Shown: one piece after another, positions 1 through 64,000 of the stretch
Layout of the letters: each line of letters starts with the position of its first letter
Numbering within the stretch: the first letter of the stretch is position 1
Notes under the pieces: generated by a model
What the model saw: only the letters and a program-made list of their open reading frames with translations
Told to the model about the DNA's origin: nothing
The model's database searches: none
Source: Ferruginibacter sp.
GTDB taxonomy: Bacteria; Bacteroidota; Bacteroidia; Chitinophagales; Chitinophagaceae
Assembly: GCA_031408295.1 (NCBI GenBank)
Contig: JANNVW010000103.1
Coordinates: forward strand, 9,270-73,269
DNA length: 64,000 nucleotides
Direction of reading: 5' to 3'
Position numbers and translations under genes: made by a program

Positions 1-1
1 C

Positions 2-328
2 GATAAAGGCGCAGGCTTATACCTAGCACAACTGGTGCGTATGCAAGAAGAAATAGGAACTGGCGGCGGCGGCTTTAGATATATTTATGCAGCATTTTTA
101 CAGCAAGCAAATACGTTTCATGCTAAAGATGAATTGCTAGAGATATCTAAAAGCTTTACAAAATCTGGAGATCTTTGGCGTGATGCAGCAGTGCAAGCAG
201 CAGGTATTTACAAAGGTAGAATTGGTAGCCAAGCTGACTATAATGTAATGGGTGATTATTTAATTGAAATATCAGCAATAGAAAAAAAGGCATTTCAGGC
301 ATTGGAAAAAATAAAATGGAATTCATGA
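2..328 (+). CDS. 3' fragment of a conserved hypothetical protein (5' end outside window); possibly BtrH_N/DUF4872-like
   Basis: Frame is open from nt 2 to the stop at 326-328 and overlaps the start of the downstream ABC ATPase gene. The family guess is from memory only. Confidence 0.35.
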   Translation, partial: DKGAGLYLAQLVRMQEEIGTGGGGFRYIYAAFLQQANTFHAKDELLEISKSFTKSGDLWRDAAVQAAGIYKGRIGSQADYNVMGDYLIEISAIEKKAFQALEKIKWNS

Positions 329-1074
329 GCCAAGCCGCAGTATGTATTAAAAATTTAGGATTTAAATACAAAGGGCAAGCCAGCAATTGCTTAAACAACC
401 TCAATTTAGAAATAAACCAAGGAGAGCGTTTTGGCTTGTTTGGACCCAATGGTGCTGGCAAAACTACACTCATGAATTGTATGACTGGGCTACTAAATTA
501 CCAACAAGGAAGTATAAAACTTTTTGGGCAAGAGGTAAGTTCCCACAAAAAAATAATCAATAAACTTTTTGGATTTGTACCACAAGATTTTTCGCTGTAC
601 CAAGAATTAAGCCCACGAGAAAACCTCGCTTTTTTTGGTGCTTGGTCTGGTATGAATAAGCAAGCTATCGAAAAAAAATCTGCTGAATTGTTGGATGTGC
701 TTGGTCTTGCTGATGTAGCCAATAAACAAATACACAAATTTTCTGGTGGTATGAAACGCAGGGTAAACCTTGCTATTGGCGTTATACATGACCCTAAAAT
801 ATTATTTTTAGATGAGCCAACCGTGGGTGTAGATATTCATACAAGGCAAGCAATTATTACATATTTAAAAGCGCTAAACGAAAAAGGTACTACCCTTATT
901 TATACATCGCACCAACTTAGTGAGGCAGAAGATTTGTGTACTAAAATAGCACTTATAGATGAGGGTACTATTTTAATGCATGATAGCTTAAGTACATTAT
1001 TGGTAGAACATAGTCAGGAAGGATTAGAAGGATTGTTTATTAATTTAACAGGTAAAAACTACAGAGATGCTTAA
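316..1074 (+). CDS. ABC transporter ATP-binding protein
   Basis: Walker A GPNGAGKTT, ABC signature FSGGMKRR, Walker B ILFLDEPT. Its stop overlaps the permease start (ATGA-type junction at 1074). Confidence 0.9.
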   Translation: MEFMSQAAVCIKNLGFKYKGQASNCLNNLNLEINQGERFGLFGPNGAGKTTLMNCMTGLLNYQQGSIKLFGQEVSSHKKIINKLFGFVPQDFSLYQELSPRENLAFFGAWSGMNKQAIEKKSAELLDVLGLADVANKQIHKFSGGMKRRVNLAIGVIHDPKILFLDEPTVGVDIHTRQAIITYLKALNEKGTTLIYTSHQLSEAEDLCTKIALIDEGTILMHDSLSTLLVEHSQEGLEGLFINLTGKNYRDA

Positions 1075-2354
1075 TGTTTAAATTAAAAGCTACCATATTA
1101 AAAGATATACAAATTTTAACCCGAGATAGGGTTGGGTTACTGGTTATGTTCTTAATGCCTATTTTATTAGCCATTGTAATAACAGCTACGCAGAATAGCA
1201 CTTTTGAGTTGGTAAATAAAAACAAAGTGCCATTACTAATATGCAATAAAGACACAGGCGCTGTAAGCAAACAGCTAATAGCAGCTATTGAAAAAGTTGG
1301 TATGTTTGAACTAAAAAACCTAACAGCAAACTGCAGTGAAAAACTCATTGCAGAAAAGATGCATGAAAAAGAAGCACTGATAGCTATTGTAATTCCGTCA
1401 GATTTTTCGGCGAAAACAATAGCAAAAGCGGAAGCTACTGCTGCCGAGGCGTTAAATAATTTTGGCATGCAGACAGATACTACAAAGGCTTCTAAAGATA
1501 GTTTGCAACCCATAAATTTATTGTATCATCCCGTTCTGCAATTCTCTTTTAGACAATCCATACAAGGTGCTATGCGTAGCGCTTTGCAAATGGTACAAAG
1601 CAAACAGGTATTAAAAAGTTTATACTTTTCTTTAAACGAAAAAGAATTACCCGAGAGTTTAGAAAATGAAATAGTAAACAACCAAGCTGTAATAAACGAA
1701 ATACCCATTTCGAGAGATGGTAGCAAAACAATACCAAATGCTACACAGCACAACATTCCAGCATGGACAATTTTTGCTATGTTTTTTGTAGTAATTTCTT
1801 TAGGAAGTACGGTGGTTAGAGAAAAATTAAACGGTAGTTTTATTAGGTTAAAAACATTGCCTACCAATTATTTGCTTTCGTTAATATCTAAACAAATTAC
1901 CTATTTGATGGTAACGCTTTTGCAAGCTGCTACTATTTTTGCTATTGGCGTATACCTTTTCCCATCATTGGGTTTGCCCAAGCTTAATTTACCATCCGAC
2001 TTATTTGGACTTTTTATTGTATCGCTTATATGCGGCTGGTGTGCAGTAAGCTTTGCCATATTGGTGGGTGTATTTGCACAAACGCAAGAGCAAGCAAATG
2101 GCATAGGCGCTGTTTCTATTGTAATGATGTCTGCTATTGGTGGTTTGCTGGTGCCAAGTTTTGCTATGCCAGAATCTTTTCAATACATTATAAAAATTTC
2201 GCCATTGCATTGGTGTTTGGAGGCGTATTATGGTTTGTTTCTTGAAGGGAGTAAACTCAAGGATATTGTATTAAATCTTTTACCTTTACTGGGTATTACA
2301 CTTTTTATTCAGTTAATTGCATTGTTTGGTTTAAAAAGAAAGAATTTAATTTAA
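1074..2354 (+). CDS. ABC-2 type transporter permease
   Basis: N-terminal TM helix, a large extracytoplasmic loop, then about 5 C-terminal TM helices. Translationally coupled to the ATPase. Confidence 0.75.
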   Translation: MFKLKATILKDIQILTRDRVGLLVMFLMPILLAIVITATQNSTFELVNKNKVPLLICNKDTGAVSKQLIAAIEKVGMFELKNLTANCSEKLIAEKMHEKEALIAIVIPSDFSAKTIAKAEATAAEALNNFGMQTDTTKASKDSLQPINLLYHPVLQFSFRQSIQGAMRSALQMVQSKQVLKSLYFSLNEKELPESLENEIVNNQAVINEIPISRDGSKTIPNATQHNIPAWTIFAMFFVVISLGSTVVREKLNGSFIRLKTLPTNYLLSLISKQITYLMVTLLQAATIFAIGVYLFPSLGLPKLNLPSDLFGLFIVSLICGWCAVSFAILVGVFAQTQEQANGIGAVSIVMMSAIGGLLVPSFAMPESFQYIIKISPLHWCLEAYYGLFLEGSKLKDIVLNLLPLLGITLFIQLIALFGLKRKNLI

Positions 2355-2420
2355 GAAAACCGAGGAGCTATTAAACAAAGAATAGGTTTAAAAACTAATT
2401 GAACACTGGAAATAATAAAT

Positions 2421-2684
2421 ATGGAGACGATAGAATTAAAAACACAATTGAAAAAGCAAATAGTAGAATTTTTAAACTTACTATCTGTAAAGCCTGAAGA
2501 TATTAAAGATGATGAACCCCTTTTTGGAGAAGGGCTAGGATTAGATTCTATAGACTCTATTGAGCTTATTGTGTTGCTAAACAGAGAATACGGCATTGTT
2601 ATAGAAGACCCAAAAGAAGGTCGCAAGGTATTAGTAGATATAAATACCATGGCTGATTATATTGAAAAAAACAGAAAAAAATAA
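2421..2684 (+). CDS. acyl carrier protein
   Basis: 87 aa, acidic, with phosphopantetheine-attachment motif LGLDSIDSIELI. Confidence 0.85.
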   Translation: METIELKTQLKKQIVEFLNLLSVKPEDIKDDEPLFGEGLGLDSIDSIELIVLLNREYGIVIEDPKEGRKVLVDINTMADYIEKNRKK

Positions 2685-3882
2685 TACCACTTTATTGAGC
2701 CGGATTGTTGTTACAGGAATGGGAATAATAAGTGCCATCGGAAATTCGGTAGCAGAAAATCATATGTCCCTTAAAGGAGAAAAAAATGGTATAACAGATT
2801 TAGAAATGTTTCCCTCCAATTTTGCTGGTAAAATGCCTGTAGGCGAAATTAAAATTAGCAACGAAGATTTAATAAAGAAACTTGATGTAGATGTGTCAGG
2901 TATTACACGCACTACTTTATTGGCAATTCATGCCATAGAAGAAGCCCTCCAAGATAGTAAACTTACCAATACGCAAATTGCAGATTTTGACACAGCCCTT
3001 ATTACTGCAACTACCGTTGGTGGAATGTGCTTGACAGATGAAATGTATAACGATTCTCAAAAAGACTCCATAGGCTCAGCATACCTTTCTTCTTACGATT
3101 ATGGTGCTACCAATATGGTTTTGCAAAAGCGTTACAATTTAAAAGGGCAAATAAATACCATCAACACAGCATGTTCATCTTCTGCCAATGCAATAATGTA
3201 TGGCGCAAGACTCATACAATCTGGTAGGGCTCGTAGGGCTATTGTTGGCGGTGTAGACAGTTTGGCAAAGTTTACCATTAATGGATTTAATGCGTTACAT
3301 ATTTTATCGCCAAATATTTGTATGCCATTTGATGAAGGTAGAACTGGTTTAAACTTAGGCGAGGGAGCTGCATACCTAGTTTTAGAAAGAGAAGAAGATG
3401 TGGTTGGTAAAAAAAAATATGCATCGCTAAGTGGTTATTGCAATGCAAACGATGCCTACCATGCTTCCTCATTATCAGACGAGGCTGATGGGCCGTATTA
3501 TGCTATGAAAGGTGCACTTGATGTGGCAAAACTAAACCCATCCCAAATAGATTTTATAAATGCACATGGTACTGCCACAGAAAATAATGATAAAATAGAA
3601 AGCGTAGCAATGCTTCGGCTGTTTGATAAACCACCTGCATTTGCTTCTACCAAAGGCAATGTTGGGCATACCCTTGGTGCGGCTGGCTCTATCGAAGCCG
3701 TTTATTGTATTTTAAATTTAGTGCATCAAGAACTTTATGCAGGGCTTCATTTTAAGAACCCCATTACAGCATTAGGCTTAATGCCTATTACGGCTTACAA
3801 AAAAACAGCACTCACACATATCATGTCCAACTCATTTGGTTTTGGCGGCAATTGTTCATCACTCCTTTTTTCCAAAGTTTGA
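2662..3882 (+). CDS. beta-ketoacyl-ACP synthase (FabF/KS-alpha like)
   Basis: Active-site Cys in NTACSSSANAI, His motifs HGTAT and GHTLGAAG, C-terminal SNSFGFGGNCSS. Confidence 0.9.
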   Translation: MKKTEKNNTTLLSRIVVTGMGIISAIGNSVAENHMSLKGEKNGITDLEMFPSNFAGKMPVGEIKISNEDLIKKLDVDVSGITRTTLLAIHAIEEALQDSKLTNTQIADFDTALITATTVGGMCLTDEMYNDSQKDSIGSAYLSSYDYGATNMVLQKRYNLKGQINTINTACSSSANAIMYGARLIQSGRARRAIVGGVDSLAKFTINGFNALHILSPNICMPFDEGRTGLNLGEGAAYLVLEREEDVVGKKKYASLSGYCNANDAYHASSLSDEADGPYYAMKGALDVAKLNPSQIDFINAHGTATENNDKIESVAMLRLFDKPPAFASTKGNVGHTLGAAGSIEAVYCILNLVHQELYAGLHFKNPITALGLMPITAYKKTALTHIMSNSFGFGGNCSSLLFSKV

Positions 3883-3886
3883 TATT

Positions 3887-4924
3887 ATGTTTTATATTCA
3901 TCAATCATCATCTATATGGACGCAAGAAAATTTTGCAGCTACAGATTTTAATGAACCTGTAGATAGAAAAATATTTGCATTGGAACCTGCTTACCAAGAT
4001 ATACCACCTGGTATATTAAGAAGAATGGGTAAAGCGGTAAGAATGGGCGTGGGTGCAGCTATGCCATTGCTACAAAATAATGTGAAACCTAACGGTATCA
4101 TTATAGGCACTACCAATAGTGGCAAAGAAGATTGTGTAAAATTTTTAAACCAAATAGTAGATTATAATGAGGGAATGCTCACCCCAATAAATTTTGTACA
4201 AAGCACACCCAATGCTACTGCCGCACAAATTGGATTGCTTACAAAAAACCATGGTTACAATATTACGCATACACAGTTGGGGCTTGCCTTTGAGTTTGCG
4301 GCAATAGATGCGGATATGCTTTTGCTAGAAAACCCATTGCACAATTATTTACTTGGTGCTGTAGATGATATTTCTACATTCAATTATAATTTTGAAGATA
4401 AGGCTGGAGCTTATAAAAAAGAAGATATTTCTACTAAAAATTTATATGAATCCAATACACCTGGTTGCATTGCAGGTGAGGCTGCTACCATGTTTTTAGT
4501 AAATAAAAATGCACAAAATGCTATTGCAAAACTTGTAGCTATTGATACTTTGCATAACGAAGATGAGCAAATACTGAAAGAAAAGCTACAATATTTTATT
4601 GAAAACAATTTACCCAATGGCGAAAAGATAGATTTGCTTTTGTCTGGCGAAAATGGCGACAATCGTTTAAACAAATATTACACAACTTGCGAAGCGGTAT
4701 TAAATGAAACAACATCTATTGTTCGCTATAAACATCTTACCGGTGAGTACCCAACAGCAACAGCCATGGGGCTTGTACTTGCTTGTACTATTTTACAAAC
4801 ACAACAATTGCCAACTACAATAATAAAAAGAAAGGGCAATAATGTAGCTTATAGAAATATTTTAATCTACAATAATTATAAAGCTGTTCAACACAGTTTT
4901 ATGCTGGTTTCAATTCCGAATTAG
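3887..4924 (+). CDS. KS-related protein lacking the catalytic Cys (chain-length-factor-like, Ketoacyl-synt_2-type)
   Basis: ATG at 3887 lies 4 nt after the KS stop, and the track ORF start at 3836 overlaps the KS. Paralogous to 12069-13127 (shared RRMGKAVRMGVGAA / RRMSRIIKMGVAAA and TPxxFxQSTxN). Confidence 0.7.
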   Translation: MFYIHQSSSIWTQENFAATDFNEPVDRKIFALEPAYQDIPPGILRRMGKAVRMGVGAAMPLLQNNVKPNGIIIGTTNSGKEDCVKFLNQIVDYNEGMLTPINFVQSTPNATAAQIGLLTKNHGYNITHTQLGLAFEFAAIDADMLLLENPLHNYLLGAVDDISTFNYNFEDKAGAYKKEDISTKNLYESNTPGCIAGEAATMFLVNKNAQNAIAKLVAIDTLHNEDEQILKEKLQYFIENNLPNGEKIDLLLSGENGDNRLNKYYTTCEAVLNETTSIVRYKHLTGEYPTATAMGLVLACTILQTQQLPTTIIKRKGNNVAYRNILIYNNYKAVQHSFMLVSIPN

Positions 4925-6602
4925 TTTTTACTGCATTATCAGCTCGCCTTTTTTTATCGGCAATTTTTTGCTGCAACCAATCTGGCCAATGGGTATTGTT
5001 TTCTGCATCATAAATACGTACGGCTTGTGTTTCATCGGGCTGTATTAAATCTTCTTCGGTGCAGTTTAAAATAACGGCTGCTGTTTTTACACCAGAATAG
5101 CTAGAGCCTGCCACGCCATGAGACATGATGCTACCTCCGCACATATACAAGTTTTCTATTTCTGTTTTGGCTTGAAAAGAAAATGGCCCTGTTTGCATAA
5201 AACTTTTGTCGGTACCATAGGAGCTACCTTTTGTGGCATTTATATAATGTTCGTTTGTGGTGGGCGTGCCAAGTTCTAATCGCACAATATTATTACGAAC
5301 ACCAGGAACTACTTTTTCAAAACTATTTACAAAAACTTCGCATAGTCTTTCTTTAAGTTTTTTATATGCTGCGGCATACCCATCTCCTTCTGGAAGTTTA
5401 GATTTAAAAGAATCGTAATCAATAAAAGTAATTACTTCAAGAATATGTTCCCGCCCATTGAAACTTGATGGGTCTTTTATGGAAGAACAGTTAATAAAAA
5501 GGGAAGCAAATTCATTTTTTTCTAAAATATAATCTACTGTTAGATTTTTGTACACTTCATCCATATCTATATTTGGCATTTTCCAAATATTACCAGAGTC
5601 TAAGCCTGCGGCTTTCAAATCCATATCTATTGTCAAAAAAAACATGAGCGAGGTAAGTGAATAGTTTGTTTTCGCTAATTTTTCATTTAACTTTTTACTC
5701 AAGTTTTCTGCGCCTATCAATTTATTAAAAGTAACCGTAGGGTCTGCATTTGATATAACTCTTGTAGCAGTTAATTTTTCACCATTTTGTAATTCTACAC
5801 CTACTGCACGAAATTTATTTTTCCCTTTTTTCTCTTCAAAAGATTCCAACAAAATACGTTTTACACCCACACCTGTTCTTACTTCGCTGCCGTATTTTTT
5901 TATTTTATTTGTCATGGCTTTTACAATGGCAGCACCGCCACCCATTGGATAAAACCCACCTTCAAAGTAATGATCCATTAAAGCACAATGGTAAGCAAAA
6001 CTTGCTTTAGAAGGTGACTGACCATGATCGCCACATTGTATATTGATAACTTTTTGTAATAGCGGGTCTTTAATATGCCAGCCTACAACTCGCTTTAAAC
6101 TAAATAATGCAAATTTTCCCAAATGCCTTGTACGATATGGTATAGTAATATTATCCCAAAATCCTTTCATTTTTGGAATGAGATGTATTTCCCTACTTAC
6201 ATTTTTAACAAGTGCTAAATACTTTTTTAACCGCTTTTTTTCTTTGGGGAAACGCTCAGATAGCGATTCGTATAAATTATCTATTCCAGCAGGCATATCT
6301 ACTTTTTCATCGCCAATCCAACAATGCTCATATGCTTTGGGGTTCATTCTAAAAAAAACCAACTCGTTGGCAATGCCAAGTCCTCTGTAAAGGTTGCTGG
6401 TAGATTGTCCCTCATCTACCAATCCGATATAATGTAAGCCGGGGCTAAACCGATGCCCATCTAAATAAAAACTATGACACCAGCCACCTGGTACATAATG
6501 CTGCTCTATTACCGCAACTTTTTGCCCAGCACGGGCAAGACAAATAGCTGCGGATAAGCCGCCAGCACCAGATCCGATTATTATAGTATCGTATGTTTGC
6601 AT
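4899..6602 (-). CDS. FAD-dependent oxidoreductase, phytoene desaturase (CrtI)-like
   Basis: N-terminal Rossmann motif IIIGSGAGGLSAA...EQH. 567 aa, a typical companion of flexirubin/aryl-polyene clusters. Confidence 0.8.
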   Translation of the reverse strand: MQTYDTIIIGSGAGGLSAAICLARAGQKVAVIEQHYVPGGWCHSFYLDGHRFSPGLHYIGLVDEGQSTSNLYRGLGIANELVFFRMNPKAYEHCWIGDEKVDMPAGIDNLYESLSERFPKEKKRLKKYLALVKNVSREIHLIPKMKGFWDNITIPYRTRHLGKFALFSLKRVVGWHIKDPLLQKVINIQCGDHGQSPSKASFAYHCALMDHYFEGGFYPMGGGAAIVKAMTNKIKKYGSEVRTGVGVKRILLESFEEKKGKNKFRAVGVELQNGEKLTATRVISNADPTVTFNKLIGAENLSKKLNEKLAKTNYSLTSLMFFLTIDMDLKAAGLDSGNIWKMPNIDMDEVYKNLTVDYILEKNEFASLFINCSSIKDPSSFNGREHILEVITFIDYDSFKSKLPEGDGYAAAYKKLKERLCEVFVNSFEKVVPGVRNNIVRLELGTPTTNEHYINATKGSSYGTDKSFMQTGPFSFQAKTEIENLYMCGGSIMSHGVAGSSYSGVKTAAVILNCTEEDLIQPDETQAVRIYDAENNTHWPDWLQQKIADKKRRADNAVKTNSELKPA

Positions 6603-6732
6603 AAGTTATATCGAAGATACTATTTTTCATTTTATTAGGATTTGATTTTAAAAAAAGAGTGCGATACATCAATACAAAACTGTAAATACACTTTCAACTA
6701 AGTAGTAATTCTGCTGTTTATAACTTTTGATA

Positions 6733-6803
6733 ACACGTCTCGGCGGGGTTTTCACCGCATTCACTACAAAGTTTTATAAACTTTGTGTGAAACCCCGACG
6801 TGT
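6733..6803. repeat. GGGGTTT(T)CAC ... GTGAAACCCC palindromic hairpin element (copy A)
   Basis: Arms acacgtctcggcggggttttcac (6733-6755) and gtgaaaccccgacgtgt (6787-6803). The loop holds a nested near-palindrome, acaaagttttataaactttgt. Confidence 0.8.
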
Positions 6804-6881
6804 AAAAGAACTTCATATTATTAGATAGTAAAATAAAGCAGATATAAGTTTGAATTTATTAAAATCAAGGTTTTATTACAA

Positions 6882-6941
6882 GTCGGGGTTTCGCCACAAG
6901 CTTTTTTATAATTTTAATAATTTGCTGGCGAAAACCCCGCC
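6882..6941. repeat. GGGGTTTCGC ... GCGAAAACCCC palindromic hairpin element (copy B)
   Basis: Arms gtcggggtttcgcca (6882-6896) and tggcgaaaaccccgcc (6926-6941), with an AT-rich 29-nt loop. Confidence 0.8.
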
Positions 6942-6988
6942 AAGACGAACTTTGGACAATACGAAGATTTTAGTAACTAAGAATTACA

Positions 6989-7981
6989 CTAAAATCTGTA
7001 GGCAACATTAATACTACCTTCTTTATAACGGTTGTATATTTTACTTTGATATAGCAATGATGTGTTTGTATCACTAATAAATTCTAAAGTAGCATAATAT
7101 TTTTTTGCATTTATACCAGTTACAATTTTCATACGGTTACCCCAGTTGAGATTAGGTCCCTTATGTGTTTTATCTAGCTCCTTAAAGCTATGTATATCTG
7201 CCCCAAGACCTAAATAAAATGCTGGCGCAATGAAATATTTACCTTTTTTAAAGGTAAAATTATAAATATAGCCAGGTCTAAATTGCAAGCTATAAAGGTT
7301 TATATTTTTACTAGCCGCTTCGCTACCTGTAAAATGATATTTACTCACCGAATCTGGTATAATACTTTGTGTACTATAAATTTTGCGAAACAATGCTGTT
7401 GTAAGCAACATAAAAGACCCCTGCTTTTTCAACTGTAATAAGCCTTGGCTATTAGCTGCCAAGTATGAAAACTTTTTGCTGTTAAAAATTTTGTACACAT
7501 GAGCGCCTATTGTTAGCATACGCATATCTCTTCGATCAGCATATTGCATTGGCTCCAAAGTTTTGGTAAGTAAACCTTTATTAAAATTAAAAAAACCAGT
7601 AATACCCCATTTACTAGAAAACTGATTTACAAAAAAAGAGTATGCCTTTACTTTAGTATTACCTTTTGGCACAAGTTGCGTATTTGGTACTGTAGTTTCA
7701 AAATACAAACTTAATTTTTTGTACTTAATATTAGTACCTACAAAAGCGGCAGCGTTACTAGCCAGTTGTACCTGCTTCATTTGAGGGCTTACATTTTTAT
7801 TACGTGATATAAAATTCAGTTGCCTACTAAATAGGCCAGTATATAATTGAGCGTAATTTTTTTTTGCCAAAGGCCTTACATAAGCTGTGTCGTGTTGTGC
7901 AAGTGTAGCTATGCTTATAACTATGCACGATAATAAGCTTATTATAGACTTTTGGTATTTGTATTGTCGCATATTTAACAA
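6989..7981 (-). CDS. putative outer-membrane beta-barrel protein (possibly DUF4421-like)
   Basis: Signal peptide ...IVISIATLAQ, alternating aromatic/polar strand pattern, C-terminal ...VAYRF. Confidence 0.5.
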   Translation of the reverse strand: MLNMRQYKYQKSIISLLSCIVISIATLAQHDTAYVRPLAKKNYAQLYTGLFSRQLNFISRNKNVSPQMKQVQLASNAAAFVGTNIKYKKLSLYFETTVPNTQLVPKGNTKVKAYSFFVNQFSSKWGITGFFNFNKGLLTKTLEPMQYADRRDMRMLTIGAHVYKIFNSKKFSYLAANSQGLLQLKKQGSFMLLTTALFRKIYSTQSIIPDSVSKYHFTGSEAASKNINLYSLQFRPGYIYNFTFKKGKYFIAPAFYLGLGADIHSFKELDKTHKGPNLNWGNRMKIVTGINAKKYYATLEFISDTNTSLLYQSKIYNRYKEGSINVAYRF

Positions 7982-8281
7982 TAAGAAGTTGTTTAGAGAA
8001 TATAATTCAAGTATTTAATACATAGATTACCGTTTTTTAGTTACAAAATTTATGGAGGTATAGATTTTTAAGACCGTAGTTATTTGTGCAATTGCTGTAT
8101 GTAATTCTATCGTTTTATTATTGGCATAGCCACTTACCTTTGCCAGTATTAATGTATTAGATAAAGTAGTTAATGATATACACGAATGATTCAAAAAAAC
8201 TGGATATCTTTATTCTCGTACTTAGCCAAGTTAACCTGCGTAAATACAATTAATGTTTAAAACCAACAGCTAATTTCTCTT

Positions 8282-9745
8282 ATGAAAAAAAAATGGATTA
8301 GTCTTTTTTATATTTTAATGGTGGTAGGCTTATTGGCCGTTATTTTTTGGGTTGTAGAAAAAGGTAGAGGGCTGCAAAATGCAGCAGCTCTTGTGCAACC
8401 ACAAACGGCAAAAGATACAACCTCCGTTAGTAGCTTTCAGGTATTTTCGCATTCGTTTAAAGATAATCTCTCAGAACCCTTGGCTGTATTGCTTTTGCAG
8501 ATAATTGTAATTATTGCTTTTGCTCGAATATTTGGTTTTTTGTTTAAAAAAATTGGGCAACCTGCTGTTATTGGAGAAATAGTAGCAGGTATTGTTTTAG
8601 GCCCGTCGGTAATTGGGGCTTTCTTCCCACAAATAAATCATTTTTTATTTCCCGCAGCATCACTTGGAGGTCTGCAGTTTCTTAGCCAGATTGGGTTAAT
8701 ATTTTTTATGTTCATCATTGGTATGGAGCTAGATTTAAAAGCCATAAGCAAGCAAGCTTTTGGTGCAGTTATTATTAGTCATGCAAGTATTATTATTCCT
8801 TACACCTTAGGTATGGGGCTAGCCTATTTTATTTACAGAGATTATGCACCCGCAGGTATTTCATTTTTATCTTTCTCTTTGTTTATGGGTATTGCCATGA
8901 GCATTACCGCTTTTCCTGTATTGGCCAGAATATTACAGGAAAAAGGCTTGACAAAATCTAAACTGGGTGCCATGGCTTTAACCTGTGCTGCAGCCGATGA
9001 CCTTACCGCATGGTGTATTTTGGCAGCTGTTATTGCGTTGGTAAAATCGGGTTCATCTACTAGTGTATTTTATACCATTGGGCTTACAGTAGTTTACTTA
9101 ATCGTAATGCTAAAATTGGTGCGCCCACTCTTAGAAAAGCTAGCTATCATTTATACTGATAAAGAAAAAAAGCGAACACCCATTATTGCATTTTTCTTTG
9201 TGTTGCTAATTATTTCTTCGTACATCACATCTATTATTGGTATACATGCTTTATTTGGCGCATTTGTAGCGGGTGTTATAATGCCAGCAAGTTTTAGTTT
9301 TAGGCAAATTGTAATAGATAAAATTGAAGATGTAAGTATCATTTTATTGCTGCCTTTATTTTTTGTAATTACAGGATTAAGAACACAAATTGGCTTATTA
9401 AACGAAGGGTATTTATGGGTTACATTTGGTTGGATAATATTGGTGGCTGTAGCAGGAAAATTTGGGGGTAGTGCGCTAGCAGCAAAAATGGTAGGACAAA
9501 GTTGGAAAGATAGTTTTTCTATAGGTGTATTAATGAACACAAGAGGTTTAATGCAACTGATCGTTTTAAATATTGGTTTCGACCTAGGCATTCTTTCTGC
9601 ACAAATATTTGCTATGATGGTGCTGATGGCGCTTGTTACAACCTTTATGACTGGGCCTGCATTGGATTTGATTAGTTGGGCAATACCAGAGAAAAAGCAA
9701 AACGATACATCTTTTACAGAACCGCCAACACAGCCTTCATCTTAA
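8282..9745 (+). CDS. cation:proton antiporter (CPA2 / Kef-type Na+/H+ exchanger family)
   Basis: About 12 TM helices. Typical motifs QPAVIGEIVAGIVLGPS and FFMFIIGMELD. Confidence 0.85.
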   Translation: MKKKWISLFYILMVVGLLAVIFWVVEKGRGLQNAAALVQPQTAKDTTSVSSFQVFSHSFKDNLSEPLAVLLLQIIVIIAFARIFGFLFKKIGQPAVIGEIVAGIVLGPSVIGAFFPQINHFLFPAASLGGLQFLSQIGLIFFMFIIGMELDLKAISKQAFGAVIISHASIIIPYTLGMGLAYFIYRDYAPAGISFLSFSLFMGIAMSITAFPVLARILQEKGLTKSKLGAMALTCAAADDLTAWCILAAVIALVKSGSSTSVFYTIGLTVVYLIVMLKLVRPLLEKLAIIYTDKEKKRTPIIAFFFVLLIISSYITSIIGIHALFGAFVAGVIMPASFSFRQIVIDKIEDVSIILLLPLFFVITGLRTQIGLLNEGYLWVTFGWIILVAVAGKFGGSALAAKMVGQSWKDSFSIGVLMNTRGLMQLIVLNIGFDLGILSAQIFAMMVLMALVTTFMTGPALDLISWAIPEKKQNDTSFTEPPTQPSS

Positions 9746-10082
9746 AATGCACCAACGCATCTTTAAAAAGTGTGGCAGTTACGTTTACATTACCATTTTC
9801 TTCAATGGCATATTTTAGTGTAGCAGATATTATATTATTTTCCACGGGGTTTATAATGGCAAGAAATTTTATTTCGCTAGAAGATATGAGATTGGTTTTT
9901 TTTGCCAATACTTGTTCCATTATTTCTTTCACCATTTGCATAATGCAAACACCTGGCACTACTGGCTGGCCAGGAAAATGCCCTTCAAATATTTTATGCG
10001 CTACGTTTATTGTTAGCTCAGCTTTTACATCAGCGTCTACAGCTTCTAAATTATTTATTTCAAAAAAATTATCTTGTAACAT
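9714..10082 (-). CDS. 3-hydroxyacyl-ACP dehydratase (FabZ/FabA-like hot-dog fold)
   Basis: Motif HFPGQPVVPGV. 122 aa. Its 3' end overlaps the antiporter 3' end by 32 nt (convergent). Confidence 0.75.
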   Translation of the reverse strand: MLQDNFFEINNLEAVDADVKAELTINVAHKIFEGHFPGQPVVPGVCIMQMVKEIMEQVLAKKTNLISSSEIKFLAIINPVENNIISATLKYAIEENGNVNVTATLFKDALVHFKMKAVLAVL

Positions 10083-10696
10083 TATCTTTCTATACGTTTA
10101 AGCCCTATGGTAAAATTAAATGTTTTGTGTTGTATGTCTATTGTATCTGGTATTCCATTTATGTAATTGTGCATGGTTGCTTCTACTACTGTTTTTCTTT
10201 TAGATGCCCTTTCCATTCGTATAAGGTTGTCGCCAGTACTATCTGTTATGTAAAAATTATAACCCTTCTGCTGCGGAAAAATATAATACATTAAACCATC
10301 TTTAGTTCGCACAGACACCTCTTTGTTTTCTAAATGTTCCATCAATATTAATTCAAAATCTTTCCTAAGCGTTTTTAAAACAGACTTTTTGTTCATTTGT
10401 TTTATAATGGAATACACTTTAAAATCGCCATTAGGTGCAAATTCAAAATCAAAAAACTTAAAACCTATTTCATTAGAAAAGACCATCCTTGTACTGCTAT
10501 CGGGCATTTTTTTTATAATCAGCAAACCACTCAGGTGATTACCCACAACATCTACTTTTGTGTTGTACAATGCTACTGTAAAGTTAGGTTTAAACTTTGC
10601 CAGCACCGCAGCATTGCCAGCACCAACCTGCATTTTTTTATAAGCAGGCGAGCAACTAATAATGAATAAGCAACTACTTAATAAAAAATAACGCAT
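10082..10696 (-). CDS. hypothetical lipoprotein (pigment-cluster associated)
   Basis: ATG at 10696 gives MRYFLLSSCLFIISC, a lipobox-like signal. The start could also be 10711. Confidence 0.5.
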   Translation of the reverse strand: MRYFLLSSCLFIISCSPAYKKMQVGAGNAAVLAKFKPNFTVALYNTKVDVVGNHLSGLLIIKKMPDSSTRMVFSNEIGFKFFDFEFAPNGDFKVYSIIKQMNKKSVLKTLRKDFELILMEHLENKEVSVRTKDGLMYYIFPQQKGYNFYITDSTGDNLIRMERASKRKTVVEATMHNYINGIPDTIDIQHKTFNFTIGLKRIER

Positions 10697-11309
10697 CGGC
10701 AATGGTAGCATTTAATTCTTTGTTGGTAAATCGTAAAATGGTATTGTCGCCAGATTGTTCTTGCATTTGAATGCTGGTAACAGAAAAGTCTTTTTTATCT
10801 ACCACTACATTTATTAACTTAAATAATTCTTTTAGCCCCTTTGTAACAGGTGTTAGTTCTACCAACGAAGTATTTTTATTTTCAAATACCCGTGTTTGAA
10901 AATTTGGGTTGTTAAGTGCTGTACCTTGCATACAGTCTATCATTATTTGATTAATCTGTTTGAACATTTTATTGGACTTTGTAGAAACTTTATTTTCTTT
11001 TTGTCCATCTTTTACAAAAACTTTATCCTTATTCAATATCATCAAATACAAAAATGGCTGTGTGTACTCCATACGCACTTGGCTTTCTTTTTTATACCAA
11101 AACTTACCTTTAGATACAATTTTTTCTGAAAGCATACTCAGGTTTTTTTCCTGCGTAAAATCACTTTTTATGGAAGTCGTTTTTTGTGTAGCAGCTGCAA
11201 AAGCGAGCTTAAATTTAGCAAAATCTGCAATGGCTGTATAGCCTGCATATTGTGCATTTGATGTAGCTGCAGTAGCAACTATTATTAGTATTAAAAATAT
11301 TTTACGCAT
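10674..11309 (-). CDS. LolA-like outer-membrane lipoprotein carrier family protein
   Basis: Signal peptide MRKIFLILIIVATAATSNAQ, about 210 aa. Position and size match the LolA-like genes of aryl-polyene/flexirubin clusters. Confidence 0.55.
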   Translation of the reverse strand: MRKIFLILIIVATAATSNAQYAGYTAIADFAKFKLAFAAATQKTTSIKSDFTQEKNLSMLSEKIVSKGKFWYKKESQVRMEYTQPFLYLMILNKDKVFVKDGQKENKVSTKSNKMFKQINQIMIDCMQGTALNNPNFQTRVFENKNTSLVELTPVTKGLKELFKLINVVVDKKDFSVTSIQMQEQSGDNTILRFTNKELNATIADALFFIK

Positions 11310-12075
11310 AAGGGGACAAATGTAATAATTTATCTAATGGGATAATGGTATAGCCCCTATTTTTAACTTCTTGTATAAAAGTTGTAAGGCTGTCTACTGT
11401 GGTTTTGCTGGTGTCATGAAAAAGAAATACAGCGCCAGGTTTTATTCCTCTATTAATTTTTTGCAACAATTTATTTTCGTCTTTTATTACCGTATCCATA
11501 GAGCGTACACTCCAGCCTATGGGTATGTAGCCACCATTTACAATAGATTTTTTTACATTAGGATTGGTAACACCATAAGGAGGCCTAAACAACTTCGGTT
11601 TTATGCCCAACACTTTCTCCATCTCGTTATCCATCATTTTTAAATCAGCAAGCATTTTTTTAGGGGGTAACATATCAAACCAAAAACTGTGAGAATAGCT
11701 GTGGTTGCCTATAATATGCCCATCAGCTTTTATTTGTTTCAAAATTTCTTCATTGCCTGCAATGCGATTGCCAATGCAAAAAAAAGTAGCAGGTACGTTT
11801 TGTTGTTTTAATAAACTTAAAATTTCTGCTGTGTGTTCTATAGCTGGGCCATCATCAAAACTTATGGCTATTTCTTTTTTATCTGTTTTAGCAGAACAAA
11901 CAATGGGTATAAAAAAATTAGAGCCTACAAAATAACAACCATAAAAAACGATTAAAGAATACACAATAAATGCCAATGCATAAAAATAAAATGGCAAGCC
12001 ATATTTAATATTTATCAAAACTAGCAATGCTGCCAAACAAACAAAAGCAATATTTGTATTTTTAAAATTTAGCAT
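11302..12075 (-). CDS. polysaccharide deacetylase (NodB homology domain) family protein
   Basis: Two N-terminal TM helices, then NodB motifs FDDGP and HSYSH, and RPPYG. Confidence 0.8.
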   Translation of the reverse strand: MLNFKNTNIAFVCLAALLVLINIKYGLPFYFYALAFIVYSLIVFYGCYFVGSNFFIPIVCSAKTDKKEIAISFDDGPAIEHTAEILSLLKQQNVPATFFCIGNRIAGNEEILKQIKADGHIIGNHSYSHSFWFDMLPPKKMLADLKMMDNEMEKVLGIKPKLFRPPYGVTNPNVKKSIVNGGYIPIGWSVRSMDTVIKDENKLLQKINRGIKPGAVFLFHDTSKTTVDSLTTFIQEVKNRGYTIIPLDKLLHLSPYA

Positions 12076-13127
12076 GCTGATATCAATAGCAAAGAGTGGT
12101 GAATATTTTGATAATGATTGTATATTAAAATCTTATTTATTTTTTTTTGTATTTTAATATTTGCTTGTACAGTTGCTGGTATTGTGTTGTACCTTATTAT
12201 ATTTGCACCCAACCATAGTGCAAATGCTGTAGATGTGGGATACTCCCCACACAAGTTTTTATAATTAGCTGTATTACTATTGGTAAAAGTATGCTGAGTT
12301 AGTTCATCATATATTTTATCTCCTGCGGCATCTCCATTCTTTCCCACAATAATCAAATCAATATCATTAACGCTTAGGGCATGCAAAACCAAAAACTTTT
12401 CAACCTGTTCAGTAATATCTGCCATATTATTAGGCTTATAAAAAGTATGCAAGCCATCTAGTTTTGCATAATCATTTTCAGAATGCTCATTTGCCAATAA
12501 AAAAAATGCGGCACCTTCACCAGCAATTGTTCCCTTAGCGTTAGTTTTATATAATTCGTTGTTGGCTATTGGGGTTTGTTTGTAAAGCCCCATTCTATTT
12601 AAAATAGTGTGGCTCACATTTGTAATTTCATCTATGGCACCAACCAATACATTTTGCACTTCATTTTCTTTTAACAGCATCATACCATCTAGCAAGGCAC
12701 TTTCAAAAGAAAAGCCACGGTGTACAAAGGCATTGTTATAATTATTGCATTGCAACATCAACCCTATTTGTGCGCCAATGGTATTATGGGTAGATTGTAT
12801 GAATGCTGTAGGGGTGAGCGTTTCCTCATTATACTCTACCATTTTTGTTATAAAAGAAACGGTATCTTCTAAGCAGCCATAAGCAGTGCCCGTAACAATG
12901 GCATCTGGTTTAGTAACCTCAGCTTCTTGCAAACATTCCATAGCTGCAGCCACACCCATTTTTATAATGCGGCTCATGCGGCGTATTAATTTTGCATCTA
13001 TAAAATCTTTGTAATCGGGTTCTATGCATGCAAGTCTGTTACCAGTATATGATACAACTTCCTCAAGAAAAGCTTGATGACCAAAACTGTTTTGAGGTGA
13101 TATATTTCCCGTAGCTCTTATGTACAT
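12069..13127 (-). CDS. KS-related protein lacking the catalytic Cys (chain-length-factor-like)
   Basis: Paralog of 3887-4924. ATG at 13125-13127 sits 6 nt downstream of a relic KS stop codon (13134-13136). Confidence 0.7.
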   Translation of the reverse strand: MYIRATGNISPQNSFGHQAFLEEVVSYTGNRLACIEPDYKDFIDAKLIRRMSRIIKMGVAAAMECLQEAEVTKPDAIVTGTAYGCLEDTVSFITKMVEYNEETLTPTAFIQSTHNTIGAQIGLMLQCNNYNNAFVHRGFSFESALLDGMMLLKENEVQNVLVGAIDEITNVSHTILNRMGLYKQTPIANNELYKTNAKGTIAGEGAAFFLLANEHSENDYAKLDGLHTFYKPNNMADITEQVEKFLVLHALSVNDIDLIIVGKNGDAAGDKIYDELTQHTFTNSNTANYKNLCGEYPTSTAFALWLGANIIRYNTIPATVQANIKIQKKINKILIYNHYQNIHHSLLLISAC

Positions 13128-13131
13128 AGTA

Positions 13132-13187
13132 ACTTATACTTTTGAAAAAATAAGTGATGAGCAATTTCCACCAAAACCAAATGAGTT
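13132..13187. repeat. 56-bp direct repeat, left copy (relic 3' end of a KS gene)
   Basis: 55/56 identical to 18631-18686 (single A/G difference at 13170 vs 18669). The reverse complement encodes NSFGFGGNCSSLIFSKV*. Confidence 0.9.
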
Positions 13188-13579
13188 ATTCTATTACTGA
13201 TAATGCGATAGCAACTGTAACGAATATTTTCATTATTACTAAGTATCGTTTTATAATGTGTAATTTTGGCTAGAACATTCCTCGAATAAATTCTCTCGAA
13301 TCCTCAAATTCGATTTTTAAAAACTGCAACTGTAGTTTCATTCGAAGGTACTATAATATTTTTCTAATTATTTTATGGAGAGGCTAAAAAAATTATTAAG
13401 CCAGGTTTTTATAATAAAGACAGCATTACAACGATGTGTGATTGAGGCTTATTCAAAAAGGGAGTAAAAAGTAGTCCAATGAATTAAAAGTTACAATATT
13501 TTTCAAATTATTTGTAAATGTCGATTTAGTGCCAAAGTGAGCGTAGTGTAAGAATATTTTAAAAAAAATCTTGCAACTG

Positions 13580-14029
13580 CTACAATCCCTCAACATTAAG
13601 ATGCTGAATAATACAATTGCCTAAAAAAATTGCTTTAGTGTTATTCCACTCAGTACCGAAATCCAAAATACCTCCTTTTTTTAAGTATGCCTTTGGTACT
13701 AATTTGGGTGTAACAAATTTAATAATAATGGCAGGGTTTTTTTTGCCTTGTAAATTACCTAATGTCACTTTAGTTATAGTATTAAAATATAAAACAATTT
13801 CCTTCACTTTTAATGTATCAGGTCTATTAGGTAAAGGAGGTTCCATTAAATAACCTTTAACACTTAATTTTAATCGAGCTAGTAGAAAATTTAGCTTTTT
13901 TCCAGCATACTCTGTTTTTTTTGCTTCGATACTATCTCTTAAATATGCTAATGTGTCTGTAATTACTGTCTGAGCAAATACATTGTTTGCACAAAAAACG
14001 ATTGAGATGCAGATGATTATTTTTTTCAT
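13580..14029 (-). CDS. small secreted hypothetical protein
   Basis: ATG at 14029 gives signal peptide MKKIIICISIVFCANNVFAQ. It is the last gene of the island operon. Confidence 0.5.
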   Translation of the reverse strand: MKKIIICISIVFCANNVFAQTVITDTLAYLRDSIEAKKTEYAGKKLNFLLARLKLSVKGYLMEPPLPNRPDTLKVKEIVLYFNTITKVTLGNLQGKKNPAIIIKFVTPKLVPKAYLKKGGILDFGTEWNNTKAIFLGNCIIQHLNVEGL

Positions 14030-14034
14030 AATTT

Positions 14035-14631
14035 TTATTGTTCGCAAATAGTTATTACTATTTCTATTGCTGTACCAGATGAATCATAAATAATTTTATA
14101 GTTCAATTCTTTAAACTGTCCATTCATTCGTTTATAATATTTTACACCAGCATTTAGGTTAGCACCTGTAAATAAAACATTCGCAAAAGCTTCTATGTCT
14201 TCTCTTGGGTAATGCTTAATTTCAAAAAAATACTTTACCCATCCTAACCATGTTAGATATAAAGATACACCATTTGAAAATTTAAAGGTCTTACTCCAGT
14301 TATTATTGAATGGAGGTGCTTGCACAGCACTATCTCTAGGAATGACAGTAGATAAATGATTAGCTTTGGCGGTATCGTCTACCATAATAGCCCACTCAGT
14401 GCTGTCGTGTGCAAAAACATAATCTGCACTAAAATTTGGATTTGCTGCTAGCCCATCTATTAAATGATAAATATCTAGTGGGCTAGGAGCGTTAGCAGCT
14501 CCAGTACTGTCGGTAGAACCTTTATTATGAGTGTGAATGCAGAATCGAATATTTTGGCCCGGATAGCTGGTTAAAATGAATTCCAAGTAATATACAAAAC
14601 CATCTATTATTGAGTAGATGATTTTAAACAT
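14035..14631 (-). CDS. hypothetical protein with JAB/MPN-like HxH...SxxD motif; paralog of the C-terminal domain of 15084-16580
   Basis: IHTHN...APSPLDIY motif with an upstream Glu (YYLEF). Collinear similarity to residues ~315-498 of the neighbouring protein (AIMVDDTAKA/AIVVTDTSAA; HYP...GVK...NGxFKEL). No signal peptide. Confidence 0.45.
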   Translation of the reverse strand: MFKIIYSIIDGFVYYLEFILTSYPGQNIRFCIHTHNKGSTDSTGAANAPSPLDIYHLIDGLAANPNFSADYVFAHDSTEWAIMVDDTAKANHLSTVIPRDSAVQAPPFNNNWSKTFKFSNGVSLYLTWLGWVKYFFEIKHYPREDIEAFANVLFTGANLNAGVKYYKRMNGQFKELNYKIIYDSSGTAIEIVITICEQ

Positions 14632-14658
14632 AATATTGAAATATAATGTATAAAAAAG

Positions 14659-15072
14659 CTAATACTTTTTTATATTCGTTACAATTTGAGTACCTAGTTC
14701 TAATTTCATTTTATTATCCCATGCTTGATATTTTAGTCTATAATACTCTGGTACGCTAACAACATATTTGTTTACTATTTCAATTTCAAAACCTCTTGTT
14801 GGTATTCCAATAAAATTTGGTAACGTTATGTAAAATCTTTTATAAAATGAAGTGCCATATCTTTTTCTACCCAAGTGATCAGGGGTACTAAAATTTATTG
14901 GCAAATTAATATCATTAATTAATTTTGATAGAGGGAAATTAATATAATTAGCTCTCAAATTATAGAGGCTATCAACTTTTTTCCTATTTATAGAATCTAT
15001 TTGACTAAGCGTTTGGGCTTGTATGCTACTACTAATTATAGCGAAAATTATTATACTATATATATATTTCAT
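14659..15072 (-). CDS. small secreted hypothetical protein
   Basis: Signal peptide MKYIYSIIIFAIISSSIQAQ. Very AT-rich. Confidence 0.5.
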   Translation of the reverse strand: MKYIYSIIIFAIISSSIQAQTLSQIDSINRKKVDSLYNLRANYINFPLSKLINDINLPINFSTPDHLGRKRYGTSFYKRFYITLPNFIGIPTRGFEIEIVNKYVVSVPEYYRLKYQAWDNKMKLELGTQIVTNIKKY

Positions 15073-15083
15073 TTAATATTTTT

Positions 15084-16580
15084 TTATAAACAAATTTTAA
15101 TTTTTAAATCTTGCAAAACATTATTAGTATCCCTTATTATTAAGGGTGAAAGTTCTTTAAATATACCATTTATTTTAATCATTATTTTTACACCCATATT
15201 GTATCGCTGTATCATATAGACTTGAGCATAAGTACGTAATAATATTTCTGGGTAATGGTTTAATCTTAATTTATTAAACGCATTTTCAAATTCTTTTTCC
15301 ATACTCAATGAATCCTGTCCAAAGATACCATAAAAATTTCCCCAAGTTGGGTTTACGGGTCGCCTTAAAGTGTCGCCAGTGGTAGGATTTATAATTATAG
15401 CAGTATCGCTATAATATATGGCAGAGTCTTTTGGATATAGGTTGTTAAAAAGTAGCGCTGCGGAGGTATCTGTAACTACAATAGCCAAATCTGTACCAGC
15501 TAGAGCACTCACAATAAATGACCGATATAGTTTTTTATTTACTAGTAACCTTGCTAAAGTAAGTGTGTATATATCACCATTGTCAGGTTGTGGATCTCCA
15601 TAGTCGTTGTGGGTATGCGCAAAGGCTACAATATTTTTATGATTGGGGCCTGTGCTGGTATCAAAAATGGTAATTTGGGAGGATATAAGTGTACTATTTA
15701 AAGCTGTATCTTTAAATACCTTATAGTGACCAGCACTATCAAAAGTAGAAATTGCATGTTCTACACCGTCATGCACTCCATTTCTTAGCACAATCATTCT
15801 TGGCTGAGTGTTTAAACTATCTATTATTTGTGTTGTTTTATTGCTATTTGCTATGGCTATTGTATCACATATAACAGGTTTTGGCTTCACAGTATCGCAA
15901 GGGACAATAAGAGTATTACCCCCTGCACAGGCATGGCATCCATCCGCATAAGCAGTACCACCTAGTACATTATTACAATCTCTTGTGCAGGGTAATTTAC
16001 CAGTAGTTCCGCCCACACATATATTGCAACTATCCAAATATGCGGCTCCACCTAAAACTCCAGCACAATCTGGTGGCGGTGGCACATAACAAGGCAATAA
16101 GCCTGTAGTACCTCCAACGCAAGTACTGCACTGGTCATAAAAAGCATTGCCACCCATTACTCCAGCACAATCTTCAAAATTTGGGTCTGGTAAATCATCG
16201 GGTAAATTAATTGGCCAATTGGGATGAAAATTACCTCCTCCAGTTGAGTTACCATAATGAGTAGCTCCGCTTGGTGGGTTTAAAGCATTCGCACCTGTTA
16301 GCATACTATATAACAATGCTTGATTTATCCCCCCACTTTCAGGTCCACCACCTCCCCCTTGCCCCATGGCATTGATAGTATCTTGAATAAAACCACCTAC
16401 AGCTTTTATAACTCTGGCTAACCATTCCCACAAAGATTCTCTTTCGGCACAAACTCCAGGATCTGTATAACACTCTGTTTGTGCATATACGTTTTGGCTA
16501 GTCTCTATCACTAAATTGCCACTTTTAAAAGTTGGCACTAATCCAATAAAAAATACGAGTAATAAAAATATTTTCTTCAT
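15084..16580 (-). CDS. secreted multidomain protein: Gly-rich linker, three Cys-rich repeats, C-terminal JAB/MPN-like domain
   Basis: Signal peptide. Repeats CAGVMGGNAFYDQCSTCVGGTTGLLPC / CAGVLGGAAYLDSCNICVGGTTGKLPC / CNNVLGGTAYADGCHACAGGNTLIVPC (15897-16172). Motif AFAHTHNDYGDPQPDNGDIY around 15586-15620. Confidence 0.5.
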   Translation of the reverse strand: MKKIFLLLVFFIGLVPTFKSGNLVIETSQNVYAQTECYTDPGVCAERESLWEWLARVIKAVGGFIQDTINAMGQGGGGGPESGGINQALLYSMLTGANALNPPSGATHYGNSTGGGNFHPNWPINLPDDLPDPNFEDCAGVMGGNAFYDQCSTCVGGTTGLLPCYVPPPPDCAGVLGGAAYLDSCNICVGGTTGKLPCTRDCNNVLGGTAYADGCHACAGGNTLIVPCDTVKPKPVICDTIAIANSNKTTQIIDSLNTQPRMIVLRNGVHDGVEHAISTFDSAGHYKVFKDTALNSTLISSQITIFDTSTGPNHKNIVAFAHTHNDYGDPQPDNGDIYTLTLARLLVNKKLYRSFIVSALAGTDLAIVVTDTSAALLFNNLYPKDSAIYYSDTAIIINPTTGDTLRRPVNPTWGNFYGIFGQDSLSMEKEFENAFNKLRLNHYPEILLRTYAQVYMIQRYNMGVKIMIKINGIFKELSPLIIRDTNNVLQDLKIKICL

Positions 16581-16599
16581 GTTGCTCTTTTATAGCAGA

Positions 16600-18072
16600 T
16601 TATAGTTTAATTACTTTTAGAGTTTTATGTTGATTGCCAGACTTTAGATCAACAATGTATATGCCAGCATTTAAATTTTGATTTACTTTAAGCGGCAAAG
16701 TATAAAAGCCAGTTTCCGACAATGTGCTTGTATTTGTGTAAACTGTTTTACCTTCTGTAGTCCTTAGAGATGTAATAATTTTTGCAGGTTGCTTTAGTTC
16801 AAAATCTATTGTAATAATATTTGTAAAAGGGTTTGGATAAGCTTTTAATGTATTGGGTACAAAAATACTTCCATCGTCTTTTGTTATATCTACCCATTCG
16901 TTTCTATCGGCAATCTTTTTATACTTTACAAGGCTTAAATATTGAGGTTTGTATGGCTCTTTTAGTTCTGGCAAATACATTTGTATATTGCCTACAATAT
17001 AAATACTATCATTGAGTTTTGTCTGTTGCAATTTTGCGCTTTCAAACTGCATAAGCACTGGGCTATTATAACTATAATGCGTTTTTTGATAATATGCTGT
17101 TTTTGTAAAAACAATAGAATGGGGTGTTATGGTAGCTTGAAATGGAATTGCTAAAGTGTCAGATTGTATCCAAACACCGGAAAGTATTCCGTTTTTATGC
17201 AAAATTGTTAATTCAATTGCAGTCGAATCTATTATATTTTTACCACTCCAATCGTAAGTAATAATGTAACCTTTGTAAATCCCTTCAATTTCTGTTTCAG
17301 ATAACTTATGTTCAATCTTTTGATAGGTATTTAAATTAGATTTACTCGTATATGCAGGTGGTTGAATTGCTTTTGCAGTAGAACTAGGTTCATTATTTTC
17401 TCCGTTGTCATTTATTGTTCTCAACTCTTGCTTGGCAGAAAAATCTCCTCTTTGGCTAGCTTGTTTCAACCAATATTTTGCGCTATCTATATTTTTTGCT
17501 ACTCCATAGCCATTACGTAATGCAATACCTAAAAAGTACATACTTTTCCTATTATCGCCTCTGGTTGCTTTAGCTTCTTTTGCAAATAAGCTCACTGCTT
17601 GTTTATAATCTTGTTTGCAACCTAGTCCTTTGAATAACATATAGGCTTGGTTATACTCACACAAGGCATTGCCAGCTAATGTGCCAATGGCAAAATATTG
17701 AAAAGATTTAAAAAAATCTTGTTCACTTTTGCTAGTATTTTTGTACAGCATTCCCAAATGAAACCAAGCATTTGTATTACCCTCTTTAGCAGCTTTTAAA
17801 AACCAAATAGTAGCCTTTGTAATATTTTTGGTTGTGCCCTTGCCGTCTCTATACATTAAGCCTACCATCTGCATAGCTTGGTGTTTACCAAGTTTTGCGC
17901 ATTCTAAATAAAGCTTAAATGCCTCCTCCTCATTATACGACCCATTTTTATTGCTTAAATATTTTTGGGCAGCATACATTTTAGTATTAATAATAGAGTC
18001 AATAGCACTTATTTGTTGAGCACTCAATGAAGGTGAGAACAGTAGTAAAAAAGAAATAAAGGCTATTTTCAT
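16600..18072 (-). CDS. Sel1-like repeat protein with T9SS C-terminal sorting domain
   Basis: Signal peptide. SLR repeats (e.g. AFKLYLECAKLGKHQAMQMVGLMYRDGKGTTKNITKATIWFLKAAKEGN). C-terminal ~80 aa KAYPNPFTNIITIDFEL...GIYIVDLKSGNQHKTLKVIKL fit the Por_Secre_tail pattern. Confidence 0.75.
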   Translation of the reverse strand: MKIAFISFLLLFSPSLSAQQISAIDSIINTKMYAAQKYLSNKNGSYNEEEAFKLYLECAKLGKHQAMQMVGLMYRDGKGTTKNITKATIWFLKAAKEGNTNAWFHLGMLYKNTSKSEQDFFKSFQYFAIGTLAGNALCEYNQAYMLFKGLGCKQDYKQAVSLFAKEAKATRGDNRKSMYFLGIALRNGYGVAKNIDSAKYWLKQASQRGDFSAKQELRTINDNGENNEPSSTAKAIQPPAYTSKSNLNTYQKIEHKLSETEIEGIYKGYIITYDWSGKNIIDSTAIELTILHKNGILSGVWIQSDTLAIPFQATITPHSIVFTKTAYYQKTHYSYNSPVLMQFESAKLQQTKLNDSIYIVGNIQMYLPELKEPYKPQYLSLVKYKKIADRNEWVDITKDDGSIFVPNTLKAYPNPFTNIITIDFELKQPAKIITSLRTTEGKTVYTNTSTLSETGFYTLPLKVNQNLNAGIYIVDLKSGNQHKTLKVIKL

Positions 18073-18168
18073 AATTTGTAATTATATATTTACCAATAGT
18101 AATACTTATTTTTATGTGTGGTAACATTTACAACACATTTTTTATGGGTTTTTTGTACATTATTTATG

Positions 18169-18176
18169 ATACATTT
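18169..18176 (+). promoter_or_regulatory. candidate Bacteroidota -7 box (TAnnTTTG)
   Basis: TACATTTG lies 16 nt upstream of the ATG at 18192. Confidence 0.3.
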
Positions 18177-18191
18177 GAAAAAAATATAACA

Positions 18192-18593
18192 ATGCACTAT
18201 CCAAAAATTGAGTTTTTGAGAAGAGTTAAAGGATTTACTCAACAGAAAATGTCCATTGAGTTAGAAATGGATCAAGCAGAATACCAAAGAGTAGAAAGTG
18301 GGCAAAGAAACAACATCGAAGATTCACTGCTATCAAGAATTGCTTTGGTATTGGGTACTACTAAGGAAGAATTAGCTAGCCCACAGCCTTATATTTTTTA
18401 TGTGAATAATAGTGATACTGCATCTAAGAATAATGCACCTTTTGGAAACCAAGAATTTCATAACGACAACGCAGAACTTATGAAAATTTTAAAAACCAAT
18501 ATGGAACAGCTAAATAGGCTAATAGAAAATAACCAGCGATTAATAGAAGCAAATTTGGAATTGATTTCTAAATTCACAAATGTGGCTAAATGA
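18192..18593 (+). CDS. XRE-family helix-turn-helix transcriptional regulator
   Basis: LRRVKGFTQQKMSIELEMDQAEYQRVESGQRN is an HTH_3-type motif. Divergent from the island operon. The track ORF start at 18114 is less likely. Confidence 0.7.
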   Translation: MHYPKIEFLRRVKGFTQQKMSIELEMDQAEYQRVESGQRNNIEDSLLSRIALVLGTTKEELASPQPYIFYVNNSDTASKNNAPFGNQEFHNDNAELMKILKTNMEQLNRLIENNQRLIEANLELISKFTNVAK

Positions 18594-18630
18594 TTAAATA
18601 TTGGTTTGAGAAATAAGTAATTTGTAAGTT

Positions 18631-18686
18631 ACTTATACTTTTGAAAAAATAAGTGATGAGCAATTTCCGCCAAAACCAAATGAGTT
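18631..18686. repeat. 56-bp direct repeat, right copy (functional 3' end of the KS gene)
   Basis: See 13132-13187. Confidence 0.9.
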
Positions 18687-19832
18687 GGAGAGTACATGTT
18701 TTACGTTAGCATTTTCGATGATTGATTGTACTGGTACAAATGGCAAATCCTTCATAGGTGTTTGCAAACGTAGGTTAGGAAAAATAATATTGTGCTGCAT
18801 AGAGAGTAGCGAAATAACAGCTTCTAACCCCCCACATGCACCAAGTGTATGACCAGTGTAAGCTTTGGTAGAACTCATTTTAGGATACTGCCCATCAAAC
18901 AAGCGCTTAATAGCTGTACCTTCTGCTATATCGTTATTTTGTGTGCCGGTACCATGTAAATTTATGTAATCGATATCGCTGGGTTGTAAGCCACTTTTTT
19001 TTAGTGCTCCACTCATAGCCAAGTAAGAGCCTACACCATCTGGTGAAGATGCTGTTTGATGGTATGCATCGTTGGCATTGCAATAACCACTTAAAATAGC
19101 TTTAGGTATTTTACTTAAAGTAGCGGCTACTTTTTCTGATACCAATACTATATAACCTGCGCCCTCACCAAGGTTTAGTCCTCTGCGGTTTTCATCAAAT
19201 GGTTGGCAAAATTGCTCATCCAATATCATGAGGGTATTAAAACCATTGAGGGTAAATTTTGTCATGGCATCTGCACCGCCTGCAACTACTACATCTAGTA
19301 TATTATTTTTGATAAGCCTAGCGCCATAAAAAATAGAATTGGCAGAGGAAGAGCAAGCAGTGCTAATGGTAGTTATATAATCTTTAATACCGAGCTTGTC
19401 TGCTACAAGTTCTGTAACAGCACCGCACTCATGGTTCACTACATTGCGTAGTTTACCCTTTGCGTCATCTGCAAGAAAAGTTGTATAGAAATTTTCAGAC
19501 TTATCCATTCCACCGACAGAATTAGCAGAAACAAAACCAGTACGCAAGCTGTCCAAATTTTCTATACCTGCATCAGCCAATGCTTCTTTAGCAGCTACCA
19601 AACTTAATAGAGCTGTTCTGCTTTTTATGTCTTCTAACCCAGAAAGTAAGCCAAGCTCTTCATTGGTTAGTTTAACTTCTGCTACAGGCAGCCTGTTTTT
19701 ATGCAAGGAGTTCAGGTAATGCATATTCCCCATTCCTATCTTTTCGTTTTTGAGTGCATCAAAACACTCGGCAACATTATTGCCAATGGAAGAAATTGCC
19801 CCTAGGCCTGCCACAAAAACTTGTTCACTCAT
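18633..19832 (-). CDS. beta-ketoacyl-ACP synthase (FabF/KS-alpha like)
   Basis: Active-site Cys in STACSSSANSI, plus HGTGT and GHTLGACG. Paralog of 2662-3882. Confidence 0.9.
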   Translation of the reverse strand: MSEQVFVAGLGAISSIGNNVAECFDALKNEKIGMGNMHYLNSLHKNRLPVAEVKLTNEELGLLSGLEDIKSRTALLSLVAAKEALADAGIENLDSLRTGFVSANSVGGMDKSENFYTTFLADDAKGKLRNVVNHECGAVTELVADKLGIKDYITTISTACSSSANSIFYGARLIKNNILDVVVAGGADAMTKFTLNGFNTLMILDEQFCQPFDENRRGLNLGEGAGYIVLVSEKVAATLSKIPKAILSGYCNANDAYHQTASSPDGVGSYLAMSGALKKSGLQPSDIDYINLHGTGTQNNDIAEGTAIKRLFDGQYPKMSSTKAYTGHTLGACGGLEAVISLLSMQHNIIFPNLRLQTPMKDLPFVPVQSIIENANVKHVLSNSFGFGGNCSSLIFSKV

Positions 19833-19835
19833 TGT

Positions 19836-20099
19836 TTATGCATTATTAAATTGATGCGCCGTAATATATTCGGCCATCGTTCTTACTGTTTTAAAAACTT
19901 TCGGGCCTTCATCTGCATTAGAAAGTTTTATTTTATACTGTTGTTGTAAGAGCACAATCAACTCTAGTGCATCTATAGAATCTAGACCAAGGCCTTCCAT
20001 AAAAAGAGGCTCATCATCTGCAATATCTTCAGGTTTTAAATCCTGTAAATTTAGTTGGGCAATAATCTGCTCTTTCAGATTTGCTATTAACTTATCCAT
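19836..20099 (-). CDS. acyl carrier protein
   Basis: 87 aa with LGLDSIDALELI motif. Paralog of 2421-2684. Confidence 0.85.
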   Translation of the reverse strand: MDKLIANLKEQIIAQLNLQDLKPEDIADDEPLFMEGLGLDSIDALELIVLLQQQYKIKLSNADEGPKVFKTVRTMAEYITAHQFNNA

Positions 20100-20724
20100 T
20101 AGCTTTCAGGTATATTTTATTTATGTTTTCTGGGGTAAATGGAATTCCATCGCCCATTTTTTCTTTTTCTATTAAAAACAATACGGTCTTATATTCATCT
20201 TGCACATATTCTACCCAGCCACAAATACAAGCCTGCAAGATATTATTATTAATTAAGTTACTCACATATTGGCCTATAAATTCTGCATCAAATTCTTCAC
20301 ATATAAAAAAAGCGTTCTCTCCTTTAAATTGATGCCTTATACATATCTCACCAATTACTATATTTGGTAATGTATAAACGAAAAGTGCTGGGCTAGGGAT
20401 GTTTTTTGTTGTTTCTATATATTTTATATCAGTATCTAAACTTGCATTTGCATTAGAAAATACTACAGCTACATCTTCGGGTTTGTATTTGTTTACTATA
20501 AAACTGTCTTTTAATAATAATTCAGTAGCTAGCCAACCCAGTTTACTTAGGTTATCCATTTTGTAAAACTTTGGATATTTTATTCCAAAATTTTGATAAA
20601 CAGAAACTAAAAAATCTGAAACTGCTACATCTTTGTTCTCAAAAATGAGCCCGTCATTCTTATAAACCTCACGATTGCTAATAATACAACTAGCCGAAAT
20701 GTAGTTTTCTATACTTGCCATCAT
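20092..20724 (-). CDS. conserved hypothetical protein of the pigment cluster
   Basis: 210 aa ORF overlapping both neighbours by 4-8 nt (operon). No motif recognised. Confidence 0.4.
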   Translation of the reverse strand: MMASIENYISASCIISNREVYKNDGLIFENKDVAVSDFLVSVYQNFGIKYPKFYKMDNLSKLGWLATELLLKDSFIVNKYKPEDVAVVFSNANASLDTDIKYIETTKNIPSPALFVYTLPNIVIGEICIRHQFKGENAFFICEEFDAEFIGQYVSNLINNNILQACICGWVEYVQDEYKTVLFLIEKEKMGDGIPFTPENINKIYLKANG

Positions 20725-21977
20725 ACTATATCTTCTGCTAATATTTTTCCAATTTCAATAAGCCTTGCTAGTTTCTTTACCTCTTTTGCACTATCCTTCA
20801 CAAATGGATTGTTAGTGTCCCAAACATAACCTGCCAATACAGAACAAATCATATTTTTTTTCACGAGGTCAGGGGTTTCGGCAAAGAAAATAGTATCCAA
20901 AGTGCCATCATACCAAGTTTCTACATAGGTTCTAAATGTATCTATACCCTTCATCATAGGCTCGGTGTATTGGCTTTCCCAATCTACGTCTTCCCCATTT
21001 AATTTTTTAATTACTAAATTGGCAGCCATTTGGCTCGAAACTGTTGCCAGTGTTACCCCCGAAGAAAAAACAGGGTCCAAAAATTCAGTAACATTGCCAG
21101 TCAGTACATACCCATCTCCATAAAATTTATCGCTTGTAGCCGACCAAGACTCTTTTGTCATTGGCTCAAAAACAAATTCAACATCTTTCATTCTTTCACA
21201 TAAATAAGGCTCTGATTCCAACAAAGCCCTAAGCTGAACTTCAGTATTTCCCAACTCATCAAATGGTTTAAAAAATGAAGGGTCTCCTACAAAACCCACA
21301 GAGGTTATACCATTTGAAAATGGAATAACCCAAATCCATATTCCTTTTTGATGCACAATAATGGTAATGCGATCTGGCTCATCATCCATGGTACGCTTTG
21401 TATCTACCACATGGGCAAAAATAGTTTTTCGGCTTGCAAGGTTACTAGGTTTGTCTAAATTAAACATACTTGGTATTACCCTGCCATATCCACTTCCATC
21501 TACAATAAATCTAGCTTTTATTTGTGTTGTGTTACCTTCTTTATCTGTAATGGTAGTCACTGAGTTTGACCCATTAAATTCAATACCTGTTACTGTTGTT
21601 TCATAACTAACTGGCACGCCCATTTGTTCTACCGCATCTGCAAGCGTTTTATCAAATTCTGCCCTAGGTACTTGCCATGTCCAATCATAACCAGAGGTAA
21701 ACTTATCTGCAAAAAAATAATCGCACACTGCTCCATTTTTTACAAACTTAGCACCATATTTTTTTTGAAATCCTTTAGCTTTTACGGCATTTAAAAATCC
21801 TGCTTCTTCTAACGCTTCCATACAGCGGGGTAGCAAGCTTTCACCAATTACAAAGCGAGGGAATTTTAATTTTTCTACAATTTTTACTTTAAACCCAGCT
21901 TTATTTATAATAGAAGCAGCTACTGAACCTGCGGGCCCGGCACCAATTACGAGTACATCTACGTTTTCGGTTTTCAT
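20721..21977 (-). CDS. flavin-dependent halogenase-like FAD oxidoreductase
   Basis: GxGxxG (VIGAGPAGS) plus WIWVIP (the WxWxIP signature) at 21321-21338. Confidence 0.7.
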   Translation of the reverse strand: MKTENVDVLVIGAGPAGSVAASIINKAGFKVKIVEKLKFPRFVIGESLLPRCMEALEEAGFLNAVKAKGFQKKYGAKFVKNGAVCDYFFADKFTSGYDWTWQVPRAEFDKTLADAVEQMGVPVSYETTVTGIEFNGSNSVTTITDKEGNTTQIKARFIVDGSGYGRVIPSMFNLDKPSNLASRKTIFAHVVDTKRTMDDEPDRITIIVHQKGIWIWVIPFSNGITSVGFVGDPSFFKPFDELGNTEVQLRALLESEPYLCERMKDVEFVFEPMTKESWSATSDKFYGDGYVLTGNVTEFLDPVFSSGVTLATVSSQMAANLVIKKLNGEDVDWESQYTEPMMKGIDTFRTYVETWYDGTLDTIFFAETPDLVKKNMICSVLAGYVWDTNNPFVKDSAKEVKKLARLIEIGKILAEDIV

Positions 21978-23053
21978 TGCTTGTTTATTATTTTAGTACA
22001 TTTAATTAATGTTTGGCTTAAGCCTATATTATCTATTTGTTCTACTATTTTAAAATTAGCCTCTTCAATACACTTAATAAAAGTTTCTGCGCTATACATT
22101 TGACTATTTCCATTGGCTACAGCAGTAAAATATAACGACGTTTGTTGTAAACAAAATGCGGCTGTTTCAAATTTTTGTTTATCCCAAAATGGCTCCATTA
22201 TAATTATTTGCCCATTTTCATCAAGCGCATCGTAGCACCTATTTAGTATAGACACAATTTCAGCTTCAGAAAAACAATCCAAAAATTGGCTCATCCAAAT
22301 AGCATCAAACCCTGTTGGAAGTTTTACGGTTTCATCCAAAATGTTAGCCTCCAAAAACGAAATCCTATCATTTAACCCAAGCGCAGTAATTTTTTCCTTT
22401 GCTACATTTAACTGCCCAGGCAAATCAATCATAGTAACGTGTATATCTGCCGAATAATTTACAGAAGCCGTAGCCCATTTACCTGTATTACCGCCTATTT
22501 CTAATATTTTCTTAATGCCATTTGAGTATACTTTTGGTAATACCCGGTGAAAAGCATCATCCGAAAAATAATGGTCAAAATCAAACCAACTTTTTTGAAC
22601 ATGCTTAGGTAAAGACGAAAGACCCTCATACACGGTTTCCCATTCTCCAAATTCCTTTAACCCAACTGGTTTGCCCGTTTTTATACTTTCCTCAAGATAA
22701 AAAAGCCCCTTGTAATTTACATCATGCACAAAATCCATATTTACCCTTGTTAAAGGGTCGTGCAAAATATAATGACCCACTTTACCAATTGTATACCTCC
22801 CGTCATTCACAAGTACTAATCCAAGTCCCAATCCTGACTCTAATAATACCCTTACTCCATATAAAGATAGCTTTACTTTTTCAGATATTTCACTTATGAT
22901 TAATCCCGTAGTTCCACTTTGTTCAATTTCGTCAAGTATGCCGGTGTTTCTAAGCACCCTTGCTGCTTGAAAAATTGCTGGACCAAAAGCAATCCATTGC
23001 GCTATATCAATCGCTTCAAAAGCAGTGTTCTTTTCTGTAGAGAAAAAATTCAT
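21974..23053 (-). CDS. class I SAM-dependent O-methyltransferase
   Basis: Motif I ILEIGGNTGKW. N-terminal dimerisation/winged-helix-like region. 359 aa. Confidence 0.75.
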   Translation of the reverse strand: MNFFSTEKNTAFEAIDIAQWIAFGPAIFQAARVLRNTGILDEIEQSGTTGLIISEISEKVKLSLYGVRVLLESGLGLGLVLVNDGRYTIGKVGHYILHDPLTRVNMDFVHDVNYKGLFYLEESIKTGKPVGLKEFGEWETVYEGLSSLPKHVQKSWFDFDHYFSDDAFHRVLPKVYSNGIKKILEIGGNTGKWATASVNYSADIHVTMIDLPGQLNVAKEKITALGLNDRISFLEANILDETVKLPTGFDAIWMSQFLDCFSEAEIVSILNRCYDALDENGQIIIMEPFWDKQKFETAAFCLQQTSLYFTAVANGNSQMYSAETFIKCIEEANFKIVEQIDNIGLSQTLIKCTKIINKQ

Positions 23054-23086
23054 TATTATGTTATTTAATAGTTCTAGTTAATTATT

Positions 23087-24226
23087 TTATTGTTTACCAA
23101 AGATAAGTGCTGCATTGCAGCCTCCAAAACCAGAAGCTGTTTTTAAACAATTTCTTAGGCTGGTTTTTTGCAAGCTACTACAAATGTTTATGGGTTCTGT
23201 TACACCTATATTTTCAAACCCCTTGGTGGGTATTATTATATTTTCTTTTAAAGAATGAATAGCTATAATAGCTTCTATAACACCCGCTGCACCAAGTGTA
23301 TGGCCATAATAACCTTTCAAACTATTGGTAGGTACATGTTGCATATTGGCTAGTGTAATGGCTTTAGCCTCCATTTCATCGTTGTAAATAGTAGCAGTGC
23401 CATGTGCCGAAATAAAATCAACATCATTTGGAGAAAATAGTTTTGCTTCCTTCATGGCTTTAGTGATAGCAATATTAAGCTCCTCACCAGTACGAGATGG
23501 GCCAGAAATATGGTTGGCATCGTTACTAACAGAGCCTCCCATTATTTTTATATCTTGAGAAGTTTTTTTATTAGCCGAAAGAATAATAGTAGCAGCACCT
23601 TCGCCTAAATTTATACCATTTCTATTGGCATCAAAAGGTTTGCAAGGGTTTTCGCTAATGGCATTAAAAGATTGAAAGCCTGACAATACAAATTTTGAAA
23701 TGGCATCTGCCCCAGCCACAACTACATTATCATACTGTCCAGCTTGTATTAAACGCATACCAGTTAATATAGCCAGTAAGCCAGATATACAGGCATTGGA
23801 AACCACAATGGGTTTGCTTACAAATTTAAAATGTGAGGCTATCAAATTTGCAGAGCTACTTAAAGAAATTTTTTGTTGTAAACTGGGACTATACGTTTCC
23901 GTTTCTAACAAACCAATATTGCCTTTGGTAGAAGAAACGACAAGCCCTGTTTTTTTATCCGAAACATTTATACTACTATTTTCTAACGCTTTACTTATGG
24001 ACGCAATTAGTATTTTTTCAAATTTTGTAAAATTATTATTCAAGCTATTCAATAAAAAATGTTCATCTCCATTAAACAATGCACTATAAAAAGGCACTGC
24101 GGACATGCTTGCATTGCTATGCATTTTTATACCTGATACATTATTTTGTACCTGCAAAAAATTTTCTGCACTGTTACTACCTATTGGCGATAAAATATTG
24201 TCTGAAATAATAAAAACATCTTTCAT
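23087..24226 (-). CDS. beta-ketoacyl-ACP synthase (third KS)
   Basis: Active-site Cys in SNACISGLLAI, plus HGTAT, GHTLGAAG and SGFGGCNA. Confidence 0.85.
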   Translation of the reverse strand: MKDVFIISDNILSPIGSNSAENFLQVQNNVSGIKMHSNASMSAVPFYSALFNGDEHFLLNSLNNNFTKFEKILIASISKALENSSINVSDKKTGLVVSSTKGNIGLLETETYSPSLQQKISLSSSANLIASHFKFVSKPIVVSNACISGLLAILTGMRLIQAGQYDNVVVAGADAISKFVLSGFQSFNAISENPCKPFDANRNGINLGEGAATIILSANKKTSQDIKIMGGSVSNDANHISGPSRTGEELNIAITKAMKEAKLFSPNDVDFISAHGTATIYNDEMEAKAITLANMQHVPTNSLKGYYGHTLGAAGVIEAIIAIHSLKENIIIPTKGFENIGVTEPINICSSLQKTSLRNCLKTASGFGGCNAALIFGKQ

Positions 24227-24232
24227 ATACTG

Positions 24233-24658
24233 CTAATTCAACCCAATGCTTTTTTTCCAATCTTCAAAAAAAGGAGGGTTGGAGAGTTGTAAAATAGATT
24301 CCTCTTTATCTAAAAAAACTTGTACTGAGTAACCCGTAGCCACAAGCTCATTATTCAATGCATTGTATAAACGATACTCAAATCTTAGTTTTGCTGCTAC
24401 ACTAGGCACATAGGTTGTTTCCACAATAATTTTATCGCCATAGCGTACCGATTTTTTAAAATCGCAATGCACACTCACCACAGGTATTACAAACCCTTGT
24501 TTATATACGTCAAGGTAGCTCAAGCCATTCATATTGCCATAAGCTTCTCTTCCATCTTCAAAATATCTAATGTAATTGCCATGCCAAACAATACCCAATG
24601 GGTCGGCTTCATTAAAACGAATCAACAGCTCTATCTTACAACTCAGTTTTTTTTCCAT
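24233..24658 (-). CDS. acyl-CoA/acyl-ACP thioesterase (4HBT/YbgC-like hot-dog)
   Basis: ATG at 24658 gives MEKKLSCKIELLIRFNEADPLGIVWHGNYIRYFEDGREA. The upstream 41 codons of the track ORF look non-coding. Confidence 0.75.
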   Translation of the reverse strand: MEKKLSCKIELLIRFNEADPLGIVWHGNYIRYFEDGREAYGNMNGLSYLDVYKQGFVIPVVSVHCDFKKSVRYGDKIIVETTYVPSVAAKLRFEYRLYNALNNELVATGYSVQVFLDKEESILQLSNPPFFEDWKKSIGLN

Positions 24659-24889
24659 AAGGACTAAAATGATAATATTATCCGCTGTTGAGGTTAATGG
24701 AAATTCCAATATTGCTATTTGTAAAAAACAACAACATTGAAGAGCGATTAATATCATGCAAATTAATCGTTTCAGCACCAAAATTCAAATTATTATTTAA
24801 AACCAAAGCTTAAGAAGTTGCGTAGTTTGTAAGAAATTAACTAAAATGTTAAAGTTTATTGAAAATGATTCATCTATAAATTTACCAGT

Positions 24890-24897
24890 TAGTTTTG
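24890..24897 (+). promoter_or_regulatory. candidate -7 box (TAnnTTTG)
   Basis: TAGTTTTG lies 41 nt upstream of the ATG at 24938. Confidence 0.25.
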
Positions 24898-24937
24898 CGC
24901 TCGTTTAAAAAACCATAACATTAAAAAACAAAACATT

Positions 24938-25673
24938 ATGAAAAAGATTATCTTATTTTCTGCATTTGCAGTTTCTTACATCACCTCAATGGCTCAAGTA
25001 AGTTTTGGAGCTCAAGCAGGTGTTAACTTGGCTTTTGGTAAAGCAGCTACAGATATTGTAGATCCTTTTTTTAACACTACACTTACAAATGATCCCAAAG
25101 CAGGATTTACTGTAGGTGTTCTTGCGGAAATTCCACTTGGTGAAAAATTTGCTTTTAGACCAGAGCTCAATTTTATTCAAAAAGGAAGTACAACTGGTAT
25201 TTCGAATGCGCTTTTTTGGATTTGACCCACAGCAAAAAATTACATTGAATTATGTAGAACTTCCTTTAAATGTAGTTTATAAATTAAATGTAGGTAGTGG
25301 AAATTTCTTTTTTGGACTTGGTCCTGCTGTAGCTTTTGGAATATCTGGAAAGGTAAAATTAAGTGATCCATCAGACCCAACTGACACAGATTTAAATAGA
25401 ACTGCAAAAGTAAAATTTGATGGTAAGAAAAATGATGTTTTACCAGCAACTGATAATGATGCACATTTAAAAAGAATAGATGTTGGCGTAAATGCATTAG
25501 CAGGTTACAAATTGCAAAATGGACTCTTCTTTAAACTTGGATATAACTATGGTGTTTTAAACATTGATCCTAATAAAGAAAATGCACTACCACAAAACCA
25601 AACTACCTATAAGAACAGAGGATTTAATATTTGTATAGGTTATATGATTGGAGGTTCTAAAAATGATGATTAA
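24938..25673 (+). pseudogene. outer-membrane beta-barrel (porin-family/OMP_b-brl_2-like) gene split by a +1 frameshift in a T6 run
   Basis: ORFs 24938-25225 (signal peptide MKKIILFSAFAVSYITSMAQ) and 25116-25673 are two halves of one ~245-aa OMP. Deleting one T from 25212-25217 gives ...GISNALFGFDPQQKITLNYVELPL... Confidence 0.65.
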
Positions 25674-25693
25674 TAAAAACAATTAGATAAAGT

Positions 25694-25725
25694 AAAAAAA
25701 CTGTTAAGTAATTAGCAGTTTTTTT
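25694..25725 (+). terminator. candidate (bidirectional) intrinsic terminator
   Basis: AAAAAAACTG-12 nt loop-CAGTTTTTTT. The stem is weak and AT-rich. Confidence 0.35.
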
Positions 25726-25834
25726 ATGCCTTTTCCTTCCTCCTTTGTTCTTTTAAAAATTCTTGCCCAAAGGTTAGCTTCTTTGCTAGTGGAGAGTTGG
25801 GTTCTATTATTCTCCAAAAAGGACTCGTAACTAA

Positions 25835-26066
25835 AGGTTTTTCACAAGCATTTACCTACTAGTATAAAATAACCTACAGTGAAACCCTGATGCAGAAAAG
25901 GAATTCAATTAGTGGAAACTAAAACTCGACGCTCTTAGAATACAGGGTTTTCGCAAGTATAACCCCTTGTAATACAAAAGAACCTACTGTGAAATCACGA
26001 CACAGAAAGAAATTCAATTAATGGAAACTAAAATTCGGGGTTTATACCAGCTTGCGGGTTTAGAAC
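25835..26066. repeat. tandem array (~110-bp period, 2+ units) of degenerate GGTTTTTCAC/GTGAAACCC hairpin elements
   Basis: aacctacagtgaaa at 25871 vs aacctactgtgaaa at 25981. gaattcaattagtggaaactaaaactcg vs aaattcaattaatggaaactaaaattcg. Confidence 0.75.
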
Positions 26067-26121
26067 AAAATTTGTGTACAATTTATATTCTTCGTTTGTG
26101 AAAAGCCAGCCTCAACAAATA

Positions 26122-26454
26122 TTAGTTTATATTTTTATCACTTGAGATATTAGGCAAAGTAGTTACTTTAAATTCACCCTGCTTCAGTTTGGCACTGTGG
26201 CCAAATGTATTTACAAGATTACGATTCATAATCTCTAATACAGTATCTAATTCTTCTTTTGTTGCAGTATTTCCTCTATACACACCCAGCTTTTCTCCGC
26301 TTACTCTTTCTTTAAAATGAACCCACTCAAAAGTTTTATCTGCTTTTTGTTTTGCTAAAAGTTTATAATAACCAGTACCACTAATATAGCTGCTCATTAA
26401 GGCATAAATTATTTCTTCGTCTTTATCAATACTTAATATTGGTATAGGTTTCAT
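26122..26454 (-). CDS. hypothetical protein
   Basis: 110-aa ORF between two hairpin-repeat copies. No motif recognised. Confidence 0.4.
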   Translation of the reverse strand: MKPIPILSIDKDEEIIYALMSSYISGTGYYKLLAKQKADKTFEWVHFKERVSGEKLGVYRGNTATKEELDTVLEIMNRNLVNTFGHSAKLKQGEFKVTTLPNISSDKNIN

Positions 26455-26514
26455 AATTCAAATTAGGTAATTAAAATTAATTATTTGATATTTTCTTGTT
26501 TCATCATTCACAAC

Positions 26515-26575
26515 GGTGGGGTTTCACAACGAGCCTTCATTAGAAATTATTGTTTCCGTTTGAAAAAACCCACTG
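26515..26575. repeat. GGGGTTTCAC hairpin element (degenerate copy)
   Basis: Arms ggtggggtttcaca and tgaaaaaacccac. The loop contains ccttcattag, similar to the loops of other copies. Confidence 0.6.
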
Positions 26576-26700
26576 AGACAGAAAGCCTTTGCAACTATTT
26601 TTAAAGTATACCCCTGGTTAATGGGCAAGCAAATACGATGTTGTTTTCTATTGCCGAATCATTACGCATGGTTACAGTATCTAAAGATTTGCAATTTCTT

Positions 26701-27090
26701 TTATAGATTTTTGTACTCTTTCTTCGTTTTTATAATTCCATTTCTATACAAATCCAATGTTTGTTTAAGAATGGTATGAATTATTTTTATTGGTAAATCT
26801 TTGTTTGCATTAAACTGTATCGTTTTCATTCTTGTTCTTTTGCCTTGTATCAATAAAGGGTGATTTATCAATGCACCTTCTACAATTCCTAAGTAAGGTT
26901 CGTTTAGTTTTTTATCTATCCATAAATAGCAAAACATTTTTCGGTTATACATAAAAAAGGGCATGCCATATTTTAAAGTAGTCGTTATATGCTCATCTTG
27001 TTTCAAAATAATTTCGCTCAGCGCAAGCATGCAGCTTTTGCAAGGCTCGGCTTGGTTAGCATAAAAATTATCTAGGCTTTTATGTATCAT
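26701..27090 (-). CDS. hypothetical protein, possibly DUF1801/YdhG-like
   Basis: 129 aa. The pattern ...LKYGMPFFMYNRKMFCYLW... is recalled from DUF1801-type proteins (weak). Confidence 0.4.
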   Translation of the reverse strand: MIHKSLDNFYANQAEPCKSCMLALSEIILKQDEHITTTLKYGMPFFMYNRKMFCYLWIDKKLNEPYLGIVEGALINHPLLIQGKRTRMKTIQFNANKDLPIKIIHTILKQTLDLYRNGIIKTKKEYKNL

Positions 27091-27183
27091 TATGTCAAAG
27101 CTATAAAAAAGATTAGTTACAGTATTAAAAACTAAAATTATGCGTTAAGAAAGTTTTCCTTAACAACTTGTCTAGAAAAATTG

Positions 27184-27191
27184 TACATTTG
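27184..27191 (+). promoter_or_regulatory. candidate -7 box (TAnnTTTG)
   Basis: TACATTTG lies 19 nt upstream of the antitoxin ATG. It is the same octamer as upstream of the XRE gene at 18169. Confidence 0.3.
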
Positions 27192-27209
27192 GTTATTAAT
27201 ATTTCGAGT

Positions 27210-27461
27210 ATGAAAACATTAACCGTTGGCGAATTTAAAGCGCAATTTAGTAGTGTAATAGAAATGATAAAAGCCGGTGAAGAAGTGGAAGTAACTTTTG
27301 GAAAACAAAAGGAAGTTATTGGTGTGTTTAAACCAAAGGAAAAGAAGAAGGATACAAGGGTGAAAATCGGATTGCTTAATAATATGAAAGGCTATAGAAT
27401 GGCAAAAGATTTTACCGAAACAACTTTTGAAGATTTCCCCATGAAAGAATTATATGAATAA
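27210..27461 (+). CDS. type II antitoxin (Phd/YefM-like)
   Basis: MKTLTVGEFKAQFSSVIEMIKAGEEVEVTFGK. 83 aa. Overlaps the downstream PIN gene by 8 nt. Confidence 0.65.
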   Translation: MKTLTVGEFKAQFSSVIEMIKAGEEVEVTFGKQKEVIGVFKPKEKKKDTRVKIGLLNNMKGYRMAKDFTETTFEDFPMKELYE

Positions 27462-27855
27462 ATTTTTAATGGATACCCATATTTTATTGTGGCTTTATTT
27501 TAATTCAGATAAATTATCAAAAAATGTCAATTCACTTTTTAAACAAAGTGGGAATACCTTTTATGTGAGTACTGTTTCTATTTGGGAGATTAGTATAAAA
27601 TTTCATTTAGGAAAACTTGACTTAGGTAATTTGAATCCATTCGATTTAAGAAACTTGATTCTAGAAAATAATATTAAAATTATCAATCTTGATTCTGATA
27701 CTGCCGCTACTTTGTTTCAATTAAATGCCACTTACCACAAAGACCCTTTCGACAGAATGCTTATTTGGCAAGCTATACAAAACAATTATACTTTTATTAC
27801 TGATGATAAAAATATAAAATTGTACAAAAGTGAAGGCTTAAAAACGGTTTGGTAA
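27454..27855 (+). CDS. vapC: type II toxin, PIN domain (VapC family)
   Basis: LMDTHILLWL N-terminal acidic motif, SIWEISIK, and DPFDRMLIWQA...ITDD C-terminal acidic residues. Confidence 0.8.
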   Translation: MNKFLMDTHILLWLYFNSDKLSKNVNSLFKQSGNTFYVSTVSIWEISIKFHLGKLDLGNLNPFDLRNLILENNIKIINLDSDTAATLFQLNATYHKDPFDRMLIWQAIQNNYTFITDDKNIKLYKSEGLKTVW

Positions 27856-27876
27856 TTTAGTATAATATAGATTCCT

Positions 27877-28941
27877 TTAATTACTATCACCTACTAAATC
27901 CTCGTTATCATTCAAAGAAAAGTAATGTCTTTTTTCATTCCTTGCATAACGTTCCTTCCCACTATAATTTCCTAATATTTGTTTTTCACCAAATGCCTTC
28001 CAAAAGATTGTGAGATTATTTTCTTTTAAGAATTTTATAAAAGGTTTCTTTTTTACTAATAAGCATGACAAGCTTTTATTATTTACAGAAGGGTCAAAGC
28101 AAATAAGTTCATTCTCTTGGTTTACAAATTCACCTTCATGTTTCCCTTGTTTCATATTAAGCCCTTTAAACAAAAAGTAACTTGGCTTTAAAAACCTTAG
28201 TGCCTCTTCTTTAGAACAATCAAATTCTTCTTCCCATAAATAATTACAATAGGGCAAATAAGCTTTACTTATTAGTTTATCGTCCTTTCTATCAGTAATC
28301 TCAACCTCTATTTCTCCTCTGTAGTAATTTTTTTGAAAAAAAGCATGTGCCTTTGACCAATAATACTCCCTGCTAAATACCTGATAACGCTGCCCCGCTT
28401 CGGGAAATGATAGAATCCAAAAAGTTTTTGCTTTAACTAATTTATCAATTTCATTTTTACTTTCTTTAGGGATTATGTAACTTTCTATATGATACCAAAG
28501 TCTTTTATATGAAGTGCCAAATGAATTTTCAGTTATTTCTTTAGGTTCTCTCCATTGTGGAGAGCCATCTAGTAGAAGCCACTCATTTTCATCATTTTCT
28601 TTAAAAGCAATAATTTCTGAAATACTTGGGAAATCAATTTTTTTATTCATCCAAACTTCATTTTTAAAATCCCAATTCGAGTAGTTTGTTTTAAACCACC
28701 AATTATTACAATTTTTTTCATCCTGCTTTGTAGATGATATTAAAATCGTTGGGTCAATATCTCTTACATAGGGATACCATGTACCTTTGTAAATTGCTTT
28801 CTCTTTAAACCCATATTCTTGAATTAACGGAAAATTGTCTGCTACTCGTGCCAAGGATTCATAAAATAAAATCCATTGATACTTTTTTCCAATTCTTTCT
28901 TTATGTCCTTCACTTCTTCCTGAATATTTATTTGAATCAAA
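27877..28941 (-). CDS. aromatic-rich domain of unknown function, in frame with and directly continuing the upstream STAND NTPase ORF after one TAG
   Basis: The 29 sense codons at 28855-28941 link the TAG (28942-28944) to the track ORF, which starts only at a TTG (28854). No ATG occurs in the first ~95 codons. Confidence 0.55.
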   Translation of the reverse strand, partial: FDSNKYSGRSEGHKERIGKKYQWILFYESLARVADNFPLIQEYGFKEKAIYKGTWYPYVRDIDPTILISSTKQDEKNCNNWWFKTNYSNWDFKNEVWMNKKIDFPSISEIIAFKENDENEWLLLDGSPQWREPKEITENSFGTSYKRLWYHIESYIIPKESKNEIDKLVKAKTFWILSFPEAGQRYQVFSREYYWSKAHAFFQKNYYRGEIEVEITDRKDDKLISKAYLPYCNYLWEEEFDCSKEEALRFLKPSYFLFKGLNMKQGKHEGEFVNQENELICFDPSVNNKSLSCLLVKKKPFIKFLKENNLTIFWKAFGEKQILGNYSGKERYARNEKRHYFSLNDNEDLVGDSN

Positions 28942-31900
28942 CTATCCATGTGTTTCCGATTTATATCCTAATTTAAAGATTTCTTCTACGGCCCAATTAC
29001 TCCATTTGTTAGCATCAACTTTAAAATGCGAAAGCCCTCTTTCAAATGTATATCTTCCAAAATCTCCATATCTCGAAGTTCCTCTTCCATATTCTGTGAC
29101 CATTGAATCTAATATTGCATTTTGTCCTCTATCGGAATCTTTAAATTTTTTTGATTTATAATCAATTTTATATTTTTTATCAATTTCTGTATTTGTAGGA
29201 AATTTATTTGGCAAATCACTTTTATATGGCGGTTGTATTTTGGCTAAATCAAATTTTAATTTTATTCCTGAGTGAATTGTGAAATCTATAACTCCTTTTG
29301 CATAATCCCTCAAAAGAATATGCGGATATACTTTCTCTTTATTAAAAATTTCCTCAAATATGTATTCACTTAATTCTTTCAGAGCACTTAGTTTTTCAGA
29401 GCGTACAGCACTTCCATAGGCTACAGCAAATAATCTCTCATAAACATAAGGGTCATTTACATTTTCAAATTTTTGTAATAATGGTTTTAGCAATTGAATT
29501 CTATTTTCTAGGAGATTAACTAAACCTTTTGTAGCTGCATCTCTTAAATACCTATTACAGCTAGTAAGAAACCAAGCTAAGGTCATTGAAGTGAGTAATA
29601 TCACATCATCATCTACATAACTTTTATCTTCTTCCTGCCATGACCAATCAATGAGTCTTTTTACTATTGAGTTGTAGTCATATTTATCATTTATATAAAT
29701 TGTCCACCAAGCATCTCTACTAGCTAGGGTATATCTCAATAATTGTTTATGTAAAAAATCTGCATTAAAAAAATGATTGGGTCTAACAGATACTGAGATT
29801 AACATTTCAAGAAATTTCTCATTTGTTCCATTATATTTTATTGCTACTAAATTTACATATTCAAGAGTTTTCTCTGTAAAAGATTCACTTTTCCTCCAAA
29901 ATATACTTTCAATAAATGCTTCACATATAGAAAAACACTTTTGAACTCTTGGTACTAATTCGTACAATTCTTTTTTAATTCTTTCAGGTAATTGAATGGA
30001 TAAGGCTTCAAGTATTCCTTGATTCATAGAGCAATCATTTTCAGACTTTGTGATTTCATACAAATAACCGGATTTGAACGCTAAGAGAGGATTTTTTTTA
30101 TTGACGATATATTTGTCTATTATAGCAGAAGCAAATAGGTGGTCTTCAAATCTTTCATAAGCTAAATAAATACCTTTTTCATGAGTTGTATATGTTCTAT
30201 CCCAATATAAATCTTCACTAAAAATCCCTTCCGAAATTAACATGTCAAAATAATTACTCCCTTTAGTACAATTTTTTCTAAATATTTCATGTGCAACTTC
30301 ATATGCATATGCATAGGGGATATATCTTTTTTTATTCTCAACCTTCCACTCTAAAAGTGAATCAATTACTCTTTGTACAAGATTTATAGAAGGTGAAAAA
30401 TCCAGATTTTTGGGATTAGAAAGTTTTTCATTAACACTATCAATAAAAAAGTTAAAAGATTGCTTTATACCCCAAAAACCATCAGTAAGTTTTTTTAATC
30501 CTCTATTGACTAATCCTTCACATAATAGTTTTAAAAATAGAGGGTTTTGAAATTCGGGTTGAAACAACGGCATATTAGGTTGCTCAATACCATAGGCTAG
30601 AAAAAAATGCTTAGCAGCTTCATATTCAAATCCTCCAAAACCATTGTGATAAACACGTAACATATCATCATCAGTAATGATTTCTTGGGGCGCTATTAAT
30701 TTTATGTATGAAGTTCTTATTGAAACGACTAAACCTAACCATTTAAACTTTTTTATCAAATCAATAAAGTTCTTTAAATAATCTGACCAAAAGTTTTTAC
30801 CATTTCCTTCATTTAAAGCGTCTATAAAAATAATGATGCGTTTACCTGTAGATTCTGCTTTCGAATTTAATGCGCCAAGGAAAACATATTCGTTTGATGG
30901 GAAACGAAGTTGGTTACTTAAAATCTGAGTCCACGGATTATCATCGTTTGTAAAATGTTGCCCAAGGAGAAAAAGACTCAGATAACCATTTTTATAACGA
31001 TTGTTAACAATGTCAGCAAGTAAATGTGACTTTCCCATTCCTGCTTTACTTTCAATTATTAAATATGGTGAGTTTACAAGAGTACAAGTTTGAGAATTTA
31101 GGAATTCACTTAATTCATTTAATGACCGACTTAAAAGTCGTAAATAATGTATTTCATTATTATTAGGCTTTATTGAATATTTATATTTGTCAGGGTCTTT
31201 CTGAACCTCCAATTGTTGAGATGAATACAGTTCTTGATTATAAGTATCACAACTTTCAATAGTAGAAGTAATTATATTTTGAATAAGAATATAGTCAATA
31301 TTTTTAATATCACTTAAATCTAATCCTTTAAACCAAATTATAATTTTTTCAAAATCAGTAATAATTTTTTTTACTACCTTTTTTTTACTTTTACTGTTAA
31401 GATGTGAATTAATATTTCCAAATTTTTCAAAAATGTTTTTAAAATAAACGTCTATTTGGCTTTTTAGATTTTCATCTCTAGCAAATCCATCAAACATTTT
31501 TGCGATAGGCAATTCAAAATTTAATTTAGGAGTATATCTTTTATTGAGAAGAATTTGTGTAGCATTTTTAATATTATCTTCAAACCAATCATCAGTAAAT
31601 TCTGTTTTGTTAAACCAAAAATAAATCATTCCCTCATGTTCTCTTTTTGAAAGCATTTCTACTAATTCGAAATACCCCCAATAAATGAACTTTACGTTCA
31701 TGCCTTTTTCCTGTGATAACTTTTCCCATTCTTTTACTTTTATATCCCATTTATCAAGCATAGATTTTTTACCGACTAATTTTGCATCAGGCATGTTAAT
31801 TGGAATTGCAACATAATATATAACTAATTTAGGATGTTTATCTAAGGCTGTTTTAACCGATTCATCTAAATCTCTCCATTGGGTATTGCCTAAAGAATTT

Positions 31901-32106
31901 AAAAAATATTTAGCTTGCCATCCCCATTCTGTATCATCATTCATTTGCAATATACATTCTACTCCAGCATCGGGTTTACCCTTTCTTATAAAACGTTTTG
32001 AATTTATGGGGTTTATTTTCCTTGCTAGTTGGCATACCAACTCCTCAAAACCCTCGTCTTGTTTACCATTAATTGTCCGAATATTTAAGAAATTAATATC
32101 TGTCAC
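28942..32106 (-). CDS. Mrr-like PD-(D/E)xK nuclease + NACHT/STAND-type P-loop NTPase + helical repeat region (candidate antiphage Avs/bNACHT-like protein)
   Basis: GTG start. N-terminal GFEELVCQLA...GKPDAGVECIL...WGWQAKYF (31909-31971). Walker A SKAGMGKS (31027-31050). Walker B IIIFIDALNEG. More than 600 aa of helical sequence follow. Confidence 0.65.
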   Translation of the reverse strand: MTDINFLNIRTINGKQDEGFEELVCQLARKINPINSKRFIRKGKPDAGVECILQMNDDTEWGWQAKYFLNSLGNTQWRDLDESVKTALDKHPKLVIYYVAIPINMPDAKLVGKKSMLDKWDIKVKEWEKLSQEKGMNVKFIYWGYFELVEMLSKREHEGMIYFWFNKTEFTDDWFEDNIKNATQILLNKRYTPKLNFELPIAKMFDGFARDENLKSQIDVYFKNIFEKFGNINSHLNSKSKKKVVKKIITDFEKIIIWFKGLDLSDIKNIDYILIQNIITSTIESCDTYNQELYSSQQLEVQKDPDKYKYSIKPNNNEIHYLRLLSRSLNELSEFLNSQTCTLVNSPYLIIESKAGMGKSHLLADIVNNRYKNGYLSLFLLGQHFTNDDNPWTQILSNQLRFPSNEYVFLGALNSKAESTGKRIIIFIDALNEGNGKNFWSDYLKNFIDLIKKFKWLGLVVSIRTSYIKLIAPQEIITDDDMLRVYHNGFGGFEYEAAKHFFLAYGIEQPNMPLFQPEFQNPLFLKLLCEGLVNRGLKKLTDGFWGIKQSFNFFIDSVNEKLSNPKNLDFSPSINLVQRVIDSLLEWKVENKKRYIPYAYAYEVAHEIFRKNCTKGSNYFDMLISEGIFSEDLYWDRTYTTHEKGIYLAYERFEDHLFASAIIDKYIVNKKNPLLAFKSGYLYEITKSENDCSMNQGILEALSIQLPERIKKELYELVPRVQKCFSICEAFIESIFWRKSESFTEKTLEYVNLVAIKYNGTNEKFLEMLISVSVRPNHFFNADFLHKQLLRYTLASRDAWWTIYINDKYDYNSIVKRLIDWSWQEEDKSYVDDDVILLTSMTLAWFLTSCNRYLRDAATKGLVNLLENRIQLLKPLLQKFENVNDPYVYERLFAVAYGSAVRSEKLSALKELSEYIFEEIFNKEKVYPHILLRDYAKGVIDFTIHSGIKLKFDLAKIQPPYKSDLPNKFPTNTEIDKKYKIDYKSKKFKDSDRGQNAILDSMVTEYGRGTSRYGDFGRYTFERGLSHFKVDANKWSNWAVEEIFKLGYKSETHG

Positions 32107-32348
32107 TTGACTAAATTTTATTTGGTATAAATTTTATCTTTCTCTGCTAAGGTAATTTATTTGAAACATATCAACTAATAATTTTAGTATTTATAGTTTA
32201 GGATCTCTAGGGTTAAGTTCACAAGAATTAAAATTTGTTGCATAAAATATTTTTTACCGAACAATAAACTTGGCAAAAAACAATCTATTTTTTTACTGAT
32301 AAAATTTGCGGTAAGTAAAACTTCATAATATTTTAAGCTTCTTTTCTG

Positions 32349-32410
32349 CATTGGGGTTTCGCAGTAAACTTTCATTCAATTTAAAGATTCTAATTGCGAA
32401 AACCCCAATG
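32349..32410. repeat. GGGGTTTCGC ... GCGAAAACCCC palindromic hairpin element (copy F)
   Basis: Arms cattggggtttcgca (32349-32363) and tgcgaaaaccccaatg (32395-32410), with a 31-nt AT-rich loop. Confidence 0.85.
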
Positions 32411-32485
32411 GGACATCCCCCTAAAATCCATTTGATAAAAATTATTTTCCCCAACATTTTTTATCCTTTATATTCGTTTATCAAA

Positions 32486-34462
32486 ATGTATAAAATGAAA
32501 CGAATTTGTATGCTCTTCGCATTAATCACATCTTTATTTAGTAGCAAAGCACAAAGCGATAAACAATACCCTGCTTATACAGGCAAAGACTTGGGCTTAA
32601 CATTTGTAAAAAATAATGCTAGCTTTCGTATATGGGCACCAACCGCAACGCAGGTAAAACTACGATTGTACAGCCAACCCTTGGGTGGCGAAGCCATACA
32701 AACCATAGATATGAAAAAATCTGTGCAAGGCACATGGGCAGCAGCTTTGGTAGGTACGCACTTAGGAGATTATTATACATTTAGTGTAGAAAATAATGGC
32801 GCTTGGTTAGATGAAACAACAGACCCTTATGCAAAAGCAGTTGGTACAAATGGCCAGCGAGCCATGATTGTAGATATGCAAAAAACAAACCCTGCGGGAT
32901 GGGCTACTGATAAAGCACCTGCATTAAAAAGTAAAACAGATGCCATAGTGTATGAGTTGCACGTACGTGATGCAAGCATAGCCGCCAACTCAGGCATTGC
33001 ACAAAAAGGAAAATTTATTGGGCTTACAGAAACAGGTACAAAAAACAATGATGGACTTTCCACAGGGTTAGACCATTTGGTAGAGCTTGGTGTAACGCAT
33101 GTGCAAATATTGCCATTGTACGATTACAACTCTGTAGATGAATCAGAGCCTAACAAAGCACAATACAATTGGGGCTACGACCCACAAAATTACAATACAC
33201 CTGATGGTTCGTATAGTACCAATGCTGCTGATGGAGCAGTGCGTATAAAAGAATTTAAGCAGTTGGTAAAAACATTTCATGCAAAAGGATTGAGTGTAAT
33301 AATGGATGTAGTGTATAACCATACAGGAACTACAAACGAATCTAATTTTAACCAATTAGTGCCGGGGTATTATTATCGTAAAACAGCAGATGGAAAATTT
33401 AGCGATGCTTCAGGTTGTGGAAACGAAACAGCAAGTGAAAAAGCCATGATGCGAAAATTTATTTTGGAGTCTGTTTTGTATTGGGTAAAAGAATACCATA
33501 TTGATGGATTTCGTTTTGACTTAATGGGCATACACGATATTGAAACGATGAATTTAATCTCAAAAGAGTTACACAAAATAAAACCAAGTATTATTTTGTT
33601 TGGAGAAGGGTGGACTTCAGGTGGTTCAACTTTAGCAGAAGATAAGAGGGCTGTAAAAAAGAATACCATGCTGCTAGATAAAGTAGGTGTGTTTAGCGAT
33701 GATATTCGGGATGGTATAAAAGGCAGTGTGTTTGAGCATAAAGATGGCGGCTTTGCTAGTGGCAAGCCAGGTATGGAAGAGAGTATAAAATTTGGTATTG
33801 TAGCATCTACACAACATCCACAAATAAATTACAGCAAAGTAAATTATAGTAAAGCACCTTATGCAAAAGAGCCTTACCAAACGGTTACTTATGTGGAGTG
33901 CCACGATAACCATGTGTTGTGGGATAGATTATTAAACAGCAACCCAAATAACAGCGAGGCTGAAAAAATTGAAATGCACAAACTTGCATTGTCTATTGTG
34001 CTCACTTCGCAAGGCATAAGTTTTTTACACGCAGGCACAGAGTTTTTGCGTACAAAAAAAGGTGTAGAAAATTCTTACAAATCTCCTGATGATATTAATG
34101 AAATGGATTGGAGTTTAAAAACAAAAAACAAAGTTGTTTTTGATTATGTGCAAGGGCTTGTGCGTATGCGTAAGGCGCATCCTGCATTTCGCATGGCAAC
34201 AACTGCTAGCATACAATCAAACCTTCGTTTTATAGATAACCAACCATTGAATGTTATAGGTTATCAGTTAAACGGGGCGGCAGTAAATGATAGTTGGAAA
34301 AAGATACAAGTTTGGTTTAATGGAAATAACACTGCACAAAAAATAAAACTAGAAGGTAGCGGTTGGAAGACAGCGGTGATGAATAATAAGTTTGAAGAAA
34401 TGGTGGTGAGTGGAGAGATTAATTTGGGGGCGAATAGTTGTGTGGTGGTATTTAAAAAATAA
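32486..34462 (+). CDS. pulA: type I pullulanase (GH13)
   Basis: YNWGYDP, DVVYNH, GFRFDLMG, GEGW and YVECHDN. Signal peptide MKRICMLFALITSLFSSKAQ. The start is 32486 or 32495; the track start at 32351 runs through the hairpin repeat. Confidence 0.85.
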   Translation: MYKMKRICMLFALITSLFSSKAQSDKQYPAYTGKDLGLTFVKNNASFRIWAPTATQVKLRLYSQPLGGEAIQTIDMKKSVQGTWAAALVGTHLGDYYTFSVENNGAWLDETTDPYAKAVGTNGQRAMIVDMQKTNPAGWATDKAPALKSKTDAIVYELHVRDASIAANSGIAQKGKFIGLTETGTKNNDGLSTGLDHLVELGVTHVQILPLYDYNSVDESEPNKAQYNWGYDPQNYNTPDGSYSTNAADGAVRIKEFKQLVKTFHAKGLSVIMDVVYNHTGTTNESNFNQLVPGYYYRKTADGKFSDASGCGNETASEKAMMRKFILESVLYWVKEYHIDGFRFDLMGIHDIETMNLISKELHKIKPSIILFGEGWTSGGSTLAEDKRAVKKNTMLLDKVGVFSDDIRDGIKGSVFEHKDGGFASGKPGMEESIKFGIVASTQHPQINYSKVNYSKAPYAKEPYQTVTYVECHDNHVLWDRLLNSNPNNSEAEKIEMHKLALSIVLTSQGISFLHAGTEFLRTKKGVENSYKSPDDINEMDWSLKTKNKVVFDYVQGLVRMRKAHPAFRMATTASIQSNLRFIDNQPLNVIGYQLNGAAVNDSWKKIQVWFNGNNTAQKIKLEGSGWKTAVMNNKFEEMVVSGEINLGANSCVVVFKK

Positions 34463-34601
34463 ACACGAACTATTTTCTTCTTGTTAACGCTAAATTATAG
34501 ATTGGTATATCACATTCGACCTTTTAGATTTGAATGAAATAAAAAAATTATGGAATACTTAGGTTCATGAATCTAATTATAGAATCTTTCAAATTAGGAA
34601 T

Positions 34602-35651
34602 ATGCATATAATTAGACTTTTCGTTTCATTAGCTTTCCTATTATTGTTTTTTTCTTGCAAAAATGAAAATAAATATAAGTATGCAATAAAAGATTTTAGA
34701 AAAATAATTCAACCTGCGCTTACTAATCTAGTATCAAAAGCCGTTGTTGAGTATTATGATAGCACGATTAGGTTTTCAGTTACAGATAATGAATTAGAAA
34801 AACTAAACAAATCTGAACATCCCATTTTGAGAGGTATGGCCTTGCAGGAAATGCTACGAAGAGAAACCTTCAATCATTTTGATTTAATTAATAATAATCT
34901 AGATGATACAGCAGAAGTACAAACCGATGCTGGTGAATTTGGAATATGGAACATGAAAGTTTCTGATTTTCTTTTGCAGAATGGGAAATGGAAAACAATT
35001 GAAGATAAAAATAAAACAATTGATATACTTCTAAGAAAACATAATTATTTAAGGTCTGCTCATTTAATTGCTTCAAGAATTGAACCACAAGAAAAATATT
35101 ACAGTATAATAAAGGAAATGGCGCAAAGAGAATTACTTTTTGAAGAAATTGAATACTCGACTTACGCTTTAGCACAATATAAAAAAGCCGAAGACACATC
35201 TATCATTAGAAAAATACTAAATGATAATTGGTATCAATTGAATGAACTTTCATTTAAATTGATGAGTGAATTTCCAAGTGAAAATTATATGGATGTTTAT
35301 GAAAAATATTATAAAAGAAAGTTTTATAATATAATTTGCGAAGAAGGGAAAGATACTAAAGCTATTGACTTTTTAAAATCTTTAGCAAGTTACAAAAATG
35401 AAAAAAGCGCTTCGATTCTAAATGCTATTTTAAATAAACAACCTTTTTTGCGTTGCGGTGCTCAATATGATTGGATAAAGTCTAGTTTGATTGATATAAT
35501 TTGGCAAAATAAGTGCAAAGCTTACGAGAAAATGTGTACTCAAATTGCTAGCACTGTTAAAGAGAATGAAAAAAATAAAATTGAGTTGTTTCCTAATAAT
35601 GATGTTAATCTTCCAGTACAAGAACCATCAAAAGAACCCATTGGATGGTAA
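34602..35651 (+). CDS. hypothetical lipoprotein
   Basis: Signal/lipobox LLLFFSC. 349 aa, helical. Confidence 0.45.
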   Translation: MHIIRLFVSLAFLLLFFSCKNENKYKYAIKDFRKIIQPALTNLVSKAVVEYYDSTIRFSVTDNELEKLNKSEHPILRGMALQEMLRRETFNHFDLINNNLDDTAEVQTDAGEFGIWNMKVSDFLLQNGKWKTIEDKNKTIDILLRKHNYLRSAHLIASRIEPQEKYYSIIKEMAQRELLFEEIEYSTYALAQYKKAEDTSIIRKILNDNWYQLNELSFKLMSEFPSENYMDVYEKYYKRKFYNIICEEGKDTKAIDFLKSLASYKNEKSASILNAILNKQPFLRCGAQYDWIKSSLIDIIWQNKCKAYEKMCTQIASTVKENEKNKIELFPNNDVNLPVQEPSKEPIGW

Positions 35652-35678
35652 GATAGAAACTATTTTTAATCAAACGAA

Positions 35679-35716
35679 AAATGCGATGCCACCTATCCAA
35701 AAGTAACATCGCATTT
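35679..35716 (+). terminator. candidate intrinsic terminator hairpin
   Basis: aaatgcgatg-18 nt loop-catcgcattt, between convergent genes. Confidence 0.35.
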
Positions 35717-35721
35717 CCAAA

Positions 35722-35759
35722 ATTTGCACATTTGCCTATTTGCCCATTTGCACATTGCT
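35722..35759. repeat. period-8 'word' repeat (ATTTGCNN x4-5)
   Basis: atttgcac atttgcct atttgccc atttgcac attgcttt. Confidence 0.7.
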
Positions 35760-36524
35760 TTACACATTTATCCCCCCACTCACTTCAATCCTTTGCCCGT
35801 TTACCCATTTGCTTTCATCGCTGCAAAGAAAAGCTACCACACTACCAATGTCATCTGCATTGCCTACACGACCAAGTGGTGTTGCTTGGCTTAAAAACCC
35901 TTTCATTTGTGGGTTATTACGAATAGCCGCTCCATTAAAATCTGTTTCTATTGGGCCAGGTGCTACCACATTTGCACGAATACCTCTTACCCCCATTTCT
36001 TTGGCCACATATCTTGTAAATGTTTCTAATCCACTTTTCATACTAGCATATACGCTATACCCAGGATGGCAAAAACGTGTAGTGCCAGTACTAATGTTTA
36101 CAATACTTCCACCATCATTAAAATATGGCATTAGTTTTTGTGTTAAAAAATACACGCCTTTAAAATGTACATTTAAAAATTCGTCAAATATCGTTTCTGT
36201 CATTTCTAAAAAAGGAATCGTAGCACCCATACCTGCATTGTTTACAAGATAATTTAATTTTCTATCTTCAAAATTATTTTTCAACGTTTCTGCAATTGTA
36301 TTCACAAAAGCAACAACGTTACTAAAAACAGAAAGGTTTAATTGTATGGCTATTGCCTGTACTCCCAAAGTTTTTATCTCTTCAACCACAGCATTGGCTT
36401 CTGCTTTACTATTGTTGTAAGTAATAATTACATCGTTTCCTTTTTTTGCAATGCTAAGCGCCATGTCTTTTCCTAAGCCACGGCTGCCGCCAGTTACTAG
36501 GGCTATTTTATTTGTTGTATTCAT
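35760..36524 (-). CDS. SDR family oxidoreductase
   Basis: TGGSRGLGK cofactor motif and YASMK (YxxxK). Confidence 0.85.
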   Translation of the reverse strand: MNTTNKIALVTGGSRGLGKDMALSIAKKGNDVIITYNNSKAEANAVVEEIKTLGVQAIAIQLNLSVFSNVVAFVNTIAETLKNNFEDRKLNYLVNNAGMGATIPFLEMTETIFDEFLNVHFKGVYFLTQKLMPYFNDGGSIVNISTGTTRFCHPGYSVYASMKSGLETFTRYVAKEMGVRGIRANVVAPGPIETDFNGAAIRNNPQMKGFLSQATPLGRVGNADDIGSVVAFLCSDESKWVNGQRIEVSGGINV

Positions 36525-36595
36525 TTATATAATTTATTTATGTAAAGTTCTGTTTAAAAATAATGCTTAAAAAATAATTTTATAACTTTATCCCA

Positions 36596-37174
36596 TTGGC
36601 ATTCATAAAAAAAATATCATCCACTTTTAGCGATAGCGAACTTGTACAACAGTACAAGCAAACAGAAAGCATGGATACCCTTGGTGATTTATACAGTCGC
36701 TATATGGATTTATTGTATGGAGTATGCCTAAAATATTTTAAAGAGCCCGATGAGGCGCAAGATGCGGTGATACATATTTTTGAAGAACTGGTGACAAAAG
36801 TAAAAAAGTATGAAATAGAAAATTTTAAAGGTTGGCTGTATCAATTGGCTAAAAATCATTGCTTGATGAAATTGCGAAGCCGAAAAAGCCAACCTGTTAA
36901 TGTTGATGCAGACCTTATGCATTTAACAGAAAATATGCATCTAGATGCTGTAATGGAGAAAGAAACGAATTTGATAGTAATGGAACATTGTATAGAACAA
37001 TTACCCGAGGAGCAAAAAAAATCTATTCAGTTATTTTATTTGCAAGAAAAATGTTACAAAGAAATAGCAGAAACCATCGCTTTGGATATAAATAAAGTAA
37101 GAAGCTTTATACAAAATGGTAGGCGAAATTTAAAAATATGTATGGATAAAACCGCTTTGCAAAAAGCAGAATAA
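36596..37174 (+). CDS. RNA polymerase ECF-type sigma-70 factor
   Basis: Region 2 (DAVIHIFEEL...) and region 4 HTH (YKEIAETIALDINKVRSFIQNGRRNL). TTG start as in the track. Confidence 0.8.
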   Translation: MAFIKKISSTFSDSELVQQYKQTESMDTLGDLYSRYMDLLYGVCLKYFKEPDEAQDAVIHIFEELVTKVKKYEIENFKGWLYQLAKNHCLMKLRSRKSQPVNVDADLMHLTENMHLDAVMEKETNLIVMEHCIEQLPEEQKKSIQLFYLQEKCYKEIAETIALDINKVRSFIQNGRRNLKICMDKTALQKAE

Positions 37175-38557
37175 ATGAACAACGAAAAAATATATACCGC
37201 CGCAGATTTTGCAAGTTATTATGCAGGCAATATGCCCGCACAAGATATGCATGCACTTGAAAAAGCAGCATTGGAAGACCCATTTTTATCCGATGCGCTT
37301 GATGGCTACGCTTATGCTAACACGGCTGTGGCAGATACAGTGTCTTTAAATGAAAAATTAGCTATAAAGGAAAAAGCGGAAGCAAAAGTTTTATCTTTTT
37401 CTTCAAACAAAACCTGGCTTCGTGCAGCAGCATCTATAGCTATTGTATTCGGCTTGGGTTATTTGTTTTATAGTGTAAATAAAAAAGATGATTTACAACC
37501 ACTGGCCAAAAATGAATTGAAGCAGGAGGTAATAGCAGATTCTATAATTGTGGATACTAGTAAATCAATATCTGCTGATGAGTCAATTACTGAAAGGCAG
37601 ACAGTAATATCTCAAAATAGTACTGCTGCAAAAGCTAAAAACAATTTTGATATAACTAGAATACAACAACAAGACAATATTCCTGCTATAATACCACAAG
37701 AGTCAGCAGCGCCAGCTATCCCTAATAATGAAACGGCAATTGCTGATAAAGAAATTGATAAAAGTTTACGTAGAGATGCAAATACCGATGCCTTAGAGAA
37801 ACAAGCAGTAAACAAAGATTTGAATCAAAATAACCAATCTCAAAGCAATGCATTAAATTATTATAATTATAGTGGTGTTGTGCAAAAGCCTTCAGGAGGG
37901 CCAATGCAAAATGCTAATATTATTTTTAACAACACTGTTACTCAAACAGATAAAAATGGCAGGTTTAATTTTAAAGCAACAGATAGCAACATCAATGCTT
38001 CTATTGCTGCTGTTGGATTTATTAAACAAGATATAGTGCTAAATACAAATACAACCCCTGTGTTTAAATTAGATAAAGAAAGTAATTTACAAGAAGTAGT
38101 GGTAACTGGTTATGGTAATTCAAAAAGAAAAAAAGAACAATCTGCCGATGTAGTAGCTATTTCAAAAGCAGAATTGAATAAGAATAAAGATATAGATTTA
38201 GAAAAAGGGCTTGCTGGAAAAGTATCTGGTATGCAAGTAAAAAAAGAAAGTGATGATTATGCTTTAAGAGATTCTATATTTTTAAAAAAATTGAGCATTG
38301 ATGCAGAGAGAGAGAGAGCAACATTTAACAATTATGTTTTACAAAATATGAAACCCCAATTTGATGAAAAGGGTAATCAAATAAAAGGGAAAGTTGTTTT
38401 ATCATTTACCATAAACAAAAAAGGAAAACCAACAAAAGTAAAAGTAGAACAATCACTTACCCTAGCATGTGATCAGCAAGCCATTAAACTTTTAGAAAAT
38501 GCTCCTAAGTGGAGTATAAAAAAAGGAATGAGAGAAATGGTTACGGTAAATTTTTAA
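37175..38557 (+). CDS. anti-sigma factor-like membrane protein with CarboxypepD_reg-like and TonB-C-like domains
   Basis: Starts 1 nt after the sigma gene stop. Single TM (AASIAIVFGLGYLFY). C-terminal GKVVLSFTINKKGKPTKVKV. Confidence 0.55.
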   Translation: MNNEKIYTAADFASYYAGNMPAQDMHALEKAALEDPFLSDALDGYAYANTAVADTVSLNEKLAIKEKAEAKVLSFSSNKTWLRAAASIAIVFGLGYLFYSVNKKDDLQPLAKNELKQEVIADSIIVDTSKSISADESITERQTVISQNSTAAKAKNNFDITRIQQQDNIPAIIPQESAAPAIPNNETAIADKEIDKSLRRDANTDALEKQAVNKDLNQNNQSQSNALNYYNYSGVVQKPSGGPMQNANIIFNNTVTQTDKNGRFNFKATDSNINASIAAVGFIKQDIVLNTNTTPVFKLDKESNLQEVVVTGYGNSKRKKEQSADVVAISKAELNKNKDIDLEKGLAGKVSGMQVKKESDDYALRDSIFLKKLSIDAERERATFNNYVLQNMKPQFDEKGNQIKGKVVLSFTINKKGKPTKVKVEQSLTLACDQQAIKLLENAPKWSIKKGMREMVTVNF

Positions 38558-38572
38558 TTTATTTAATCGAAT

Positions 38573-38601
38573 GGTGCGTGAGACACGTACCAAGGCTTTT
38601 T
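38573..38601 (+). terminator. candidate intrinsic terminator
   Basis: ggtgcgtg-aga-cacgtacc (one G-U pair) followed by aaggcttttt. Confidence 0.45.
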
Positions 38602-38620
38602 GAAACGTTCGTTAAAATAA

Positions 38621-39742
38621 TCAATAATCTATCACCTGCTCCTTCATCTCTGGCATTACCCTCCATTCATATTGCTGAGTACGCAGCTGTGGCTCAAAGC
38701 CCGCCATGCGTATGGAATCTTGAATGGTTGTAGATGTGAACCGATGTGGAGCACCAGCTGCACTTACCACATTTTCTTCAATCATAATACTTCCAAAATC
38801 ATTTGCCCCTGCATTTAGGCAGAGCTGTGCAACTTCTTTACCCACAGTAAGCCAGCTTGCTTGTATATTTTTAATATTTGGTAGCATTATTCTGCTCATT
38901 GCTATCATACGAATATACTCCTCAGGTGTAGTAAGGTTATGTACGCCACGTATGCGAGCAAGCAAGGTATCTGCATCTTGAAACGTCCAAGGTATAAATG
39001 CTAAAAAACCTTTTGCATCTTCAGGTTTTCTACTTTGTACTTCTCTTATTTTTACCAAGTGGTCAAATCTTTCTTCTAACGTTTCTACGTGTCCAAACAT
39101 CATGGTTGCAGAAGTTGTAATGTTTAATTTGTGGCATTCATGCATTACATCTAACCACTCTTGAGCACCGCATTTTCCTTTACTTATAAGTCTACGTACT
39201 CTATCCGTCAATATTTCTGCACCTGCACCTGGCAGGCTATCCATGCCAGCTTCTTTAAGTGCTATTAAAACTTCTCTATGTGTGCTTTTTTCTAATTTGG
39301 TTATATGTGCTACTTCTGGTGGGCCTAGTGTATGTAGTTTTATATTTGGGTAAAGGCTTTTTAGTTCTTTAAATAAATTTACATAAAAAGATAAGCCAAG
39401 CTCAGGGTGATGGCCGCCTTGTAAAAGCAATTGATCTCCACCATACATGATAGTTTCTTCAATTTTTTTCTTGTAGGTTTCAATATCTGTTATGTAAGCA
39501 TCTTTGTGCCCAGGTATGCGATAAAAATTGCAAAACTTACAATTGGCAGTGCATACATTGGTGGTATTTACGTTTCTATCTATCTGCCAGGTTACTTTTC
39601 CGTGAGGTACTTGTATTTTTCTACATTCATTTGCTACAAACATTAATTGGGTTAATGCAGCGTTTTGGAACAAAAACACACCTTCATCTACAGAAAGGAA
39701 TTCAAAAGCTAGCGCTTTCTCTAATAATGCATCAACATTCAT
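38621..39742 (-). CDS. radical SAM enzyme, MqnC/MqnE (futalosine-pathway)/CofH family
   Basis: CTANCKFCNF (CxxxCxxC). 373 aa. GGDQLLLQGG and C-terminal FIPWTFQ pattern. Confidence 0.7.
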   Translation of the reverse strand: MNVDALLEKALAFEFLSVDEGVFLFQNAALTQLMFVANECRKIQVPHGKVTWQIDRNVNTTNVCTANCKFCNFYRIPGHKDAYITDIETYKKKIEETIMYGGDQLLLQGGHHPELGLSFYVNLFKELKSLYPNIKLHTLGPPEVAHITKLEKSTHREVLIALKEAGMDSLPGAGAEILTDRVRRLISKGKCGAQEWLDVMHECHKLNITTSATMMFGHVETLEERFDHLVKIREVQSRKPEDAKGFLAFIPWTFQDADTLLARIRGVHNLTTPEEYIRMIAMSRIMLPNIKNIQASWLTVGKEVAQLCLNAGANDFGSIMIEENVVSAAGAPHRFTSTTIQDSIRMAGFEPQLRTQQYEWRVMPEMKEQVIDY

Positions 39743-39894
39743 ATAAATTTTTTTAAAATTGCTTCACAAAATTACATTCATTAACTTGTAAAACATAAAA
39801 TTACAGCACTATAAAAACGATTTTTTATATAATATGGTTCTTTGTAGCACAAAATTGTGTTGCACAAAAGAATAGTGAGGTTGCTAAAGCAACA

Positions 39895-40995
39895 TTGCTT
39901 GAAACCATTCCAATAAAATTATATTCAGGAGGAGTAATAGTAATAGAAGCGTATATAAACAACAACTCAACAAAACTAAATTTTTTGTTAGATACTGGCA
40001 GTGGTGGAATATCATTAGACTCTAGCACATCTGTAGAGTTGGGTATAAAACTAAGAAAAACAGATACACTTGTAACAGGTATTGGTGGCACCAAAAATGT
40101 TTCTTATGCCTTTAATCAAATGCTTACAACGGGGTCTTTAAAAACAGATAGTTTAAATTTTTATGTAAACGACTACAGCTTGCTTAGTAGTGTGTATGGC
40201 GAAAAAATTGATGGTATAATTGGTTATAGTTTTATAAGTAGGTACATTATTAATATTAATTTTGACTCCTCTTACATTCAAATATATAGTCCAGGGAAGT
40301 ATACTTATGACGATGGTGGAACTGTATTAAAACCAGCATTTTCAAGACTTATTGCACACACTGTTAAGCTAAAAGATAAAAGCAAAGTAGATGCAAACTT
40401 ATACTTTGATACTGGTGCAGGACTTTGTGTACTACTAACCGATAATTTTGTAAAAGATAATAATATCTTATTGTCTAGAAGAAAACCAGTTATAACTCAG
40501 GTACAAGGGCTTGGAGGAAAAAAACCGATGCGACTAACTATTATAAAGCGGTTACAAGTGGGACCTTATGTTTTTAGGCATGTGCCTACAGATTTATATA
40601 ACGATGAAGAAAATATAACATCATATCCCTATACAGCAGGCCTGCTTGGTAACGAAATATTGAGAAGGTTTAATACTATATTAAATTATCCAGCAAAAGA
40701 AATACATATTAAGCCAAATTCAAATTTTTATGCTCCGTTTGATTATGCGTACACTGGAATGACATTGTACTATTATGATAAAAAAGTAATTGTAGATGAC
40801 ATAGTTCCAAAATCTCCTGCCGAAAAAGCAGGCTTAAAAAATGGTGATGAAATTGTTTGTGTGGCCAACAACTGCACTGGCAATGTGGATACTTATACAA
40901 ATATTATACAAAAAGTAAAAGAAACAGTAAGGATAATTGTGAATAGAAATGACAAAGTATTTTTTATCACATTATGGCCTACAAGTATTCGTTGA
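39895..40995 (+). CDS. retropepsin-like aspartyl protease with C-terminal PDZ domain
   Basis: LLDTGSGG and FDTGAG motifs, PDZ GLKNGDEIVCV. Only a TTG start is available; upstream in-frame codons read like the tail of a signal peptide (FVAQNCVAQ) but are cut by a TAA at 39829. Confidence 0.65.
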   Translation: MLETIPIKLYSGGVIVIEAYINNNSTKLNFLLDTGSGGISLDSSTSVELGIKLRKTDTLVTGIGGTKNVSYAFNQMLTTGSLKTDSLNFYVNDYSLLSSVYGEKIDGIIGYSFISRYIININFDSSYIQIYSPGKYTYDDGGTVLKPAFSRLIAHTVKLKDKSKVDANLYFDTGAGLCVLLTDNFVKDNNILLSRRKPVITQVQGLGGKKPMRLTIIKRLQVGPYVFRHVPTDLYNDEENITSYPYTAGLLGNEILRRFNTILNYPAKEIHIKPNSNFYAPFDYAYTGMTLYYYDKKVIVDDIVPKSPAEKAGLKNGDEIVCVANNCTGNVDTYTNIIQKVKETVRIIVNRNDKVFFITLWPTSIR

Positions 40996-41029
40996 ACTAA
41001 GTTTAAAGCTACACTTCGTACATTTGCAC

Positions 41030-42268
41030 ATGATTAAGTTTGAAAAATTTACTTTAGAAAATGGACTTAGGGTGCTGGTGCACGAAGATAAGAGCACGCC
41101 AATGGCAGTAGTAAATGTTTTGTACGATGTAGGTGCAAAAGACGAGCATCCAGAAAAAACTGGTTTTGCGCATTTGTTTGAGCACTTAATGTTTGGCGGC
41201 AGCATAAATATACCTGTGTATGACGAACCCTTACAAACAGCTGGCGGAGAAAACAATGCTTATACCACCAATGATATTACTAACTATTATTGTCAGCTAC
41301 CCGCAGAAAATATAGAAACCGCTTTTTGGTTAGAAAGTGATAGAATGTTGAGCCTAGCTTTTAGTAAAAAAAGTTTGGAGGTACAACGTAAAGTAGTATG
41401 CGAAGAATTTAAAGAGCATTATATAAGTAAGCCTTATGGAGATGTTTGGCATAAGCTGCGCAATTTGGTTTATACAACACACCCATATAAATGGATGACG
41501 ATTGGAGCATCACTAAAACATGTAGAAGATGCTACTTTAGATGATGTAAAAGCATTTTTTAAGAAACATTATAACCCATCTAATGCAATACTTACCGTAG
41601 CTGGAAATGTAGACGTAGCAAAAATTAAAGAATTAGTAGAAAAATGGTTTGGCCCAATACCTGCTGGAGAAAAATACAATCGTAGCTTACCTGTAGAGCC
41701 AAAACAAACTGCAGCAAGAGTGCTTGAAGTAAAAGCAGATGTGCCACTTGATGCGCTATATAAATGCTGGCATATTTATCCACGTACAGATGATAGGTAT
41801 TATACTGCAGATTTAATTTCCGATATTTTAAGTGGTGGTGGTTCTTCTCGTTTATACCAAAGTTTGGTAAAAGAGCAAAAGCTTTTTAGCAACTTAGATT
41901 GCTACCATATGGGTAGTACAGATGCTGGTATAATGGTAATAGAAGGTAAGCTTGTAAAAGGAGTTGATATTAAAAAAGCAGAAGTTGCTGTAAATGAAGA
42001 AATAAAAAAAATGCAAGCAACGGGTATTACTGTAGAAGAGCTAGAGAAAGTAAAAAATAAAACAGAAAGCGCCATGGCTTTTGAAGATATGAGTGTAATG
42101 AACAGAGCTTCTAGCATTGCTATGTATGAATTGCTTGGCGATGCAGACTTGATGAACAGTGAACTTGAAAAGTACAGAGCGGTAACTGCCGAAAATATTT
42201 TGGAACAAACAAGAATTATTTTTGATGATAATAATTGTAGTACGATGTATTATTTGAGTAATAATTAA
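41030..42268 (+). CDS. M16 family zinc peptidase (active subunit)
   Basis: HLFEHLMF (HxxEH). ATG at 41030 (MIKFEKFTLENGLRV). Confidence 0.85.
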   Translation: MIKFEKFTLENGLRVLVHEDKSTPMAVVNVLYDVGAKDEHPEKTGFAHLFEHLMFGGSINIPVYDEPLQTAGGENNAYTTNDITNYYCQLPAENIETAFWLESDRMLSLAFSKKSLEVQRKVVCEEFKEHYISKPYGDVWHKLRNLVYTTHPYKWMTIGASLKHVEDATLDDVKAFFKKHYNPSNAILTVAGNVDVAKIKELVEKWFGPIPAGEKYNRSLPVEPKQTAARVLEVKADVPLDALYKCWHIYPRTDDRYYTADLISDILSGGGSSRLYQSLVKEQKLFSNLDCYHMGSTDAGIMVIEGKLVKGVDIKKAEVAVNEEIKKMQATGITVEELEKVKNKTESAMAFEDMSVMNRASSIAMYELLGDADLMNSELEKYRAVTAENILEQTRIIFDDNNCSTMYYLSNN

Positions 42269-42284
42269 TCTAGTAAAAATAATT

Positions 42285-42467
42285 ATGCTAACAAAGGATA
42301 AACTAATAGAAATAATAAACCATATGCCTGATGAAAAATTCTGCAATATTGAAAGTTTATTAGAAGAGATAATATTATTTGATAAAATAGAAAATAGTTT
42401 ACAAGCAGCATCCAGAGGTGAAGTGCACACAGAAGAAGAAATGGAGCAAATTATCTCTAAATGGTAG
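42285..42467 (+). CDS. small hypothetical protein (antitoxin-like two-helix pattern)
   Basis: 60 aa: KLIEIINHMPDEKF..LLEEIILFDKIE...AASRGEVHTEEEMEQIISKW. Confidence 0.4.
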   Translation: MLTKDKLIEIINHMPDEKFCNIESLLEEIILFDKIENSLQAASRGEVHTEEEMEQIISKW

Positions 42468-42528
42468 AAGTTAAAATAAGATTCTAAAATCTTTTCAAAC
42501 CAAACAATAAAACAATAGAACAATTTAC

Positions 42529-43809
42529 ATGCTCAACAGAACCATAGCACCACCCATAACAGACGCTACCGATTTTAATTTAAAACTAAAACCATATGAC
42601 CTTTTTCATTTGGATAATGGAGTACCTGTATACACAATAGACGCAGGTGCACAAGATGTATTACAAATAGAATTGGTATTTTATGCCGGCAATTTTTTTG
42701 AAAAAAATAAAGGTGTAGCTTCTGCAACTAACTTTTTATTAAAGAATGGAACTGCCACTCGTACTGCATTTCAATTAAATGAAACGTTTGATTACTACGG
42801 TGCAAGTTGCTCAAGGGCTTGCTATAACGAAACATCTACATTGTCTTTGCATACATTAAGTAAGCATACCGATAAGTTATTGCCATTGATGAATGATATG
42901 CTTATTAATTCTGTTTTTCCACAAGAAGAGTTAAATATTTTTAAGCAAAATTCTAAGCAACGCCTTACTGTTAATTTACAAAAATGTGAGTATGTAGCGG
43001 CAAGAAAAATTGACGCTTTATTGTATGGCGAAAGCCACCCTTATGGTGCATTTACTAACCCAGAGGATTTGGATGGCTTAGAAGTAGAAGATATAAAATC
43101 TTTTTACAAACAGTATTATTTAAATGGCAATTGCGCCATTTTTGTAGCGGGAAAATTACCTTTAAATATTGAAACATTATTAAACGAAAATTTTGGAAAA
43201 CTTGCATTAACCAAGCCAAGTTTTATTGTTTCAGAAATAAAAACCATACAAGCTTTAGAAAAAAAGCATATCATACAGAATGATGAAAATGCGGTGCAGG
43301 GAGCTATAAGAATTGCACAACCATTTCCCAATCGCCACCACGAAGATTTTAAAAAAGTAATTGTATTGAATACAATTTACGGAGGTTATTTTGGCTCAAG
43401 ACTAATGAGTAATATTAGAGAAGAGAAAGGTTACACTTATGGCATAAGCAGCTATTTGCAAAATCATATGCAAGAAAGTGCATGGATGATAAGCACAGAA
43501 GCAGGAAAAGATGTATGTGATGCTACGATAGCAGAGGTTTATAAAGAAATGAAAATAATGAGGGACGAATTGATAGATGATGAAGAACTTTCTCTGGTAC
43601 GCAATTATATGATTGGTGGAATTTTGGGAGACCTAGATGGACCTTTTCAAATTATTGCTAAATGGAAAAATATTATTTTGAATAACTTAGGAGAAAAATA
43701 TTTTTATGACTCCATAGATGCAGTTAAAAATACAGGTGCAGAGGAATTGCAGGTATTGGCACAAAAATATTTACAACCTGAGAAGTTTTATGAGTTGGTG
43801 GTGTATTAA
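42529..43809 (+). CDS. M16 family peptidase-like protein (no HxxEH, non-catalytic subunit)
   Basis: Collinear with M16 architecture but lacks the zinc motif. Paired with 41030-42268. Confidence 0.75.
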   Translation: MLNRTIAPPITDATDFNLKLKPYDLFHLDNGVPVYTIDAGAQDVLQIELVFYAGNFFEKNKGVASATNFLLKNGTATRTAFQLNETFDYYGASCSRACYNETSTLSLHTLSKHTDKLLPLMNDMLINSVFPQEELNIFKQNSKQRLTVNLQKCEYVAARKIDALLYGESHPYGAFTNPEDLDGLEVEDIKSFYKQYYLNGNCAIFVAGKLPLNIETLLNENFGKLALTKPSFIVSEIKTIQALEKKHIIQNDENAVQGAIRIAQPFPNRHHEDFKKVIVLNTIYGGYFGSRLMSNIREEKGYTYGISSYLQNHMQESAWMISTEAGKDVCDATIAEVYKEMKIMRDELIDDEELSLVRNYMIGGILGDLDGPFQIIAKWKNIILNNLGEKYFYDSIDAVKNTGAEELQVLAQKYLQPEKFYELVVY

Positions 43810-43810
43810 T

Positions 43811-43882
43811 TTGTTGCGGGTTTAAGAGTTACGGGTTGCGGGTTAGTTCACATGGCTCAATCAACAATTTAACAATTTAACC
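43811..43882. repeat. intergenic word repeats ((GTT)RCGGGTT x3; AACAATTT x2)
   Basis: gttgcgggtt / gttacgggtt / gcgggtt at 43813-43844. aacaattt aacaattt at 43863-43878. Confidence 0.6.
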
Positions 43883-43892
43883 ATTTTTTAAA

Positions 43893-44240
43893 ATGAACTT
43901 CATTATTAAAATACTCATTTCCGCAGTAGTGGCTTTTGTGCTTTCAAAAATATTATCTGGTGTGCATATAGATAATATTTTTACAGCCTTAATATTTGCA
44001 GTTGTACTTGCCGCATTAGATGCGATAGTAAAGCCAATACTTGTAGTGCTTACACTTCCTGTAACGGTCGTAACCCTTGGTTTATTTCTTTTTGCTATAA
44101 ATGCTATTGTAATATTATTGGCAGCTAGATTGATAGAAGGGATAAAGATTGATGGCTTTTGGTGGGCAATGTTATTTAGCATTATACTTTCTATATTTGA
44201 TACTGCTGTACAAAAATCTATGGACAAGGGTAAGTCGTAA
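43893..44240 (+). CDS. DUF360-type (phage holin family IV-like) small membrane protein
   Basis: 115 aa, 4 TM helices. Motif IVKPILVVLTLPVTVVTLGLFLF. Confidence 0.6.
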   Translation: MNFIIKILISAVVAFVLSKILSGVHIDNIFTALIFAVVLAALDAIVKPILVVLTLPVTVVTLGLFLFAINAIVILLAARLIEGIKIDGFWWAMLFSIILSIFDTAVQKSMDKGKS

Positions 44241-44355
44241 TTAATAATACAAATGAAATATTTTAAATTTGTGAAATGAGCCACTAAAAGAATTATTCAA
44301 CTTAAAATTAGTTGTTGGCGAATTCTATGTGGCTAATAGCAATAAAAATGAACAC

Positions 44356-44568
44356 ATGAAAAAGCTTATATTTTTTTTATTGATAATAATAGCTAGTTTA
44401 AACAGTATTGCCCAATGCTCTATGTGTACAAAAACAGCATCGCAACTGGGAGAAAAACCTGCCCAAGGCTTAAACTCCGGTATTTTATATTTAATGTTTA
44501 CACCATTTATTATTGTGGGATTTGTGGCTTGGAGATGGTGGAAAGGAAATAAGGCAACAGAAATATAA
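44356..44568 (+). CDS. small membrane protein
   Basis: Signal-like MKKLIFFLLIIIASLNSIAQC plus a C-terminal TM. The start at 44356 is preferred over the GTG at 44329. Confidence 0.4.
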   Translation: MKKLIFFLLIIIASLNSIAQCSMCTKTASQLGEKPAQGLNSGILYLMFTPFIIVGFVAWRWWKGNKATEI

Positions 44569-44574
44569 TACAAT

Positions 44575-45702
44575 ATGCAGGATAAAAAAAGCCGTATTTT
44601 ATTAGCACAACTTAACTCCAATGGAGATTGTTTGTACGCTACTGTTATTGCAAGACAAATAAAAGAAGTAGATTATCCTAAGGCTCACCTTACATGGGCA
44701 GTAAATACAAAATGCTTGCAATCTGTTTTATTAAACCCTTATGTAGATGAAATATGGGAGATACCAACAACAGCTTCGCTAACCACACTTGCCGAATGGG
44801 ATGCATTTGTTGAAGTAGCAGAAAATAGAAAAAAAGCAGGCGAATTTGATAAAATATTTTATACGCAAATAATAGGGAAAACAACTTTGGATTTTGATGG
44901 CGGCATTCGGTCTACAATTTATTTGCAGTATCCTCATAAAATAACGGTAAATCAGCAACCCATCATTAAACTCTCTCAGGAAGAAATGATTTCGGTAAAA
45001 TTATTTGCAAACAAAAATCAGCTTCACAAATTCAAAAATATAATATTAATAGAGTGTGGGCCAGATAGTTTTAAATCTTCATTAAACCCAGAGTCTGCAA
45101 AATATATTGCAGATCAACTAACGAATAATGACCCAAGTATAGCAGTTATTTTATCATCAAATAAAAAAATTGAAAGCACAACTACACAAATAATAGATGG
45201 CAGTATACTTAGTTTTAGAGCAAATGCTGAACTTACAAAATACTGTACACTTTTTGTTGGTTGCTCTAGTGGTATATCTTGGCTTACAACTACTAATTGG
45301 GCAAAGCCATTACAAAAAATAATAGTAGTAAATGATACCAACTATTATAACAGCTCTATGATTTATGATCATCAATATGCAAAGCTTGATACAACTAATA
45401 TTATTGAGCTAAAAGAAAAAGAGGATACCTCCGCAACATTGTTGAATTGTATTACAGATACAATTCAAAATTCTTTTGAAACAGCTAAGAAAAAATACCA
45501 TTCCCCTTTTAAATTAATAAATTTTGAATTTTTTAAACAACTACTTGTTGTAAACAAACATAGTGGCAACCACACAGCTCTTTTTTCTGCTACATATAAT
45601 ATTATAAAAAGGAATGGGCTAAAAAGGAAACCTATTTTACTTTTTCTTAAAAATTTTATTCTATTGCCAAAGTATTTTTTTAAATATAAAAAAAGTGTGT
45701 AG
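44575..45702 (+). CDS. glycosyltransferase family 9 (heptosyltransferase)-like protein
   Basis: N-terminal RILLAQLNSNGDCLYATVIARQIKEVDYPKAHLTWAV resembles the GT9 hhhhRxxxxGDxxxxxP...ItW pattern. Confidence 0.4.
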   Translation: MQDKKSRILLAQLNSNGDCLYATVIARQIKEVDYPKAHLTWAVNTKCLQSVLLNPYVDEIWEIPTTASLTTLAEWDAFVEVAENRKKAGEFDKIFYTQIIGKTTLDFDGGIRSTIYLQYPHKITVNQQPIIKLSQEEMISVKLFANKNQLHKFKNIILIECGPDSFKSSLNPESAKYIADQLTNNDPSIAVILSSNKKIESTTTQIIDGSILSFRANAELTKYCTLFVGCSSGISWLTTTNWAKPLQKIIVVNDTNYYNSSMIYDHQYAKLDTTNIIELKEKEDTSATLLNCITDTIQNSFETAKKKYHSPFKLINFEFFKQLLVVNKHSGNHTALFSATYNIIKRNGLKRKPILLFLKNFILLPKYFFKYKKSV

Positions 45703-45706
45703 GTTT

Positions 45707-46618
45707 TTATAAAGCAGCATTATTTTTTAAATAATCGGCTACAAATTTATATAGGTTAAAACTATTTTCCGTTTGTTCTATTTTTTGTTTTAGATTAGCT
45801 TTATCTACATGCTTCATCATTTCTTTTTGTATAAGGTAATAAGCTTTTTCTGCTAGTAGCCAAGTTTTTTTGGGGTTTAGGTTTTGTGTTTGTATTATTT
45901 TTTCAATAGCCATTTTCATTTCTGCAACCCCTTCATTTTTTGAGGCAATTGTTTTTATTACTTCTATTTCTTGCTTATGGTTACTGAATGCTGGAGCCAG
46001 CATTAGCTTAAGGTTTTTTACAAAAGTACTAGCACCAGGCCTGTCTGCTTTATTTACAACAAACATGTCAGCTATTTCCATAATACCAGCCTTCATAGTT
46101 TGTATTTCATCTCCCGCCTCTGGTACAATGGTTACAATAGTTAAATCTGCTAGCCCAGCAATTTCTATTTCGCTTTGTCCTACACCTACTGTTTCTATAA
46201 TGATATAATCAAAGTCGGCAGCTTTAAGAAGATCTGTTATTTCAATAATTTTTGGATGTAACCCACCCAGTGACCCCCTTGTAGCCAAAGAACGAATAAA
46301 AACGGCACTATTTGTATACCAGCGACTCATTCTTATTCTATCGCCCAATAGAGCACCTAAATTAAATGGAGATGATGGGTCAACACAGAGCACAGCTACC
46401 TTTTTATTGTCTTTTACGTACTCTCCAATAAGCGCATCTGTGAGTGTGCTTTTTCCAGCACCTGGAGGTCCAGTAATGCCTATAACAGGCACATTATGCA
46501 TGGGTAAACTTTGCATAAAAATGTCATATCCTTCCGCCTCATTTTCTACCAACGAAATGCAGCGTGCAAGACTTTTTCTATCGCCTAATTTTATTTTATC
46601 TAAGATGTTATTCCACAT
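45707..46618 (-). CDS. meaB: methylmalonyl-CoA mutase-associated GTPase MeaB/ArgK family
   Basis: GITGPPGAGKSTL, ETVGVGQSE and NKAD. Confidence 0.8.
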   Translation of the reverse strand: MWNNILDKIKLGDRKSLARCISLVENEAEGYDIFMQSLPMHNVPVIGITGPPGAGKSTLTDALIGEYVKDNKKVAVLCVDPSSPFNLGALLGDRIRMSRWYTNSAVFIRSLATRGSLGGLHPKIIEITDLLKAADFDYIIIETVGVGQSEIEIAGLADLTIVTIVPEAGDEIQTMKAGIMEIADMFVVNKADRPGASTFVKNLKLMLAPAFSNHKQEIEVIKTIASKNEGVAEMKMAIEKIIQTQNLNPKKTWLLAEKAYYLIQKEMMKHVDKANLKQKIEQTENSFNLYKFVADYLKNNAAL

Positions 46619-46633
46619 TTATGCTAAAGTAAG

Positions 46634-47572
46634 TTAAAGTTTATTATAAAGGCTTTCTACTAAACTTTCAAATTGGGGTTGATACATAAAATCATTTGCA
46701 CCAGGCCCCTCAACAATAACATTTGGTATTTTGTAATATACTTCTAGCAATCTATTTACTTTTAAAGCTTCCGCCAAAGAAAAAGGAAATGATTGATTGC
46801 CAACAAAAAATTTACAGCCGTTTATTAAAGAAGCCATTTCAAGAAAATCAACAACCTTTCTCCATTTAATAGAAGGAATTATTAGTTTAATATCATCATA
46901 CTCCTCCTCCACACCAATAAAAATAAGATTAGGATATTTTTTTAAAAAGCTATAATCTATTAATGGGTTTCTGTATCTTTTACTCCTAGCAATGATTATG
47001 CAATCGCTAACGGATATATCTTTTGGTGCTACAAGCCAAGGGTTATGAAGCGGAGCACTTATACCAAAAATATAGAAATACCATCTGCTAATACTTCCTC
47101 TATCTTGAAAAAATGTATAGGATCTAAAGATGTCCAAATCATAGTCTATATTTTGCCCATTAAATATTTCACAGTTTTCTATTTCGGGTTGAAATAGTAA
47201 TAATGGTATAAGCATTTTTGCCATTCCTTCGTTAAAACTAACATAATCTGATGTGTGATATACCTCATGTACTTTTTTAGGATTGGTATTTAAAAAAATA
47301 ATCGCTTTGCCATTTTTTTTTAGTGTAAGAATAGTTGGCAATGCATAAATTATATCGCCACAATTGCCACTATGCAAAAATGTTGTTGTGTTTCTATTAT
47401 TGTATTCAAGTGAGGGGTGTGCAATATTAGCGGAAAGCATTGCAAAATACTCATCCGATTTAGTGGAGGAAAAACTTTCTTGTTGTATAGCTATTTTATA
47501 TTTCTTATACTGTGCTTTATTGGTATATTTTAAATACCATTTTTGAAGTATAGTTAGCTTTTTTAATGACAT
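46634..47572 (-). CDS. hypothetical protein (possibly GT9-like)
   Basis: LHSGNCGDIIYALPTI is a weak GT9-like N-terminal pattern. Confidence 0.3.
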   Translation of the reverse strand: MSLKKLTILQKWYLKYTNKAQYKKYKIAIQQESFSSTKSDEYFAMLSANIAHPSLEYNNRNTTTFLHSGNCGDIIYALPTILTLKKNGKAIIFLNTNPKKVHEVYHTSDYVSFNEGMAKMLIPLLLFQPEIENCEIFNGQNIDYDLDIFRSYTFFQDRGSISRWYFYIFGISAPLHNPWLVAPKDISVSDCIIIARSKRYRNPLIDYSFLKKYPNLIFIGVEEEYDDIKLIIPSIKWRKVVDFLEMASLINGCKFFVGNQSFPFSLAEALKVNRLLEVYYKIPNVIVEGPGANDFMYQPQFESLVESLYNKL

Positions 47573-47713
47573 TTTTTAATGAATGATTTAAAAACTAAAA
47601 GAAAGCCAAAGCTAATTTAGTTTTATTTGTACAGCTAATTTAAGTTTAAATGATAAACAAGATTTTTTTGACGACAACAATGTAGTATTTTGCATTACAC
47701 TGAAAATTAGCAA

Positions 47714-48706
47714 TTGAAACTTAAAAAAGGCATATCGGTTATTATACCCAATTATAATGGAAGAGATTTATTGCCAATTATTCTTCCTGCATTACACGAA
47801 GCTTTAGAAAATACGAAGCTATTGTACGAAGTTATTGTATCTGACGACTGCTCACAAGATGATACAATATCTTATTTGCAAAATAATTTTAAAAATGTAA
47901 AGTTAATTACATCAAACACAAATGCTGGGTTTTCAATAACAATAAATAAAGGAATATTTGCTGCACAATACGATTTGTTATTGCTGCTTAATAGCGATGT
48001 GATTCTTACTAAAGATTATTTTAACCATTTGTTACATTATTTTGAGGAGCCAAATACTTTTGGTGTGATGGGGCGTATTATAGGCTGGGACGATGATGTG
48101 GTACAAGATGGGGGTAAATATCCTTCTTTTCATGGAGCAAAAATAAAAACTTCTGGAAATTATATACCTTTACAAACAGCAAAAGAAGATACGTTTTTAA
48201 GTATGTATTTATCTGGAGCTAATGCGTTTGTATCTACAGAAAAAATACAAGAGTTGGGTGGGTTTAACGAACTTTTTTCACCTTTTTATGTGGAAGATTT
48301 TGAATTAAGCCTTCGTGCATGGAGGCTTGGTTGGAAATGCTTTTATGAACCACATTCCATTTGTAGGCATAAAGTATCTACAACAATAAAATCTAAAATT
48401 AGTAAAACGGAGATAAGAAAAATTTACTACAGAAATAAAATGTTTTTGCATAGTATACACTTAAATGGTATAAAAAGAGTGCTTTGGTATCTTCAATTAT
48501 TTCCAGAAACACTTATTCATGTGGTTACAGGTAGGCTTTGGTATTTTTCGTCGTTACAAATGTTTTTTAAGGCAAGCAAAAAAATTAACAAGGCAAGAAT
48601 AGAATTTAAGTTAATGATGAATAAGAAAAATAGTAGTATTACTGTACAAGAAGTAGTAAATAAAATTTTATTTTCTTTAAAAGATAAAAATATAAAAAGA
48701 TTTTAA
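47714..48706 (+). CDS. family 2 glycosyltransferase
   Basis: ISVIIPNYNG...VSDDCSQD...NSD. TTG start. Confidence 0.8.
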   Translation: MKLKKGISVIIPNYNGRDLLPIILPALHEALENTKLLYEVIVSDDCSQDDTISYLQNNFKNVKLITSNTNAGFSITINKGIFAAQYDLLLLLNSDVILTKDYFNHLLHYFEEPNTFGVMGRIIGWDDDVVQDGGKYPSFHGAKIKTSGNYIPLQTAKEDTFLSMYLSGANAFVSTEKIQELGGFNELFSPFYVEDFELSLRAWRLGWKCFYEPHSICRHKVSTTIKSKISKTEIRKIYYRNKMFLHSIHLNGIKRVLWYLQLFPETLIHVVTGRLWYFSSLQMFFKASKKINKARIEFKLMMNKKNSSITVQEVVNKILFSLKDKNIKRF

Positions 48707-48717
48707 AAGGGCTAAAC

Positions 48718-49665
48718 ATGCAAGAAACAAAACCACTAATTTCTATTGCTTTAGCCACTTACAATGGAGAAAAATATCTTGTACAACAAATAGAAACTTT
48801 ACTACATCAAACGTACCTCAATATTGAAATAGTAGTTTCCGATGATGGCTCTTCCGACAATACAATTAGCATTTTAGAATCGTATGCTAAAAAAACTAAC
48901 AACTTTTTTGTGTTTAAAAATGCTGGATTACATGGCATAAAACGAAATTTTGAAAACGCACTTAAATATTGCAAGGGAGCTTATATAGCTTTTGCTGACC
49001 AAGATGATATTTGGATGCCCAATAAAATTGAAAGACTATTTGCTGCAATCGGTGATAATGCATTATCATATCACAATTCTCTTTTTGTAGACGATGCAGG
49101 AAATTCTTTGGAAAGAACTTTTGCTACAAGGTTAAATATGTATGAAGGTGATGATGGTAAGGCTTTTTTATTTTGTAATTGTGTATCAGGTCATGCCATG
49201 TTATTTAGCCGAAATTTATTAGATATTGTGATTCCTTTTGCTGATGCAGTACACCACGACTGGTGGCTTGCATTTATAGCCGCAGAAAATGGTGGAATAA
49301 AATATGTAGATGAAGTATTGGTGCATTATAGACAACACACACAAAGCGAAACAGATTTTTTTGGATTAAAAAATGAAAAAGTTGACCGTGAAAAAATTGA
49401 GAAGGAGTGTATAGAGTGGTTTGATACTTGTGCAAATGCAACAAGCAAACATCAGGCATTTTTAAAAAAATGGGCAAGTGTTTATAAAAATAAAGACAAA
49501 CATATATTTAGTTGGAAAATGTTTTTCATGGCACTAGGTGCGCTTGATACCTTATATTTTATGCGTAAAAAAAGTATTAAGAGTAAATTTTTTCTTGTGC
49601 TTACTAGTAGCTGGGGGCAAGGGATAAAAAGATTTGTTAGAAATTTAAAAAAAGGGGAGAACTAG
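48718..49665 (+). CDS. family 2 glycosyltransferase (rhamnosyltransferase-like)
   Basis: ISIALATYNGEKYL...VSDDGSSD...DQDDIW. Confidence 0.8.
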   Translation: MQETKPLISIALATYNGEKYLVQQIETLLHQTYLNIEIVVSDDGSSDNTISILESYAKKTNNFFVFKNAGLHGIKRNFENALKYCKGAYIAFADQDDIWMPNKIERLFAAIGDNALSYHNSLFVDDAGNSLERTFATRLNMYEGDDGKAFLFCNCVSGHAMLFSRNLLDIVIPFADAVHHDWWLAFIAAENGGIKYVDEVLVHYRQHTQSETDFFGLKNEKVDREKIEKECIEWFDTCANATSKHQAFLKKWASVYKNKDKHIFSWKMFFMALGALDTLYFMRKKSIKSKFFLVLTSSWGQGIKRFVRNLKKGEN

Positions 49666-49677
49666 TATAAAAGTATA

Positions 49678-50619
49678 ATGGAAAATAGTAAAAATAAAAT
49701 CGAGTTAGTATCTATTGCTATGGCAACTTACAATGGCGAGCAATTTATAGAAAAACAACTGGATAGCCTTTTAGCACAAACATACAGCAATTTGGAAATA
49801 ATTATTTCTGATGATGGCTCAACAGACAGCACTGTTGCTATTGTTGAGAGATATATGAAGGCGTTTGCTTCTATTTCTCTTTTTAAGAACCCTCTAAAGA
49901 ATGGCATAAATAAAAATTTTGAAAATGCCATTAAACATTGTAATGGAGATTTTATTGCACTATGTGATCAGGACGATATTTGGCTGCCTCAAAAAATAGA
50001 AATCCTTGTAAATAACATTGGCTCAGCAGCACTTGTTTACCATAATTCTTTATTTATTGATGCAGATGAAAATTCAATGGGTAGAACGATTGCAGATAAG
50101 TTAAACTGCTATAGTGGTCAAGATTCCAAAACATTTCTACTTTTAAATTGTGTGTCTGGACACGAATGCATGTTTGCCAAAAGGCTTGTCAATATTGCTC
50201 TGCCAATACCATCAGCAAAATATTTTGATTGGTGGTTAGCATTTGTAGCAGCAGAAAATGGAGGCTTAAAATATATAGACGAAGTATTGGTGCATTATCG
50301 TCAACATGAAAAAAGCAAAACGGATATGCTTGCATTAAAAAAAACAACAAAGCACAAAAAGGAATTTCTAATATACGAAGAAGAGCTAGAGTGGTATAAT
50401 AGTTGTGCTAAAGTAGCAAGCTTAAATAAATCATTTTACGAACTTTGGGCAAAATATTATAAACAAAGAAAAAACCAATGGTTTAGTTTTTCACTATTTT
50501 TATTGGCAAGAAAAAATGCTAAAACTTTATACTTTATAAAAAAGAAAAGCAGTATAAGTCGTTTTTTTGAGTCGCTAAAACTGCTTTGGGGGCTTAAAAT
50601 GAAAACCTTTTTTGGTTAA
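49678..50619 (+). CDS. family 2 glycosyltransferase, tandem paralog of 48718-49665
   Basis: VSIAMATYNGEQFI...ISDDGSTD...DQDDIW. Collinear with its neighbour over the full length. Confidence 0.8.
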   Translation: MENSKNKIELVSIAMATYNGEQFIEKQLDSLLAQTYSNLEIIISDDGSTDSTVAIVERYMKAFASISLFKNPLKNGINKNFENAIKHCNGDFIALCDQDDIWLPQKIEILVNNIGSAALVYHNSLFIDADENSMGRTIADKLNCYSGQDSKTFLLLNCVSGHECMFAKRLVNIALPIPSAKYFDWWLAFVAAENGGLKYIDEVLVHYRQHEKSKTDMLALKKTTKHKKEFLIYEEELEWYNSCAKVASLNKSFYELWAKYYKQRKNQWFSFSLFLLARKNAKTLYFIKKKSSISRFFESLKLLWGLKMKTFFG

Positions 50620-50643
50620 ATTGCAAATAGAAGAATATACTTT

Positions 50644-51282
50644 ATGACAAATTTTATTCCCTTGTTCCCTTTATCTATTGTGGTTTTTCCTGGTGAGGAA
50701 TTAAACCTACATATTTTTGAACCTCGGTATAAGCAACTGGTACAGGATTGTTTTAACAATAAAAAACCATTTGGCATACCTGCGGTTTTAAATAACCAAG
50801 TAATGGAATTTGGTACTTTGGTAGACATAATAGAGATATCAAAAACATATGACAATGGAGAAATGGACATTAAAACAAGGGCTACACTGGTTTTTAGAAT
50901 GCTAGAAAAAATTGAGGAGTTACCAGAGAAACTTTACCATGGCGCTATTGTTACCTATCCGAGTACAAAGTATATTGGTAGTGCAGCACTAATGAAGAAT
51001 ATATTGGCTAGTATAAGGGCATTACATATTTTGCTGAGCGTAACAAAAGATTTTAAAAAACAAGACGAAGCATTGCTTAGTTTTGATGTAGCACACCATG
51101 CAGGTATGACGCTAGAAGACGAATATCAATTGATAGAATTTGAACAAGAATTGCATAGACAAGAATTTATAAATAGGCATCTTACAAAAGTTCTTGATGT
51201 AATGTCTCAAATGGGAAAGCTAAAAGATAAAATTAAATTAAATGGACATTTTAAAAATTTGGAAGGATTTAAGTTTGGCTAA
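50644..51282 (+). CDS. LON substrate-binding (Lon N-terminal) domain protein
   Basis: LFPLSIVVFPGEELNLHIFEPRYKQLV. Confidence 0.75.
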   Translation: MTNFIPLFPLSIVVFPGEELNLHIFEPRYKQLVQDCFNNKKPFGIPAVLNNQVMEFGTLVDIIEISKTYDNGEMDIKTRATLVFRMLEKIEELPEKLYHGAIVTYPSTKYIGSAALMKNILASIRALHILLSVTKDFKKQDEALLSFDVAHHAGMTLEDEYQLIEFEQELHRQEFINRHLTKVLDVMSQMGKLKDKIKLNGHFKNLEGFKFG

Positions 51283-51453
51283 CAGTTGGCAGTTGGCAAA
51301 GGGCAGTTGGCAAATAGCAGTTGGCAAAGGGCAAGATGCAGTTGGCAAAGGGCAGTGGTGGGCAATAGGGAGTTGGCAATTGAGAGTTGTCATTTAAAAG
51401 GAGGCAATAACAATTTACCAATGCAACAATTAAACAATTTACCAATGCAACAA
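51283..51453. repeat. intergenic tandem repeats: CAGTTGGCAAAGGG-type 14-mer (7+7) x~7, then a 24-nt repeat x2
   Basis: cagttggcaaaggg/cagttggcaaatag units at 51283-51390. caatttaccaatgcaacaa at 51411 and 51435. Confidence 0.85.
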
Positions 51454-52191
51454 CCAAACAATACAACGCTCTGCTTCGACTTTGGAAACACCCGCCGGAA
51501 AGCCGCTATTTTTATAAATGATAATATGAGCGAAACCATTTATTTGGAAAATGATGATGTGGAAACCATGGAAAAAATTATAGAAAAATATAATCCACAA
51601 AAAACCATTCTTTCTTCTGTAATAAAACATAACGAAGCAATAGAAGATGTACTAGCAGCAAAAACATTGTTTCATAAATTATCTGTAGCCACAAAAATAA
51701 ATTTTACAACACCCGTGGGCAAGCCCGAAACTATTGGTGCAGATCGTTTAGCATTGGTGAGTGCAGCAGTACACTTTTACCCAAATAAAAATAACCTGAT
51801 TATTGGTTTGGGCAGTTGTATTACCTACAACTTTGTAAACCAGCAGCACGAGTTTTTAGGTGGCGGCATTTCGCCAGGCATGGATATGCGCTTTAAAGCC
51901 ATGCACGATTATACTGCTTTATTGCCTTTGGAGAAAGAAACATGGAATTTTCCATTAATTGGCTATGACACTAGAACAAATCTACAAAGTGGTGTTTTAA
52001 ACGGTATGGCCGCTGAAATAGAGGGTATTGTGGAACGATATGGCAATAAATTTGACAACTTTAACGTGGTTTTAACCGGCGGAAATTCATCGTATTTTGC
52101 CGGGCAACTTAAAAGCCGGATATTTGCCGACCGTAATTTTTTATTTAAAGGACTGTATGCACTTAGCGAACTTAACAACTGCCACAATTAA
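51445..52191 (+). CDS. coaX: type III pantothenate kinase
   Basis: CFDFGNTRRK (DxGNT), GADR and LTGG. The ATG at 51445 gives about 249 aa. The track ORF start at 51286 reads through the repeat array. Confidence 0.8.
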   Translation: MQQPNNTTLCFDFGNTRRKAAIFINDNMSETIYLENDDVETMEKIIEKYNPQKTILSSVIKHNEAIEDVLAAKTLFHKLSVATKINFTTPVGKPETIGADRLALVSAAVHFYPNKNNLIIGLGSCITYNFVNQQHEFLGGGISPGMDMRFKAMHDYTALLPLEKETWNFPLIGYDTRTNLQSGVLNGMAAEIEGIVERYGNKFDNFNVVLTGGNSSYFAGQLKSRIFADRNFLFKGLYALSELNNCHN

Positions 52192-53515
52192 GAAGACCTC
52201 AATATTCATTTTTGTATTATTTACTACCACTTGTGCTATTGCCCAAGTAAATGCTCCATATTCTAGATATGGTGTGGGAGAATTTTCCTCGCCGCAAAAT
52301 ATTACTAGTCGTAGTATGGGAGGAATATCTACTGGATTTGTAGATGTATCTGGCTTTTTGCCATATTCACAATCTATAAACCTTACCAATCCTGCGGCTT
52401 TGGGTAGCCTCAACACCACCATTTTCGATTTTGGGTTAGATGTAGACAGAAGGACGCTAAAAAGTAAAACTTCCTCTCAAAAATATTCTGCAAATAATGC
52501 TAATATTGCTTACATACAACTTGGTTTTCCCATTACGCCAAAGCGTATGTTAAAAAAAGGAAATTTTTGGAATGTAGCTTTTGGGCTCAAGCCTTTGAGT
52601 AAAATAAGTTATAAAATACAAGAAAATGTAAGGGTTACAGGTATAGATAGCACGAGTACTTTATTTGAAGGTACTGGTGGTATAAACCAAGTAAATATTA
52701 GCACTGGAGTAAAAATTAAAAATTTAAGCTTTGGGTTAACCACAGGTTATAGTTTTGGCAATAGAGATATAAGTAGTAGAAAGAGTTTTGTTAATGATAC
52801 CATAGTAACTCCATATCAACAATCTAATATTGAAACAATCTCGAACTTTGGAGGTGCATTTTTAAACCTTGGTGTACAATATGCTATTAAATTGCAAAAT
52901 AAAGGCTTGTTGCGTATAGGTGCTACAGCTAATTTAAAGCAAACACTAAAAGGTAAAAGAGATAATTTTGTGGAGACTTTTTACTACAATCCAGATGGTA
53001 CACTTACTACTATAGATATTATTGATACTTCAAAAAATATATCAGGCAAAATTAATATACCAGCTTCTTACAGTGTAGGGTTTACGTATACAAATCCTCA
53101 CTGGGTAACGGGTGTAGATATAGATTTCTCTAACCTGTCTAATTATTCATATTTTGGAGCTAAAGACCTTACTCAGAATACAGCAAAATTTCGTTTTGGT
53201 GCACAATATTACCCCGCAACAACAACTAGCAAAAATTATTGGCGTTTTGTAAAATATCGTGGAGGGTTTTATTATGGTACCGATTATGTGAAGCTCAGTG
53301 ATAGTAGGTCAGACTATGGAGTTACATTGGGCGCAGGTTTACCCCTTACTTCTTTTCAAAGATTACGCTTTGGCGATTTTGTAACACTTAATACTGGTGT
53401 AGAAATTGGGCAGCGTGGCAATAAGCAAAATATTGGTGTAAAAGAAGGTGTTTTTAGAGTGAATTTTGGAATCTCCATGACCGCATCTTGGTTCCAAAAA
53501 CGTAAATATGATTAA
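52157..53515 (+). CDS. putative outer-membrane beta-barrel protein
   Basis: Signal peptide IFIFVLFTTTCAIAQ, NAPYSRYGVGEF N-terminus, strand-like periodicity. The start is uncertain (overlaps the coaX end). Confidence 0.45.
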   Translation: MHLANLTTATIKKTSIFIFVLFTTTCAIAQVNAPYSRYGVGEFSSPQNITSRSMGGISTGFVDVSGFLPYSQSINLTNPAALGSLNTTIFDFGLDVDRRTLKSKTSSQKYSANNANIAYIQLGFPITPKRMLKKGNFWNVAFGLKPLSKISYKIQENVRVTGIDSTSTLFEGTGGINQVNISTGVKIKNLSFGLTTGYSFGNRDISSRKSFVNDTIVTPYQQSNIETISNFGGAFLNLGVQYAIKLQNKGLLRIGATANLKQTLKGKRDNFVETFYYNPDGTLTTIDIIDTSKNISGKINIPASYSVGFTYTNPHWVTGVDIDFSNLSNYSYFGAKDLTQNTAKFRFGAQYYPATTTSKNYWRFVKYRGGFYYGTDYVKLSDSRSDYGVTLGAGLPLTSFQRLRFGDFVTLNTGVEIGQRGNKQNIGVKEGVFRVNFGISMTASWFQKRKYD

Positions 53516-53566
53516 ATATAGCATTGGGTAAAATTGCCTAAGCCATGTTCCTAAATTTTAGGTTTA

Positions 53567-54148
53567 ATGAATATAACTTTTAAACATAAAAATATTAAAG
53601 CAGCCTTATTTGTAAGCTGCTTTTTTTTATTTTCTTGCGAAAATGATCCCGCAGTTATAAATAATTTGGGTAAGAAAAAAGAGAATGGTACAGAAGAGGC
53701 AACTTTTATAAAAATGAATTACTCTGTAGCTGGAAAAACGAAAGCTATACTTACAGCCCCACTAATGTTACATGTGGAAGATACCGTTTCTTACTACGAA
53801 TTTCCCAAAACACTTTACGCAGAATTTTATAATGTACAAGATCAAAAAGAAAGTAAACTAACTGCATTGTACGGTAAATATAAAGATGCACAAAGTTTAA
53901 TTTATTTACGAGATAGTGTAACCATTATAAATATACTTAAAGGAGATACTATTTATTGTGAAGACCTTTATTGGGATAGGAGCAAGGTGGGTGTAGAATT
54001 TTACACGTATAAAAAAGTACGTATACGCCAAAAAGATGGGCAATATATGAATGGCTCTGGCATGGAAGCAGACCAAGCTTTTAAAAACTATCACCTTACA
54101 AACGGCAATGGGGTGCTCAACAGTAAAGGCGACGGATTTCCACAGTAA
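53567..54148 (+). CDS. LptC-like LPS export periplasmic protein
   Basis: Lipobox-like FFLFSC. About 190 aa, in the position downstream of coaX/OMP recalled from Bacteroidota. Weak. Confidence 0.4.
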   Translation: MNITFKHKNIKAALFVSCFFLFSCENDPAVINNLGKKKENGTEEATFIKMNYSVAGKTKAILTAPLMLHVEDTVSYYEFPKTLYAEFYNVQDQKESKLTALYGKYKDAQSLIYLRDSVTIINILKGDTIYCEDLYWDRSKVGVEFYTYKKVRIRQKDGQYMNGSGMEADQAFKNYHLTNGNGVLNSKGDGFPQ

Positions 54149-54266
54149 TTTTTTAATGTTTTACCTATATAAACAAGGCTTCTCAAAAAAATAAAATAAC
54201 TTACGCCTTATTACAAATGACTTTTTAATTTCTATTTTAAAGCCCAAACTTTTTTAATTTTTATAT

Positions 54267-55250
54267 ATGGAATATCGTAAACTTGGCCGCTCTGGCTTAC
54301 AACTTAGTGTACTTTCTTTTGGTAGCTGGGTTAGTTTTAGCAAACAAATAAATGATAAAGTTGCAGAAGAACTAATGGGCATAGCCTATGACAATGGTGT
54401 AAACTTTTTTGACAATGCAGAAGCTTATGCACTTGGAGAAAGCGAAAAAATGATGGGACGCATACTTAAGAAAAAGAAATGGGATAGAACGTCGTATGTG
54501 CTTTCTTCTAAAGCTTATTTTGGCTGGCGTGGAAAAGAAAATAAGCCTAACCAAACAGGCAATAGCCGTAAACACCTTACAGAAGCTTGTAATGAAGCAT
54601 TGGAAAGATTGCAAGTAGATTATTTAGATTTATTTTATTGCCACAGGGCAGATAAAACTACACCAATATTGGAAACGGTGCAAACCATGAATACACTTAT
54701 TCAGCAAGGTAAAATTTTGTACTGGGGCACTAGCGAGTGGACAGGTGTAGAAATTATGGAAGCACACCGTTGTGCAGAAAAGTATGGATTGATTGCCCCC
54801 ACTATGGAACAACCAGAATATAATCTTTTTGAGAGGAGAAAAGTAGAATCAGATTATTCTGAAATATATAAAAATGTAGGATTAGGCACTACCATATGGA
54901 GCCCATTATCTTCAGGCTTACTTACCGGAAAATACAATGAAGGAATGCCAAAAAATGGCCGCTTAAATTTAGAAGGGTTTGAATGGCTAAAAGATAAAAT
55001 ACTACTAGATGACAAAATAAAGAAAGTAAAAAAACTTGGTGAGCTTGCGCAAAAAATGGATGTGAGCCTTGCTAAACTAAGTATAGCTTGGTGTATAAAA
55101 AACCCTAATGTAACAACTGCTATATTAGGGGCAACAAAAAAGATACAACTTACAGAAAATTTAAAAGCATTAGATGTATTGCCTTTACTTACAAGTGATG
55201 TAATGGAAAAGATAGAAAAAATTATGAATAACAAACCTATAATTTATTAA
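54267..55250 (+). CDS. aldo/keto reductase (Kv-beta-like)
   Basis: YRKLGRSGLQLSVLSFGSW, DNAEAY and LDLFYCHR. Confidence 0.85.
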   Translation: MEYRKLGRSGLQLSVLSFGSWVSFSKQINDKVAEELMGIAYDNGVNFFDNAEAYALGESEKMMGRILKKKKWDRTSYVLSSKAYFGWRGKENKPNQTGNSRKHLTEACNEALERLQVDYLDLFYCHRADKTTPILETVQTMNTLIQQGKILYWGTSEWTGVEIMEAHRCAEKYGLIAPTMEQPEYNLFERRKVESDYSEIYKNVGLGTTIWSPLSSGLLTGKYNEGMPKNGRLNLEGFEWLKDKILLDDKIKKVKKLGELAQKMDVSLAKLSIAWCIKNPNVTTAILGATKKIQLTENLKALDVLPLLTSDVMEKIEKIMNNKPIIY

Positions 55251-55252
55251 GT

Positions 55253-55609
55253 ATGATGGTTCACATATATGGTATTGCAAATTGCGGTTCTGTAAAAAAA
55301 GCATTTAGTTGGTTATCTGAAAATGGAATAAAATTTCAGTTTCATGATTTTGCAAATGAGCCAGTAACGGAAGAAAAAATTGCAGTATGGTTAAAAACGC
55401 AACCGCTAGAAATTTTACTCAATAAGAAAAGCACTGCTTGGAAAGGGCTTACACTGGTAGCACAAAAAAAATGCAATAAAGAATCTGATGCAATAAAAAT
55501 AATGGTAGACACTTCTAATCTAATAAAAAGACCTGTAATTGAATATGAAGAAAAACTTTTAGTGGGGTTTAACGAAGAATTATTTACAGTTACTTTTAAC
55601 AAACAATAA
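55253..55609 (+). CDS. ArsC/Spx/YffB family protein
   Basis: IYGIANCGSVKKAFSWL. 118 aa. Confidence 0.75.
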   Translation: MMVHIYGIANCGSVKKAFSWLSENGIKFQFHDFANEPVTEEKIAVWLKTQPLEILLNKKSTAWKGLTLVAQKKCNKESDAIKIMVDTSNLIKRPVIEYEEKLLVGFNEELFTVTFNKQ

Positions 55610-55633
55610 TTATAACACTTTAAAAAATATACG

Positions 55634-56044
55634 ATGAAAAGAAATGCAACAGCCGTTTGGAATGGCACAGGAAAAGAAGGTACTGGCCATCTTACTACAC
55701 AAAGCACTACATTAGATAAAACGCAATACTCTTTTTTGAGTCGTTTTGAAAGTGGTGTAGGTACAAATCCAGAGGAACTTGTAGCAGCAGCGCATGCAGG
55801 TTGTTTTACCATGAAATTAAGTTTTGTATTGAATGCAGCAGGCTTTACGGCAAATGAAATAGCAACAAAGTGCGATATTGAATTAGTAGATGGTGCTATC
55901 ACATCGTCCCATCTTACTGTACATGCCACAATACCTAATATTAGTAAAGAACAATTTGACGAGGCAGTTGCAGATGCAAAAGCAAATTGTCCAATATCTA
56001 AATTGTACAACACCAATATTACAGCAGAAGCTACTTTAGCTTAA
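55634..56044 (+). CDS. osmC: OsmC family peroxiredoxin
   Basis: NPEELVAAAHAGCFTM plus a C-terminal ANCPIS second Cys. Confidence 0.8.
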   Translation: MKRNATAVWNGTGKEGTGHLTTQSTTLDKTQYSFLSRFESGVGTNPEELVAAAHAGCFTMKLSFVLNAAGFTANEIATKCDIELVDGAITSSHLTVHATIPNISKEQFDEAVADAKANCPISKLYNTNITAEATLA

Positions 56045-56127
56045 ATAGGGAATTATTTTGGAAAAGATTTGCAATTGAGAACACAAAGTATTTTCACGAA
56101 GATCACAAACGGGTTTTATTAGCAAAT

Positions 56128-56167
56128 CCTTTGTGAACCTTGTGTTGCCTTTGTGTTCTTTGTTTTC
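56128..56167. repeat. period-10 word repeat (CCTTTGTGNN x4)
   Basis: cctttgtgaa ccttgtgttg cctttgtgtt ctttgttttc. An inverted partner gagaacacaaag lies at ~56078. Confidence 0.65.
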
Positions 56168-56224
56168 AAAAAAATCTCCATAAAAATTAACCAATACCTA
56201 CTATCTTTAAAAAAATATTTATTT

Positions 56225-57043
56225 ATGCCATTTACAAATAAAACCATTTTCATTACAGGCGCAAGCCGTGGTATAGGAAAAGCAATAGCACTAAGGCTTG
56301 CAAAAGAAGGCGCCAATATTGTAGTAGCTGCAAAAAGTACAACAGAAAATCCTAAGCTTGGCGGCACTATTTTTAGCGCAGCAAAAGAAATAGAAGATGC
56401 AGGAGGCAAAGCACTTGCCATTCAGTGTGATATTAGAGATGAAGTACAAATTCAAACAGCAGTAGATAAAGCTGTAGAAACTTTTGGTGGAATTGATGTA
56501 CTGATAAACAATGCATCTGCCATTTCGCTCACGGGTACAGAAGCTACTGAGCCAAAGCGCTTCGACCTCATGCATAGCATAAATGTACGGGGTACTTTTT
56601 TTATGAGTAGGGCTTGTATACCACACTTAAAAAAATCTAGCAATGCCCATATTATTACACTCTCTCCTCCATTAAATATGGATATGAAATGGTTTAAAAA
56701 TCATATTGCGTATACGTTGAGTAAATACAATATGACCATGATAGCACTTGGTCTTGCAGAAGAATTGAAGCAGTTTAATATTGCCTCTAACGCATTGTGG
56801 CCAAGAACTACAATAGCTACTGCTGCTGTGCAAAATTTATTGGGTGGCGATGCATTAATAAATATGAGCCGTACACCAGAAATAGTTGCAGATGCGGTAT
56901 TTGCTATCTTAAACAGACCATCATCTACTTGTACTGGCAATGCTTTTATTGATGAAGCTGTATTGGCAGAAGATGGAATAACGGATTTAGAAAAATATGC
57001 TGTAGTGCCAGGTGGTAAGTTGTATAATGATTTATTTTTGTAA
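56225..57043 (+). CDS. SDR family oxidoreductase (HSDL2-like)
   Basis: ITGASRGIGKAIAL and YTLSK (YxxxK). ATG at 56225. Confidence 0.85.
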   Translation: MPFTNKTIFITGASRGIGKAIALRLAKEGANIVVAAKSTTENPKLGGTIFSAAKEIEDAGGKALAIQCDIRDEVQIQTAVDKAVETFGGIDVLINNASAISLTGTEATEPKRFDLMHSINVRGTFFMSRACIPHLKKSSNAHIITLSPPLNMDMKWFKNHIAYTLSKYNMTMIALGLAEELKQFNIASNALWPRTTIATAAVQNLLGGDALINMSRTPEIVADAVFAILNRPSSTCTGNAFIDEAVLAEDGITDLEKYAVVPGGKLYNDLFL

Positions 57044-57087
57044 TTGACGATTTGCAACTCACAACTGACTAAAATTAACCACAGTAA

Positions 57088-57149
57088 AGCTGCTAATGCA
57101 CTAATAATTTTGTTTAGCTAGTTATAAAATTATTAGTGTTTTAGCGGCT
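57088..57149. terminator. long imperfect hairpin between convergent genes (bidirectional terminator candidate)
   Basis: agctgctaatgcactaataatttt - 14 nt - aaaattattagtgttttagcggct. The inner 13 bp are perfect. Confidence 0.5.
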
Positions 57150-57155
57150 AAATAT

Positions 57156-57587
57156 TTACGATAACTCATTATCCTTTTTCAACCAATCACCAATACCATA
57201 TGGGTCGTTGTGTACTAATGAAACATGCTCGTGTTTTATTTTCCAATCATCATCTTTCTTTATTAAAACAAATGTAGAGCGAAAAATATTTTCGAATGCT
57301 GTATCATTTACAGCAACCTTTAAGGCTATGATACCAGCAACCCAAGCCATATCTGTTGATTCTTCTACGAAAGGCCCTTCTATCCAATTTATAGAAATAA
57401 GTTTTAATTTAGAAGCGCAGAAATCTGTCCACCCTTTTTTTATTTTTTCGTGGCCAATGGTTGTTAATCGAGGTCCTTCTAAAATTACATAGGTTTCTTC
57501 TGATGGAAAATATTTTGAACAAATACCTTCTACATCTTTATCTATTATAACTTGGTAGTGGGTGTTTATGGTTTGTAGTGCGGTCAT
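57156..57587 (-). CDS. SnoaL/NTF2-like fold protein
   Basis: 143 aa with the C-terminal pattern ...FVLIKKDDDWKIKHEHVS typical of DUF4440/SnoaL-like proteins. Confidence 0.55.
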   Translation of the reverse strand: MTALQTINTHYQVIIDKDVEGICSKYFPSEETYVILEGPRLTTIGHEKIKKGWTDFCASKLKLISINWIEGPFVEESTDMAWVAGIIALKVAVNDTAFENIFRSTFVLIKKDDDWKIKHEHVSLVHNDPYGIGDWLKKDNELS

Positions 57588-57594
57588 AAAGAAT

Positions 57595-57658
57595 AATGTG
57601 GTAATGTGAAAATTCTAAAATGTGAAAATTAGCCAATTAGCCAATGTGATAATGAAAA
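57595..57658. repeat. eight consecutive octamers all starting AAT (period-8 word repeat)
   Basis: aatgtggt aatgtgaa aattctaa aatgtgaa aattagcc aattagcc aatgtgat aatgaaaa. Confidence 0.85.
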
Positions 57659-57707
57659 CTCTAACGAATTTAAAAAATTGGCTCATTCCTTCATTGGCTA
57701 ATTCATT

Positions 57708-58136
57708 TTACATTTCGTTAATCTCATCTGCTATTTGTTGCATATCCATATTGTTTTCTGGGTGAGCAATAGCATCTAACTCTTGTTGTATAATTCTTAA
57801 TATTCTTGCACTGTATCTAGTATGCCACAGTTGTCTTTCTTCTGCTTGCTCATCTGTAGGTACAAATGTTTCTATTTCACTTTGCGATAATATTCCTTTT
57901 GCTTCTAATATTCTTTCAATTGTATCCATTCTTTCTCTAACTACTGCTACTTCTGTTGCAATAGCCATGGCGATATTCATTACCCTTTCTGTTTCTTTGC
58001 TTTCAAAAAAATAAGGTCTAGCACCTTTGCTTTTATCGCCAGCCATTGTAATATCATTTACCACAGTTGTATCACCAATTTCATTATTCATTTCACCACT
58101 ACTATGCGAACCACTTAATTCTGTATTGCTACTCAT
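57708..58136 (-). CDS. hypothetical protein
   Basis: 142-aa ORF with a disordered Ser/Asn-rich N-terminus and a helical C-terminal half. No motif recognised. Confidence 0.45.
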   Translation of the reverse strand: MSSNTELSGSHSSGEMNNEIGDTTVVNDITMAGDKSKGARPYFFESKETERVMNIAMAIATEVAVVRERMDTIERILEAKGILSQSEIETFVPTDEQAEERQLWHTRYSARILRIIQQELDAIAHPENNMDMQQIADEINEM

Positions 58137-58159
58137 TTATTTTAATATTTATTAATTAT

Positions 58160-58215
58160 CAAATTTCAACATTGGCAAATTGGCACATTGTCAAATTTTC
58201 ACATTGGTACATTAC
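58160..58215. repeat. period-8 word repeat (CANATTGN x7)
   Basis: caaatttc aacattgg caaattgg cacattgt caaatttt cacattgg tacattac. It fills the whole spacer. Confidence 0.85.
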
Positions 58216-59396
58216 TTCTTCCACCCCCCAAATACATTCCATATAGGGCTTCTTCCATAATCCTCTGTTACTTTACCATCTGTTTTTTTCTTATCTAAAT
58301 CGTTTATTGCTTTTACGCCTACTTGCATAAAATTTTCGTTTGAAACACCTGCCTCTTCCATTAAATCTTGCGGCATTAAATCGTGCATGTGGCCCCAGTA
58401 AGGCTCAGCATTATAGTAGGCATCCCAGTCTCTCATAAACTGTTCGTAAAAACTCATTTCGGCTGTATACTGCGGTTGCTCTATATGCAAATTCAAACCA
58501 TTCGTTTTTGTAACCCTTCCTATTTCTTTAAATATATTATGTATGGCTTTTCCTCCTGTTTCATGCAAGAACATGGTGGTTTGTACCCAGTCAAAGCTGT
58601 CGTTTTCAAAGCCTGCCATTTGCGCTGCATCTGCTTGTATAAATTGTACATTTTTTACACCCAATACATTTGCCCTTGCTGCTCCATACCTGAGCATTGG
58701 TGCCCCTGCATCTATTGCTATTATTTCTGCATCTGGAAATGCCAACGCAATGGGCAATGTATTATGCCCAAGCCCACAACCAATATCTAAAATTCTTTTT
58801 GGCTTAAAATCAGGGTAAGTATCCTGTACCCACTGTGCCACAGCTTTTCCTCCTCCGTCTGTTAATGTACCTAGCATGCCACCACTTGTTACAAATAATC
58901 CACTATCATAATTTGCTGCATTACTTACATCTCCCTCAAAATGTTCTTTATGATAACTGCCAGGCATTAAATGATTATCTACATGTTTTAAATATGCAGG
59001 CACTACAAAATCTTTTTTTAGTTGTAAATTATTGCCACTGTTTTCTTTTGCTTTCAAAGCCAATGCTGCCGCTTGTCTTAGTACTACTGCTCTGCCATTT
59101 TGCTGGCGCATTTCCATTGTACTCCGTCGCAATGCCCCCCAGCATTGATAAATGCTGTCTTTACTTATTGCATCTTTTACCTCGTGCCTATTGGCAAATG
59201 CTCTTCCATTTTCTTTTACAAAATTGGGTTCTACTCTTTTGTCAAAAGCTATTTTATTTCCCGGTGCTATTACTGTACTTACAAAACGATTTAAACAACT
59301 TAAAAAATTATAACGAGCTGTTTCATCATGGCTAAACTCAGGGAAAAGCTGGTGCTTATTGAGTTTGGTGTGTACTGGTGGAAGTTGGTAAGACAT
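58212..59396 (-). CDS. class I SAM-dependent methyltransferase with ~190-aa N-terminal extension
   Basis: Motif I ILDIGCGLGHNT. Its ATG overlaps the stop of the upstream PIN gene (TAATG). Confidence 0.75.
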   Translation of the reverse strand: MSYQLPPVHTKLNKHQLFPEFSHDETARYNFLSCLNRFVSTVIAPGNKIAFDKRVEPNFVKENGRAFANRHEVKDAISKDSIYQCWGALRRSTMEMRQQNGRAVVLRQAAALALKAKENSGNNLQLKKDFVVPAYLKHVDNHLMPGSYHKEHFEGDVSNAANYDSGLFVTSGGMLGTLTDGGGKAVAQWVQDTYPDFKPKRILDIGCGLGHNTLPIALAFPDAEIIAIDAGAPMLRYGAARANVLGVKNVQFIQADAAQMAGFENDSFDWVQTTMFLHETGGKAIHNIFKEIGRVTKTNGLNLHIEQPQYTAEMSFYEQFMRDWDAYYNAEPYWGHMHDLMPQDLMEEAGVSNENFMQVGVKAINDLDKKKTDGKVTEDYGRSPIWNVFGGWKK

Positions 59397-59803
59397 TATT
59401 GTGGTATTAGGTTAGCAAATTCTTCTAAGGTTATTACTTGTACATTTGGAAATTCAATCGATTCTAAAATTGAAAAATGTTTATCATTTGTTACAATAAA
59501 ATCTGCATTTGCGGCAATGGCACAATCAACAAATTTATTGTCATCTAAATCAACAGAAATTAAATTCCATTTGTAGTTAGGAACTATAAATTCAACATTA
59601 TCCATTTCAAAAATTAGTTGAAAAAATATTTTTGACACTTCTTTGTTTAATTTCAATCCTAATATTTCTTCATACTCATAATAAATATCATTGCTTAATA
59701 TTATTGTAAATTCCTTTTCTATCCATTTCCAAAACAAGAAATTGAATTTAGAAGTAGTTGGAAGAATTGAAATGAACGCATTGGTATCAATAACTACTTT
59801 CAT
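59396..59803 (-). CDS. PIN-domain toxin component
   Basis: MKVVIDTNAFISIL N-terminus and C-terminal VDCAIAANADFIVTNDKHF. Confidence 0.75.
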   Translation of the reverse strand: MKVVIDTNAFISILPTTSKFNFLFWKWIEKEFTIILSNDIYYEYEEILGLKLNKEVSKIFFQLIFEMDNVEFIVPNYKWNLISVDLDDNKFVDCAIAANADFIVTNDKHFSILESIEFPNVQVITLEEFANLIPQ

Positions 59804-59805
59804 AA

Positions 59806-60018
59806 TTATTTATTTGTAGCTCTAAAGTGCTCATTTTGCCATTCTTCAATATCTGATTTTGTATAATTTTTTTCGTTTACAGAGGTATCAACAGATTGAC
59901 TCATGCGTTTAGCTAAAAATTTAATTACAAAATCTTTAATTTCTTTTTCTTCCTCTTTTGTATTTACGACACTTAGTGCTCGTAATATATTTATTTGAGA
60001 ATCATTTAATGCACCCAT
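59806..60018 (-). CDS. small protein, putative cognate antitoxin
   Basis: 70 aa. Its stop is 2 nt before the PIN start. Confidence 0.45.
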   Translation of the reverse strand: MGALNDSQINILRALSVVNTKEEEKEIKDFVIKFLAKRMSQSVDTSVNEKNYTKSDIEEWQNEHFRATNK

Positions 60019-60112
60019 AATTTTTTATTTGTGTAAAATTACATAGAATAAGATTATTGCTAACTAACAATTAGCTTTTATTAGGTTTGGTGAAACTGAC
60101 AAAGCAAATCAC

Positions 60113-60673
60113 TCATATCTTTATTTTAATTTTTTTAATAAGCCCATTCACGTGTTCCAAATCAAACTCTTCTGAGTCAAAATCTCCTCCAACCCACTCT
60201 AACATTTCTTTGTGTTCAGGATTTTTTTTATTTGAAATAGCTGCTAGAAAGTTTTCATAGCCCCATGGTCCACCACAATCTTCTGGAGGACAATTCCTTT
60301 GCCCTTTTAAACAAACAGCATAATCAATGTTTTTATCATTTACCAACACTTTTGAAAGTGTTATGGTATGCTCCCAACTATCGCCAAAATCGTATTCATA
60401 TATAATTTTCTTTTTAAAAGAGTTAAAGTAATCTTTCAGCTTTACTTTCTTTGCATCATAAATCTGTCCATAATCATAATCCTTATGAGGAACGGTGATG
60501 TAGTTATTTCTATCAATAACAAATTGAAATAAATGACAATTAAACCATCCCATTGTATGCTGTAAAATCTCATGTAACTGAGAAAATGAGGCATTTTCAG
60601 GCACGATAATATTTCTATAAATTGCAGGTTTAATATTTTTTAATTGTACTTTAAATTGAAGTAAATTACTCAT
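60113..60673 (-). CDS. plasmid pRiA4b ORF-3-like (PRiA4_ORF3 family) protein
   Basis: LQFKVQLKNIKPAIYRNIIVPENASFSQLHEILQHTMGWFNCHLFQF matches the family N-terminal pattern. Confidence 0.7.
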   Translation of the reverse strand: MSNLLQFKVQLKNIKPAIYRNIIVPENASFSQLHEILQHTMGWFNCHLFQFVIDRNNYITVPHKDYDYGQIYDAKKVKLKDYFNSFKKKIIYEYDFGDSWEHTITLSKVLVNDKNIDYAVCLKGQRNCPPEDCGGPWGYENFLAAISNKKNPEHKEMLEWVGGDFDSEEFDLEHVNGLIKKIKIKI

Positions 60674-60691
60674 AATAATTATTTTTTAAAA

Positions 60692-62299
60692 TTAAATTTT
60701 CCCGTATCCCCCTCCACCCGGTAACTCCATCACCAACTCTTCACCAGGCTGTAATTTGTCATGCCCCTTTGGCGGTGTAAATCTTTTTTTACCTTGTAAA
60801 GTTCGTATAAAAACAGCACCCTTTTTCCCTTCTTTTCCACCAAATAAACCATAGGCTTGGTTGTTTATTTTTTCTGTAACGTTGCTTATTTGTATAGGAA
60901 ATTTTCCTATATTTTTATATGCAAAACGTTGGCCATTTCCACCTTTATATTTACCTATACCACCACTATTTTGTATTAAAGATTTTTCTGTAACCAATAC
61001 GGGTGCTGCATTTTCAAATACTTCTATAGGTACATTGGCTACATTGGTTGGGTAACACAATGTAGGTTCACCATCTAATCCTTTTCTACCACCATATCCT
61101 CCTGCAAGAAAAATATATTCTACAAATTCGCTACTATCATCTCTTTTACCACTTAGTACCATTACCCATACGGCAGCACCACAATCTGCTTGCACTTTAT
61201 CGGGCACTGCTTTGCTTAGTGCTTTCATTATTGGCCCATGCAGCAAGTTGCCTGTTACATTTCTTGCACCCAGTGGCGATGGTTTTTTTGCATTTAACAA
61301 ACTTCCTTCTGGTGCCCACACATGTATAGGCCTAAAGCTACCTTCATTGTTTGGTACTTCTGGGCTAAACACACATTTTATAGGATAAGCCGTATATGCA
61401 AAAACATAATTGAGTACCGCATTTATAGCCAAGCTATGTGCAGCAGATGTGCCTGTGTAATCTACAAATATCTCATCTTCTTTTATGGTGACAACACATT
61501 TAAAATGTACAGGCTCTTTTATACCATCACCATCAGCATTGTATTCGCTTTTGTAAGTTCCATTTGGTGCTGCTTTTATAGCTGCACGCATTGCCTTTTC
61601 ACTTGCTGCTATTATTTGAAAACCCAATGCATCTATCTCCAACAAATTATTTTCTTGCATCATTCTATGCAAGCTTTTTATACCTTGGTCATTAGCTGCT
61701 ACCTGTGCTAAAATATCACCAATGGTTTGCTTAGCTGCACGTACATTGGTTTCTATAATATTAAAAATGGCTTCATTTTTTTTACCTGCATCATACAATT
61801 TCATTGGTGGTATGTACAAACCTTCTTCATAAAAATCTTTTGCATTTGCACCCCAAAGCGTACCGCCAATATCTGGTGAATGGGCAATGCAACCTATAAA
61901 ACCAATAAGCCTCACCCCTTGCCCCTCTCCAAAAGAGAGGGGAATGAAAATCGGCGTTACTATTCCTATATCTGGTTTATGTCCTGCACAAAGCCATGGG
62001 TCGTTAGTAATTACCACATCGCCTTGTTTCCAACTTTCTATAGGGAAATAATCTTTTACCAAAGCTTTTACTAAGAATGGAAGCACTCCTAAAAAGGATG
62101 GTACACTTACACTACTTTGTGCCAATGATTGCCCTTTAGTATCCATAAGTACAACCGCAAAATCTGCACTTTCTCTAGTAACAGAAGAAAATGCAGTACG
62201 CTGTAATGTAGTGCCAGCTTCATCTACAATAGATATCAGACGAGCCCATAGTACGCTTAAATCTATTGGGTTAAAAGTATTTTTTTGCTTCGCTTTCAC
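60692..62299 (-). CDS. hydantoinase B/oxoprolinase family protein
   Basis: NPIDLSVLWARLISIVDEAGTTLQRTAFSSVTRESADFAVVL N-terminus and AHSPDIGG. Confidence 0.85.
   Translation of the reverse strand: MKAKQKNTFNPIDLSVLWARLISIVDEAGTTLQRTAFSSVTRESADFAVVLMDTKGQSLAQSSVSVPSFLGVLPFLVKALVKDYFPIESWKQGDVVITNDPWLCAGHKPDIGIVTPIFIPLSFGEGQGVRLIGFIGCIAHSPDIGGTLWGANAKDFYEEGLYIPPMKLYDAGKKNEAIFNIIETNVRAAKQTIGDILAQVAANDQGIKSLHRMMQENNLLEIDALGFQIIAASEKAMRAAIKAAPNGTYKSEYNADGDGIKEPVHFKCVVTIKEDEIFVDYTGTSAAHSLAINAVLNYVFAYTAYPIKCVFSPEVPNNEGSFRPIHVWAPEGSLLNAKKPSPLGARNVTGNLLHGPIMKALSKAVPDKVQADCGAAVWVMVLSGKRDDSSEFVEYIFLAGGYGGRKGLDGEPTLCYPTNVANVPIEVFENAAPVLVTEKSLIQNSGGIGKYKGGNGQRFAYKNIGKFPIQISNVTEKINNQAYGLFGGKEGKKGAVFIRTLQGKKRFTPPKGHDKLQPGEELVMELPGGGGYGKI
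61909..61943. repeat. GC-rich palindromic mini-element embedded in frame in the hydantoinase B gene
   Basis: cccctctc-caaaa-gagagggg (61922-61942) within cctcaccccttgcccctctccaaaagagagggg. It encodes PLSFGEGQGVR on the minus strand. Confidence 0.6.
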
Positions 62300-62314
62300 A
62301 TTTTTAAATTTATT

Positions 62315-64000
62315 CTAGATTATATCAATTACAATATTTTTATACTCATCTATTACAACCGTACTATTATGCCCCACCACTGTTGTGCTTTCAAATTCCT
62401 CAATAATGCATGGTCCTTTTATTTTTTTATTTGGCTCAATAGAATAACGGTCATACACAGGGGTTTCTTCATATCCATTTCCCCAATATACTTTTCTTTT
62501 TCCTTTTAATGCTTTACTATGTTTTCCAATTATTGCTTGCTTAGGTATTAGTTCTGGCGAAGGGCCATTAACCAACACACGCCATGTTACAGATTCAATT
62601 GGAATATTATCAATATCTCTGCCATATCTTAACCTGTATTCTATTTTAAAATTTTGTTCTATTTCAGTAACTGATTTTTCAGATAATTTCCCTGTAGGAA
62701 TTGCTATGGTAATCTCATGCCCTTGTCCTGTGTAACGCATATCTGAAACGATGCTCACTTTTCCATCCTTATTTTTTATACCTGCTTTTTGTAAAAATGC
62801 AAATCCCTTCTGTTGCATATCTGCAATCATGGAATTTACTTTTTTCCAATCCATCATATCTAATCTGCAAACATAGCTGGCTATTTCTTCGGTGGCTACT
62901 GGGCTTACTAAAAAGCCTAAAGCACTTAATACACCAGCACCTGCGGGAATAATTAATTGTGGTGCATTCATTAACCTTGCTACATTAAAAGCATGTATAG
63001 GCCCAGCGCCACCAAATCCAAGCATAGAAAAAAAGCGTGGGTCTAATCCTTTTTCTATGATATGAACTCTGGCAGCATTTGCCATATTTTCATTTACAAT
63101 TCTATGTATACCCCAAGCCGCTTCTTCTACAGATATTTTGAGGGGGTCTGCTATTTTCTTTTTCATGGCAGCAATGGCTTTGTCTTTTTTCAAGGTCATT
63201 GTTCCACCTAAAAAATAATCTTCATTTAAAAAACCTAGTATTAAATCCGCATCTGTTACGGTTGGGTTTTCTCCTCCTTTATCATAACATGCTGGCCCTG
63301 GGGAAGAGGATGCGCTCTCTGGCCCTACAGTTAATAATCCTAAATTATTTATATGTGCAATACTACCTCCACCTGCACCTATTTCTATCATATCTATTAC
63401 TGGAATACGAACGGGTAAGCCACTTCCTTTTTTAAATCGTTTTTCTCTTGCAGCTTCAAAGTGGTTGGTTATTTCTGGCTGCAAATTTCTTATCATACTT
63501 GCCTTGGCAGTAGTGCCGCCCATATCAAATGCTACTAAATCTTTTTTACCTATTAATTTACCAAAATACACCCCAGCCATTGTGCCGCCTGCTGGTCCAC
63601 TTTCTAATAAATGTACGGGTGTTTTTCTTGCACCTTCTACTGTGGTAAGCCGCCCAGCACTATTCATAATATGTATAATACCGCTAAAGCCTAGTTGTTG
63701 CAAATTGCTATTTAAGTTTTTTAAATATTGGTCTGTAAGCGGCTGCACATAAGCATTCATAACCGTTGCACTTGTACGCTCATACTCTCGTATCTCTGGC
63801 ATTACTTCGCTACTCAATGAATAAGTAAGCGCAGGAAATTTCTTTTTTAGTAACTCCCCAATTTGTTTTTCGTGCTTTGTACTGGCATAAGAATGTAGCA
63901 AGGAAACAGCCACACTTTGCACGCCTTTTTTCTGCAAAGCCAATAAAGATTTTTCTACAGCTTCTATATTTATTTTCTCTAAAACCTTGCCGTTTTTATC
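62315..64000 (-). CDS. hydantoinase A/oxoprolinase family protein (5' end outside window)
   Basis: The frame stays open to nt 64000 (...DKNGKVLEKINIEAVEKSLLALQKKG...), so the track ATG at 63943 is internal. Confidence 0.85.
   Translation of the reverse strand, partial: DKNGKVLEKINIEAVEKSLLALQKKGVQSVAVSLLHSYASTKHEKQIGELLKKKFPALTYSLSSEVMPEIREYERTSATVMNAYVQPLTDQYLKNLNSNLQQLGFSGIIHIMNSAGRLTTVEGARKTPVHLLESGPAGGTMAGVYFGKLIGKKDLVAFDMGGTTAKASMIRNLQPEITNHFEAAREKRFKKGSGLPVRIPVIDMIEIGAGGGSIAHINNLGLLTVGPESASSSPGPACYDKGGENPTVTDADLILGFLNEDYFLGGTMTLKKDKAIAAMKKKIADPLKISVEEAAWGIHRIVNENMANAARVHIIEKGLDPRFFSMLGFGGAGPIHAFNVARLMNAPQLIIPAGAGVLSALGFLVSPVATEEIASYVCRLDMMDWKKVNSMIADMQQKGFAFLQKAGIKNKDGKVSIVSDMRYTGQGHEITIAIPTGKLSEKSVTEIEQNFKIEYRLRYGRDIDNIPIESVTWRVLVNGPSPELIPKQAIIGKHSKALKGKRKVYWGNGYEETPVYDRYSIEPNKKIKGPCIIEEFESTTVVGHNSTVVIDEYKNIVIDII

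Follow-up and report, generated by a model that had tools for sequence, protein, structure and literature searches.

A putative toxin–immunity cassette flanked by copies of the KS 3' end in a flexirubin pigment cluster

The flexirubin cluster and its inserted segment

The window, that is, the whole 64-kb stretch of Ferruginibacter sp. DNA analysed, contains a gene cluster which, judged by its gene content, is a flexirubin pigment cluster. It carries the flexirubin markers LolA2_flexi (215.5 bits, cut-off 125) and LolB2_flexi (127.2 bits, cut-off 60), together with KS, CLF, ACP, thioesterase, methyltransferase and halogenase-like genes. In a mirrored module the stop codon of a paralogous KS (KS2, 3880–3882) lies 4 nt upstream of CLF2. 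Between the KS and CLF genes proper there is an inserted segment with six genes (Table 1), referred to below as the island.

Table 1. Features of the KS–CLF region and of the inserted segment, numbered as in the window
Feature	Position	Strand	Remarks
KS2, paralogous KS	2662–3882	+	Unoccupied; 4 nt before CLF2 (ATG 3887); 3' end 86% identical to KS end over 63 nt
CLF-like KS partner, 352 aa	12069–13127	-	Full length relative to relatives
Left repeat copy	13128–13187	-	Untranslatable relic of KS 3' end plus spacer; abuts CLF ATG
Inserted segment, 5,439 bp	13188–18626		GC 32.1%; no similarity to rest of window
Non-coding stretch, 392 nt	13188–13579		From last island gene to relic; no homology found
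Exported 155-aa protein	13580–14047	-	Putative immunity protein paired with C-terminal domain type B
Orphan C-terminal domain type B, 198 aa	14035–14631	-	Without N-terminal delivery part
Exported 137-aa protein	14659–15072	-	Putative immunity protein paired with C-terminal domain type A
Secreted 498-aa protein	15084–16580	-	Putative polymorphic toxin; variable C-terminal domain type A
Sel1-repeat protein, 490 aa	16600–18072	-	Signal peptide; T9SS C-terminal sorting domain
XRE-family HTH regulator	18114–18593	+	Divergent from Sel1 gene; homologue of 130 aa
Right repeat copy	18627–18686	-	KS end (final 17 codons plus stop, 18633–18686) and 6-nt spacer (18627–18632)
KS, beta-ketoacyl-ACP synthase, 399 aa	18633–19832	-	Full length relative to relatives

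A sequence-only reading of this DNA had described the insert as AT-rich. This is not so, its GC content being close to the 33.5% of the rest of the window, and 28% of windows of the same size are equally or more AT-rich. Nor is it an outlier in tetranucleotide distance, by which 11.5% of windows are equally or more distant. The composition of the insert is host-like and not foreign.

The same reading had noted that the insert lacks an integrase, a transposase and a tRNA, and in this it was correct. No recombinase was recognized among the six island proteins (Pfam, NCBIfam, PADLOC and PHROGs) or among the large ORFs throughout the window, and there was no match to an Rfam family. Terminal inverted repeats of the island are likewise absent, the best inverted alignment of its ends scoring 20 where shuffles average 19. 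A DDE transposon, IS element or MITE was rejected as a candidate on three grounds, namely the missing terminal inverted repeats, a duplication of 60 nt and not of 2–15 bp, and the missing transposase. The insert had no matches in phage, plasmid and IMG/VR collections, an exact 36-mer of the flanking repeat gave 0 matches in JGI metagenome contigs and IMG/VR, and neither a second insertion site nor a circular form was found in the sequence collections searched.

The direct repeat and the KS–CLF junction

The insert is bordered by two direct repeat copies which are identical at 58 of 60 bases. The repeat had previously been reported as 56 bp long; it is real and extends 4 nt further. The one mismatch recorded within those 56 bp (13170 A/18669 G) does correspond to GGT/GGC on the coding strand and is synonymous. 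A second (13131 A/18630 T) falls in the 6-nt spacer past the KS stop codon, and the two mismatches enclose an identical core of 38 nt. The duplicated unit consists of the final 54 nt of KS, stop codon included, and the spacer.

Both assignments made earlier for the two copies agree with our analysis. The right copy is the genuine end of an intact KS gene, which terminates in ...NSFGFGGNCSSLIFSKV followed by the stop codon. The left copy is a relic specifying the same 17 KS residues, with stop codons ahead of them and no start, and its last base (13128) directly precedes the CLF ATG (13127–13125). The similarity between the copies ends abruptly at 13187/18686; beyond this border the KS2 end continues to match the real KS for 13 nt, whereas the relic does not. 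Because of the flanking duplication KS retains its original C-terminus after the insertion, and the 60 nt that natively precede CLF are still in place.

The C-terminal motif of KS is highly conserved, as the similarity of the KS2 paralogue attests, and one might ask whether the repeat is a chance or motif-driven resemblance, or else an old rearrangement common to the whole family. A search of the window with the 60-mer (up to 3 mismatches) returned these two sites alone, with 0.00 expected from 100 shuffles, and the near-identity includes 6 non-coding bases. Furthermore, the insert or a second same-strand copy of the KS end occurs in no relative examined. On this evidence we regard both explanations as ruled out, with a probability that is negligible. 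Elsewhere in the 64-kb window the only long high-identity direct repeat is a paralogous glycosyltransferase gene pair. The 6-nt spacer shows no conservation among relatives, which indicates that the repeat sequence derives from this bacterium's own lineage and is not a generic conserved att site.

The sequence-only reading had proposed a search for relatives with an empty site. This was carried out as a comparison between species, using 46 related Chitinophagaceae loci, and neither island genes nor a second same-strand KS end were present in any of them (0/46). The gap between KS and CLF is 1–8 nt in 18 of the 46; in 28 there are small palindromic repeat elements totalling 85–410 nt. Relative to these loci, sequence comparison places the insertion at this tightly coupled junction in the present lineage only. 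The REP/MITE-like elements of the relatives resemble the island in occupying the same junction, and their presence in over half of the loci implies that separation of KS and CLF is tolerated. They differ from it in size, in being non-coding and palindromic, and in having no duplication of the KS end, and none of their motifs is present in this window.

The window belongs to a metagenome-derived contig, and the integrated arrangement might in principle be an artefact of assembly or one of two states, the assembler having threaded a separate circle, or a cassette located elsewhere, through the shared 60 nt. An independent Logan unitig is 100% identical to window positions 13140–18660; built with k=31, it ends inside the repeats at these two positions, which fits an integrated form and a circle plus empty site alike. 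Unitigs of two samples break at 19234 and 12759 with no cause visible in the window, a hint of a second haplotype. Against an artefact, the two repeat copies differ at two positions and each is joined to the island in the independent assembly, both junctions agree with one another, and the relic breaks off cleanly. The repeat is, moreover, shorter than the read length, so that spanning reads should have resolved it. We consider this explanation highly improbable.

Cargo genes and their relatives

Five of the six island genes run in the direction of the operon. The exception is the XRE-type regulator, which is weakly similar to phage repressor families and is followed by 33 nt before the right repeat. 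Its real start is probably the Met codon at about 18192, because its homologue is shorter than the full reading frame (Table 1). The sorting domain of the Sel1 protein (Por_Secre_tail) was identified by PF18962 (32.9 bits, cut-off 27) and TIGR04183 (34.2 bits, cut-off 23). No match to a T9SS sorting domain was found in the 498-aa protein, which is composed of a signal peptide, a Gly-rich stretch, three Cys-rich repeats and the variable C-terminal domain.

Alignments indicate that the N-terminal and C-terminal parts of the 498-aa protein family evolve separately. Identity to homologues is 36–49% in the N-terminal part and ranges from 70% down to 18% in the C-terminal part. Homologues P0004 and P0005, for example, share 48–49% identity with the 498-aa protein in the former and 31–32% in the latter, and the C-terminal domains of P0020 and P0059 are just 18–19% identical to its own and align poorly. 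The small downstream gene, as far as can be judged from the homologous loci, co-varies with the type of C-terminal domain: the 137-aa type lies downstream of type A (L060, 71% identity; L085, 35%) and the 155-aa type downstream of type B (L062, 42%; L066, 40–43%). L066 possesses tandem pairs of orphan C-terminal domain and partner. The 198-aa domain is found as protein C-termini or short stand-alone fragments alone (35 clusters out of 1.84 billion representatives), the fragments in the library searched being 113–144 aa long.

Searches with the C-terminal domain gave no match in Pfam, NCBIfam, PADLOC or PDB sequences, and its confidently predicted model (pLDDT 86.8) gave no fold match, the best hit having an E value of 0.028 and a TM score of 0.27.

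The CDI (cdiA-CT/cdiI) and Rhs systems are polymorphic toxin–immunity loci with orphan modules. The island has in common with them, and with TANFOR loci, a conserved N-terminal part followed by an exchangeable C-terminal domain, a small gene downstream which tracks the C-terminal type, and orphan pairs of C-terminal domain and partner further downstream. Based upon this arrangement of genes the cargo is laid out like a polymorphic toxin–immunity locus, toxicity and immunity being the roles that the layout predicts. In Bacteroidetes the genes for TANFOR toxins are reported to have T9SS-linked genes in their vicinity (PMC7073777), as is the case in the island. The island nevertheless contains no TANFOR, Rhs or CDI domain, the putative toxins of this family are short (about 420–510 aa) and are always paired with a Sel1 protein bearing a T9SS sorting domain, and the C-terminal domain matches no known toxin family or solved fold. 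As a conserved set, a Sel1 protein bearing the T9SS sorting domain, a secreted protein whose C-terminal domain is swappable and a small exported partner make up a candidate T9SS-linked antibacterial system, the effector domain of which would have a fold that is predicted with confidence and is unlike any solved structure.

The core of the cassette is found elsewhere in unrelated contexts. No recombinase lies beside the copies inspected, and neither integrases nor KS fragments were seen near them; in L062, both flanks of which were searched for repeats, there is no flanking repeat. A unit of regulator, Sel1 and toxin genes recurs in L060 and L087/L088, and its surroundings there are free of phage, conjugation and integrase genes.

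This recurring unit bears upon the possibility that the insert is what remains of a larger prophage or ICE-like integrative element, which entered the KS 3' end by means of its own integrase and of which internal deletions left the cargo and the regulator. Its geometry would be that of e14 at icd (PMC6379469), and a regulator with some similarity to phage repressors is located at one end. The recurrence of the unit apart from such genes argues against a remnant, however, as do the few nucleotides between regulator and right repeat and the non-coding left end, the lack of matches in phage, plasmid or IMG/VR collections, and the host-like composition. We think this origin quite unlikely.

Mode of insertion

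For the locus as a whole we favour, with a probability of about one half, a one-off integration of a circular intermediate by a single crossover, the cargo having the toxin–immunity layout and the insertion being restricted to this lineage. A circle bearing one copy of the 60 nt would have undergone a single recombination with its chromosomal counterpart (Campbell-type integration), and such a crossover by itself leaves two direct copies with abrupt outer edges and does not disrupt the target gene. The enzyme would be encoded outside the island, either as a site-specific recombinase acting in trans or as part of host homologous recombination. The two mismatches on either side of the core may represent differences between the incoming and the resident copy; later mutations would look alike.

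Integration of the att type had been put forward from the outset, and part of that proposal holds. The insertion is lineage-specific, lies at the KS 3' end and has left KS complete and a relic before CLF, and relatives show an empty site; all this is in accord with it. As in an att-flanked element, moreover, the insert has a direct repeat at either end, the right one completing KS. The insert is, on the other hand, neither compositionally foreign nor accompanied by a recombinase, and att-type integration is one plausible mechanism.

The crossover model does not account for how the circle gained a 60-nt piece containing the lineage's own non-conserved spacer. No recombinase was recognized in the window, the relatives of the cassette that were inspected lack both recombinases and KS fragments, and L062 is free of flanking repeats; these observations also run counter to the model.

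A rival to the crossover is an origin of the duplication in situ. The cassette would have been captured at a staggered double-strand break whose nicks lay 60 nt from each other, or through template switching during replication at the junction, and fill-in would have copied the 60 nt on both sides to give a very long target-site duplication; neither att site nor circle would be involved. The lineage-specific spacer is present in both copies, as expected if both came from this chromosome, and the sharp borders, the missing recombinase, the occurrence of the cassette at unrelated sites in other genomes and the host-like composition are also consistent with this. Known bacterial transposition, however, to our knowledge duplicates 2–15 bp and not 60 bp, the island lacks terminal inverted repeats, and the homologous cassette of L062 has no flanking duplication. 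An in situ origin seems to us unlikely.

Two kinds of known element resemble the locus. The insertion of e14 or phage 21 at icd of E. coli is similar in that the element lies in the 3' end of a gene which stays intact and is accompanied by a relic direct repeat. In the case of e14 the element supplies the 3' end of the gene and a 163-bp pseudo-icd relic remains (PMC6379469). Unlike the island, which has no recombinase or phage genes, measures 5.4 kb and is host-like in composition, e14 is a recognisable prophage with its own integrase. Pseudo-SCC elements of staphylococci, at the 3' end of rlmH/orfX, are recombinase-less islands located at the att site of a recombinase. They share with the island cargo-only DNA, direct repeats and a position at the 3' end of a conserved gene, mobility, if any, depending upon a recombinase in trans. 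The SCC system differs in that its recombinases form a known family and independent insertions into the one site are numerous; here we have a single instance and no candidate recombinase.

The island is now probably a fixed passenger and not an active element. Since most of its genes run in the operon direction, CLF and the downstream flexirubin genes would still be reachable, either by read-through or from a promoter in the non-coding left end.

A bolder proposal, which we judge improbable, is that the cassette is a small unit which is mobile though it lacks a recombinase of its own, and which carries a copy of a conserved gene end and enters and leaves chromosomes by means of a recombinase in trans or host recombination. 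If it were lost precisely by way of the 60-nt repeats, a coupled KS–CLF operon would result, and the unitig breaks at 12759 and 19234 would reflect an island-less allele co-existing in the two samples. If this were true, one event would switch toxin carriage and the continuity of the pigment operon together, and toxin–immunity loci would have a further route by which to spread in Bacteroidota. If the insertion is just a scar, it provides a clean natural case of foreign cargo amid a translationally coupled biosynthetic operon with both genes unharmed, and shows besides that the flexirubin KS–CLF junction tolerates separation.

The duplicated KS end and its borders

The KS and CLF genes of the flexirubin cluster are separated by 5,439 bp lying between two direct repeat copies of 60 nt, which are identical at 58 positions, start 5,499 nt apart and are 4 nt longer than the sequence-only reading had them. 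A search of the window with this 60-mer, allowing up to 3 mismatches, recovered these two sites only (0 expected, 100 shuffles), and the one other long direct repeat of high identity in the window is a pair of paralogous glycosyltransferase genes. Read on the minus strand, an intact 399-aa KS gene closes with the right copy, which holds its final 17 codons, its stop and the 6 nt that follow. The left copy, which encodes the same NSFGFGGNCSSLIFSKV and stop, is preceded by stop codons, has no start codon, and ends at 13128, directly abutting the CLF start codon (13127–13125). The right copy is therefore the real KS end and the left a relic ahead of CLF, as had been proposed from the sequence. 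One of the mismatches lies in the 6-nt spacer; the other, already recognized in that reading, is synonymous (GGT/GGC). These two diagnostic positions are separated by 39 nt and read A and A in the copy next to CLF, T and G in the copy belonging to KS.

Similarity between the copies stops abruptly at 13187/18686. Since the end of the paralogous KS2 matches the real KS for 13 bases past this border and the relic does not, 13187 is a true breakpoint. Supposing that the right copy has lost the CLF ATG, the match extends at the other side by four bases (TACA, minus strand; 18623–18626 versus 13121–13127); these may be due to chance, or the original duplication may have reached into CLF. The mirrored module has its KS2 stop at 3882 and its CLF2 ATG at 3887, and the KS2 3' end (3816–3878) shows 86% DNA identity to that of KS (18637–18699) over 63 nt.

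A Logan unitig from SRR20217191 corresponds exactly to window positions 13140–18660, its ends being the points at which a k=31 graph has to branch within the repeat. The unitig confirms the two inner junctions and is compatible alike with an integrated state or with a circle plus an empty site; that the arrangement is an assembly or episome artefact we consider highly improbable. SRR20217180 contains the island as well. Unitigs of both samples end exactly at 19234 (inside KS), and a further unitig stops at 12759, within CLF. Neither break is explained by a repeated k-mer in the window, and there may be a second haplotype around the island in these communities.

Related clusters and the route of insertion

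That the surrounding genes constitute a flexirubin cluster is indicated by LolA2_flexi and LolB2_flexi matches exceeding curated cut-offs; ACP, KS, CLF-like, thioesterase, O-methyltransferase, halogenase-like and CrtI-like genes are also present. Exact-protein look-ups with KS and CLF gave no match. Among species-representative genomes the KS query returned 56 loci, none above 83% amino-acid identity and almost all from Chitinophagaceae or Ferruginibacter MAGs, and the junction was compared in the 46 in which both KS and CLF were readable. Throughout these the order ACP–KS–CLF–deacetylase–LolA2 is kept and the window KS and CLF align end to end with their counterparts. None of the 46 carries any of the six island genes or a further KS end on the same strand, and the gap between the two genes is 1–8 nt in 18 loci and 85–410 nt in the remaining 28. 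From these data the insert is confined to this lineage, the tight junction is ancestral, and insertions are tolerated at the KS–CLF junction, a hot spot where they recur. The empty sites sought by the earlier reading thus exist among related species, and the old shared rearrangement it had held up as the alternative is ruled out, the insert and second KS end being missing from relatives.

The sole extra copy of the KS 3' end in relatives lies on the opposite strand (44–48 of 54 nt) and is consistent with the end of the paralogue. The longer gaps are filled by small palindromic REP/MITE-like elements belonging to four or more families, of which four account for 12, 6, 3 and 2 loci and another 5 loci are unclassified, for example at L002 6222–6372 and L004 11200–11611. 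In many of these repeat-filled junctions the KS frame appears one or two codons longer before its stop.

The label "AT-rich" did not survive analysis. The GC content of the insert is 32.1% versus 33.5%, 28% of same-size windows are equally AT-rich and its tetranucleotide distance is ordinary, so that a foreign AT-rich island is ruled out. A transposon is likewise dismissed, terminal inverted repeats and a transposase both being absent. Protein-family and tRNA searches bore out the reported lack of integrase, transposase and tRNA in the island; no RNA-gene target was found and no Rfam family matched. The insert showed neither DNA nor protein matches in PLSDB, INPHARED or IMG/VR, the plasmid and phage collections searched, nor any similarity to the rest of the window. 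We think it doubtful that a larger element has decayed to this state. No recombinase is encoded by the large ORFs of the 64-kb window. Comparison of the island's non-coding ends with all fetched loci and with the remainder of the window revealed no relics of other genes. The Bacteroidete-type promoter motif (TTTG, 17–23-nt gap, TAnnTTTG) does not occur within the island ahead of CLF, nor is it enriched in the window.

The most likely route of entry, to which we assign a probability of about one half, is a Campbell-type integration. A circular molecule with one 60-nt copy would have undergone a single reciprocal crossover with the chromosomal copy, mediated by a site-specific recombinase supplied in trans or by homologous recombination. 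We favour this route because a 60-nt duplication, sharp borders, lack of inverted ends and an intact target are what a single crossover produces. The closest precedent for the regenerated KS 3' end is e14 at icd, which leaves a 163-bp pseudo-3'-end (PMC6379469). The 6-nt spacer inside the duplicated segment differs among all relatives, from which it follows that the duplicated sequence originated in this lineage. This spacer weakens a generic att interpretation, and it fits the main rival, in-situ duplication through repair of a staggered break, as well as or better than Campbell-type integration; we rate such a duplication as rather unlikely. Of the sequence-only interpretation, a lineage-specific insertion which regenerated the KS end is upheld; an att system and mobility are hypothetical. 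The insertion is a new instance of a known scar type whose cargo is an uncharacterised toxin-like cassette.

Relatives of the cassette lie between RecQ and UvrA (L062), beside QueG and ClpB (L066), beside a radical-SAM operon (L087/L088) and beside Wzy and DarT genes (L086). No integrase occurs within 10 kb of these, and no flanking repeats surround the cassette in L062.

The toxin-like cassette

Features of the KS–CLF region and the genes of the island
Feature	Position	Strand
CLF	12069–13127	-
Left repeat copy	13128–13187	
Insert	13188–18626	
155-aa exported protein	13580–14047	-
198-aa protein	14035–14631	-
137-aa exported protein	14659–15072	-
498-aa secreted protein with Cys-rich repeats	15084–16580	-
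Sel1-repeat protein, signal peptide and T9SS sorting domain	16600–18072	-
XRE-type regulator	18114–18593	+
Right repeat copy	18627–18686	
KS	18633–19832	-

At 29% identity, the 198-aa protein is a homologue of the 498-aa protein's C-terminal domain, and it is closer to the C-terminal domains of P0004 and P0005, two homologues of the 498-aa protein (39–41%). Among homologues of the 498-aa protein the N-terminal part is 36–49% identical, and identity in the C-terminal part varies between 70% and 18%, with only 18–19% and a poor alignment in P0020 and P0059. The small downstream gene tracks the C-terminal type: the 137-aa protein accompanies type A, that of the 498-aa protein (L060, L085), and the 155-aa protein accompanies type B, the 198-aa domain (L062, L066), with tandem orphan pairs in L066. 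When all 1.84 billion representative proteins were scanned, the 198-aa domain appeared in 35 clusters only, in each case forming the C-terminus of a protein or a short fragment standing alone. The gene arrangement is the one that defines polymorphic toxin–immunity loci with an orphan module, the 498-aa protein being the putative toxin.

P0020 and P0059 keep the N-terminal part, and their divergent C-terminal domain contains SKDGSKYRG[RH]G. A GH19-like identity with a lysozyme- or chitinase-like activity was considered for this domain as a guess and set aside, Pfam giving it no support.

In all the contexts examined (L057, L060, L062, L066, L085, L086, L088), the toxin-like gene is accompanied by a Sel1 protein carrying a T9SS sorting domain; we infer this protein to be a secretion partner. 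The Sel1-T9SS gene followed by a secreted protein of about 420–510 aa (window 15084–18072) recurs as a pair in unrelated genomic neighbourhoods, and a small exported protein comes after it wherever downstream sequence is present. The three together are a candidate T9SS-linked effector system, of which we found no description.

The C-terminal domain matched no family and no PDB sequence. A first structure model, built from 11 sequences, was too poor for use (pLDDT 63). The AlphaFold model of the 198-aa orphan has a pLDDT of 86.8 and a pTM of 0.82, and a search of PDB structures gave it no significant fold match (best hit E 0.028, TM 0.27). His33, His35, Asp53 and Tyr55 are conserved in the orphan domain. 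A JAB/MPN-like metallopeptidase was considered because of the conserved HxH...P..D.Y pattern; it is unsupported, Pfam being empty and the confident model having no PDB fold match. Alignments of the C-terminal domain contain no stretch sufficiently conserved for a profile-based locus search, and a profile of the full-length alignment matched only unrelated proteins having the same Cys-rich repeat.

Other features of the window

Just outside the pigment cluster a small upstream ORF (27168–27461) runs at its end into a PIN-domain gene (27454–27855), and the two (27168–27855) are probably a toxin–antitoxin pair. The 1,054-aa ORF at 28942–32106 has no Pfam match. At 48718–50619 are two adjacent family-2 glycosyltransferase paralogues, which share a stretch of 116 nt (81% identity) at a distance of 969 nt.

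Follow-up and report, generated by a model that had tools for sequence, protein, structure and literature searches.

A probable toxin–immunity locus with a constant Sel1-repeat, T9SS sorting-domain partner on an insertion in Ferruginibacter sp.

Polymorphic toxin systems include JAB-type toxins with exported lipoprotein immunity proteins, as in Tox-JAB-1/Imm65, and the JAB domains of such toxins were proposed to be nucleases and not peptidases (Zhang et al. 2012, PMC3482391). In the maf system, MafA is required for MafB to be exported through the outer membrane (PMC7738311), and the N-terminal domain of MafB was proposed to interact with MafA at the surface (Zhang et al. 2012, PMC3482391). The TANFOR toxins of Bacteroidetes were hypothesised to depend on type IX secretion (the T9SS), as T9SS substrates are enriched nearby (PMC7073777). 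The gene block described here fits the polymorphic toxin class (PMC3482391), so that the original prediction of a composition without any described counterpart holds only in part: the literature searched gave no description of a constant partner with Sel1 repeats and a T9SS sorting domain, of an N-terminal leader region or of a JAB clade like those found here.

The block lies in a window of 64,000 nucleotides, the whole stretch of DNA analysed, and consists of five tightly packed minus-strand genes and one divergent helix-turn-helix (HTH) gene within a 5,499-bp insertion. The operon coordinates and the intergenic gaps of 19, 11, 27 and 5 nt were found as originally predicted. The insertion is surrounded by a flexirubin/aryl-polyene-type cluster and flanked on both sides by 60-nt direct repeats, identical at 58 of 60 positions and spaced by 5499 nt. 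The right copy (18627-18686) includes the genuine 3' end of a ketoacyl-synthase gene (18633-19832, minus strand) with its last 17 codons and the stop, the left copy (13128-13187) is a pseudo-3'-end of the gene and abuts, on the upstream side, the cluster gene that comes next (12069-13127, minus strand), and both copies translate to NSFGFGGNCSSLIFSKV followed by a stop. The non-coding tail of the insertion (13188-13579) has no ORF above 47 aa and no recognisable gene or RNA, and its Rfam search gave no match at E up to 1. Because the island has no integrase and its G+C content (0.321) is barely different from that of the flanks (0.335-0.345), it is the direct repeats that argue for mobility. 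The sequence comparisons make a toxin–immunity locus with an orphan module very probable, and the reading as a whole, a small mobile polymorphic toxin–immunity locus, is the one that we favour with reasonable confidence.

The divergent gene (18114-18593, plus strand) has a longest ORF of 159 aa, but translation probably begins at the ATG at 18192 (133 aa), with TAcaTTTG at 18171-18178 upstream. The predicted XRE-type HTH was recovered in matches to HTH_31 (E = 1e-4, 23.0 bits versus a gathering score of 27) and HTH_3 (4.6e-4, 20.6 versus 23 bits), both of them below the Pfam gathering scores; an RstR-like match (7.5e-6) and weak PADLOC matches to HTH/capH-like and “control protein” models were also found. 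A comparison with neighbouring genes of eight related loci yielded no homologue, and this gene within the insertion is predicted to be island-specific.

The second gene of the operon (15084-16580, minus strand) encodes a predicted full-length polymorphic toxin of 498 aa. Its leader (residues 1-137, nt 16170-16580) comprises a signal peptide, which like the others in this study was assigned by eye and a crude rule and not by a trained predictor, a beta-hairpin, “AQ”, a helix at residues 50-72 and a Gly-rich disordered stretch; residues 33-123 of the model had pLDDT below 50. The Cys-rich repeats anticipated for this protein are three (residues 138-159, 172-193 and 202-223; overall residues 138-223, nt 15912-16169) and follow the consensus C-x-[GN]-V-x-GG-x-A-[FY]-x-D-x-C-x-x-C-x-GG-x-T. 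The C-terminal JAB/JAMM-like domain of subtype A (residues 238-498, nt 15087-15869) carries E274, H322, H324, D333 and D336 together with a conserved terminal Cys pair, C238/C497. The structure model of this domain had a pTM of 0.81, and JAB/MPN proteins (CSN5, Rpn11, AMSH, RadC) dominated its top Foldseek matches in the PDB with probabilities up to 1.0, at modest scores (E 1e-4 to 1e-2; TM 0.25-0.47 over a 110-140-residue core); a viral library gave the same outcome. The motif E274...H322-x-H324...D333-x-x-D336 (E/HxH/S(D)xxD) was invariant in 150 or more of 158 representatives of a large, unannotated tip family (905 clusters at 50% identity, domain of about 240 residues). The JAB and Tox-JAB models of Pfam and NCBIfam gave no significant match to the tip, the best being DUF4329, which reached E = 0.056 in 1 of 13 members, and a profile-versus-PDB sequence search was negative. 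The JAB-like domain of the original prediction therefore stands on the predicted fold and the invariant motif and not on Pfam or NCBIfam support, and the C-terminus is assigned, with modest confidence, as a JAB/JAMM-type metallopeptidase-like domain.

In alignments with relatives the leader was common and the C-terminus was swapped between JAB domains of three subtypes and a GH19 endolysin-like one. A Cys-Asp was conserved at the start of the tip domain, whereas the leader-tip junction showed no conserved recombination motif of the VENN or PxxxxDPxGL kind. Two relatives (P0020 and P0059) joined the shared leader and a Cys repeat to the GH19 endolysin-like end, which matched PDB 8xcl (3.6e-13), the PWe2 endolysin (2.4e-12) and Pfam GH19 (6e-4); in L009 and L011 the genes that follow the Sel1 gene had only the leader in common with it, and in the wider family the leader HMM matched 21 of 55 downstream genes, indicating loose conservation. 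The alignments showed the 498-aa protein to be modular, with a constant leader, Cys-rich repeats and an exchangeable C-terminal domain that is the predicted toxin moiety.

The subtype-A tips (498-aa protein of the window, L088, L090) are accompanied by W_137, L088_137 and L090_143; the subtype-B tips (L002, L005 and the 198-aa orphan of the window) by L002_147, L005_149a/b and W_149; the subtype-C tips (L007, L091) by L007_177 and L091_185/203; and the GH19 tip (L008) by L008_158 and L008_147. Because the family of the small downstream gene changes with the toxin tip, this gene is considered to encode the immunity protein. Between the window and L088 the identities were 31% for the Sel1 protein, 30% for the leader, 66% for the tip and 71% for the immunity protein, and between L090 and L007 they were 62%, 53%, 22% and 23%, respectively. 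The divergence of tip and immunity protein was correlated (Pearson r = 0.88), as was that of Sel1 protein and leader (r = 0.67), with r = -0.04 for Sel1 protein versus tip. This co-variation across loci and the tip swapping support the effector/immunity reading suggested originally.

The third gene (14659-15072, minus strand) encodes a 137-aa protein with a signal peptide (…SSIQA/QT) and no family in Pfam or NCBIfam. It is 76% identical to the 137-aa gene product after P0002 (L088) and 35% to the 143-aa one after P0003 (L090), without a match to the small proteins following subtype-B, subtype-C or GH19 tips, which marks it as the putative cognate immunity protein of the subtype-A tip of the 498-aa toxin. 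The fourth gene (14035-14631, minus strand) encodes a 198-aa protein (P0086), a JAB tip of subtype B that retains H33-x-H35...S50-x-x-D53, lacks the signal peptide, the leader and the catalytic Glu region, and covers only positions 69-239 of the 240 in the profile, as expected of an N-terminally truncated domain. It shares 39-42% identity (E about 1e-31) with the C-terminal parts of L002_482 and L005_481 and 27% (E 5e-10 to about 1e-8) with the neighbouring 498-aa C-terminus; the predicted paralogy was thus upheld, but the protein appears to be a truncated orphan tip and not a working partner. The last gene (13580-14029, minus strand) encodes a protein that carries a signal peptide (…NNVFA/QT), as predicted, and is 149 aa long instead of the predicted 155 aa, since a gap of 5 nt implies a start at the ATG at 14029 and the TTG-started ORF of 155 aa would overlap the 198-aa gene by 13 nt; gene calling done independently on a public contig likewise gave 149 aa. 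This protein is 40-42% identical (E 1e-31 to 1e-34) to the products of genes directly after the subtype-B toxins in L002 and L005, and its match to the 137-aa protein is at chance level (E = 0.046). Instead of generic exported partners, the small proteins appear to represent two immunity families, each tied to one tip subtype. The 198-aa and 149-aa genes together are a predicted orphan module, a leaderless truncated subtype-B tip with its own immunity gene. Among related loci, an orphan tip was present in L133, a 64-aa tip fragment and a duplicate immunity gene in L005, and several immunity-gene copies in L128 and L129 (four each), L122 (three) and L137 (two). The 149-aa protein would protect against the subtype-B toxins of neighbours, and the truncated tip, which lacks the catalytic Glu and whose DNA has little identity to the main toxin gene, might be held in reserve as a cassette for exchanging tips.

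The first gene of the operon (16600-18072, minus strand) is the constant accessory gene, and its 490-aa product contains a signal peptide, Sel1 repeats (residues about 55-215, nt 17428-17910; E = 1.3e-20), a family-specific beta-rich middle domain with the motifs YDWSG and NEPxKP (residues about 250-410, nt 16843-17325) and, at the C-terminus, the expected T9SS sorting domain, of type A (residues 412-489, nt 16603-16839), for which Por_Secre_tail (8.2e-8) and TIGR04183 (1.8e-8) both exceeded the curated cut-offs. Its identity to the counterparts in close loci is 37-47% in most and 30% in L088. The expected co-occurrence of the genes was observed: a Sel1 plus sorting-domain gene lies immediately 5' of the toxin gene in 10 of 10 close loci with unrelated flanks, and the same order, scored as a co-directional gene within 300 nt of the Sel1 gene, was found in 55 of 60 testable metagenomic loci. 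Both Sel1 and Por_Secre_tail were detected in nine of ten distant members of the accessory family. The metagenomic partner genes carry known toxin domains such as Tox-MPTase2 (2e-19), Lipase_3 (1e-6), an RHS repeat or a C39-like domain, and are followed by immunity arrays; 28 of the 36 small ORFs after them look signal-peptide-bearing. The adjacency to the Sel1 gene, with gaps of -4 to about 40 nt, holds in close and distant loci whatever toxin domain follows. Wzy_C/O-antigen-ligase-like genes occur upstream in five related loci.

We propose that the toxin would leave the cytoplasm by Sec, that in the periplasm the Sel1 repeats of the upstream protein would probably bind its constant leader, and that the sorting-domain-bearing protein would then use type IX secretion to carry the toxin across the outer membrane or to present it outside that membrane, a part that would parallel that of MafA for MafB in Neisseria. 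Translocation and receptor binding may be the tasks of the Gly-rich disordered leader and the Cys-rich repeats, by analogy with colicin-like bacteriocins. The proposed role of the Sel1 protein in exporting or displaying the toxin through the T9SS is tentative, at somewhat less than even chances. The next best explanation, rather unlikely in our judgement, keeps the toxin–immunity locus and lets the toxin exit by outer-membrane vesicles, lysis or another route, with the Sel1 protein not an export adaptor but a separately secreted surface factor (adhesin, target-recognition subunit, activator or broad surface shield). It would agree with the standard Sec signal of the toxin, in which the Pfam and NCBIfam searches found no T9SS sorting domain, with the poor conservation of the leader in the wider family, which makes a specific interaction of leader and Sel1 protein less credible, and with the many roles of Sel1-repeat proteins, including a reported one in T6SS immunity in Klebsiella (PMC7108748). 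The strict adjacency in close and distant loci regardless of the toxin domain argues against it, as does the MafA/MafB precedent of an accessory export protein encoded upstream. An immunity role of the Sel1 protein is disfavoured because its divergence tracks the leader and not the tip or the immunity protein.

As to the site of action of the predicted toxins, the cell envelope or periplasm is most likely because the immunity proteins all have signal peptides (all four families of the close loci) and one alternative tip is a peptidoglycan hydrolase. An envelope-acting peptidase is slightly favoured for the tip studied here, whose most likely substrate would be peptidoglycan or an envelope protein, cut at a peptide or isopeptide bond, and not nucleic acid. 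The resemblance of toxin JAB clades to RadC, the nuclease proposal for Tox-JAB-1/2 (Zhang et al. 2012, PMC3482391) and the presence of RadC (2qlc) among the structural matches speak for a nuclease-type toxin acting in the target cytoplasm, with the exported small proteins blocking uptake. This is improbable given the exported immunity proteins, which extend to most distant loci, the envelope-acting nature of the interchangeable tips (GH19 muramidase-like, lipase, metallopeptidase) and the JAMM motif, which is invariant in full with its catalytic Glu.

Polymer degradation is known from Chitinophagales, and the Cys-rich repeats also occur in many secreted esterases and glycoside hydrolases, several of which carry T9SS sorting domains; together with the upstream Wzy_C/O-antigen-ligase-like genes, these points would suit secreted housekeeping or nutritional enzymes (wall or surface remodelling, prey or polymer digestion) with periplasmic inhibitors or chaperones on a strain-variable island. 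We regard this as highly improbable, since tip swapping, tip-specific downstream genes, orphan truncated tips and immunity arrays are hallmarks of conflict systems, and Tox-MPTase2, a curated polymorphic-toxin domain, and RHS repeats occur at the same genomic position. No operon protein matches a housekeeping family, and the surface-modification alternative raised originally is not supported. An anti-phage defence or toxin–antitoxin module under XRE control, for which the insertion and the divergent HTH gene with its weak defence-associated matches (capH, “control protein”) might speak, has a negligible probability, as the PADLOC models gave nothing above chance level with the five operon proteins, four of the five carry signal peptides and the HTH gene is missing from the related loci compared.

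When the favoured toxin–immunity locus is set against known systems, it resembles the Neisseria maf islands in its constant exported accessory gene directly upstream of a Sec-dependent toxin (PMC4287609, PMC7738311). In MafB, as in the 498-aa toxin, the N-terminal region is constant and the C-terminal toxin varies, and the maf immunity gene is likewise followed by orphan cassettes (MafB-CT/MafI) on a genomic island. However, MafA is an outer-membrane lipoprotein and the accessory protein here has Sel1 repeats and a T9SS sorting domain, Maf toxins may act in the cytoplasm, and here the phylum is Bacteroidota and the immunity proteins are exported; Pfam and NCBIfam searches with the block proteins gave no DUF1020 or MafA matches that would indicate a relationship by sequence. 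Tox-JAB-1 and Tox-JAB-2 (DUF4329) share with the present tip the JAB fold of a C-terminal toxin domain and the E, HxH, S, D motif, and Tox-JAB-1 is in addition Bacteroidetes-restricted and Sec-dependent with an exported immunity partner (PMC3482391). The tip here differs from both in its length of about 240 residues with the conserved terminal Cys pair, and the block lacks RHS repeats and has immunity proteins with neither a lipobox nor an Imm65 match.

The TANFOR toxins, like the 498-aa protein, carry a Sec signal but lack a sorting domain (PMC7073777). They are large proteins in which a defined TANFOR N-domain is combined with nuclease tips (BaCT), whereas the toxins here have about 400-500 aa, a short disordered leader, proposed envelope-acting tips, exported immunity proteins and one strictly adjacent partner that combines Sel1 repeats, the middle domain and the sorting domain. 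The orphan modules of CDI (CdiA-CT/CdiI) and Rhs systems are also 5'-truncated tip cassettes with their own immunity gene downstream of the full-length toxin gene, although the present locus has no T5SS, T6SS or RHS machinery. Exchange of tip/immunity pairs between lineages is established in CDI/Rhs systems (Zhang 2012). Periplasm-acting T6SS effectors (Tae/Tge/Tle with the periplasmic immunity proteins Tai/Tgi/Tli) likewise oppose envelope-degrading muramidase, peptidase and lipase activities to signal-peptide-bearing immunity proteins; no T6SS genes were present at the locus and no Tol/Ton box was identified. From N- to C-terminus the 498-aa toxin has a disordered Gly-rich region, a middle domain and a predicted killing domain, an arrangement resembling that of colicins and pyocins. 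Compared with these systems, the locus appears to belong to the known polymorphic toxins as a branch not yet described.

ORF calling in the 5,499-bp block reproduced the six ORFs of the original prediction at the same coordinates: a Sel1-repeat gene of 490 aa (16600–18072), a putative toxin gene of 498 aa (15084–16580), the small gene W_137 of 137 aa (14659–15072), a gene of 198 aa (14035–14631) and the small gene W_149 (13580–14029), all on the minus strand, and a divergent HTH gene (18114–18593). The minus-strand genes are separated by 19, 11, 27 and 5 nt as had been claimed. The last gap of 5 nt places the start of the last gene at the ATG at 14029, and thus its product is 149 aa, the length also called on a public contig, and not 155 aa as proposed earlier. 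When all six proteins were scanned against Pfam, NCBIfam and PADLOC, only Sel1, the T9SS sorting domain and one weak HTH were matched, and a reading of the block as a defence system was rejected on these results; the four operon proteins other than the Sel1 protein matched no family in these libraries. The HTH gene scored 23.0 bits with HTH_31 (cut-off 27) and 20.6 bits with HTH_3 (cut-off 23) at E values of 1e-4 to 5e-4, and three libraries agreed on a short HTH at residues 31–88 of the 18114–18593 product. The protein probably starts at the ATG at 18192 and has 133 aa, which would give a divergent intergenic region of 119 nt.

The block is bounded by direct repeats of 60 nt (13128–13187 and 18627–18686) that were found by repeat comparison, are identical at 58 of 60 positions and are spaced by 5,499 nt. 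The final 17 codons of a ketoacyl-synthase gene (18633–19832) are present in each copy, and therefore this gene is left intact with its 3′ end restored, the behaviour expected of an att site. The flanking repeats duplicating the target site are a feature of integrative islands; no integrase or recombinase was found among the genes between them, and the base composition is not deviant (G+C of 0.321 in the island and 0.335–0.345 in the flanks). No gene was found in 13188–13579, and an Rfam scan of the island gave no match. A sigma-70 promoter and terminator scan, which does not cover Bacteroidota promoters, gave nothing above shuffled expectation in the island. A Bacteroidota-type −7 promoter motif (TAcaTTTG) is located 13 nt upstream of the internal ATG of the HTH gene (18171–18192).

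The host region is a flexirubin/aryl-polyene-type pigment cluster (10082–13127 and 18633–24226) with two ketoacyl synthases, a chain-length-factor-like KS, an ACP, an FAD halogenase, an O-methyltransferase, a LolA-like protein and a polysaccharide deacetylase. The block splits its KS/CLF pair, being located between the ketoacyl synthase (18633–19832) and the partner gene (12069–13127), and is an example of a putative weapon cassette that has entered a cluster for pigment synthesis and left it undisrupted. In a public assembly, the block is held by a separate contig of 5,521 bp with both ends inside the repeats, which is most simply explained if the assembly broke at the repeat. No island-free site was returned when the flanking proteins were looked up by exact match, these look-ups giving either no record or contigs ending inside the ketoacyl-synthase gene. 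Two independently assembled Logan contigs (L158 from SRR20217191 and L159 from SRR20217180) both end 597 nt into this gene, and the common end point suggests a repeat or a strain-variable breakpoint there.

The first protein of the operon had been predicted to combine Sel1 repeats with a T9SS sorting domain, and both were detected above the curated cut-offs. PF08238 matched in three stretches with 73.5 bits (cut-off 30.7; E 1.3e-20), and residues 412–489 matched the type-A sorting domain models PF18962 with 32.9 bits (cut-off 27) and TIGR04183 with 34.2 bits (cut-off 23). The signal peptide, as judged by inspection, is MKIAFISFLLLFSPSLSA followed by QQ. Bacteroidota export proteins mainly by type IX secretion, and the presence of its core genes (gldK/L/M/N, sprA, porV and porU) in this genome is implied only by the sorting domain. 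The co-occurrence expected in the original prediction was borne out for this gene, as in each of the 10 close loci, the flanks of which are otherwise unrelated (RecQ/UvrA, ClpB, capsule genes and others), the toxin gene is immediately preceded by a gene with Sel1 repeats, a family-specific middle domain (motifs YDWSG and NEPxKP) and a sorting domain. The full Sel1 alignment and peptide-pattern scan of GTDB species representatives gave only three full-length relatives, from Chitinophagales or Chitinophagaceae MAGs, the alignment being otherwise swamped by generic Sel1 proteins. A word-indexed search with the middle domain returned two proteins only, and a metagenome scan with its motif YDWSG[QK][NYH]xI was far more productive, giving 65 loci. 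Both Sel1 and Por_Secre_tail were present in 9 of 10 diverse members of the partner family. Of the 60 metagenomic loci with a complete 3′ end, 55 have a co-directional gene within 300 nt downstream, in most cases at a distance of −4 to 40 nt. With signal peptides called by inspection and a crude rule, 46 of these 55 downstream genes were signal-peptide-like, and a small ORF came next after 36 of them, signal-peptide-like in 28 cases. The proteins encoded next to the Sel1 gene in the metagenomic loci included Tox-MPTase2 (2e-19), a class-3 lipase (1e-6), an RHS repeat protein, DUF5977 and a C39-like peptidase. The ten close loci and the metagenomic survey together indicated that the locus in the window belongs to a broad family of loci that is apparently undescribed.

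Several neighbouring genes recur in this family. An orthologous Wzy_C/O-antigen-ligase-like membrane protein (36–52% identity) is encoded shortly before the Sel1/T9SS gene in five loci (L007, 3734–5581; L008, 4652–6507, split; L009, 65–1534, with a C-terminus TPR-like by eye; L090, 2–1171; and L091, 4750–6522) and not in the window island. Its presence might point to the attachment of glycans to the exported proteins. The two genes are separated in L007 and L090 by a conserved gene of ~300 aa, and in these same loci, which are unrelated in tip subtype, a DUF922 (PF06037) gene comes after the immunity gene (L007, 9917–10621; L090, 5336–6031). In a Chitinophagaceae MAG (L011, 3307–6272), a secreted protein of 664 aa with CDP/NYD-type Cys-rich repeats is encoded upstream of the Sel1 gene and is followed by two paralogous signal-peptide proteins (164 and 152 aa; 45% identical); the three look like a second toxin/immunity set. 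L134–L136 have a variant organisation, possibly with a split toxin: next after the Sel1/T9SS gene come a Cys-rich protein of 168 aa that has the same leader and then a protein of 878 aa. L135 is a contig from a human-gut metagenome, and thus the family reaches gut Bacteroidota.

The 498-aa protein carries a Sec signal and lacks a sorting domain, as no Pfam or NCBIfam sorting-domain model matched it and the JAB domain, with KICL as its last residues, forms its C-terminus. Its full-length relatives were rare in a word-indexed protein search. Their alignments showed a common leader (residues 1–137 in the window toxin) of the form MKKIxLLxxFF..P....G.I.I...Q...AQ, followed by a Cys, an FWxWL helix and a Gly/acidic stretch, and residues 33–123 were predicted in the full-length model to be disordered except for one helix. 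A hairpin (residues 14–27) and a helix (residues 50–72) of the leader are conserved. The leader alignment itself returned nothing in the word-indexed search, probably because the profile is short and of low complexity. This one leader was found joined to a JAB domain of subtype A, B or C, to a GH19-like domain or to other C-termini. In the relatives P0020 and P0059, a GH19 endolysin-like domain takes the place of JAB (PDB 8xcl, 3.6e-13; PWe2 endolysin, 2.4e-12), and two further loci have the leader alone in common with the window toxin.

The Cys-rich repeats predicted in the 498-aa protein were confirmed as three copies at residues 138–223 (15912–16169), each of ~30 residues with the consensus DCxGVxGGxAYxDxCxxCVGGxTGxxPC, and gave no Pfam match. 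The repeat is found again in many secreted proteins of Bacteroidota and Fibrobacter (pectinesterases, GH43 enzymes, esterases and lysyl-oxidase-like proteins), which often carry T9SS sorting domains too.

The JAB-like call made earlier on this protein holds for the fold and the motif only, since the curated sequence models gave no match. Pfam JAB, Prok-JAB, RadC and Tox-JAB had no match in the window proteins at E up to 1, nor did ten distant members of the tip family match Pfam, including Tox-JAB-1 and DUF4329, at E up to 0.1. A search of PDB sequences with the tip profile gave nothing significant, and the fold was therefore taken from structure prediction. The tip (residues 238–498), modelled with 11 homologues, reached a pTM of 0.81. 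Its top Foldseek matches in the PDB were overwhelmingly JAB/MPN/JAMM proteins (CSN5, Rpn11, AMSH, BRCC36 and RadC) with probabilities up to 1.0 and modest scores (E 1e-4 to 1e-2; TM 0.25–0.47 over a core of ~110–140 residues), and a viral structure library also gave RadC, JAB and MPN proteins. The tip alignment contains the JAMM motif E274...H322-x-H324...D333-x-x-D336, with a spacing that is by inspection one residue longer than the canonical one. Among 158 representatives drawn from the best-scoring listed proteins of the profile search, the motif columns were E in 150/150, H in 152/152, H in 151/152, S or D in 152/153 and D in 153/153 of the residues aligned. These moderate structural scores and the motif assign the tip to the JAB/MPN fold, and Zn-dependent (iso)peptidase activity is predicted for it.

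An exhaustive profile search defined the tip family as 905 clusters at 50% identity, 608 of them with E up to 1e-10. This defines a large family of JAB/JAMM-like domains in which the catalytic motif is invariant and for which Pfam gives no match. Among the 150 listed proteins with the best scores, which are about 110–630 aa long, the tip is located at the C-terminal end or close to it. In the proteins P0094–P0225, which have no Pfam annotation on their tips, the tip family also follows other N-termini, among which are numerous leaders of lipoprotein type (SC[RK]) and a third type of leader (LTQ[LVI]TTD...NFNW), so the tip is common to several delivery contexts. Two conserved Cys, C238 (15867–15869) and C497 (15090–15092), are the first and second-to-last residues of the tip, and the C-terminal one is retained even in GH19-type relatives. 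Their positions suggest a disulfide closing the exchangeable domain, consistent with an extracytoplasmic location.

The tips and the families encoded downstream were sorted by all-against-all comparison, in which the JAB tips formed three subtypes, and the immediately downstream family was found to co-vary with the tip, four tip types being followed by four families of small signal-peptide proteins. Subtype A (window 498-aa toxin, L088 and L090) is followed by W_137, L088_137 (76% identity) and L090_143; subtype B (L002, L005 and the 198-aa protein of the window) by L002_147, L005_149a/b and W_149; subtype C (L007 and L091) by L007_177, L091_185 and L091_203; and the GH19 tip (L008) by L008_158 and L008_147. 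The 198-aa protein had been described as a JAB-like paralogue, and it is paralogous to the C-terminal 180 residues of the 498-aa protein, with 27% identity (E 5e-10). It is far closer to subtype-B tips (39–42% identity, E about 1e-31), a match predicted beforehand, and the 149-aa protein is likewise 40–42% identical to the proteins downstream of subtype B (E 1e-31 to 1e-34). Of the tip profile, only positions 69–239 are covered by the 198-aa protein, which lacks both the leader and the catalytic Glu; together with the B-type matches this identified it as an orphan tip cassette with its own immunity gene. Orphan cassettes or immunity arrays were found in the window (14035–14631 with 13580–14029) and in L005, L133, L128, L122 and L137, with four immunity copies in L128/L129/L133, three in L122 and two in L137, and orphan tips were seen in L133, L098 and L149. 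The 137-aa and 149-aa proteins, which have no Pfam family and no lipobox, were rejected as paralogues of each other (E 0.046). These cognate proteins are putative neutralisers of the tips, and the comparison of loci thus yielded several new candidate immunity families.

The identities of leader and tip are decoupled. The window and L088 share 31% identity in the Sel1 protein and 30% in the leader, and 66% in the tip and 71% in the immunity protein, whereas L090 and L007 share 62% and 53% in the former and 22% and 23% in the latter. Across 28 pairs, the Pearson r was 0.88 for tip versus immunity, 0.67 for Sel1 versus leader and −0.04 for Sel1 versus tip, a pattern which points to the exchange of modules between lineages. 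The Sel1 protein was also considered as the immunity factor, a role for which the Klebsiella Sel1 proteins offer a comparison, and its lack of co-variation with the tip led to the rejection of this reading. The exchange of tips behind one leader, the co-variation of the downstream family and the orphan cassettes and immunity arrays together place the locus in the polymorphic toxin class.

The toxins probably act in the cell envelope, because all immunity families consist of exported proteins, and a muramidase-like domain, a lipase and metallopeptidases serve as alternative tips. With an envelope target, the favoured activity of the JAB tip would be to cut a peptide or isopeptide bond, either in peptidoglycan or in a protein of the envelope. 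The Sel1 protein may bind the constant leader in the periplasm and then export or display the toxin through T9SS, by analogy with MafA/MafB. The Gly-rich leader and the Cys-rich repeats may have roles in translocation and receptor binding. The proteins with Sel1, middle and sorting domains would thus be dedicated T9SS adaptors that bind Sec-exported toxins lacking a sorting domain and carry them through the translocon or anchor them on the surface, and the locus would be a new T9SS-dependent weapon with a periplasmic peptidoglycan or envelope isopeptidase as its JAB tip. We offer this joint reading tentatively, and consider it somewhat more likely to fail than to hold as a whole. If it is true, a widespread (soil, freshwater, rumen and human gut) and unrecognised T9SS-dependent interbacterial weapon with exchangeable envelope-targeting payloads would exist, and an adaptor role of the partner would add a new way of recruiting T9SS substrates and a new class of antagonism in environmental, gut or rumen Bacteroidota. 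The family of loci is a compact testable case, as a constant sorting-domain protein is encoded strictly beside Sec-dependent toxins that lack this domain.

To our knowledge, a role of T9SS in bacterial warfare has been hypothesised only, for TANFOR toxins. The T9SS export of these toxins is likewise only hypothesised (PMC7073777). The literature searched on T9SS with Sel1, toxins or immunity gave no description of the present arrangement, so the claim in the original prediction of an undescribed composition stands for the T9SS/Sel1 arrangement but not for the class, as polymorphic toxins are an already known kind. Among known JAB toxins, Tox-JAB-1 has an unusual immunity protein, an exported lipoprotein (PMC3482391). 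The tips studied here differ from PF15659 and PF14220, with DUF4329 as the only hit (1 of 13 members, E 0.056); no RHS repeats were detected with Pfam in the window toxin, unlike in the RHS-associated Tox-JAB; and its immunity proteins, with no Pfam match and no lipobox, are distinct from Imm65 and Imm-NTF2-2. MafA/MafB of Neisseria are a precedent for an accessory export partner of a toxin (PMC7738311, PMC3482391), but the resemblance is organisational only, as no Pfam or NCBIfam match to MafA or the MafB N-domain (DUF1020) was obtained. The orphan tip cassette with its own immunity gene is arranged as in CDI, Rhs and Maf loci. A nuclease role has been proposed for toxin JAB domains (PMC3482391), whereas the exported immunity proteins of this family point to an envelope target and challenge that suggestion, the favoured activity here being that of an envelope (iso)peptidase.

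What the first reader, a model, noticed from the sequence alone, without database searches (positions are those of the whole stretch)
27877..32106. Giant Mrr-like nuclease + NACHT/STAND NTPase gene with an uncharacterised aromatic-rich C-terminal module: candidate undescribed defence system
Seen: residues ~18-66 (GFEELVCQLA...GKPDAGVECIL...WGWQAKYF) fit the helix-E / D / (E,Q)xK layout of Mrr-type PD-(D/E)xK nucleases. Walker A SKAGMGKS and the NACHT-style Walker B IIIFIDALNEG follow at residues 353-433. After that come >600 aa of helical sequence and a 354-codon W/Y/F-rich region with no motif I recognise. Known: antiphage Avs/AVAST and bNACHT proteins have this effector-NTPase-sensor order. 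Context: the gene sits next to a VapC toxin-antitoxin pair and is bracketed by repeat elements.
Basis: partly seen in the sequence, partly recalled or inferred. Interest (0 to 1): 0.85.

Follow-up and report, generated by a model that had tools for sequence, protein, structure and literature searches.

The report
Broken copy of Avs2 antiphage gene
This is an ordinary member of the well-studied Avs2 family of bacterial antiviral sensors (Mrr-like nuclease, STAND ATPase, terminase-sensing tail), cut in two by one premature stop codon, so it is probably a recently inactivated defence gene and not a new system.

Summary
The "giant gene" is not one open gene, though. A single in-frame TAG at window 28942-28944 splits the 1,409-codon frame into a 1,054-aa ORF and a 354-codon tail.

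Both parts match Avs2 (AVAST type 2):
- PADLOC Avs2 models, E=0.
- The NCBIfam Avs2 equivalog, 1,331 bits for the read-through against a cutoff of 1,000.
- The solved EcAvs2 structure 9O4E, E 2.6e-174 and 1.6e-76.

An AlphaFold model of the N-terminal 190 aa (pLDDT 88) best matches the N-terminal region of EcAvs4. This region is a PD-(D/E)xK nuclease, and the literature names Mrr-like nucleases as the commonest Avs2 effector. The "uncharacterised aromatic-rich" tail is the known C-terminal sensor that binds phage terminase.

All 119 other listed homologs are uninterrupted (1,385-1,456 aa), and the closest have Glu where this copy has TAG. Deleting the equivalent region of KpAvs2 (Δ1066-1352) abolishes defence.

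Close Ferruginibacter relatives have the same toxin-antitoxin pair directly next to the GH13 gene. Avs2 is therefore a 4.6-kb accessory insertion, and the toxin-antitoxin pair is not part of it.

Verdict: a known system, probably a recent pseudogene, of low interest.

The parts
28942..32106 (-). Avs2 ORF A (1,054 aa, GTG start): Mrr-like PD-(D/E)xK nuclease (res 1-~170), helical extension, STAND ATPase (Walker A K359, Walker B D429) and most of the TPR region. It ends at the premature TAG.
   Evidence: PADLOC Avs2 PDLC02164 at 1152 bits, E=0. NCBIfam NF041813 at 966 bits. PDB 9o4e_A at E 2.6e-174, residues 170-980 aligned to 165-965. Motif positions.
31537..32106 (-). N-terminal effector domain (res 1-190): PD-(D/E)xK nuclease fold, Mrr-like, with invariant E21/E22, D46, E50 and Q64-x-K66.
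   Evidence: Alignment A1. AF2 model with pLDDT 87.8 and an alpha-beta-beta-beta-alpha-beta core. Foldseek top hit 8dgf (EcAvs4): prob 1.0, E 2.6e-5, TMq 0.62. Next come SfsA, Card1, LmuA, NucS and AF1548. The profile hit to EcAvs4 residues 2-94 has E 0.07.
28942..28944 (-). Premature in-frame TAG stop codon after residue 1054 (...KSETHG*FDSNKY...).
   Evidence: Homologs have E/S/Q/V/K/Y/D at this column, and the closest have E. The Logan assembly L001 is identical here.
27877..28941 (-). Avs2 C-terminal sensor region (354 codons, same frame, beyond the TAG). The only in-frame start in the 89 codons scanned after the TAG is the TTG at 28854.
   Evidence: PDB 9o4e_A residues 1130-1472, E 1.6e-76. 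NCBIfam Avs2 profile 969-1313/1317 at 354 bits. PADLOC Avs2 at 2.4e-81. Start-codon scan.
32107..32419 (-). 5' non-coding region that came in with the Avs2 insertion. It contains a hairpin-forming repeat at 32341-32405.
   Evidence: Empty-site comparison with L013 and L009. Hairpin energy -21.9 kcal/mol, z -4.0.
27856..32419 (.). About 4.56-kb accessory insertion (Avs2 only) between the vapC stop codon and the GH13 pullulanase gene. GC is about 0.29, against 0.32-0.36 in the flanks.
   Evidence: Relative L013 has the vapC stop 13 nt from the GH13 ATG, and L009 has about 70 nt. Composition.

Best explanation
The locus is a horizontally acquired Avs2 (AVAST type 2) antiphage gene of the common Mrr-like-nuclease type, in a Ferruginibacter genome. 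It carries a recent nonsense mutation, most simply GAG(Glu) to TAG.

How the intact protein works (inferred from family knowledge):
1. It sits as an inactive monomer.
2. The ATPase domain of a phage large terminase binds a pocket formed by the helical extension, the TPR region and the beta-rich C-terminal sensor.
3. Binding triggers ATP-dependent tetramerisation through the STAND domain.
4. Tetramerisation brings the N-terminal nuclease domains together.
5. The nucleases degrade DNA non-specifically and abort the infection.

In this copy the stop after residue 1054 removes the whole C-terminal sensor. The product should therefore be unable to recognise phage and is probably non-functional.

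Shown here: family membership, the fold of the effector, the stop codon, the insertion and the lack of extra decay.
Inferred: the mechanism (from EcAvs2, KpAvs2, SeAvs3 and EcAvs4 work) and the loss of function (from the KpAvs2 C-terminal deletion).
For: Family membership:
- PADLOC Avs2 E=0 for ORF A and 2.4e-81 for the tail.
- The NCBIfam Avs2 equivalog scores 1330.9 bits for the read-through (cutoff 1000). ORF A alone scores 966.
- PDB 9O4E EcAvs2 matches at E 2.6e-174 and 1.6e-76.

Effector:
- AF2 model with pLDDT 87.8. Foldseek top hit is EcAvs4 8dgf, followed by other PD-(D/E)xK nucleases.
- E/D/E/QxK residues are invariant.

Stop codon:
- The other 119 listed homologs are continuous, at 1,385-1,456 aa.
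- E/Q/K/Y/S occupy the stop column, each one substitution from TAG.
- The conserved ERIGKKYQWI motif lies between the TAG and the first possible restart.
- TAG is used as a normal stop in the window, at 7 of 44 long ORFs.
- A separate assembly of run SRR20217191 has the same base.

Recency: identity downstream versus upstream of the stop has ratios of 0.78-0.94. This lies within the range for intact homolog pairs, 0.75-1.03.

Loss of function: KpAvs2 Δ1066-1352 loses defence and loses terminase and Ksap1 binding (PMC11564622).

Accessory status: relatives show an empty site. Homologs lie in defence islands or mobilisable elements.
Against: - No read-level data were available, so a consensus base error or a minority intact allele cannot be excluded.
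- The tail is free of any further lesion. That would also be expected if it were still expressed, by readthrough or reinitiation.
- No experiment links this protein to phage defence or to terminase sensing.
- The organism's phages are unknown.
- A neighbouring OMP gene is also broken, by a frameshift in a T6 run. This leaves some doubt about sequence quality or about general gene decay.
Confidence: 0.8

Rival explanations
1. The gene is actually an intact, functional Avs2. On this view the TAG is a sequencing or assembly error, a minority allele, or is read through often enough to make the full-length sensor.
For: - The 354 codons after the TAG are in frame, free of stops and frameshifts, and as conserved as in intact homologs.
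- All catalytic and Walker motifs are intact.
- A nearby gene has a homopolymer frameshift that might reflect sequence quality.
Against: - The Logan assembly of SRR20217191 is 100% identical over 5,743 nt, including the TAG. It may derive from the same reads as the NCBI record.
- The lesion is a substitution, not a homopolymer indel.
- TAG serves as an ordinary stop elsewhere in the window.
- No recoding signal was looked for or seen.
Confidence: 0.12
2. It is a naturally split two-protein Avs2. ORF A (nuclease-STAND-TPR) and a separately translated C-terminal sensor would assemble in trans.
For: Both pieces are intact ORFs on the same strand, 87 nt apart. The downstream piece shows no decay.
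Against: - The two pieces are in the same frame, separated by a single codon.
- The only start in the 89 codons scanned after the TAG is a TTG 29 codons downstream. Using it would discard the family-invariant ERIGKKYQWI motif.
- The other 119 listed homologs are single polypeptides.
- In the EcAvs2 structure the sensor is a contiguous part of the binding pocket (PMC13601566).
Confidence: 0.04
3. One reading: an undescribed defence system with a novel C-terminal sensor module.
For: Pfam gives no significant domain for any part of the protein. From Pfam alone it looks unannotated.
Against: Avs2-specific models and the solved EcAvs2 structure match from about residue 170 to the end, apart from a short linker around the stop. 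PADLOC Avs2 models also cover the N-terminal effector.
Confidence: 0.01

Closest known systems
KpAvs2 (Klebsiella pneumoniae Avs2; Béchon et al. 2024, PMC11564622)
   Same: It has the same three-part layout: an Mrr-family nuclease, a STAND NTPase and a long C-terminal phage-recognition domain. The nuclease lysine (K71 there, K66 here by motif) and the Walker A lysine (K337 there, K359 here) are essential in KpAvs2. Its Δ1066-1352 mutant is the experimental counterpart of this truncation.
   Different: KpAvs2 is intact and works with the accessory genes Avap1 and Avap2. PADLOC matched none of five neighbouring ORFs tested; the Avap families themselves (radical SAM, DUF6375) were searched for in only three of them (Pfam), without a hit, and the insertion holds only Avs2. 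I did not align the KpAvs2 sequence directly.
EcAvs2 (E. coli; cryo-EM structure 9O4E, PMC13601566)
   Same: Helical extension, STAND ATPase and TPR (residues 170-980 aligned to 165-965) and the C-terminal sensor (tail residues 7-346 aligned to 1130-1472) are all homologous.
   Different: EcAvs2 carries a different, uncharacterised N-terminal effector. It is about 75 residues longer, with extra sequence between TPR and sensor. It is uninterrupted.
EcAvs4 (8DGF) N-terminal Mrr-like nuclease
   Same: It is the best structural match for the window's effector domain. They share the G-[VI]-E and G-W-Q-x-K-[YF] motifs.
   Different: Avs4 senses the portal protein with a different sensor. Sequence similarity in the effector is marginal (E 0.07, 16-18% identity).
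SeAvs3 (8DGC)
   Same: It is a terminase-sensing Avs that shares the beta-rich C-terminal sensor with Avs2, according to PMC13601566.
   Different: It has a different TPR architecture and, from my recollection of the literature, a Cap4-type nuclease effector. It gave no direct sequence hit here at E<=1.

Membership tests
Avs2 (AVAST type 2) | Significant full-length match to Avs2-specific profile HMMs above the curated cutoff | tested here: met
   NCBIfam NF041813 equivalog: 1330.9 bits for the conceptual read-through against a cutoff of 1000. PADLOC Avs2 models score E=0. As encoded, ORF A alone scores 966, just under the cutoff.
Avs2 (AVAST type 2) | [quoted passage not shown] | tested here: met
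   GMGKS at 356-360 and IIIFIDALNEG at 424-434. These align to the EcAvs2 ATPase (GIGKS, VFIDAINEG) in 9o4e.
Avs2 (AVAST type 2) | TPR-like helical region followed by the beta-rich C-terminal sensor | tested here: met
   Residues 170-980 align to 9o4e 165-965. Tail residues 7-346 align to 9o4e 1130-1472.
Avs2 (AVAST type 2) | N-terminal cell-killing effector (most often an Mrr-like nuclease) | tested here: met
   AF2 and Foldseek place it in the PD-(D/E)xK fold, closest to the N-terminal region of EcAvs4. Catalytic-type residues are invariant.
Avs2 (AVAST type 2) | Single uninterrupted polypeptide joining effector, ATPase and sensor | tested here: not met
   In-frame TAG at 28942-28944. All other listed homologs are continuous. 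The locus is therefore an Avs2 gene by descent, but probably not a working Avs2.
Avs2 (AVAST type 2) | Recognition of phage large terminase and protection from phage | not testable with these tools
   This needs co-expression toxicity and plaque assays, or complex modelling. No multimer predictor was available.
Mrr-like / PD-(D/E)xK nuclease | alpha-beta-beta-beta-alpha-beta core with acidic residues and a (D/E/Q)xK motif on the central strands | tested here: met
   Model elements are H16-30, E36-41, E51-55, E60-65, H74-90 and E94-100. D46, E50 and Q64-x-K66 are invariant. Structural hits are all PD-(D/E)xK enzymes. No Pfam family matched the isolated domain even at E up to 10, so the assignment rests on fold.
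NACHT subfamily of STAND | Match to NACHT-type Pfam models | tested here: inconclusive
   Only a sub-threshold NPHP3_N hit was found (17 bits, cutoff 24.8). Among homologs, a few carry precomputed NPHP3_N, AAA_16 or ATPase_2 hits and one carries a NACHT hit. STAND membership is secure. NACHT specifically is not shown.
VapBC type II toxin-antitoxin (neighbour) | PIN toxin with an overlapping upstream antitoxin gene | tested here: met
   PIN at 1.8e-13. The upstream 97-aa ORF overlaps it by 8 nt and has a weak Phd/YefM hit at 0.0048. The pair is conserved in relatives without Avs2, so it is not part of the Avs2 unit.

The most novel reading that the evidence does not exclude
The TAG is not a dead end. 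Either low-level readthrough or separate translation of the C-terminal sensor would make this a naturally 'throttled' or two-piece Avs2. Full-length sensor would then be made only rarely, or assembled in trans, as a way to tame a toxic immune nuclease.
Probability: 0.04. Interest if true: 0.5.

Novelty: already known. Interest (0 to 1): 0.1.

Why it matters
It matters little beyond annotation.
- The locus should be labelled as an Avs2 (AVAST type 2) pseudogene or interrupted gene. It is not two hypothetical proteins and not a new defence system.
- It is a small, clean example of defence-gene turnover. A single-gene Avs2 insertion sits at a variable spot in a Ferruginibacter genome and has been knocked out by one nonsense mutation at the same place as a tested loss-of-function deletion.
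- It also shows that Pfam alone misses Avs2 entirely, whereas defence-specific HMMs and the PDB identify it at once.

Tried and rejected
- **Pfam on the whole protein and on the isolated N-terminal domain.** There were no significant hits, so Pfam is uninformative here.
- **phmmer of the N-terminal domain against PDB sequences.** It returned only spurious DARPin matches.
- **Rfam and tRNA scans around the locus.** Nothing was found, so there is no tRNA integration site.
- **Repeats as insertion borders.** The right copy lies inside the insert and the left copies lie 1.8 kb outside it. They do not define the mobile unit, and no target-site duplication was evident at the junctions.
- **TAG reassignment.** Rejected, because TAG ends 7 of 44 long ORFs in the window.
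- **The TA pair as part of the system.** Rejected, because it is present in relatives without Avs2 and has no PADLOC hit.
- **Cluster members P0122 and P0123.** These are unrelated 41-aa peptides and were uninformative.
- **Gao et al. 2022 (Science).** The paper could not be read because it is not held. I cite it only through PMC13601566 and PMC11564622.
- **First MAFFT run.** It timed out and was redone on fewer sequences.
Full report
**Observation**

On the minus strand, a frame runs from a GTG at 32106 to a stop at 27877-27879.
- GFEELVCQLA at 19-28
- GKPDAGVECIL at 43-53
- WGWQAKYF at 61-68
- SKAGMGKS at 353-360
- IIIFIDALNEG at 424-434

The frame is not open throughout. A TAG at window 28942-28944 follows residue 1054 (...KSETHG*FDSNKY...). 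Mechanically there are two ORFs: 28942-32106 (1,054 aa) and 27877-28854 (325 aa from the first TTG). They are in the same frame, and 29 codons separate the stop from that TTG. It is modestly richer in W/Y/F, at 17.2% against 14.0%.

**What it is**

Pfam sees almost nothing, only a sub-threshold P-loop hit. Defence-specific resources are unambiguous:

| Resource | ORF A | Tail |
|---|---|---|
| PADLOC Avs2 models | E=0, 1152 bits, residues 2-1029 | 2.4e-81 |
| NCBIfam Avs2 equivalog NF041813 (cutoff 1000) | 966 bits | 354 bits |
| PDB 9O4E, "AVAST type 2 anti-phage system protein Avs2" | E 2.6e-174, residues 170-980 to 165-965 | E 1.6e-76, tail residues 7-346 to 1130-1472 |

The conceptual read-through, with Glu placed at the stop, scores 1330.9 bits on the NCBIfam model.

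The paper describing 9O4E (PMC13601566) defines the Avs2 layout as follows:
1. N-terminal effector.
2. Helical extension.
3. STAND ATPase.
4. TPR domain.
5. A beta-strand-rich "C-terminal sensor", which together with the TPR and the helical extension binds the ATPase domain of phage large terminase.

**The effector**

The N-terminal ~170 residues lie outside the NCBIfam model and outside the 9O4E alignment, because EcAvs2 carries a different, rarer effector. I aligned 25 homologous N-termini. E21, E22, P45, D46, E50, Q64 and K66 are invariant.

AlphaFold2 gave a confident model (pLDDT 87.8, pTM 0.79) with an alpha-beta-beta-beta-alpha-beta core. Foldseek against the PDB ranked EcAvs4 (8dgf) first, matched N-terminus to N-terminus (prob 1.0, E 2.6e-5, TMq 0.62). 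Next came SfsA, Card1, LmuA, NucS, EcoO109I and the Mrr-like AF1548, all PD-(D/E)xK enzymes. A sequence profile also picked EcAvs4 residues 2-94 as its best hit, weakly at E 0.07, sharing the GWQxK motif.

The literature agrees. [quoted passage not shown] KpAvs2 has an Mrr-family nuclease whose K71A mutant loses defence (PMC11564622).

**The stop codon**

A search of 5.8 billion proteins returned 1,524 homologs.
- The only exact match is the 1,054-aa ORF itself.
- The other 119 listed are continuous proteins of 1,385-1,456 aa. The nearest is 61% identical, and several are named Avs2 by NCBI.
- At the stop column the closest homologs have Glu. Others have S, Q, V, K, Y or D. Several of these are one substitution from TAG.
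- The family-invariant motif ERIGKKYQWI lies between the TAG and the only possible restart (TTG at 28854) in the 89 codons scanned. That argues against an evolved two-gene arrangement.
- TAG is an ordinary stop in this genome, ending 7 of 44 long ORFs.
- A separately assembled contig from run SRR20217191 is 100% identical over 5,743 nt, including the TAG.
- The part after the stop is no more diverged from homologs than expected. Its C/N identity ratios are 0.78-0.94, against 0.75-1.03 among intact pairs. The mutation is therefore recent, or less likely, the tail is still expressed.

Functionally, KpAvs2 Δ1066-1352 removes almost exactly this region. That mutant loses defence and loses binding of terminase and Ksap1 (PMC11564622).

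**Context**

The flanking GH13 pullulanase gene places the window in Ferruginibacter (Chitinophagaceae). It is 87-91% identical to several Ferruginibacter metagenome-assembled genomes.

- In relative L013, the DUF1801 gene and the toxin-antitoxin pair are followed 13 nt later by the GH13 start codon.
- In L009 the gap is about 70 nt.
- L007 has an unrelated 1.2-kb insert at the same spot.

The window therefore carries a ~4.56-kb insertion (about 27856-32419) holding only Avs2 and its 5' region. Its GC is about 0.29, against 0.32-0.36 around it. The VapC/PIN pair predates the insertion, is not part of it, and has no PADLOC hit.

The repeats are a ~65-nt hairpin element. A good copy lies at 32341-32405 inside the insert (-21.9 kcal/mol, z -4.0). 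Two degenerate tandem copies lie at 25860-26040, 1.8 kb outside the other boundary. They do not delimit the insert.

Homologs elsewhere sit among the following neighbours:
- P0002 and P0004: relaxase and coupling-protein genes, and for P0002 also an integrase.
- P0029: Gabija-like, NERD, type I R-M and integrase genes.
- P0062: Wadjet-like and SMC/trypsin/MBL genes.

**Mechanism**

By homology, the intact ancestor would bind phage large terminase in the TPR/C-terminal-sensor pocket. It would then tetramerise through its ATP-bound STAND domain and bring four Mrr-like nuclease domains together. These would degrade DNA and abort the infection (PMC13601566, PMC11564622). This step is inferred, not shown here.

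The encoded 1,054-aa product lacks the sensor and is most likely inert. I put the recent-pseudogene reading at 0.8. The rivals are:
- Intact gene, sequence error or readthrough: 0.12.
- Split two-protein Avs2: 0.04.
- Undescribed system: about 0.01.

**Verdict**

This is a known system. The architecture call was right and the novelty claim was wrong. Interest is low.

Noticed in passing
window 24938-25673 (+): An outer-membrane beta-barrel gene (Pfam OMP_b-brl_2) is split into two overlapping ORFs. Profile positions 3-69 fall in 24938-25225 and positions 80-173 in 25116-25673. The break is a frameshift at or near a T6 run around 25205-25215. It could be a pseudogene, slipped-strand phase variation or a homopolymer sequencing error.
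   Followed up: partly
window 32341-32405, 25860-26040: A ~65-nt repeat with inverted termini (GGGGTTTTCGCA...TGCGAAACCCC). The copy upstream of Avs2 and GH13 folds into a strong hairpin (-21.9 kcal/mol, z -4.0). Two degenerate tandem copies (period ~110 nt) lie in the intergenic region at 25.86-26.04 kb. Its function is unknown, and there is no Rfam match.
   Followed up: partly
window 27856 / 32419 junction; loci L013, L009, L007: The gap between vapC and the GH13 pullulanase gene varies among Ferruginibacter relatives. It is empty in L013 and L009. L007 holds a 1.2-kb insert with an aminotransferase-like fragment and an NTF2-like lipoprotein ORF (labels judged by eye from the translations, not tested). 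The window holds Avs2.
   Followed up: partly
window 27168-27855 (+): A VapBC-like toxin-antitoxin pair: a 97-aa weak Phd/YefM-like ORF overlaps a PIN-domain toxin by 8 nt. It is conserved at 77-79% DNA identity in relatives that lack Avs2.
   Followed up: partly
locus L008, 236-1510 (-): In one Ferruginibacter relative, an ORF reading by eye as a C5 DNA cytosine methyltransferase, with a possible restriction-enzyme fragment beside it, lies about 2 kb upstream of the orthologous GH13 gene.
   Followed up: no
window 23087-24781 (-): An ORF that looks like a ketoacyl synthase (not tested) sits directly next to a 4HBT thioesterase (Pfam 7.9e-17). Together with the upstream run of minus-strand ORFs at 20-24 kb, this may be a lipid or aryl-polyene/flexirubin-type biosynthetic cluster.
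   Followed up: no
window 34602-35651 (+) and 26122-26454 (-): ORFs of 349 aa and 110 aa have no significant Pfam hit and no PADLOC hit. Their function is unknown.
   Followed up: no

Follow-up and report, generated by a model that had tools for sequence, protein, structure and literature searches.

A single in-frame TAG interrupts, and very probably inactivates, an Avs2 defence gene in Ferruginibacter sp.

Results

The 64-kb stretch of DNA analysed here (the window) carries on its minus strand a frame of 1409 codons, which runs from a GTG at 32106 to a TAA at 27879..27877 and is made up of 1054 sense codons, one TAG and another 354 sense codons. As a preliminary description of the locus had proposed, a single in-frame TAG splits this frame; it lies at 28944..28942 (codon 1055) and is the sole stop inside it. 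The other two minus-strand frames of the same region contain 124 and 209 stops, and about 128 would be expected per 1409 codons from the local base composition, so that the openness of the frame is far beyond chance. The TAG is followed by 29 sense codons (28941..28855) that run into the listed ORF 27877..28854 (325 aa), whose nominal start is a TTG at 28854..28852, 30 codons past the TAG and probably unused. No in-frame ATG, GTG or TTG was found between the TAG and this TTG, and the first in-frame ATG past the TAG is codon 1153 (28650..28648), 98 codons after the TAG and 68 after the TTG. The preliminary description was borne out on the 29 sense codons and on the TTG start, its hand translation (…KLGYKSETHG-TAG-FDSNKYSGRSEGHKERIGKKYQWILFYES-L-ARVADNF…) is exact, and its statement that ATG is absent for about 95 codons holds if counted from the TAG. 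The severed 3' part (27880..28941, minus strand) consists of 354 intact sense codons without a usable start and encodes the C-terminal sensor; it ends at the natural TAA stop of the gene (27877..27879, minus strand), within a few residues of which the homologue alignments stop.

Judged by its sequence, the interrupted frame is a typical AVAST type 2 (Avs2) gene with Mrr-like nuclease, STAND ATPase, TPR region and C-terminal sensor. NCBIfam NF041813, the equivalog model of Avs2 (cut-off 1000 bits), is matched by the conceptual fusion across the TAG with 1330.1 bits, while the pieces singly remain below the cut-off (upstream 966 bits, profile 6-832; downstream 354 bits, profile 969-1313 of 1317). 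Six PADLOC Avs2 models are matched colinearly by both pieces. The upstream piece reaches 1152 bits with PDLC02164 (profile 2-1004), and in PDLC02162 (1379 positions) the upstream piece covers profile 2-1024 and the downstream piece 1033-1366. The protein of known structure used for comparison was EcAvs2 (PDB 9o4e), which was solved by cryo-EM (Evans et al., 2026, PMC13601566). Window residues 169-979 match its residues 165-965 (E=2.6e-174) and the piece after the TAG matches residues 1130-1472 (E=1.6e-76), and thus both the TPR region and the C-terminal sensor are encoded. The STAND ATPase, the TPR region and the sensor are common to both proteins. The TAG (28942..28944, minus strand) lies about 7 residues ahead of the equivalent of EcAvs2 R1130, where the sensor match begins.

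The upstream piece (28945..32106, minus strand; 1054 codons, GTG start) encodes the nuclease effector, a helical extension, the STAND ATPase and the TPR region. Its N-terminus lines up with the orthologue starts, and the database protein P0001 is its exact 1054-codon product. The core motifs of a putative Mrr-like PD-(D/E)xK nuclease (31906..32049, minus strand), a fold assigned from the motifs, are FEELVCQLA (32049..32023), PDAGVE (31974..31957) and WQAKY (31920..31906), all on the minus strand. They vary little or not at all in the alignments and line up with those of the homologues; E31I and D104N occur at near-invariant positions. A Pfam search gave no nuclease match in the Avs2 frame. Most Avs2 homologues carry Mrr-like dsDNA nucleases (PMC13601566). 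The ATPase has both the GK[ST] core (AGMGKSH) and Walker B (IIIFIDALNE), and in the Walker A loop SKAGMGKS (31027..31050, minus strand) the first Gly of GxxxxGKS is replaced by Ser (G353S). This column holds Gly in all 119 homologues. G353S, P541T and R937K each fall in a column without variation among the 119 other sequences, and no member of the set has more such breaks. These private changes at invariant sites, notably at the Walker A Gly, suggest that the gene may carry further damage.

Orthologues are fused, which was one of the checks proposed in the preliminary description. Each of the 119 other listed homologues is encoded by one single ORF (1385-1456 aa), and no truncated relative of about 1054 aa occurs among the 120 listed homologues except the window protein itself. 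Likewise, the 70 assessable genome loci (70/70) are continuous, with frames that stay open for 789 codons or more (mostly 1024-1214) ahead of ERIGKKYQ, compared to 15 at the window locus. At the column of the TAG the listed homologues have E (41), K (25), D (22), N (8) or Q (6), flanked by a conserved HG_FD and without any indel, and three of the four closest homologues have Glu. GAG, AAG and CAG are each one substitution away from TAG. The column is therefore an ordinary variable sense position (E, K, D) in the relatives, and one base change explains the TAG. The option of a recent nonsense mutation in a defence gene, raised in the preliminary description, is supported by the fused orthologues and the colinear matches of both pieces to the Avs2 models.

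The nearest homologue among the matches listed, P0002, is 61% identical, and so no sister allele is available for the ancestral codon or for dating. Searches for a closer allele gave no match, neither in metagenome contigs with a degenerate pattern for KSETHGxFDSNK nor in genome contigs with close-relative patterns from the C-terminal piece. At 61% amino-acid identity synonymous changes have reached saturation, which makes dN/dS unusable, and column conservation and a bound from stop accumulation were used instead. The downstream part retains 63 of 68 columns conserved at >=90% (intact clade members 62-65). About 7% of single substitutions in this part would make a stop, and without a second stop neutral divergence is bounded below about 0.04 substitutions per site (95%). 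Neither a second lesion nor excess divergence was found in the 354 downstream codons. Absence of a second downstream lesion is equally expected of a domain that is still expressed. The motif ERIGKKYQW of the C-terminal sensor (28873..28899, minus strand) is invariant in 20/20 sequences of alignment A1 and is located between the TAG and the sole candidate restart codon. As the TTG lies past this motif, a product started there would be devoid of it. From the undecayed state of the downstream part we infer that the nonsense event is probably recent.

To analyse TAG reassignment, all frames of the window with 150 or more codons between two stops were considered and every abutting same-frame pair was inspected. 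Ten of the 59 long frames terminate with TAG at normal gene ends. Among them are the genes for hydantoinase A and a thioesterase and the ORF that directly precedes a likely glycosyltransferase, and each one has behind it a separate gene with its own ATG. TAG reassignment was rejected: at the other three TAG junctions, and at three TAA junctions, one gene ends normally and another begins, in most cases with an ATG 1-9 codons further on. Pfam assigned distinct complete families to either side of the abutting junctions, and no other split or broken gene was found among those examined in the window. At one abutting junction a repeat-rich stretch precedes the gene proper. ARAGORN detected no tRNA gene in the 64-kb window, hence no suppressor is encoded in it. 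Programmed recoding would be recognised by a conserved stop or by sense TAG codons elsewhere; the aligned relatives all have a sense codon at the column. A naturally split Avs would be recognised by its own starts; no start precedes ERIGKKYQW at the window locus, and no stop occurs within 789 codons in the 70 loci. Avs2 is one uninterrupted polypeptide, which the window locus does not encode.

The Logan assembly of run SRR20217191, produced independently, agrees at 100% identity with window positions 27431..33173 (5743 bp), TAG included. This agreement is one between assemblies, and the Logan and NCBI assemblies may stem from the same run, which leaves some room for a systematic read error. 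The TAG site (CATGGATAGTTTG) contains no homopolymer, and the lesion is a substitution, whereas long-read errors are typically indels. A sequencing error, which the preliminary description had listed among its options, is made unlikely by the identical assembly.

Discussion

In this study, we describe a locus that we consider highly likely to be one Avs2 gene of common architecture, cut by a single-base nonsense substitution and recently inactivated. With a TAG at codon 1055 and relatives that are uninterrupted, the locus is to be regarded as a disrupted member of Avs2 (a pseudogene) and not as a functional one. A change of GAG (Glu), AAG (Lys) or CAG (Gln) to TAG would stop translation after the TPR region and yield a 1054-aa product without the whole beta-rich C-terminal sensor. 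In the characterised Avs2 proteins the TPR and the beta-rich C-terminal sensor jointly bind the terminase ATPase domain (PMC13601566). In these proteins the sensor makes up one half of the binding pocket for the phage large terminase (or Ksap-type proteins), and binding in this pocket triggers tetramerisation and activates the nuclease. By analogy to these systems we infer that the truncated protein, having lost its sensor domain, would be unable to sense phage, and that the defence gene would therefore be inactivated.

A close experimental parallel is KpAvs2, which has the architecture of the window gene (Mrr-family nuclease, STAND NTPase and long C-terminal recognition domain). Deletion of its C-terminal recognition domain (KpAvs2 delta1066-1352) abolished defence and binding of the terminase and Ksap1 (Béchon et al., 2024, PMC11564622). 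This deletion resembles the natural truncation in the window, with end points that correspond approximately. KpAvs2 works with the accessory genes Avap1 and Avap2, whereas none was identified beside the window gene. In EcAvs2, R1130/R1132, W1266, E1362/E1364, E1444 and E1462 are contact residues (PMC13601566). The window gene keeps R1132, E1362 and E1364 (LWEEEFD), E1444 and E1462, whereas R1130 is changed to S and W1266 to F. The N-terminal effector of EcAvs2 is unusual and uncharacterised, in contrast to the common Mrr-like nuclease type of the window gene. Furthermore, EcAvs2 is made as a single, intact polypeptide, while the TAG cuts the window gene about 7 residues before the R1130 equivalent.

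Other readings of the interruption have to be weighed. If the TAG were a sequencing or assembly error, the organism would have an intact and ordinary 1409-aa Avs2, which fits a gene in which all but one codon looks intact, the downstream part is conserved without a second lesion and the alignment requires just one base change. However, the Logan assembly of SRR20217191 shares the TAG over 5743 bp, the non-homopolymer site and the substitution do not resemble a long-read-type indel, no other examined gene of the window looks broken and the three private changes at invariant sites fit real decay, so that we regard an error as quite unlikely. We hold it to be very improbable that the interruption is functional, either by readthrough of the TAG (suppressor tRNA or context) or by reinitiation giving a two-piece system. 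The undecayed 354 downstream codons and a few public sensor-only ORFs with their own ATG (P0158 on L003, P0254 on L087) would be in line with it, but a stop occurs at the TAG column in no relative, the window has no tRNA, TAG is an ordinary terminator for other window genes, and the first restart TTG lies past both ERIGKKYQW and the R1130/R1132-equivalent residues. A U following a stop codon, as in TAG-T, provides a strong termination context in bacteria. The split two-protein and readthrough options of the preliminary description are not supported, given the missing usable start, the sense codon in every relative and the TAG at the end of other window genes. Other short C-terminal database ORFs are broken genes, for example P0130, likewise an Avs2, in which an in-frame stop lies at another position. 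A recurrent sensor-only family of about 415 aa as evidence of natural splitting was rejected as too thin: P0158 and P0254, each with its own ATG, lie on short contigs where no partner gene is seen, and the frame of P0205 is open up to the contig edge. That a sensor-less protein and a separate or read-through sensor form a two-piece or conditionally completed Avs2 appears scarcely credible; if it were true, low-level TAG suppression would tune the amount of full-length sensor, perhaps limiting autoimmunity, and the metagenome sensor-only ORFs would fit a sensor domain acting in trans.

It is also very doubtful that the mutation is real and the 1054-aa sensor-less protein keeps a selected role, for example as a nuclease/STAND module under different regulation or with partial autoactivity. 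Such a role would be consistent with the intact nuclease core and Walker B motifs and with a preprint reporting that Avs2-trypsin without TPR and C-terminal domain is autoactive in vitro (bioRxiv 10.64898/2026.08.25.746987), which shows that sensor loss does not always kill activity. However, the window protein keeps its TPR, unlike the autoactive construct, and the architecturally closer KpAvs2 loses defence without its C-terminal domain, a deletion that also served as comparison strain in a terminase-toxicity assay (PMC11564622). In addition, the replaced invariant Walker A Gly would point to ATPase-driven activation being lost rather than retained, and no truncated relatives of similar length are among the 120 listed homologues.

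The locus is most likely a recently pseudogenised copy of a known defence gene, an ordinary finding with little significance beyond its annotation. The 1054-aa and 325-aa ORFs should be annotated as one Avs2 pseudogene and not as two hypothetical proteins, and tallies of defence repertoires should not credit this genome with a working Avs2. The locus would further illustrate how rapidly costly abortive-infection genes are gained and lost. Truncated near the start of the sensor, it could, together with a TAG-to-GAG revertant, offer a ready loss-of-sensor control for a Bacteroidota-type Mrr-nuclease Avs2, and the co-occurring G353S in Walker A could reveal the order in which such genes get disarmed.

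The genomic context can be compared with that of P0002 (1416 aa), the closest homologue among the matches listed, which shares the clade-specific features and domain order of the window gene and has Glu at the TAG column. P0002 is intact and is carried as cargo beside relaxase, coupling-protein and integrase genes, at the margin of a region resembling a conjugative element. Unlike P0002, the window copy is set among chromosomal genes in a patch of low GC (27-30%), its neighbours being a PIN toxin pair and a pullulanase gene, and no plasmid records matched the locus. A GC content of 33% and a methyltransferase gene of the FlxJ family (flexirubin-type) in the window point to Bacteroidota as the probable source.

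A single in-frame stop codon in an Avs2 gene

The preliminary description reported one in-frame TAG splitting a potential ORF of about 1409 codons. Re-translation of the frame confirmed this, and the hand translation of the minus strand around the TAG proved exact. On that strand, the frame opens with GTG at 32106 and runs for 1054 sense codons to the TAG (28944..28942), after which 354 sense codons follow up to the terminal TAA (27879..27877). The first 29 of these continue directly into the listed minus-strand ORF 27877..28854, which has a TTG start, and the first in-frame ATG is 98 codons away from the TAG. By base composition, about 128 stops are expected in 1409 codons, and the remaining two minus-strand frames contain 124 and 209, whereas the Avs2 frame has one internal stop. 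Therefore, the frame is genuinely coding and carries a single lesion.

Both pieces matched the same Avs2 (AVAST type 2) models colinearly. In PADLOC PDLC02162 (1379 positions), the 5' piece covers positions 2-1024 and the 3' piece 1033-1366; in NCBIfam NF041813 (1317 positions), they cover 6-832 and 969-1313. The conceptual fusion scored 1330 bits with NF041813 (curated cut-off, 1000 bits), while the single pieces remained below the cut-off (966 and 354 bits). In alignments, FEELVCQLA, PDAGVE and WQAKY at the N-terminus are conserved PD-(D/E)xK-type motifs of a predicted Mrr-like nuclease, the effector type of most Avs2 proteins (PMC13601566). The characterised EcAvs2 (PDB 9o4e) matches the window gene over ATPase and TPR (window residues 169-979, E=2.6e-174) and over the C-terminal sensor, with the piece after the TAG corresponding to EcAvs2 residues 1130-1472 (E=1.6e-76). 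This last, beta-rich region, termed "C-terminal sensor", forms with the TPR the terminase-binding pocket holding a bridging ATP, at which T1128, R1130, R1132, W1266, E1362, E1364, E1444 and E1462 are located (PMC13601566). The window sequence keeps most of these contact residues in the alignment to EcAvs2. Thus, the TAG lies about seven residues ahead of the R1130 equivalent, and everything beyond it is sensor.

Origin and consequence of the stop codon

Each of the 119 other homologues among the best matches listed (from 5.8 billion clusters) is one uninterrupted protein with a length of 1385-1456 aa (P0001, the exact 1054-aa product of the window locus, was left out). When the 120 sequences are aligned, the TAG falls in a single ordinary column, preceded by conserved HG and followed by conserved FD, without any indel. 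Homologues mostly carry E (41), K (25), D (22), N (8) or Q (6) at this column; of the four nearest relatives among the matches listed, three have E. TAG is one substitution away from each of GAG, AAG and CAG. We also fetched 80 Avs2 loci from representative genomes; in each of the 70 scorable ones, at least 789 codons, mostly 1024-1214, are open 5' of the ERIGKKYQ motif, compared with 15 in the window. The comparison with orthologs called for by the preliminary description thus found continuous genes throughout, and the genuinely split two-protein system that it had considered was not borne out.

The first option of the preliminary description, a defence gene recently hit by a nonsense mutation, is the best explanation and very probably correct, given that the relatives are continuous and the downstream part is undecayed. 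A sequencing error is improbable. In the Logan assembly of run SRR20217191, a contig of 5743 bp agrees with window 27431..33173 at every base, and genes of 1054 aa and 325 aa are called on it as well. The change is a base substitution, and the sequence around it is not repetitive. No other gene among those examined in the window looks broken, which speaks for assembly quality. A small chance of a base error remains, because both assemblies may share raw data and the base was judged from assemblies. The Logan contig ends inside the upstream ORF of a PIN pair (27431) and inside a pullulanase gene (33173).

Functional readthrough or reinitiation, by which the sensor would still be produced, is very unlikely in view of the continuous relatives. 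As far as the window shows, TAG is a genuine stop in the host, ending 10 of 59 long frames. At three other junctions, a long in-phase frame comes after a TAG (thioesterase and ketoacyl synthase; an ORF and a likely glycosyltransferase; hydantoinase A and hydantoinase B). Here one gene simply ends and the next begins, the ATG being 2-5 codons further on. No tRNA genes were found within the 64-kb window. The stretch from the TAG to the invariant motif ERIGKKYQW (28899..28873, minus strand) contains no in-frame ATG, GTG or TTG; the first candidate restart, TTG at 28854, is 3' of this motif and of the R1130/R1132 equivalents.

The premature TAG would remove the sensor and with it phage sensing, leaving an inactivated defence gene, and this inactivation is the best-supported reading by analogy with homologues. 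KpAvs2, which shares the Mrr-STAND-sensor layout, lost defence, terminase binding and Ksap1 binding when its C-terminal recognition domain was removed (delta1066-1352; PMC11564622). It is very unlikely that the truncated protein retains a role: according to a preprint, an Avs2-trypsin protein without both TPR and C-terminal domain is autoactive (bioRxiv 10.64898/2026.08.25.746987), but the TPR is kept here, and the KpAvs2 deletion argues against residual defence. Published work already covers the Avs2 family, its structure and what sensor loss does, and pseudogenes of defence systems are common.

Age of the lesion and possible further damage

Of the 68 highly conserved columns in the downstream part (at least 90% conserved across homologues), 63 are retained (62-65 in intact clade members), and the ratio of C-part to N-part identity is 0.90 (0.87-0.94 in intact proteins). 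About 7% of single substitutions in the 354 downstream codons would create a stop; since no second stop is present, neutral divergence since the event should not exceed about 0.04 substitutions per site (95%), with the 50% point at about 0.009.

Over the whole protein, the window sequence departs from highly conserved columns 22 times, the maximum of the 120 sequences (tied with one other; median 9). It alone has three private breaks of columns otherwise invariant in the 119 homologues: G353S at the first Walker A glycine (31048..31050), P541T (about 30484..30486) and R937K (about 29296..29298), all on the minus strand. E31I (32014..32016) and D104N (31795..31797), also minus-strand, affect invariant or nearly invariant positions of the nuclease domain. 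These private substitutions fit a gene no longer fully constrained, and it is tempting to speculate that they, including G353S, may represent a second inactivating or a toxicity-suppressing hit. The nearest relative among the matches listed is only 61% identical, and this long private branch weakens the decay argument.

Genomic neighbourhood and sensor-only ORFs

The Avs2 gene lies in a low-GC patch (about 26-32.3 kb, 27-30% GC; flanking chromosomal genes, 32-39%), between a convergent PIN-toxin pair and a type I pullulanase gene. The pair, directly downstream of Avs2 in the same patch, consists of plus-strand ORFs of 97 aa (27168..27461) and 133 aa with a PIN domain (27454..27855), overlapping by 8 nt in a VapBC-like toxin-antitoxin layout. 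This arrangement points to a small islet of acquired defence genes. P0002, the intact homologue closest to the window gene (61% identity), lies within the region 157..10378 of locus L084 (JGI 3300025703 contig Ga0208357_1000214). To one side of it are genes for a relaxase and a type IV coupling protein, to the other a DUF1016/YhcG nuclease-like gene and a tyrosine integrase. From this neighbourhood, we infer that the window Avs2 clade moves horizontally, carried by integrative conjugative elements.

In public metagenomes, ORFs that code for the C-terminal sensor of Avs2 alone recur at a similar length (414-422 aa, about 415 aa). P0130 (L002 106..1353) belongs to another Avs2 broken by an in-frame stop, elsewhere than in the window gene. 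P0158 (L003 867..2135; neighbouring gene on the opposite strand) and P0254 (L087 71..1315) each begin with an ATG of their own and are not preceded by any Avs2 remnant; both sit on short contigs where a partner gene is not visible. P0205 (L088 120..1367) is open as far as the contig edge. These ORFs show sporadic breakage, with perhaps orphan sensor domains among them; they give no evidence of a conserved split at the window TAG site.

A flexirubin-type cluster for aryl-polyene pigment has genes at 2662..4924 and at 20092..24781, the latter stretch a few kb from Avs2; they include a FlxJ-family methyltransferase (21974..23077), a FAD-dependent halogenase-like gene (20721..21992), ketoacyl synthases and a thioesterase. 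Such a cluster suggests that the host belongs to the Bacteroidota. Imperfect short tandem repeats at 51283..51462, with CAGTTGG and GGCAGTTGGCAAAG units (51283..51389) and a 24-nt unit (51409..51462), lie just 5' of a type III pantothenate kinase domain and inflate the listed ORF 51286..52191.
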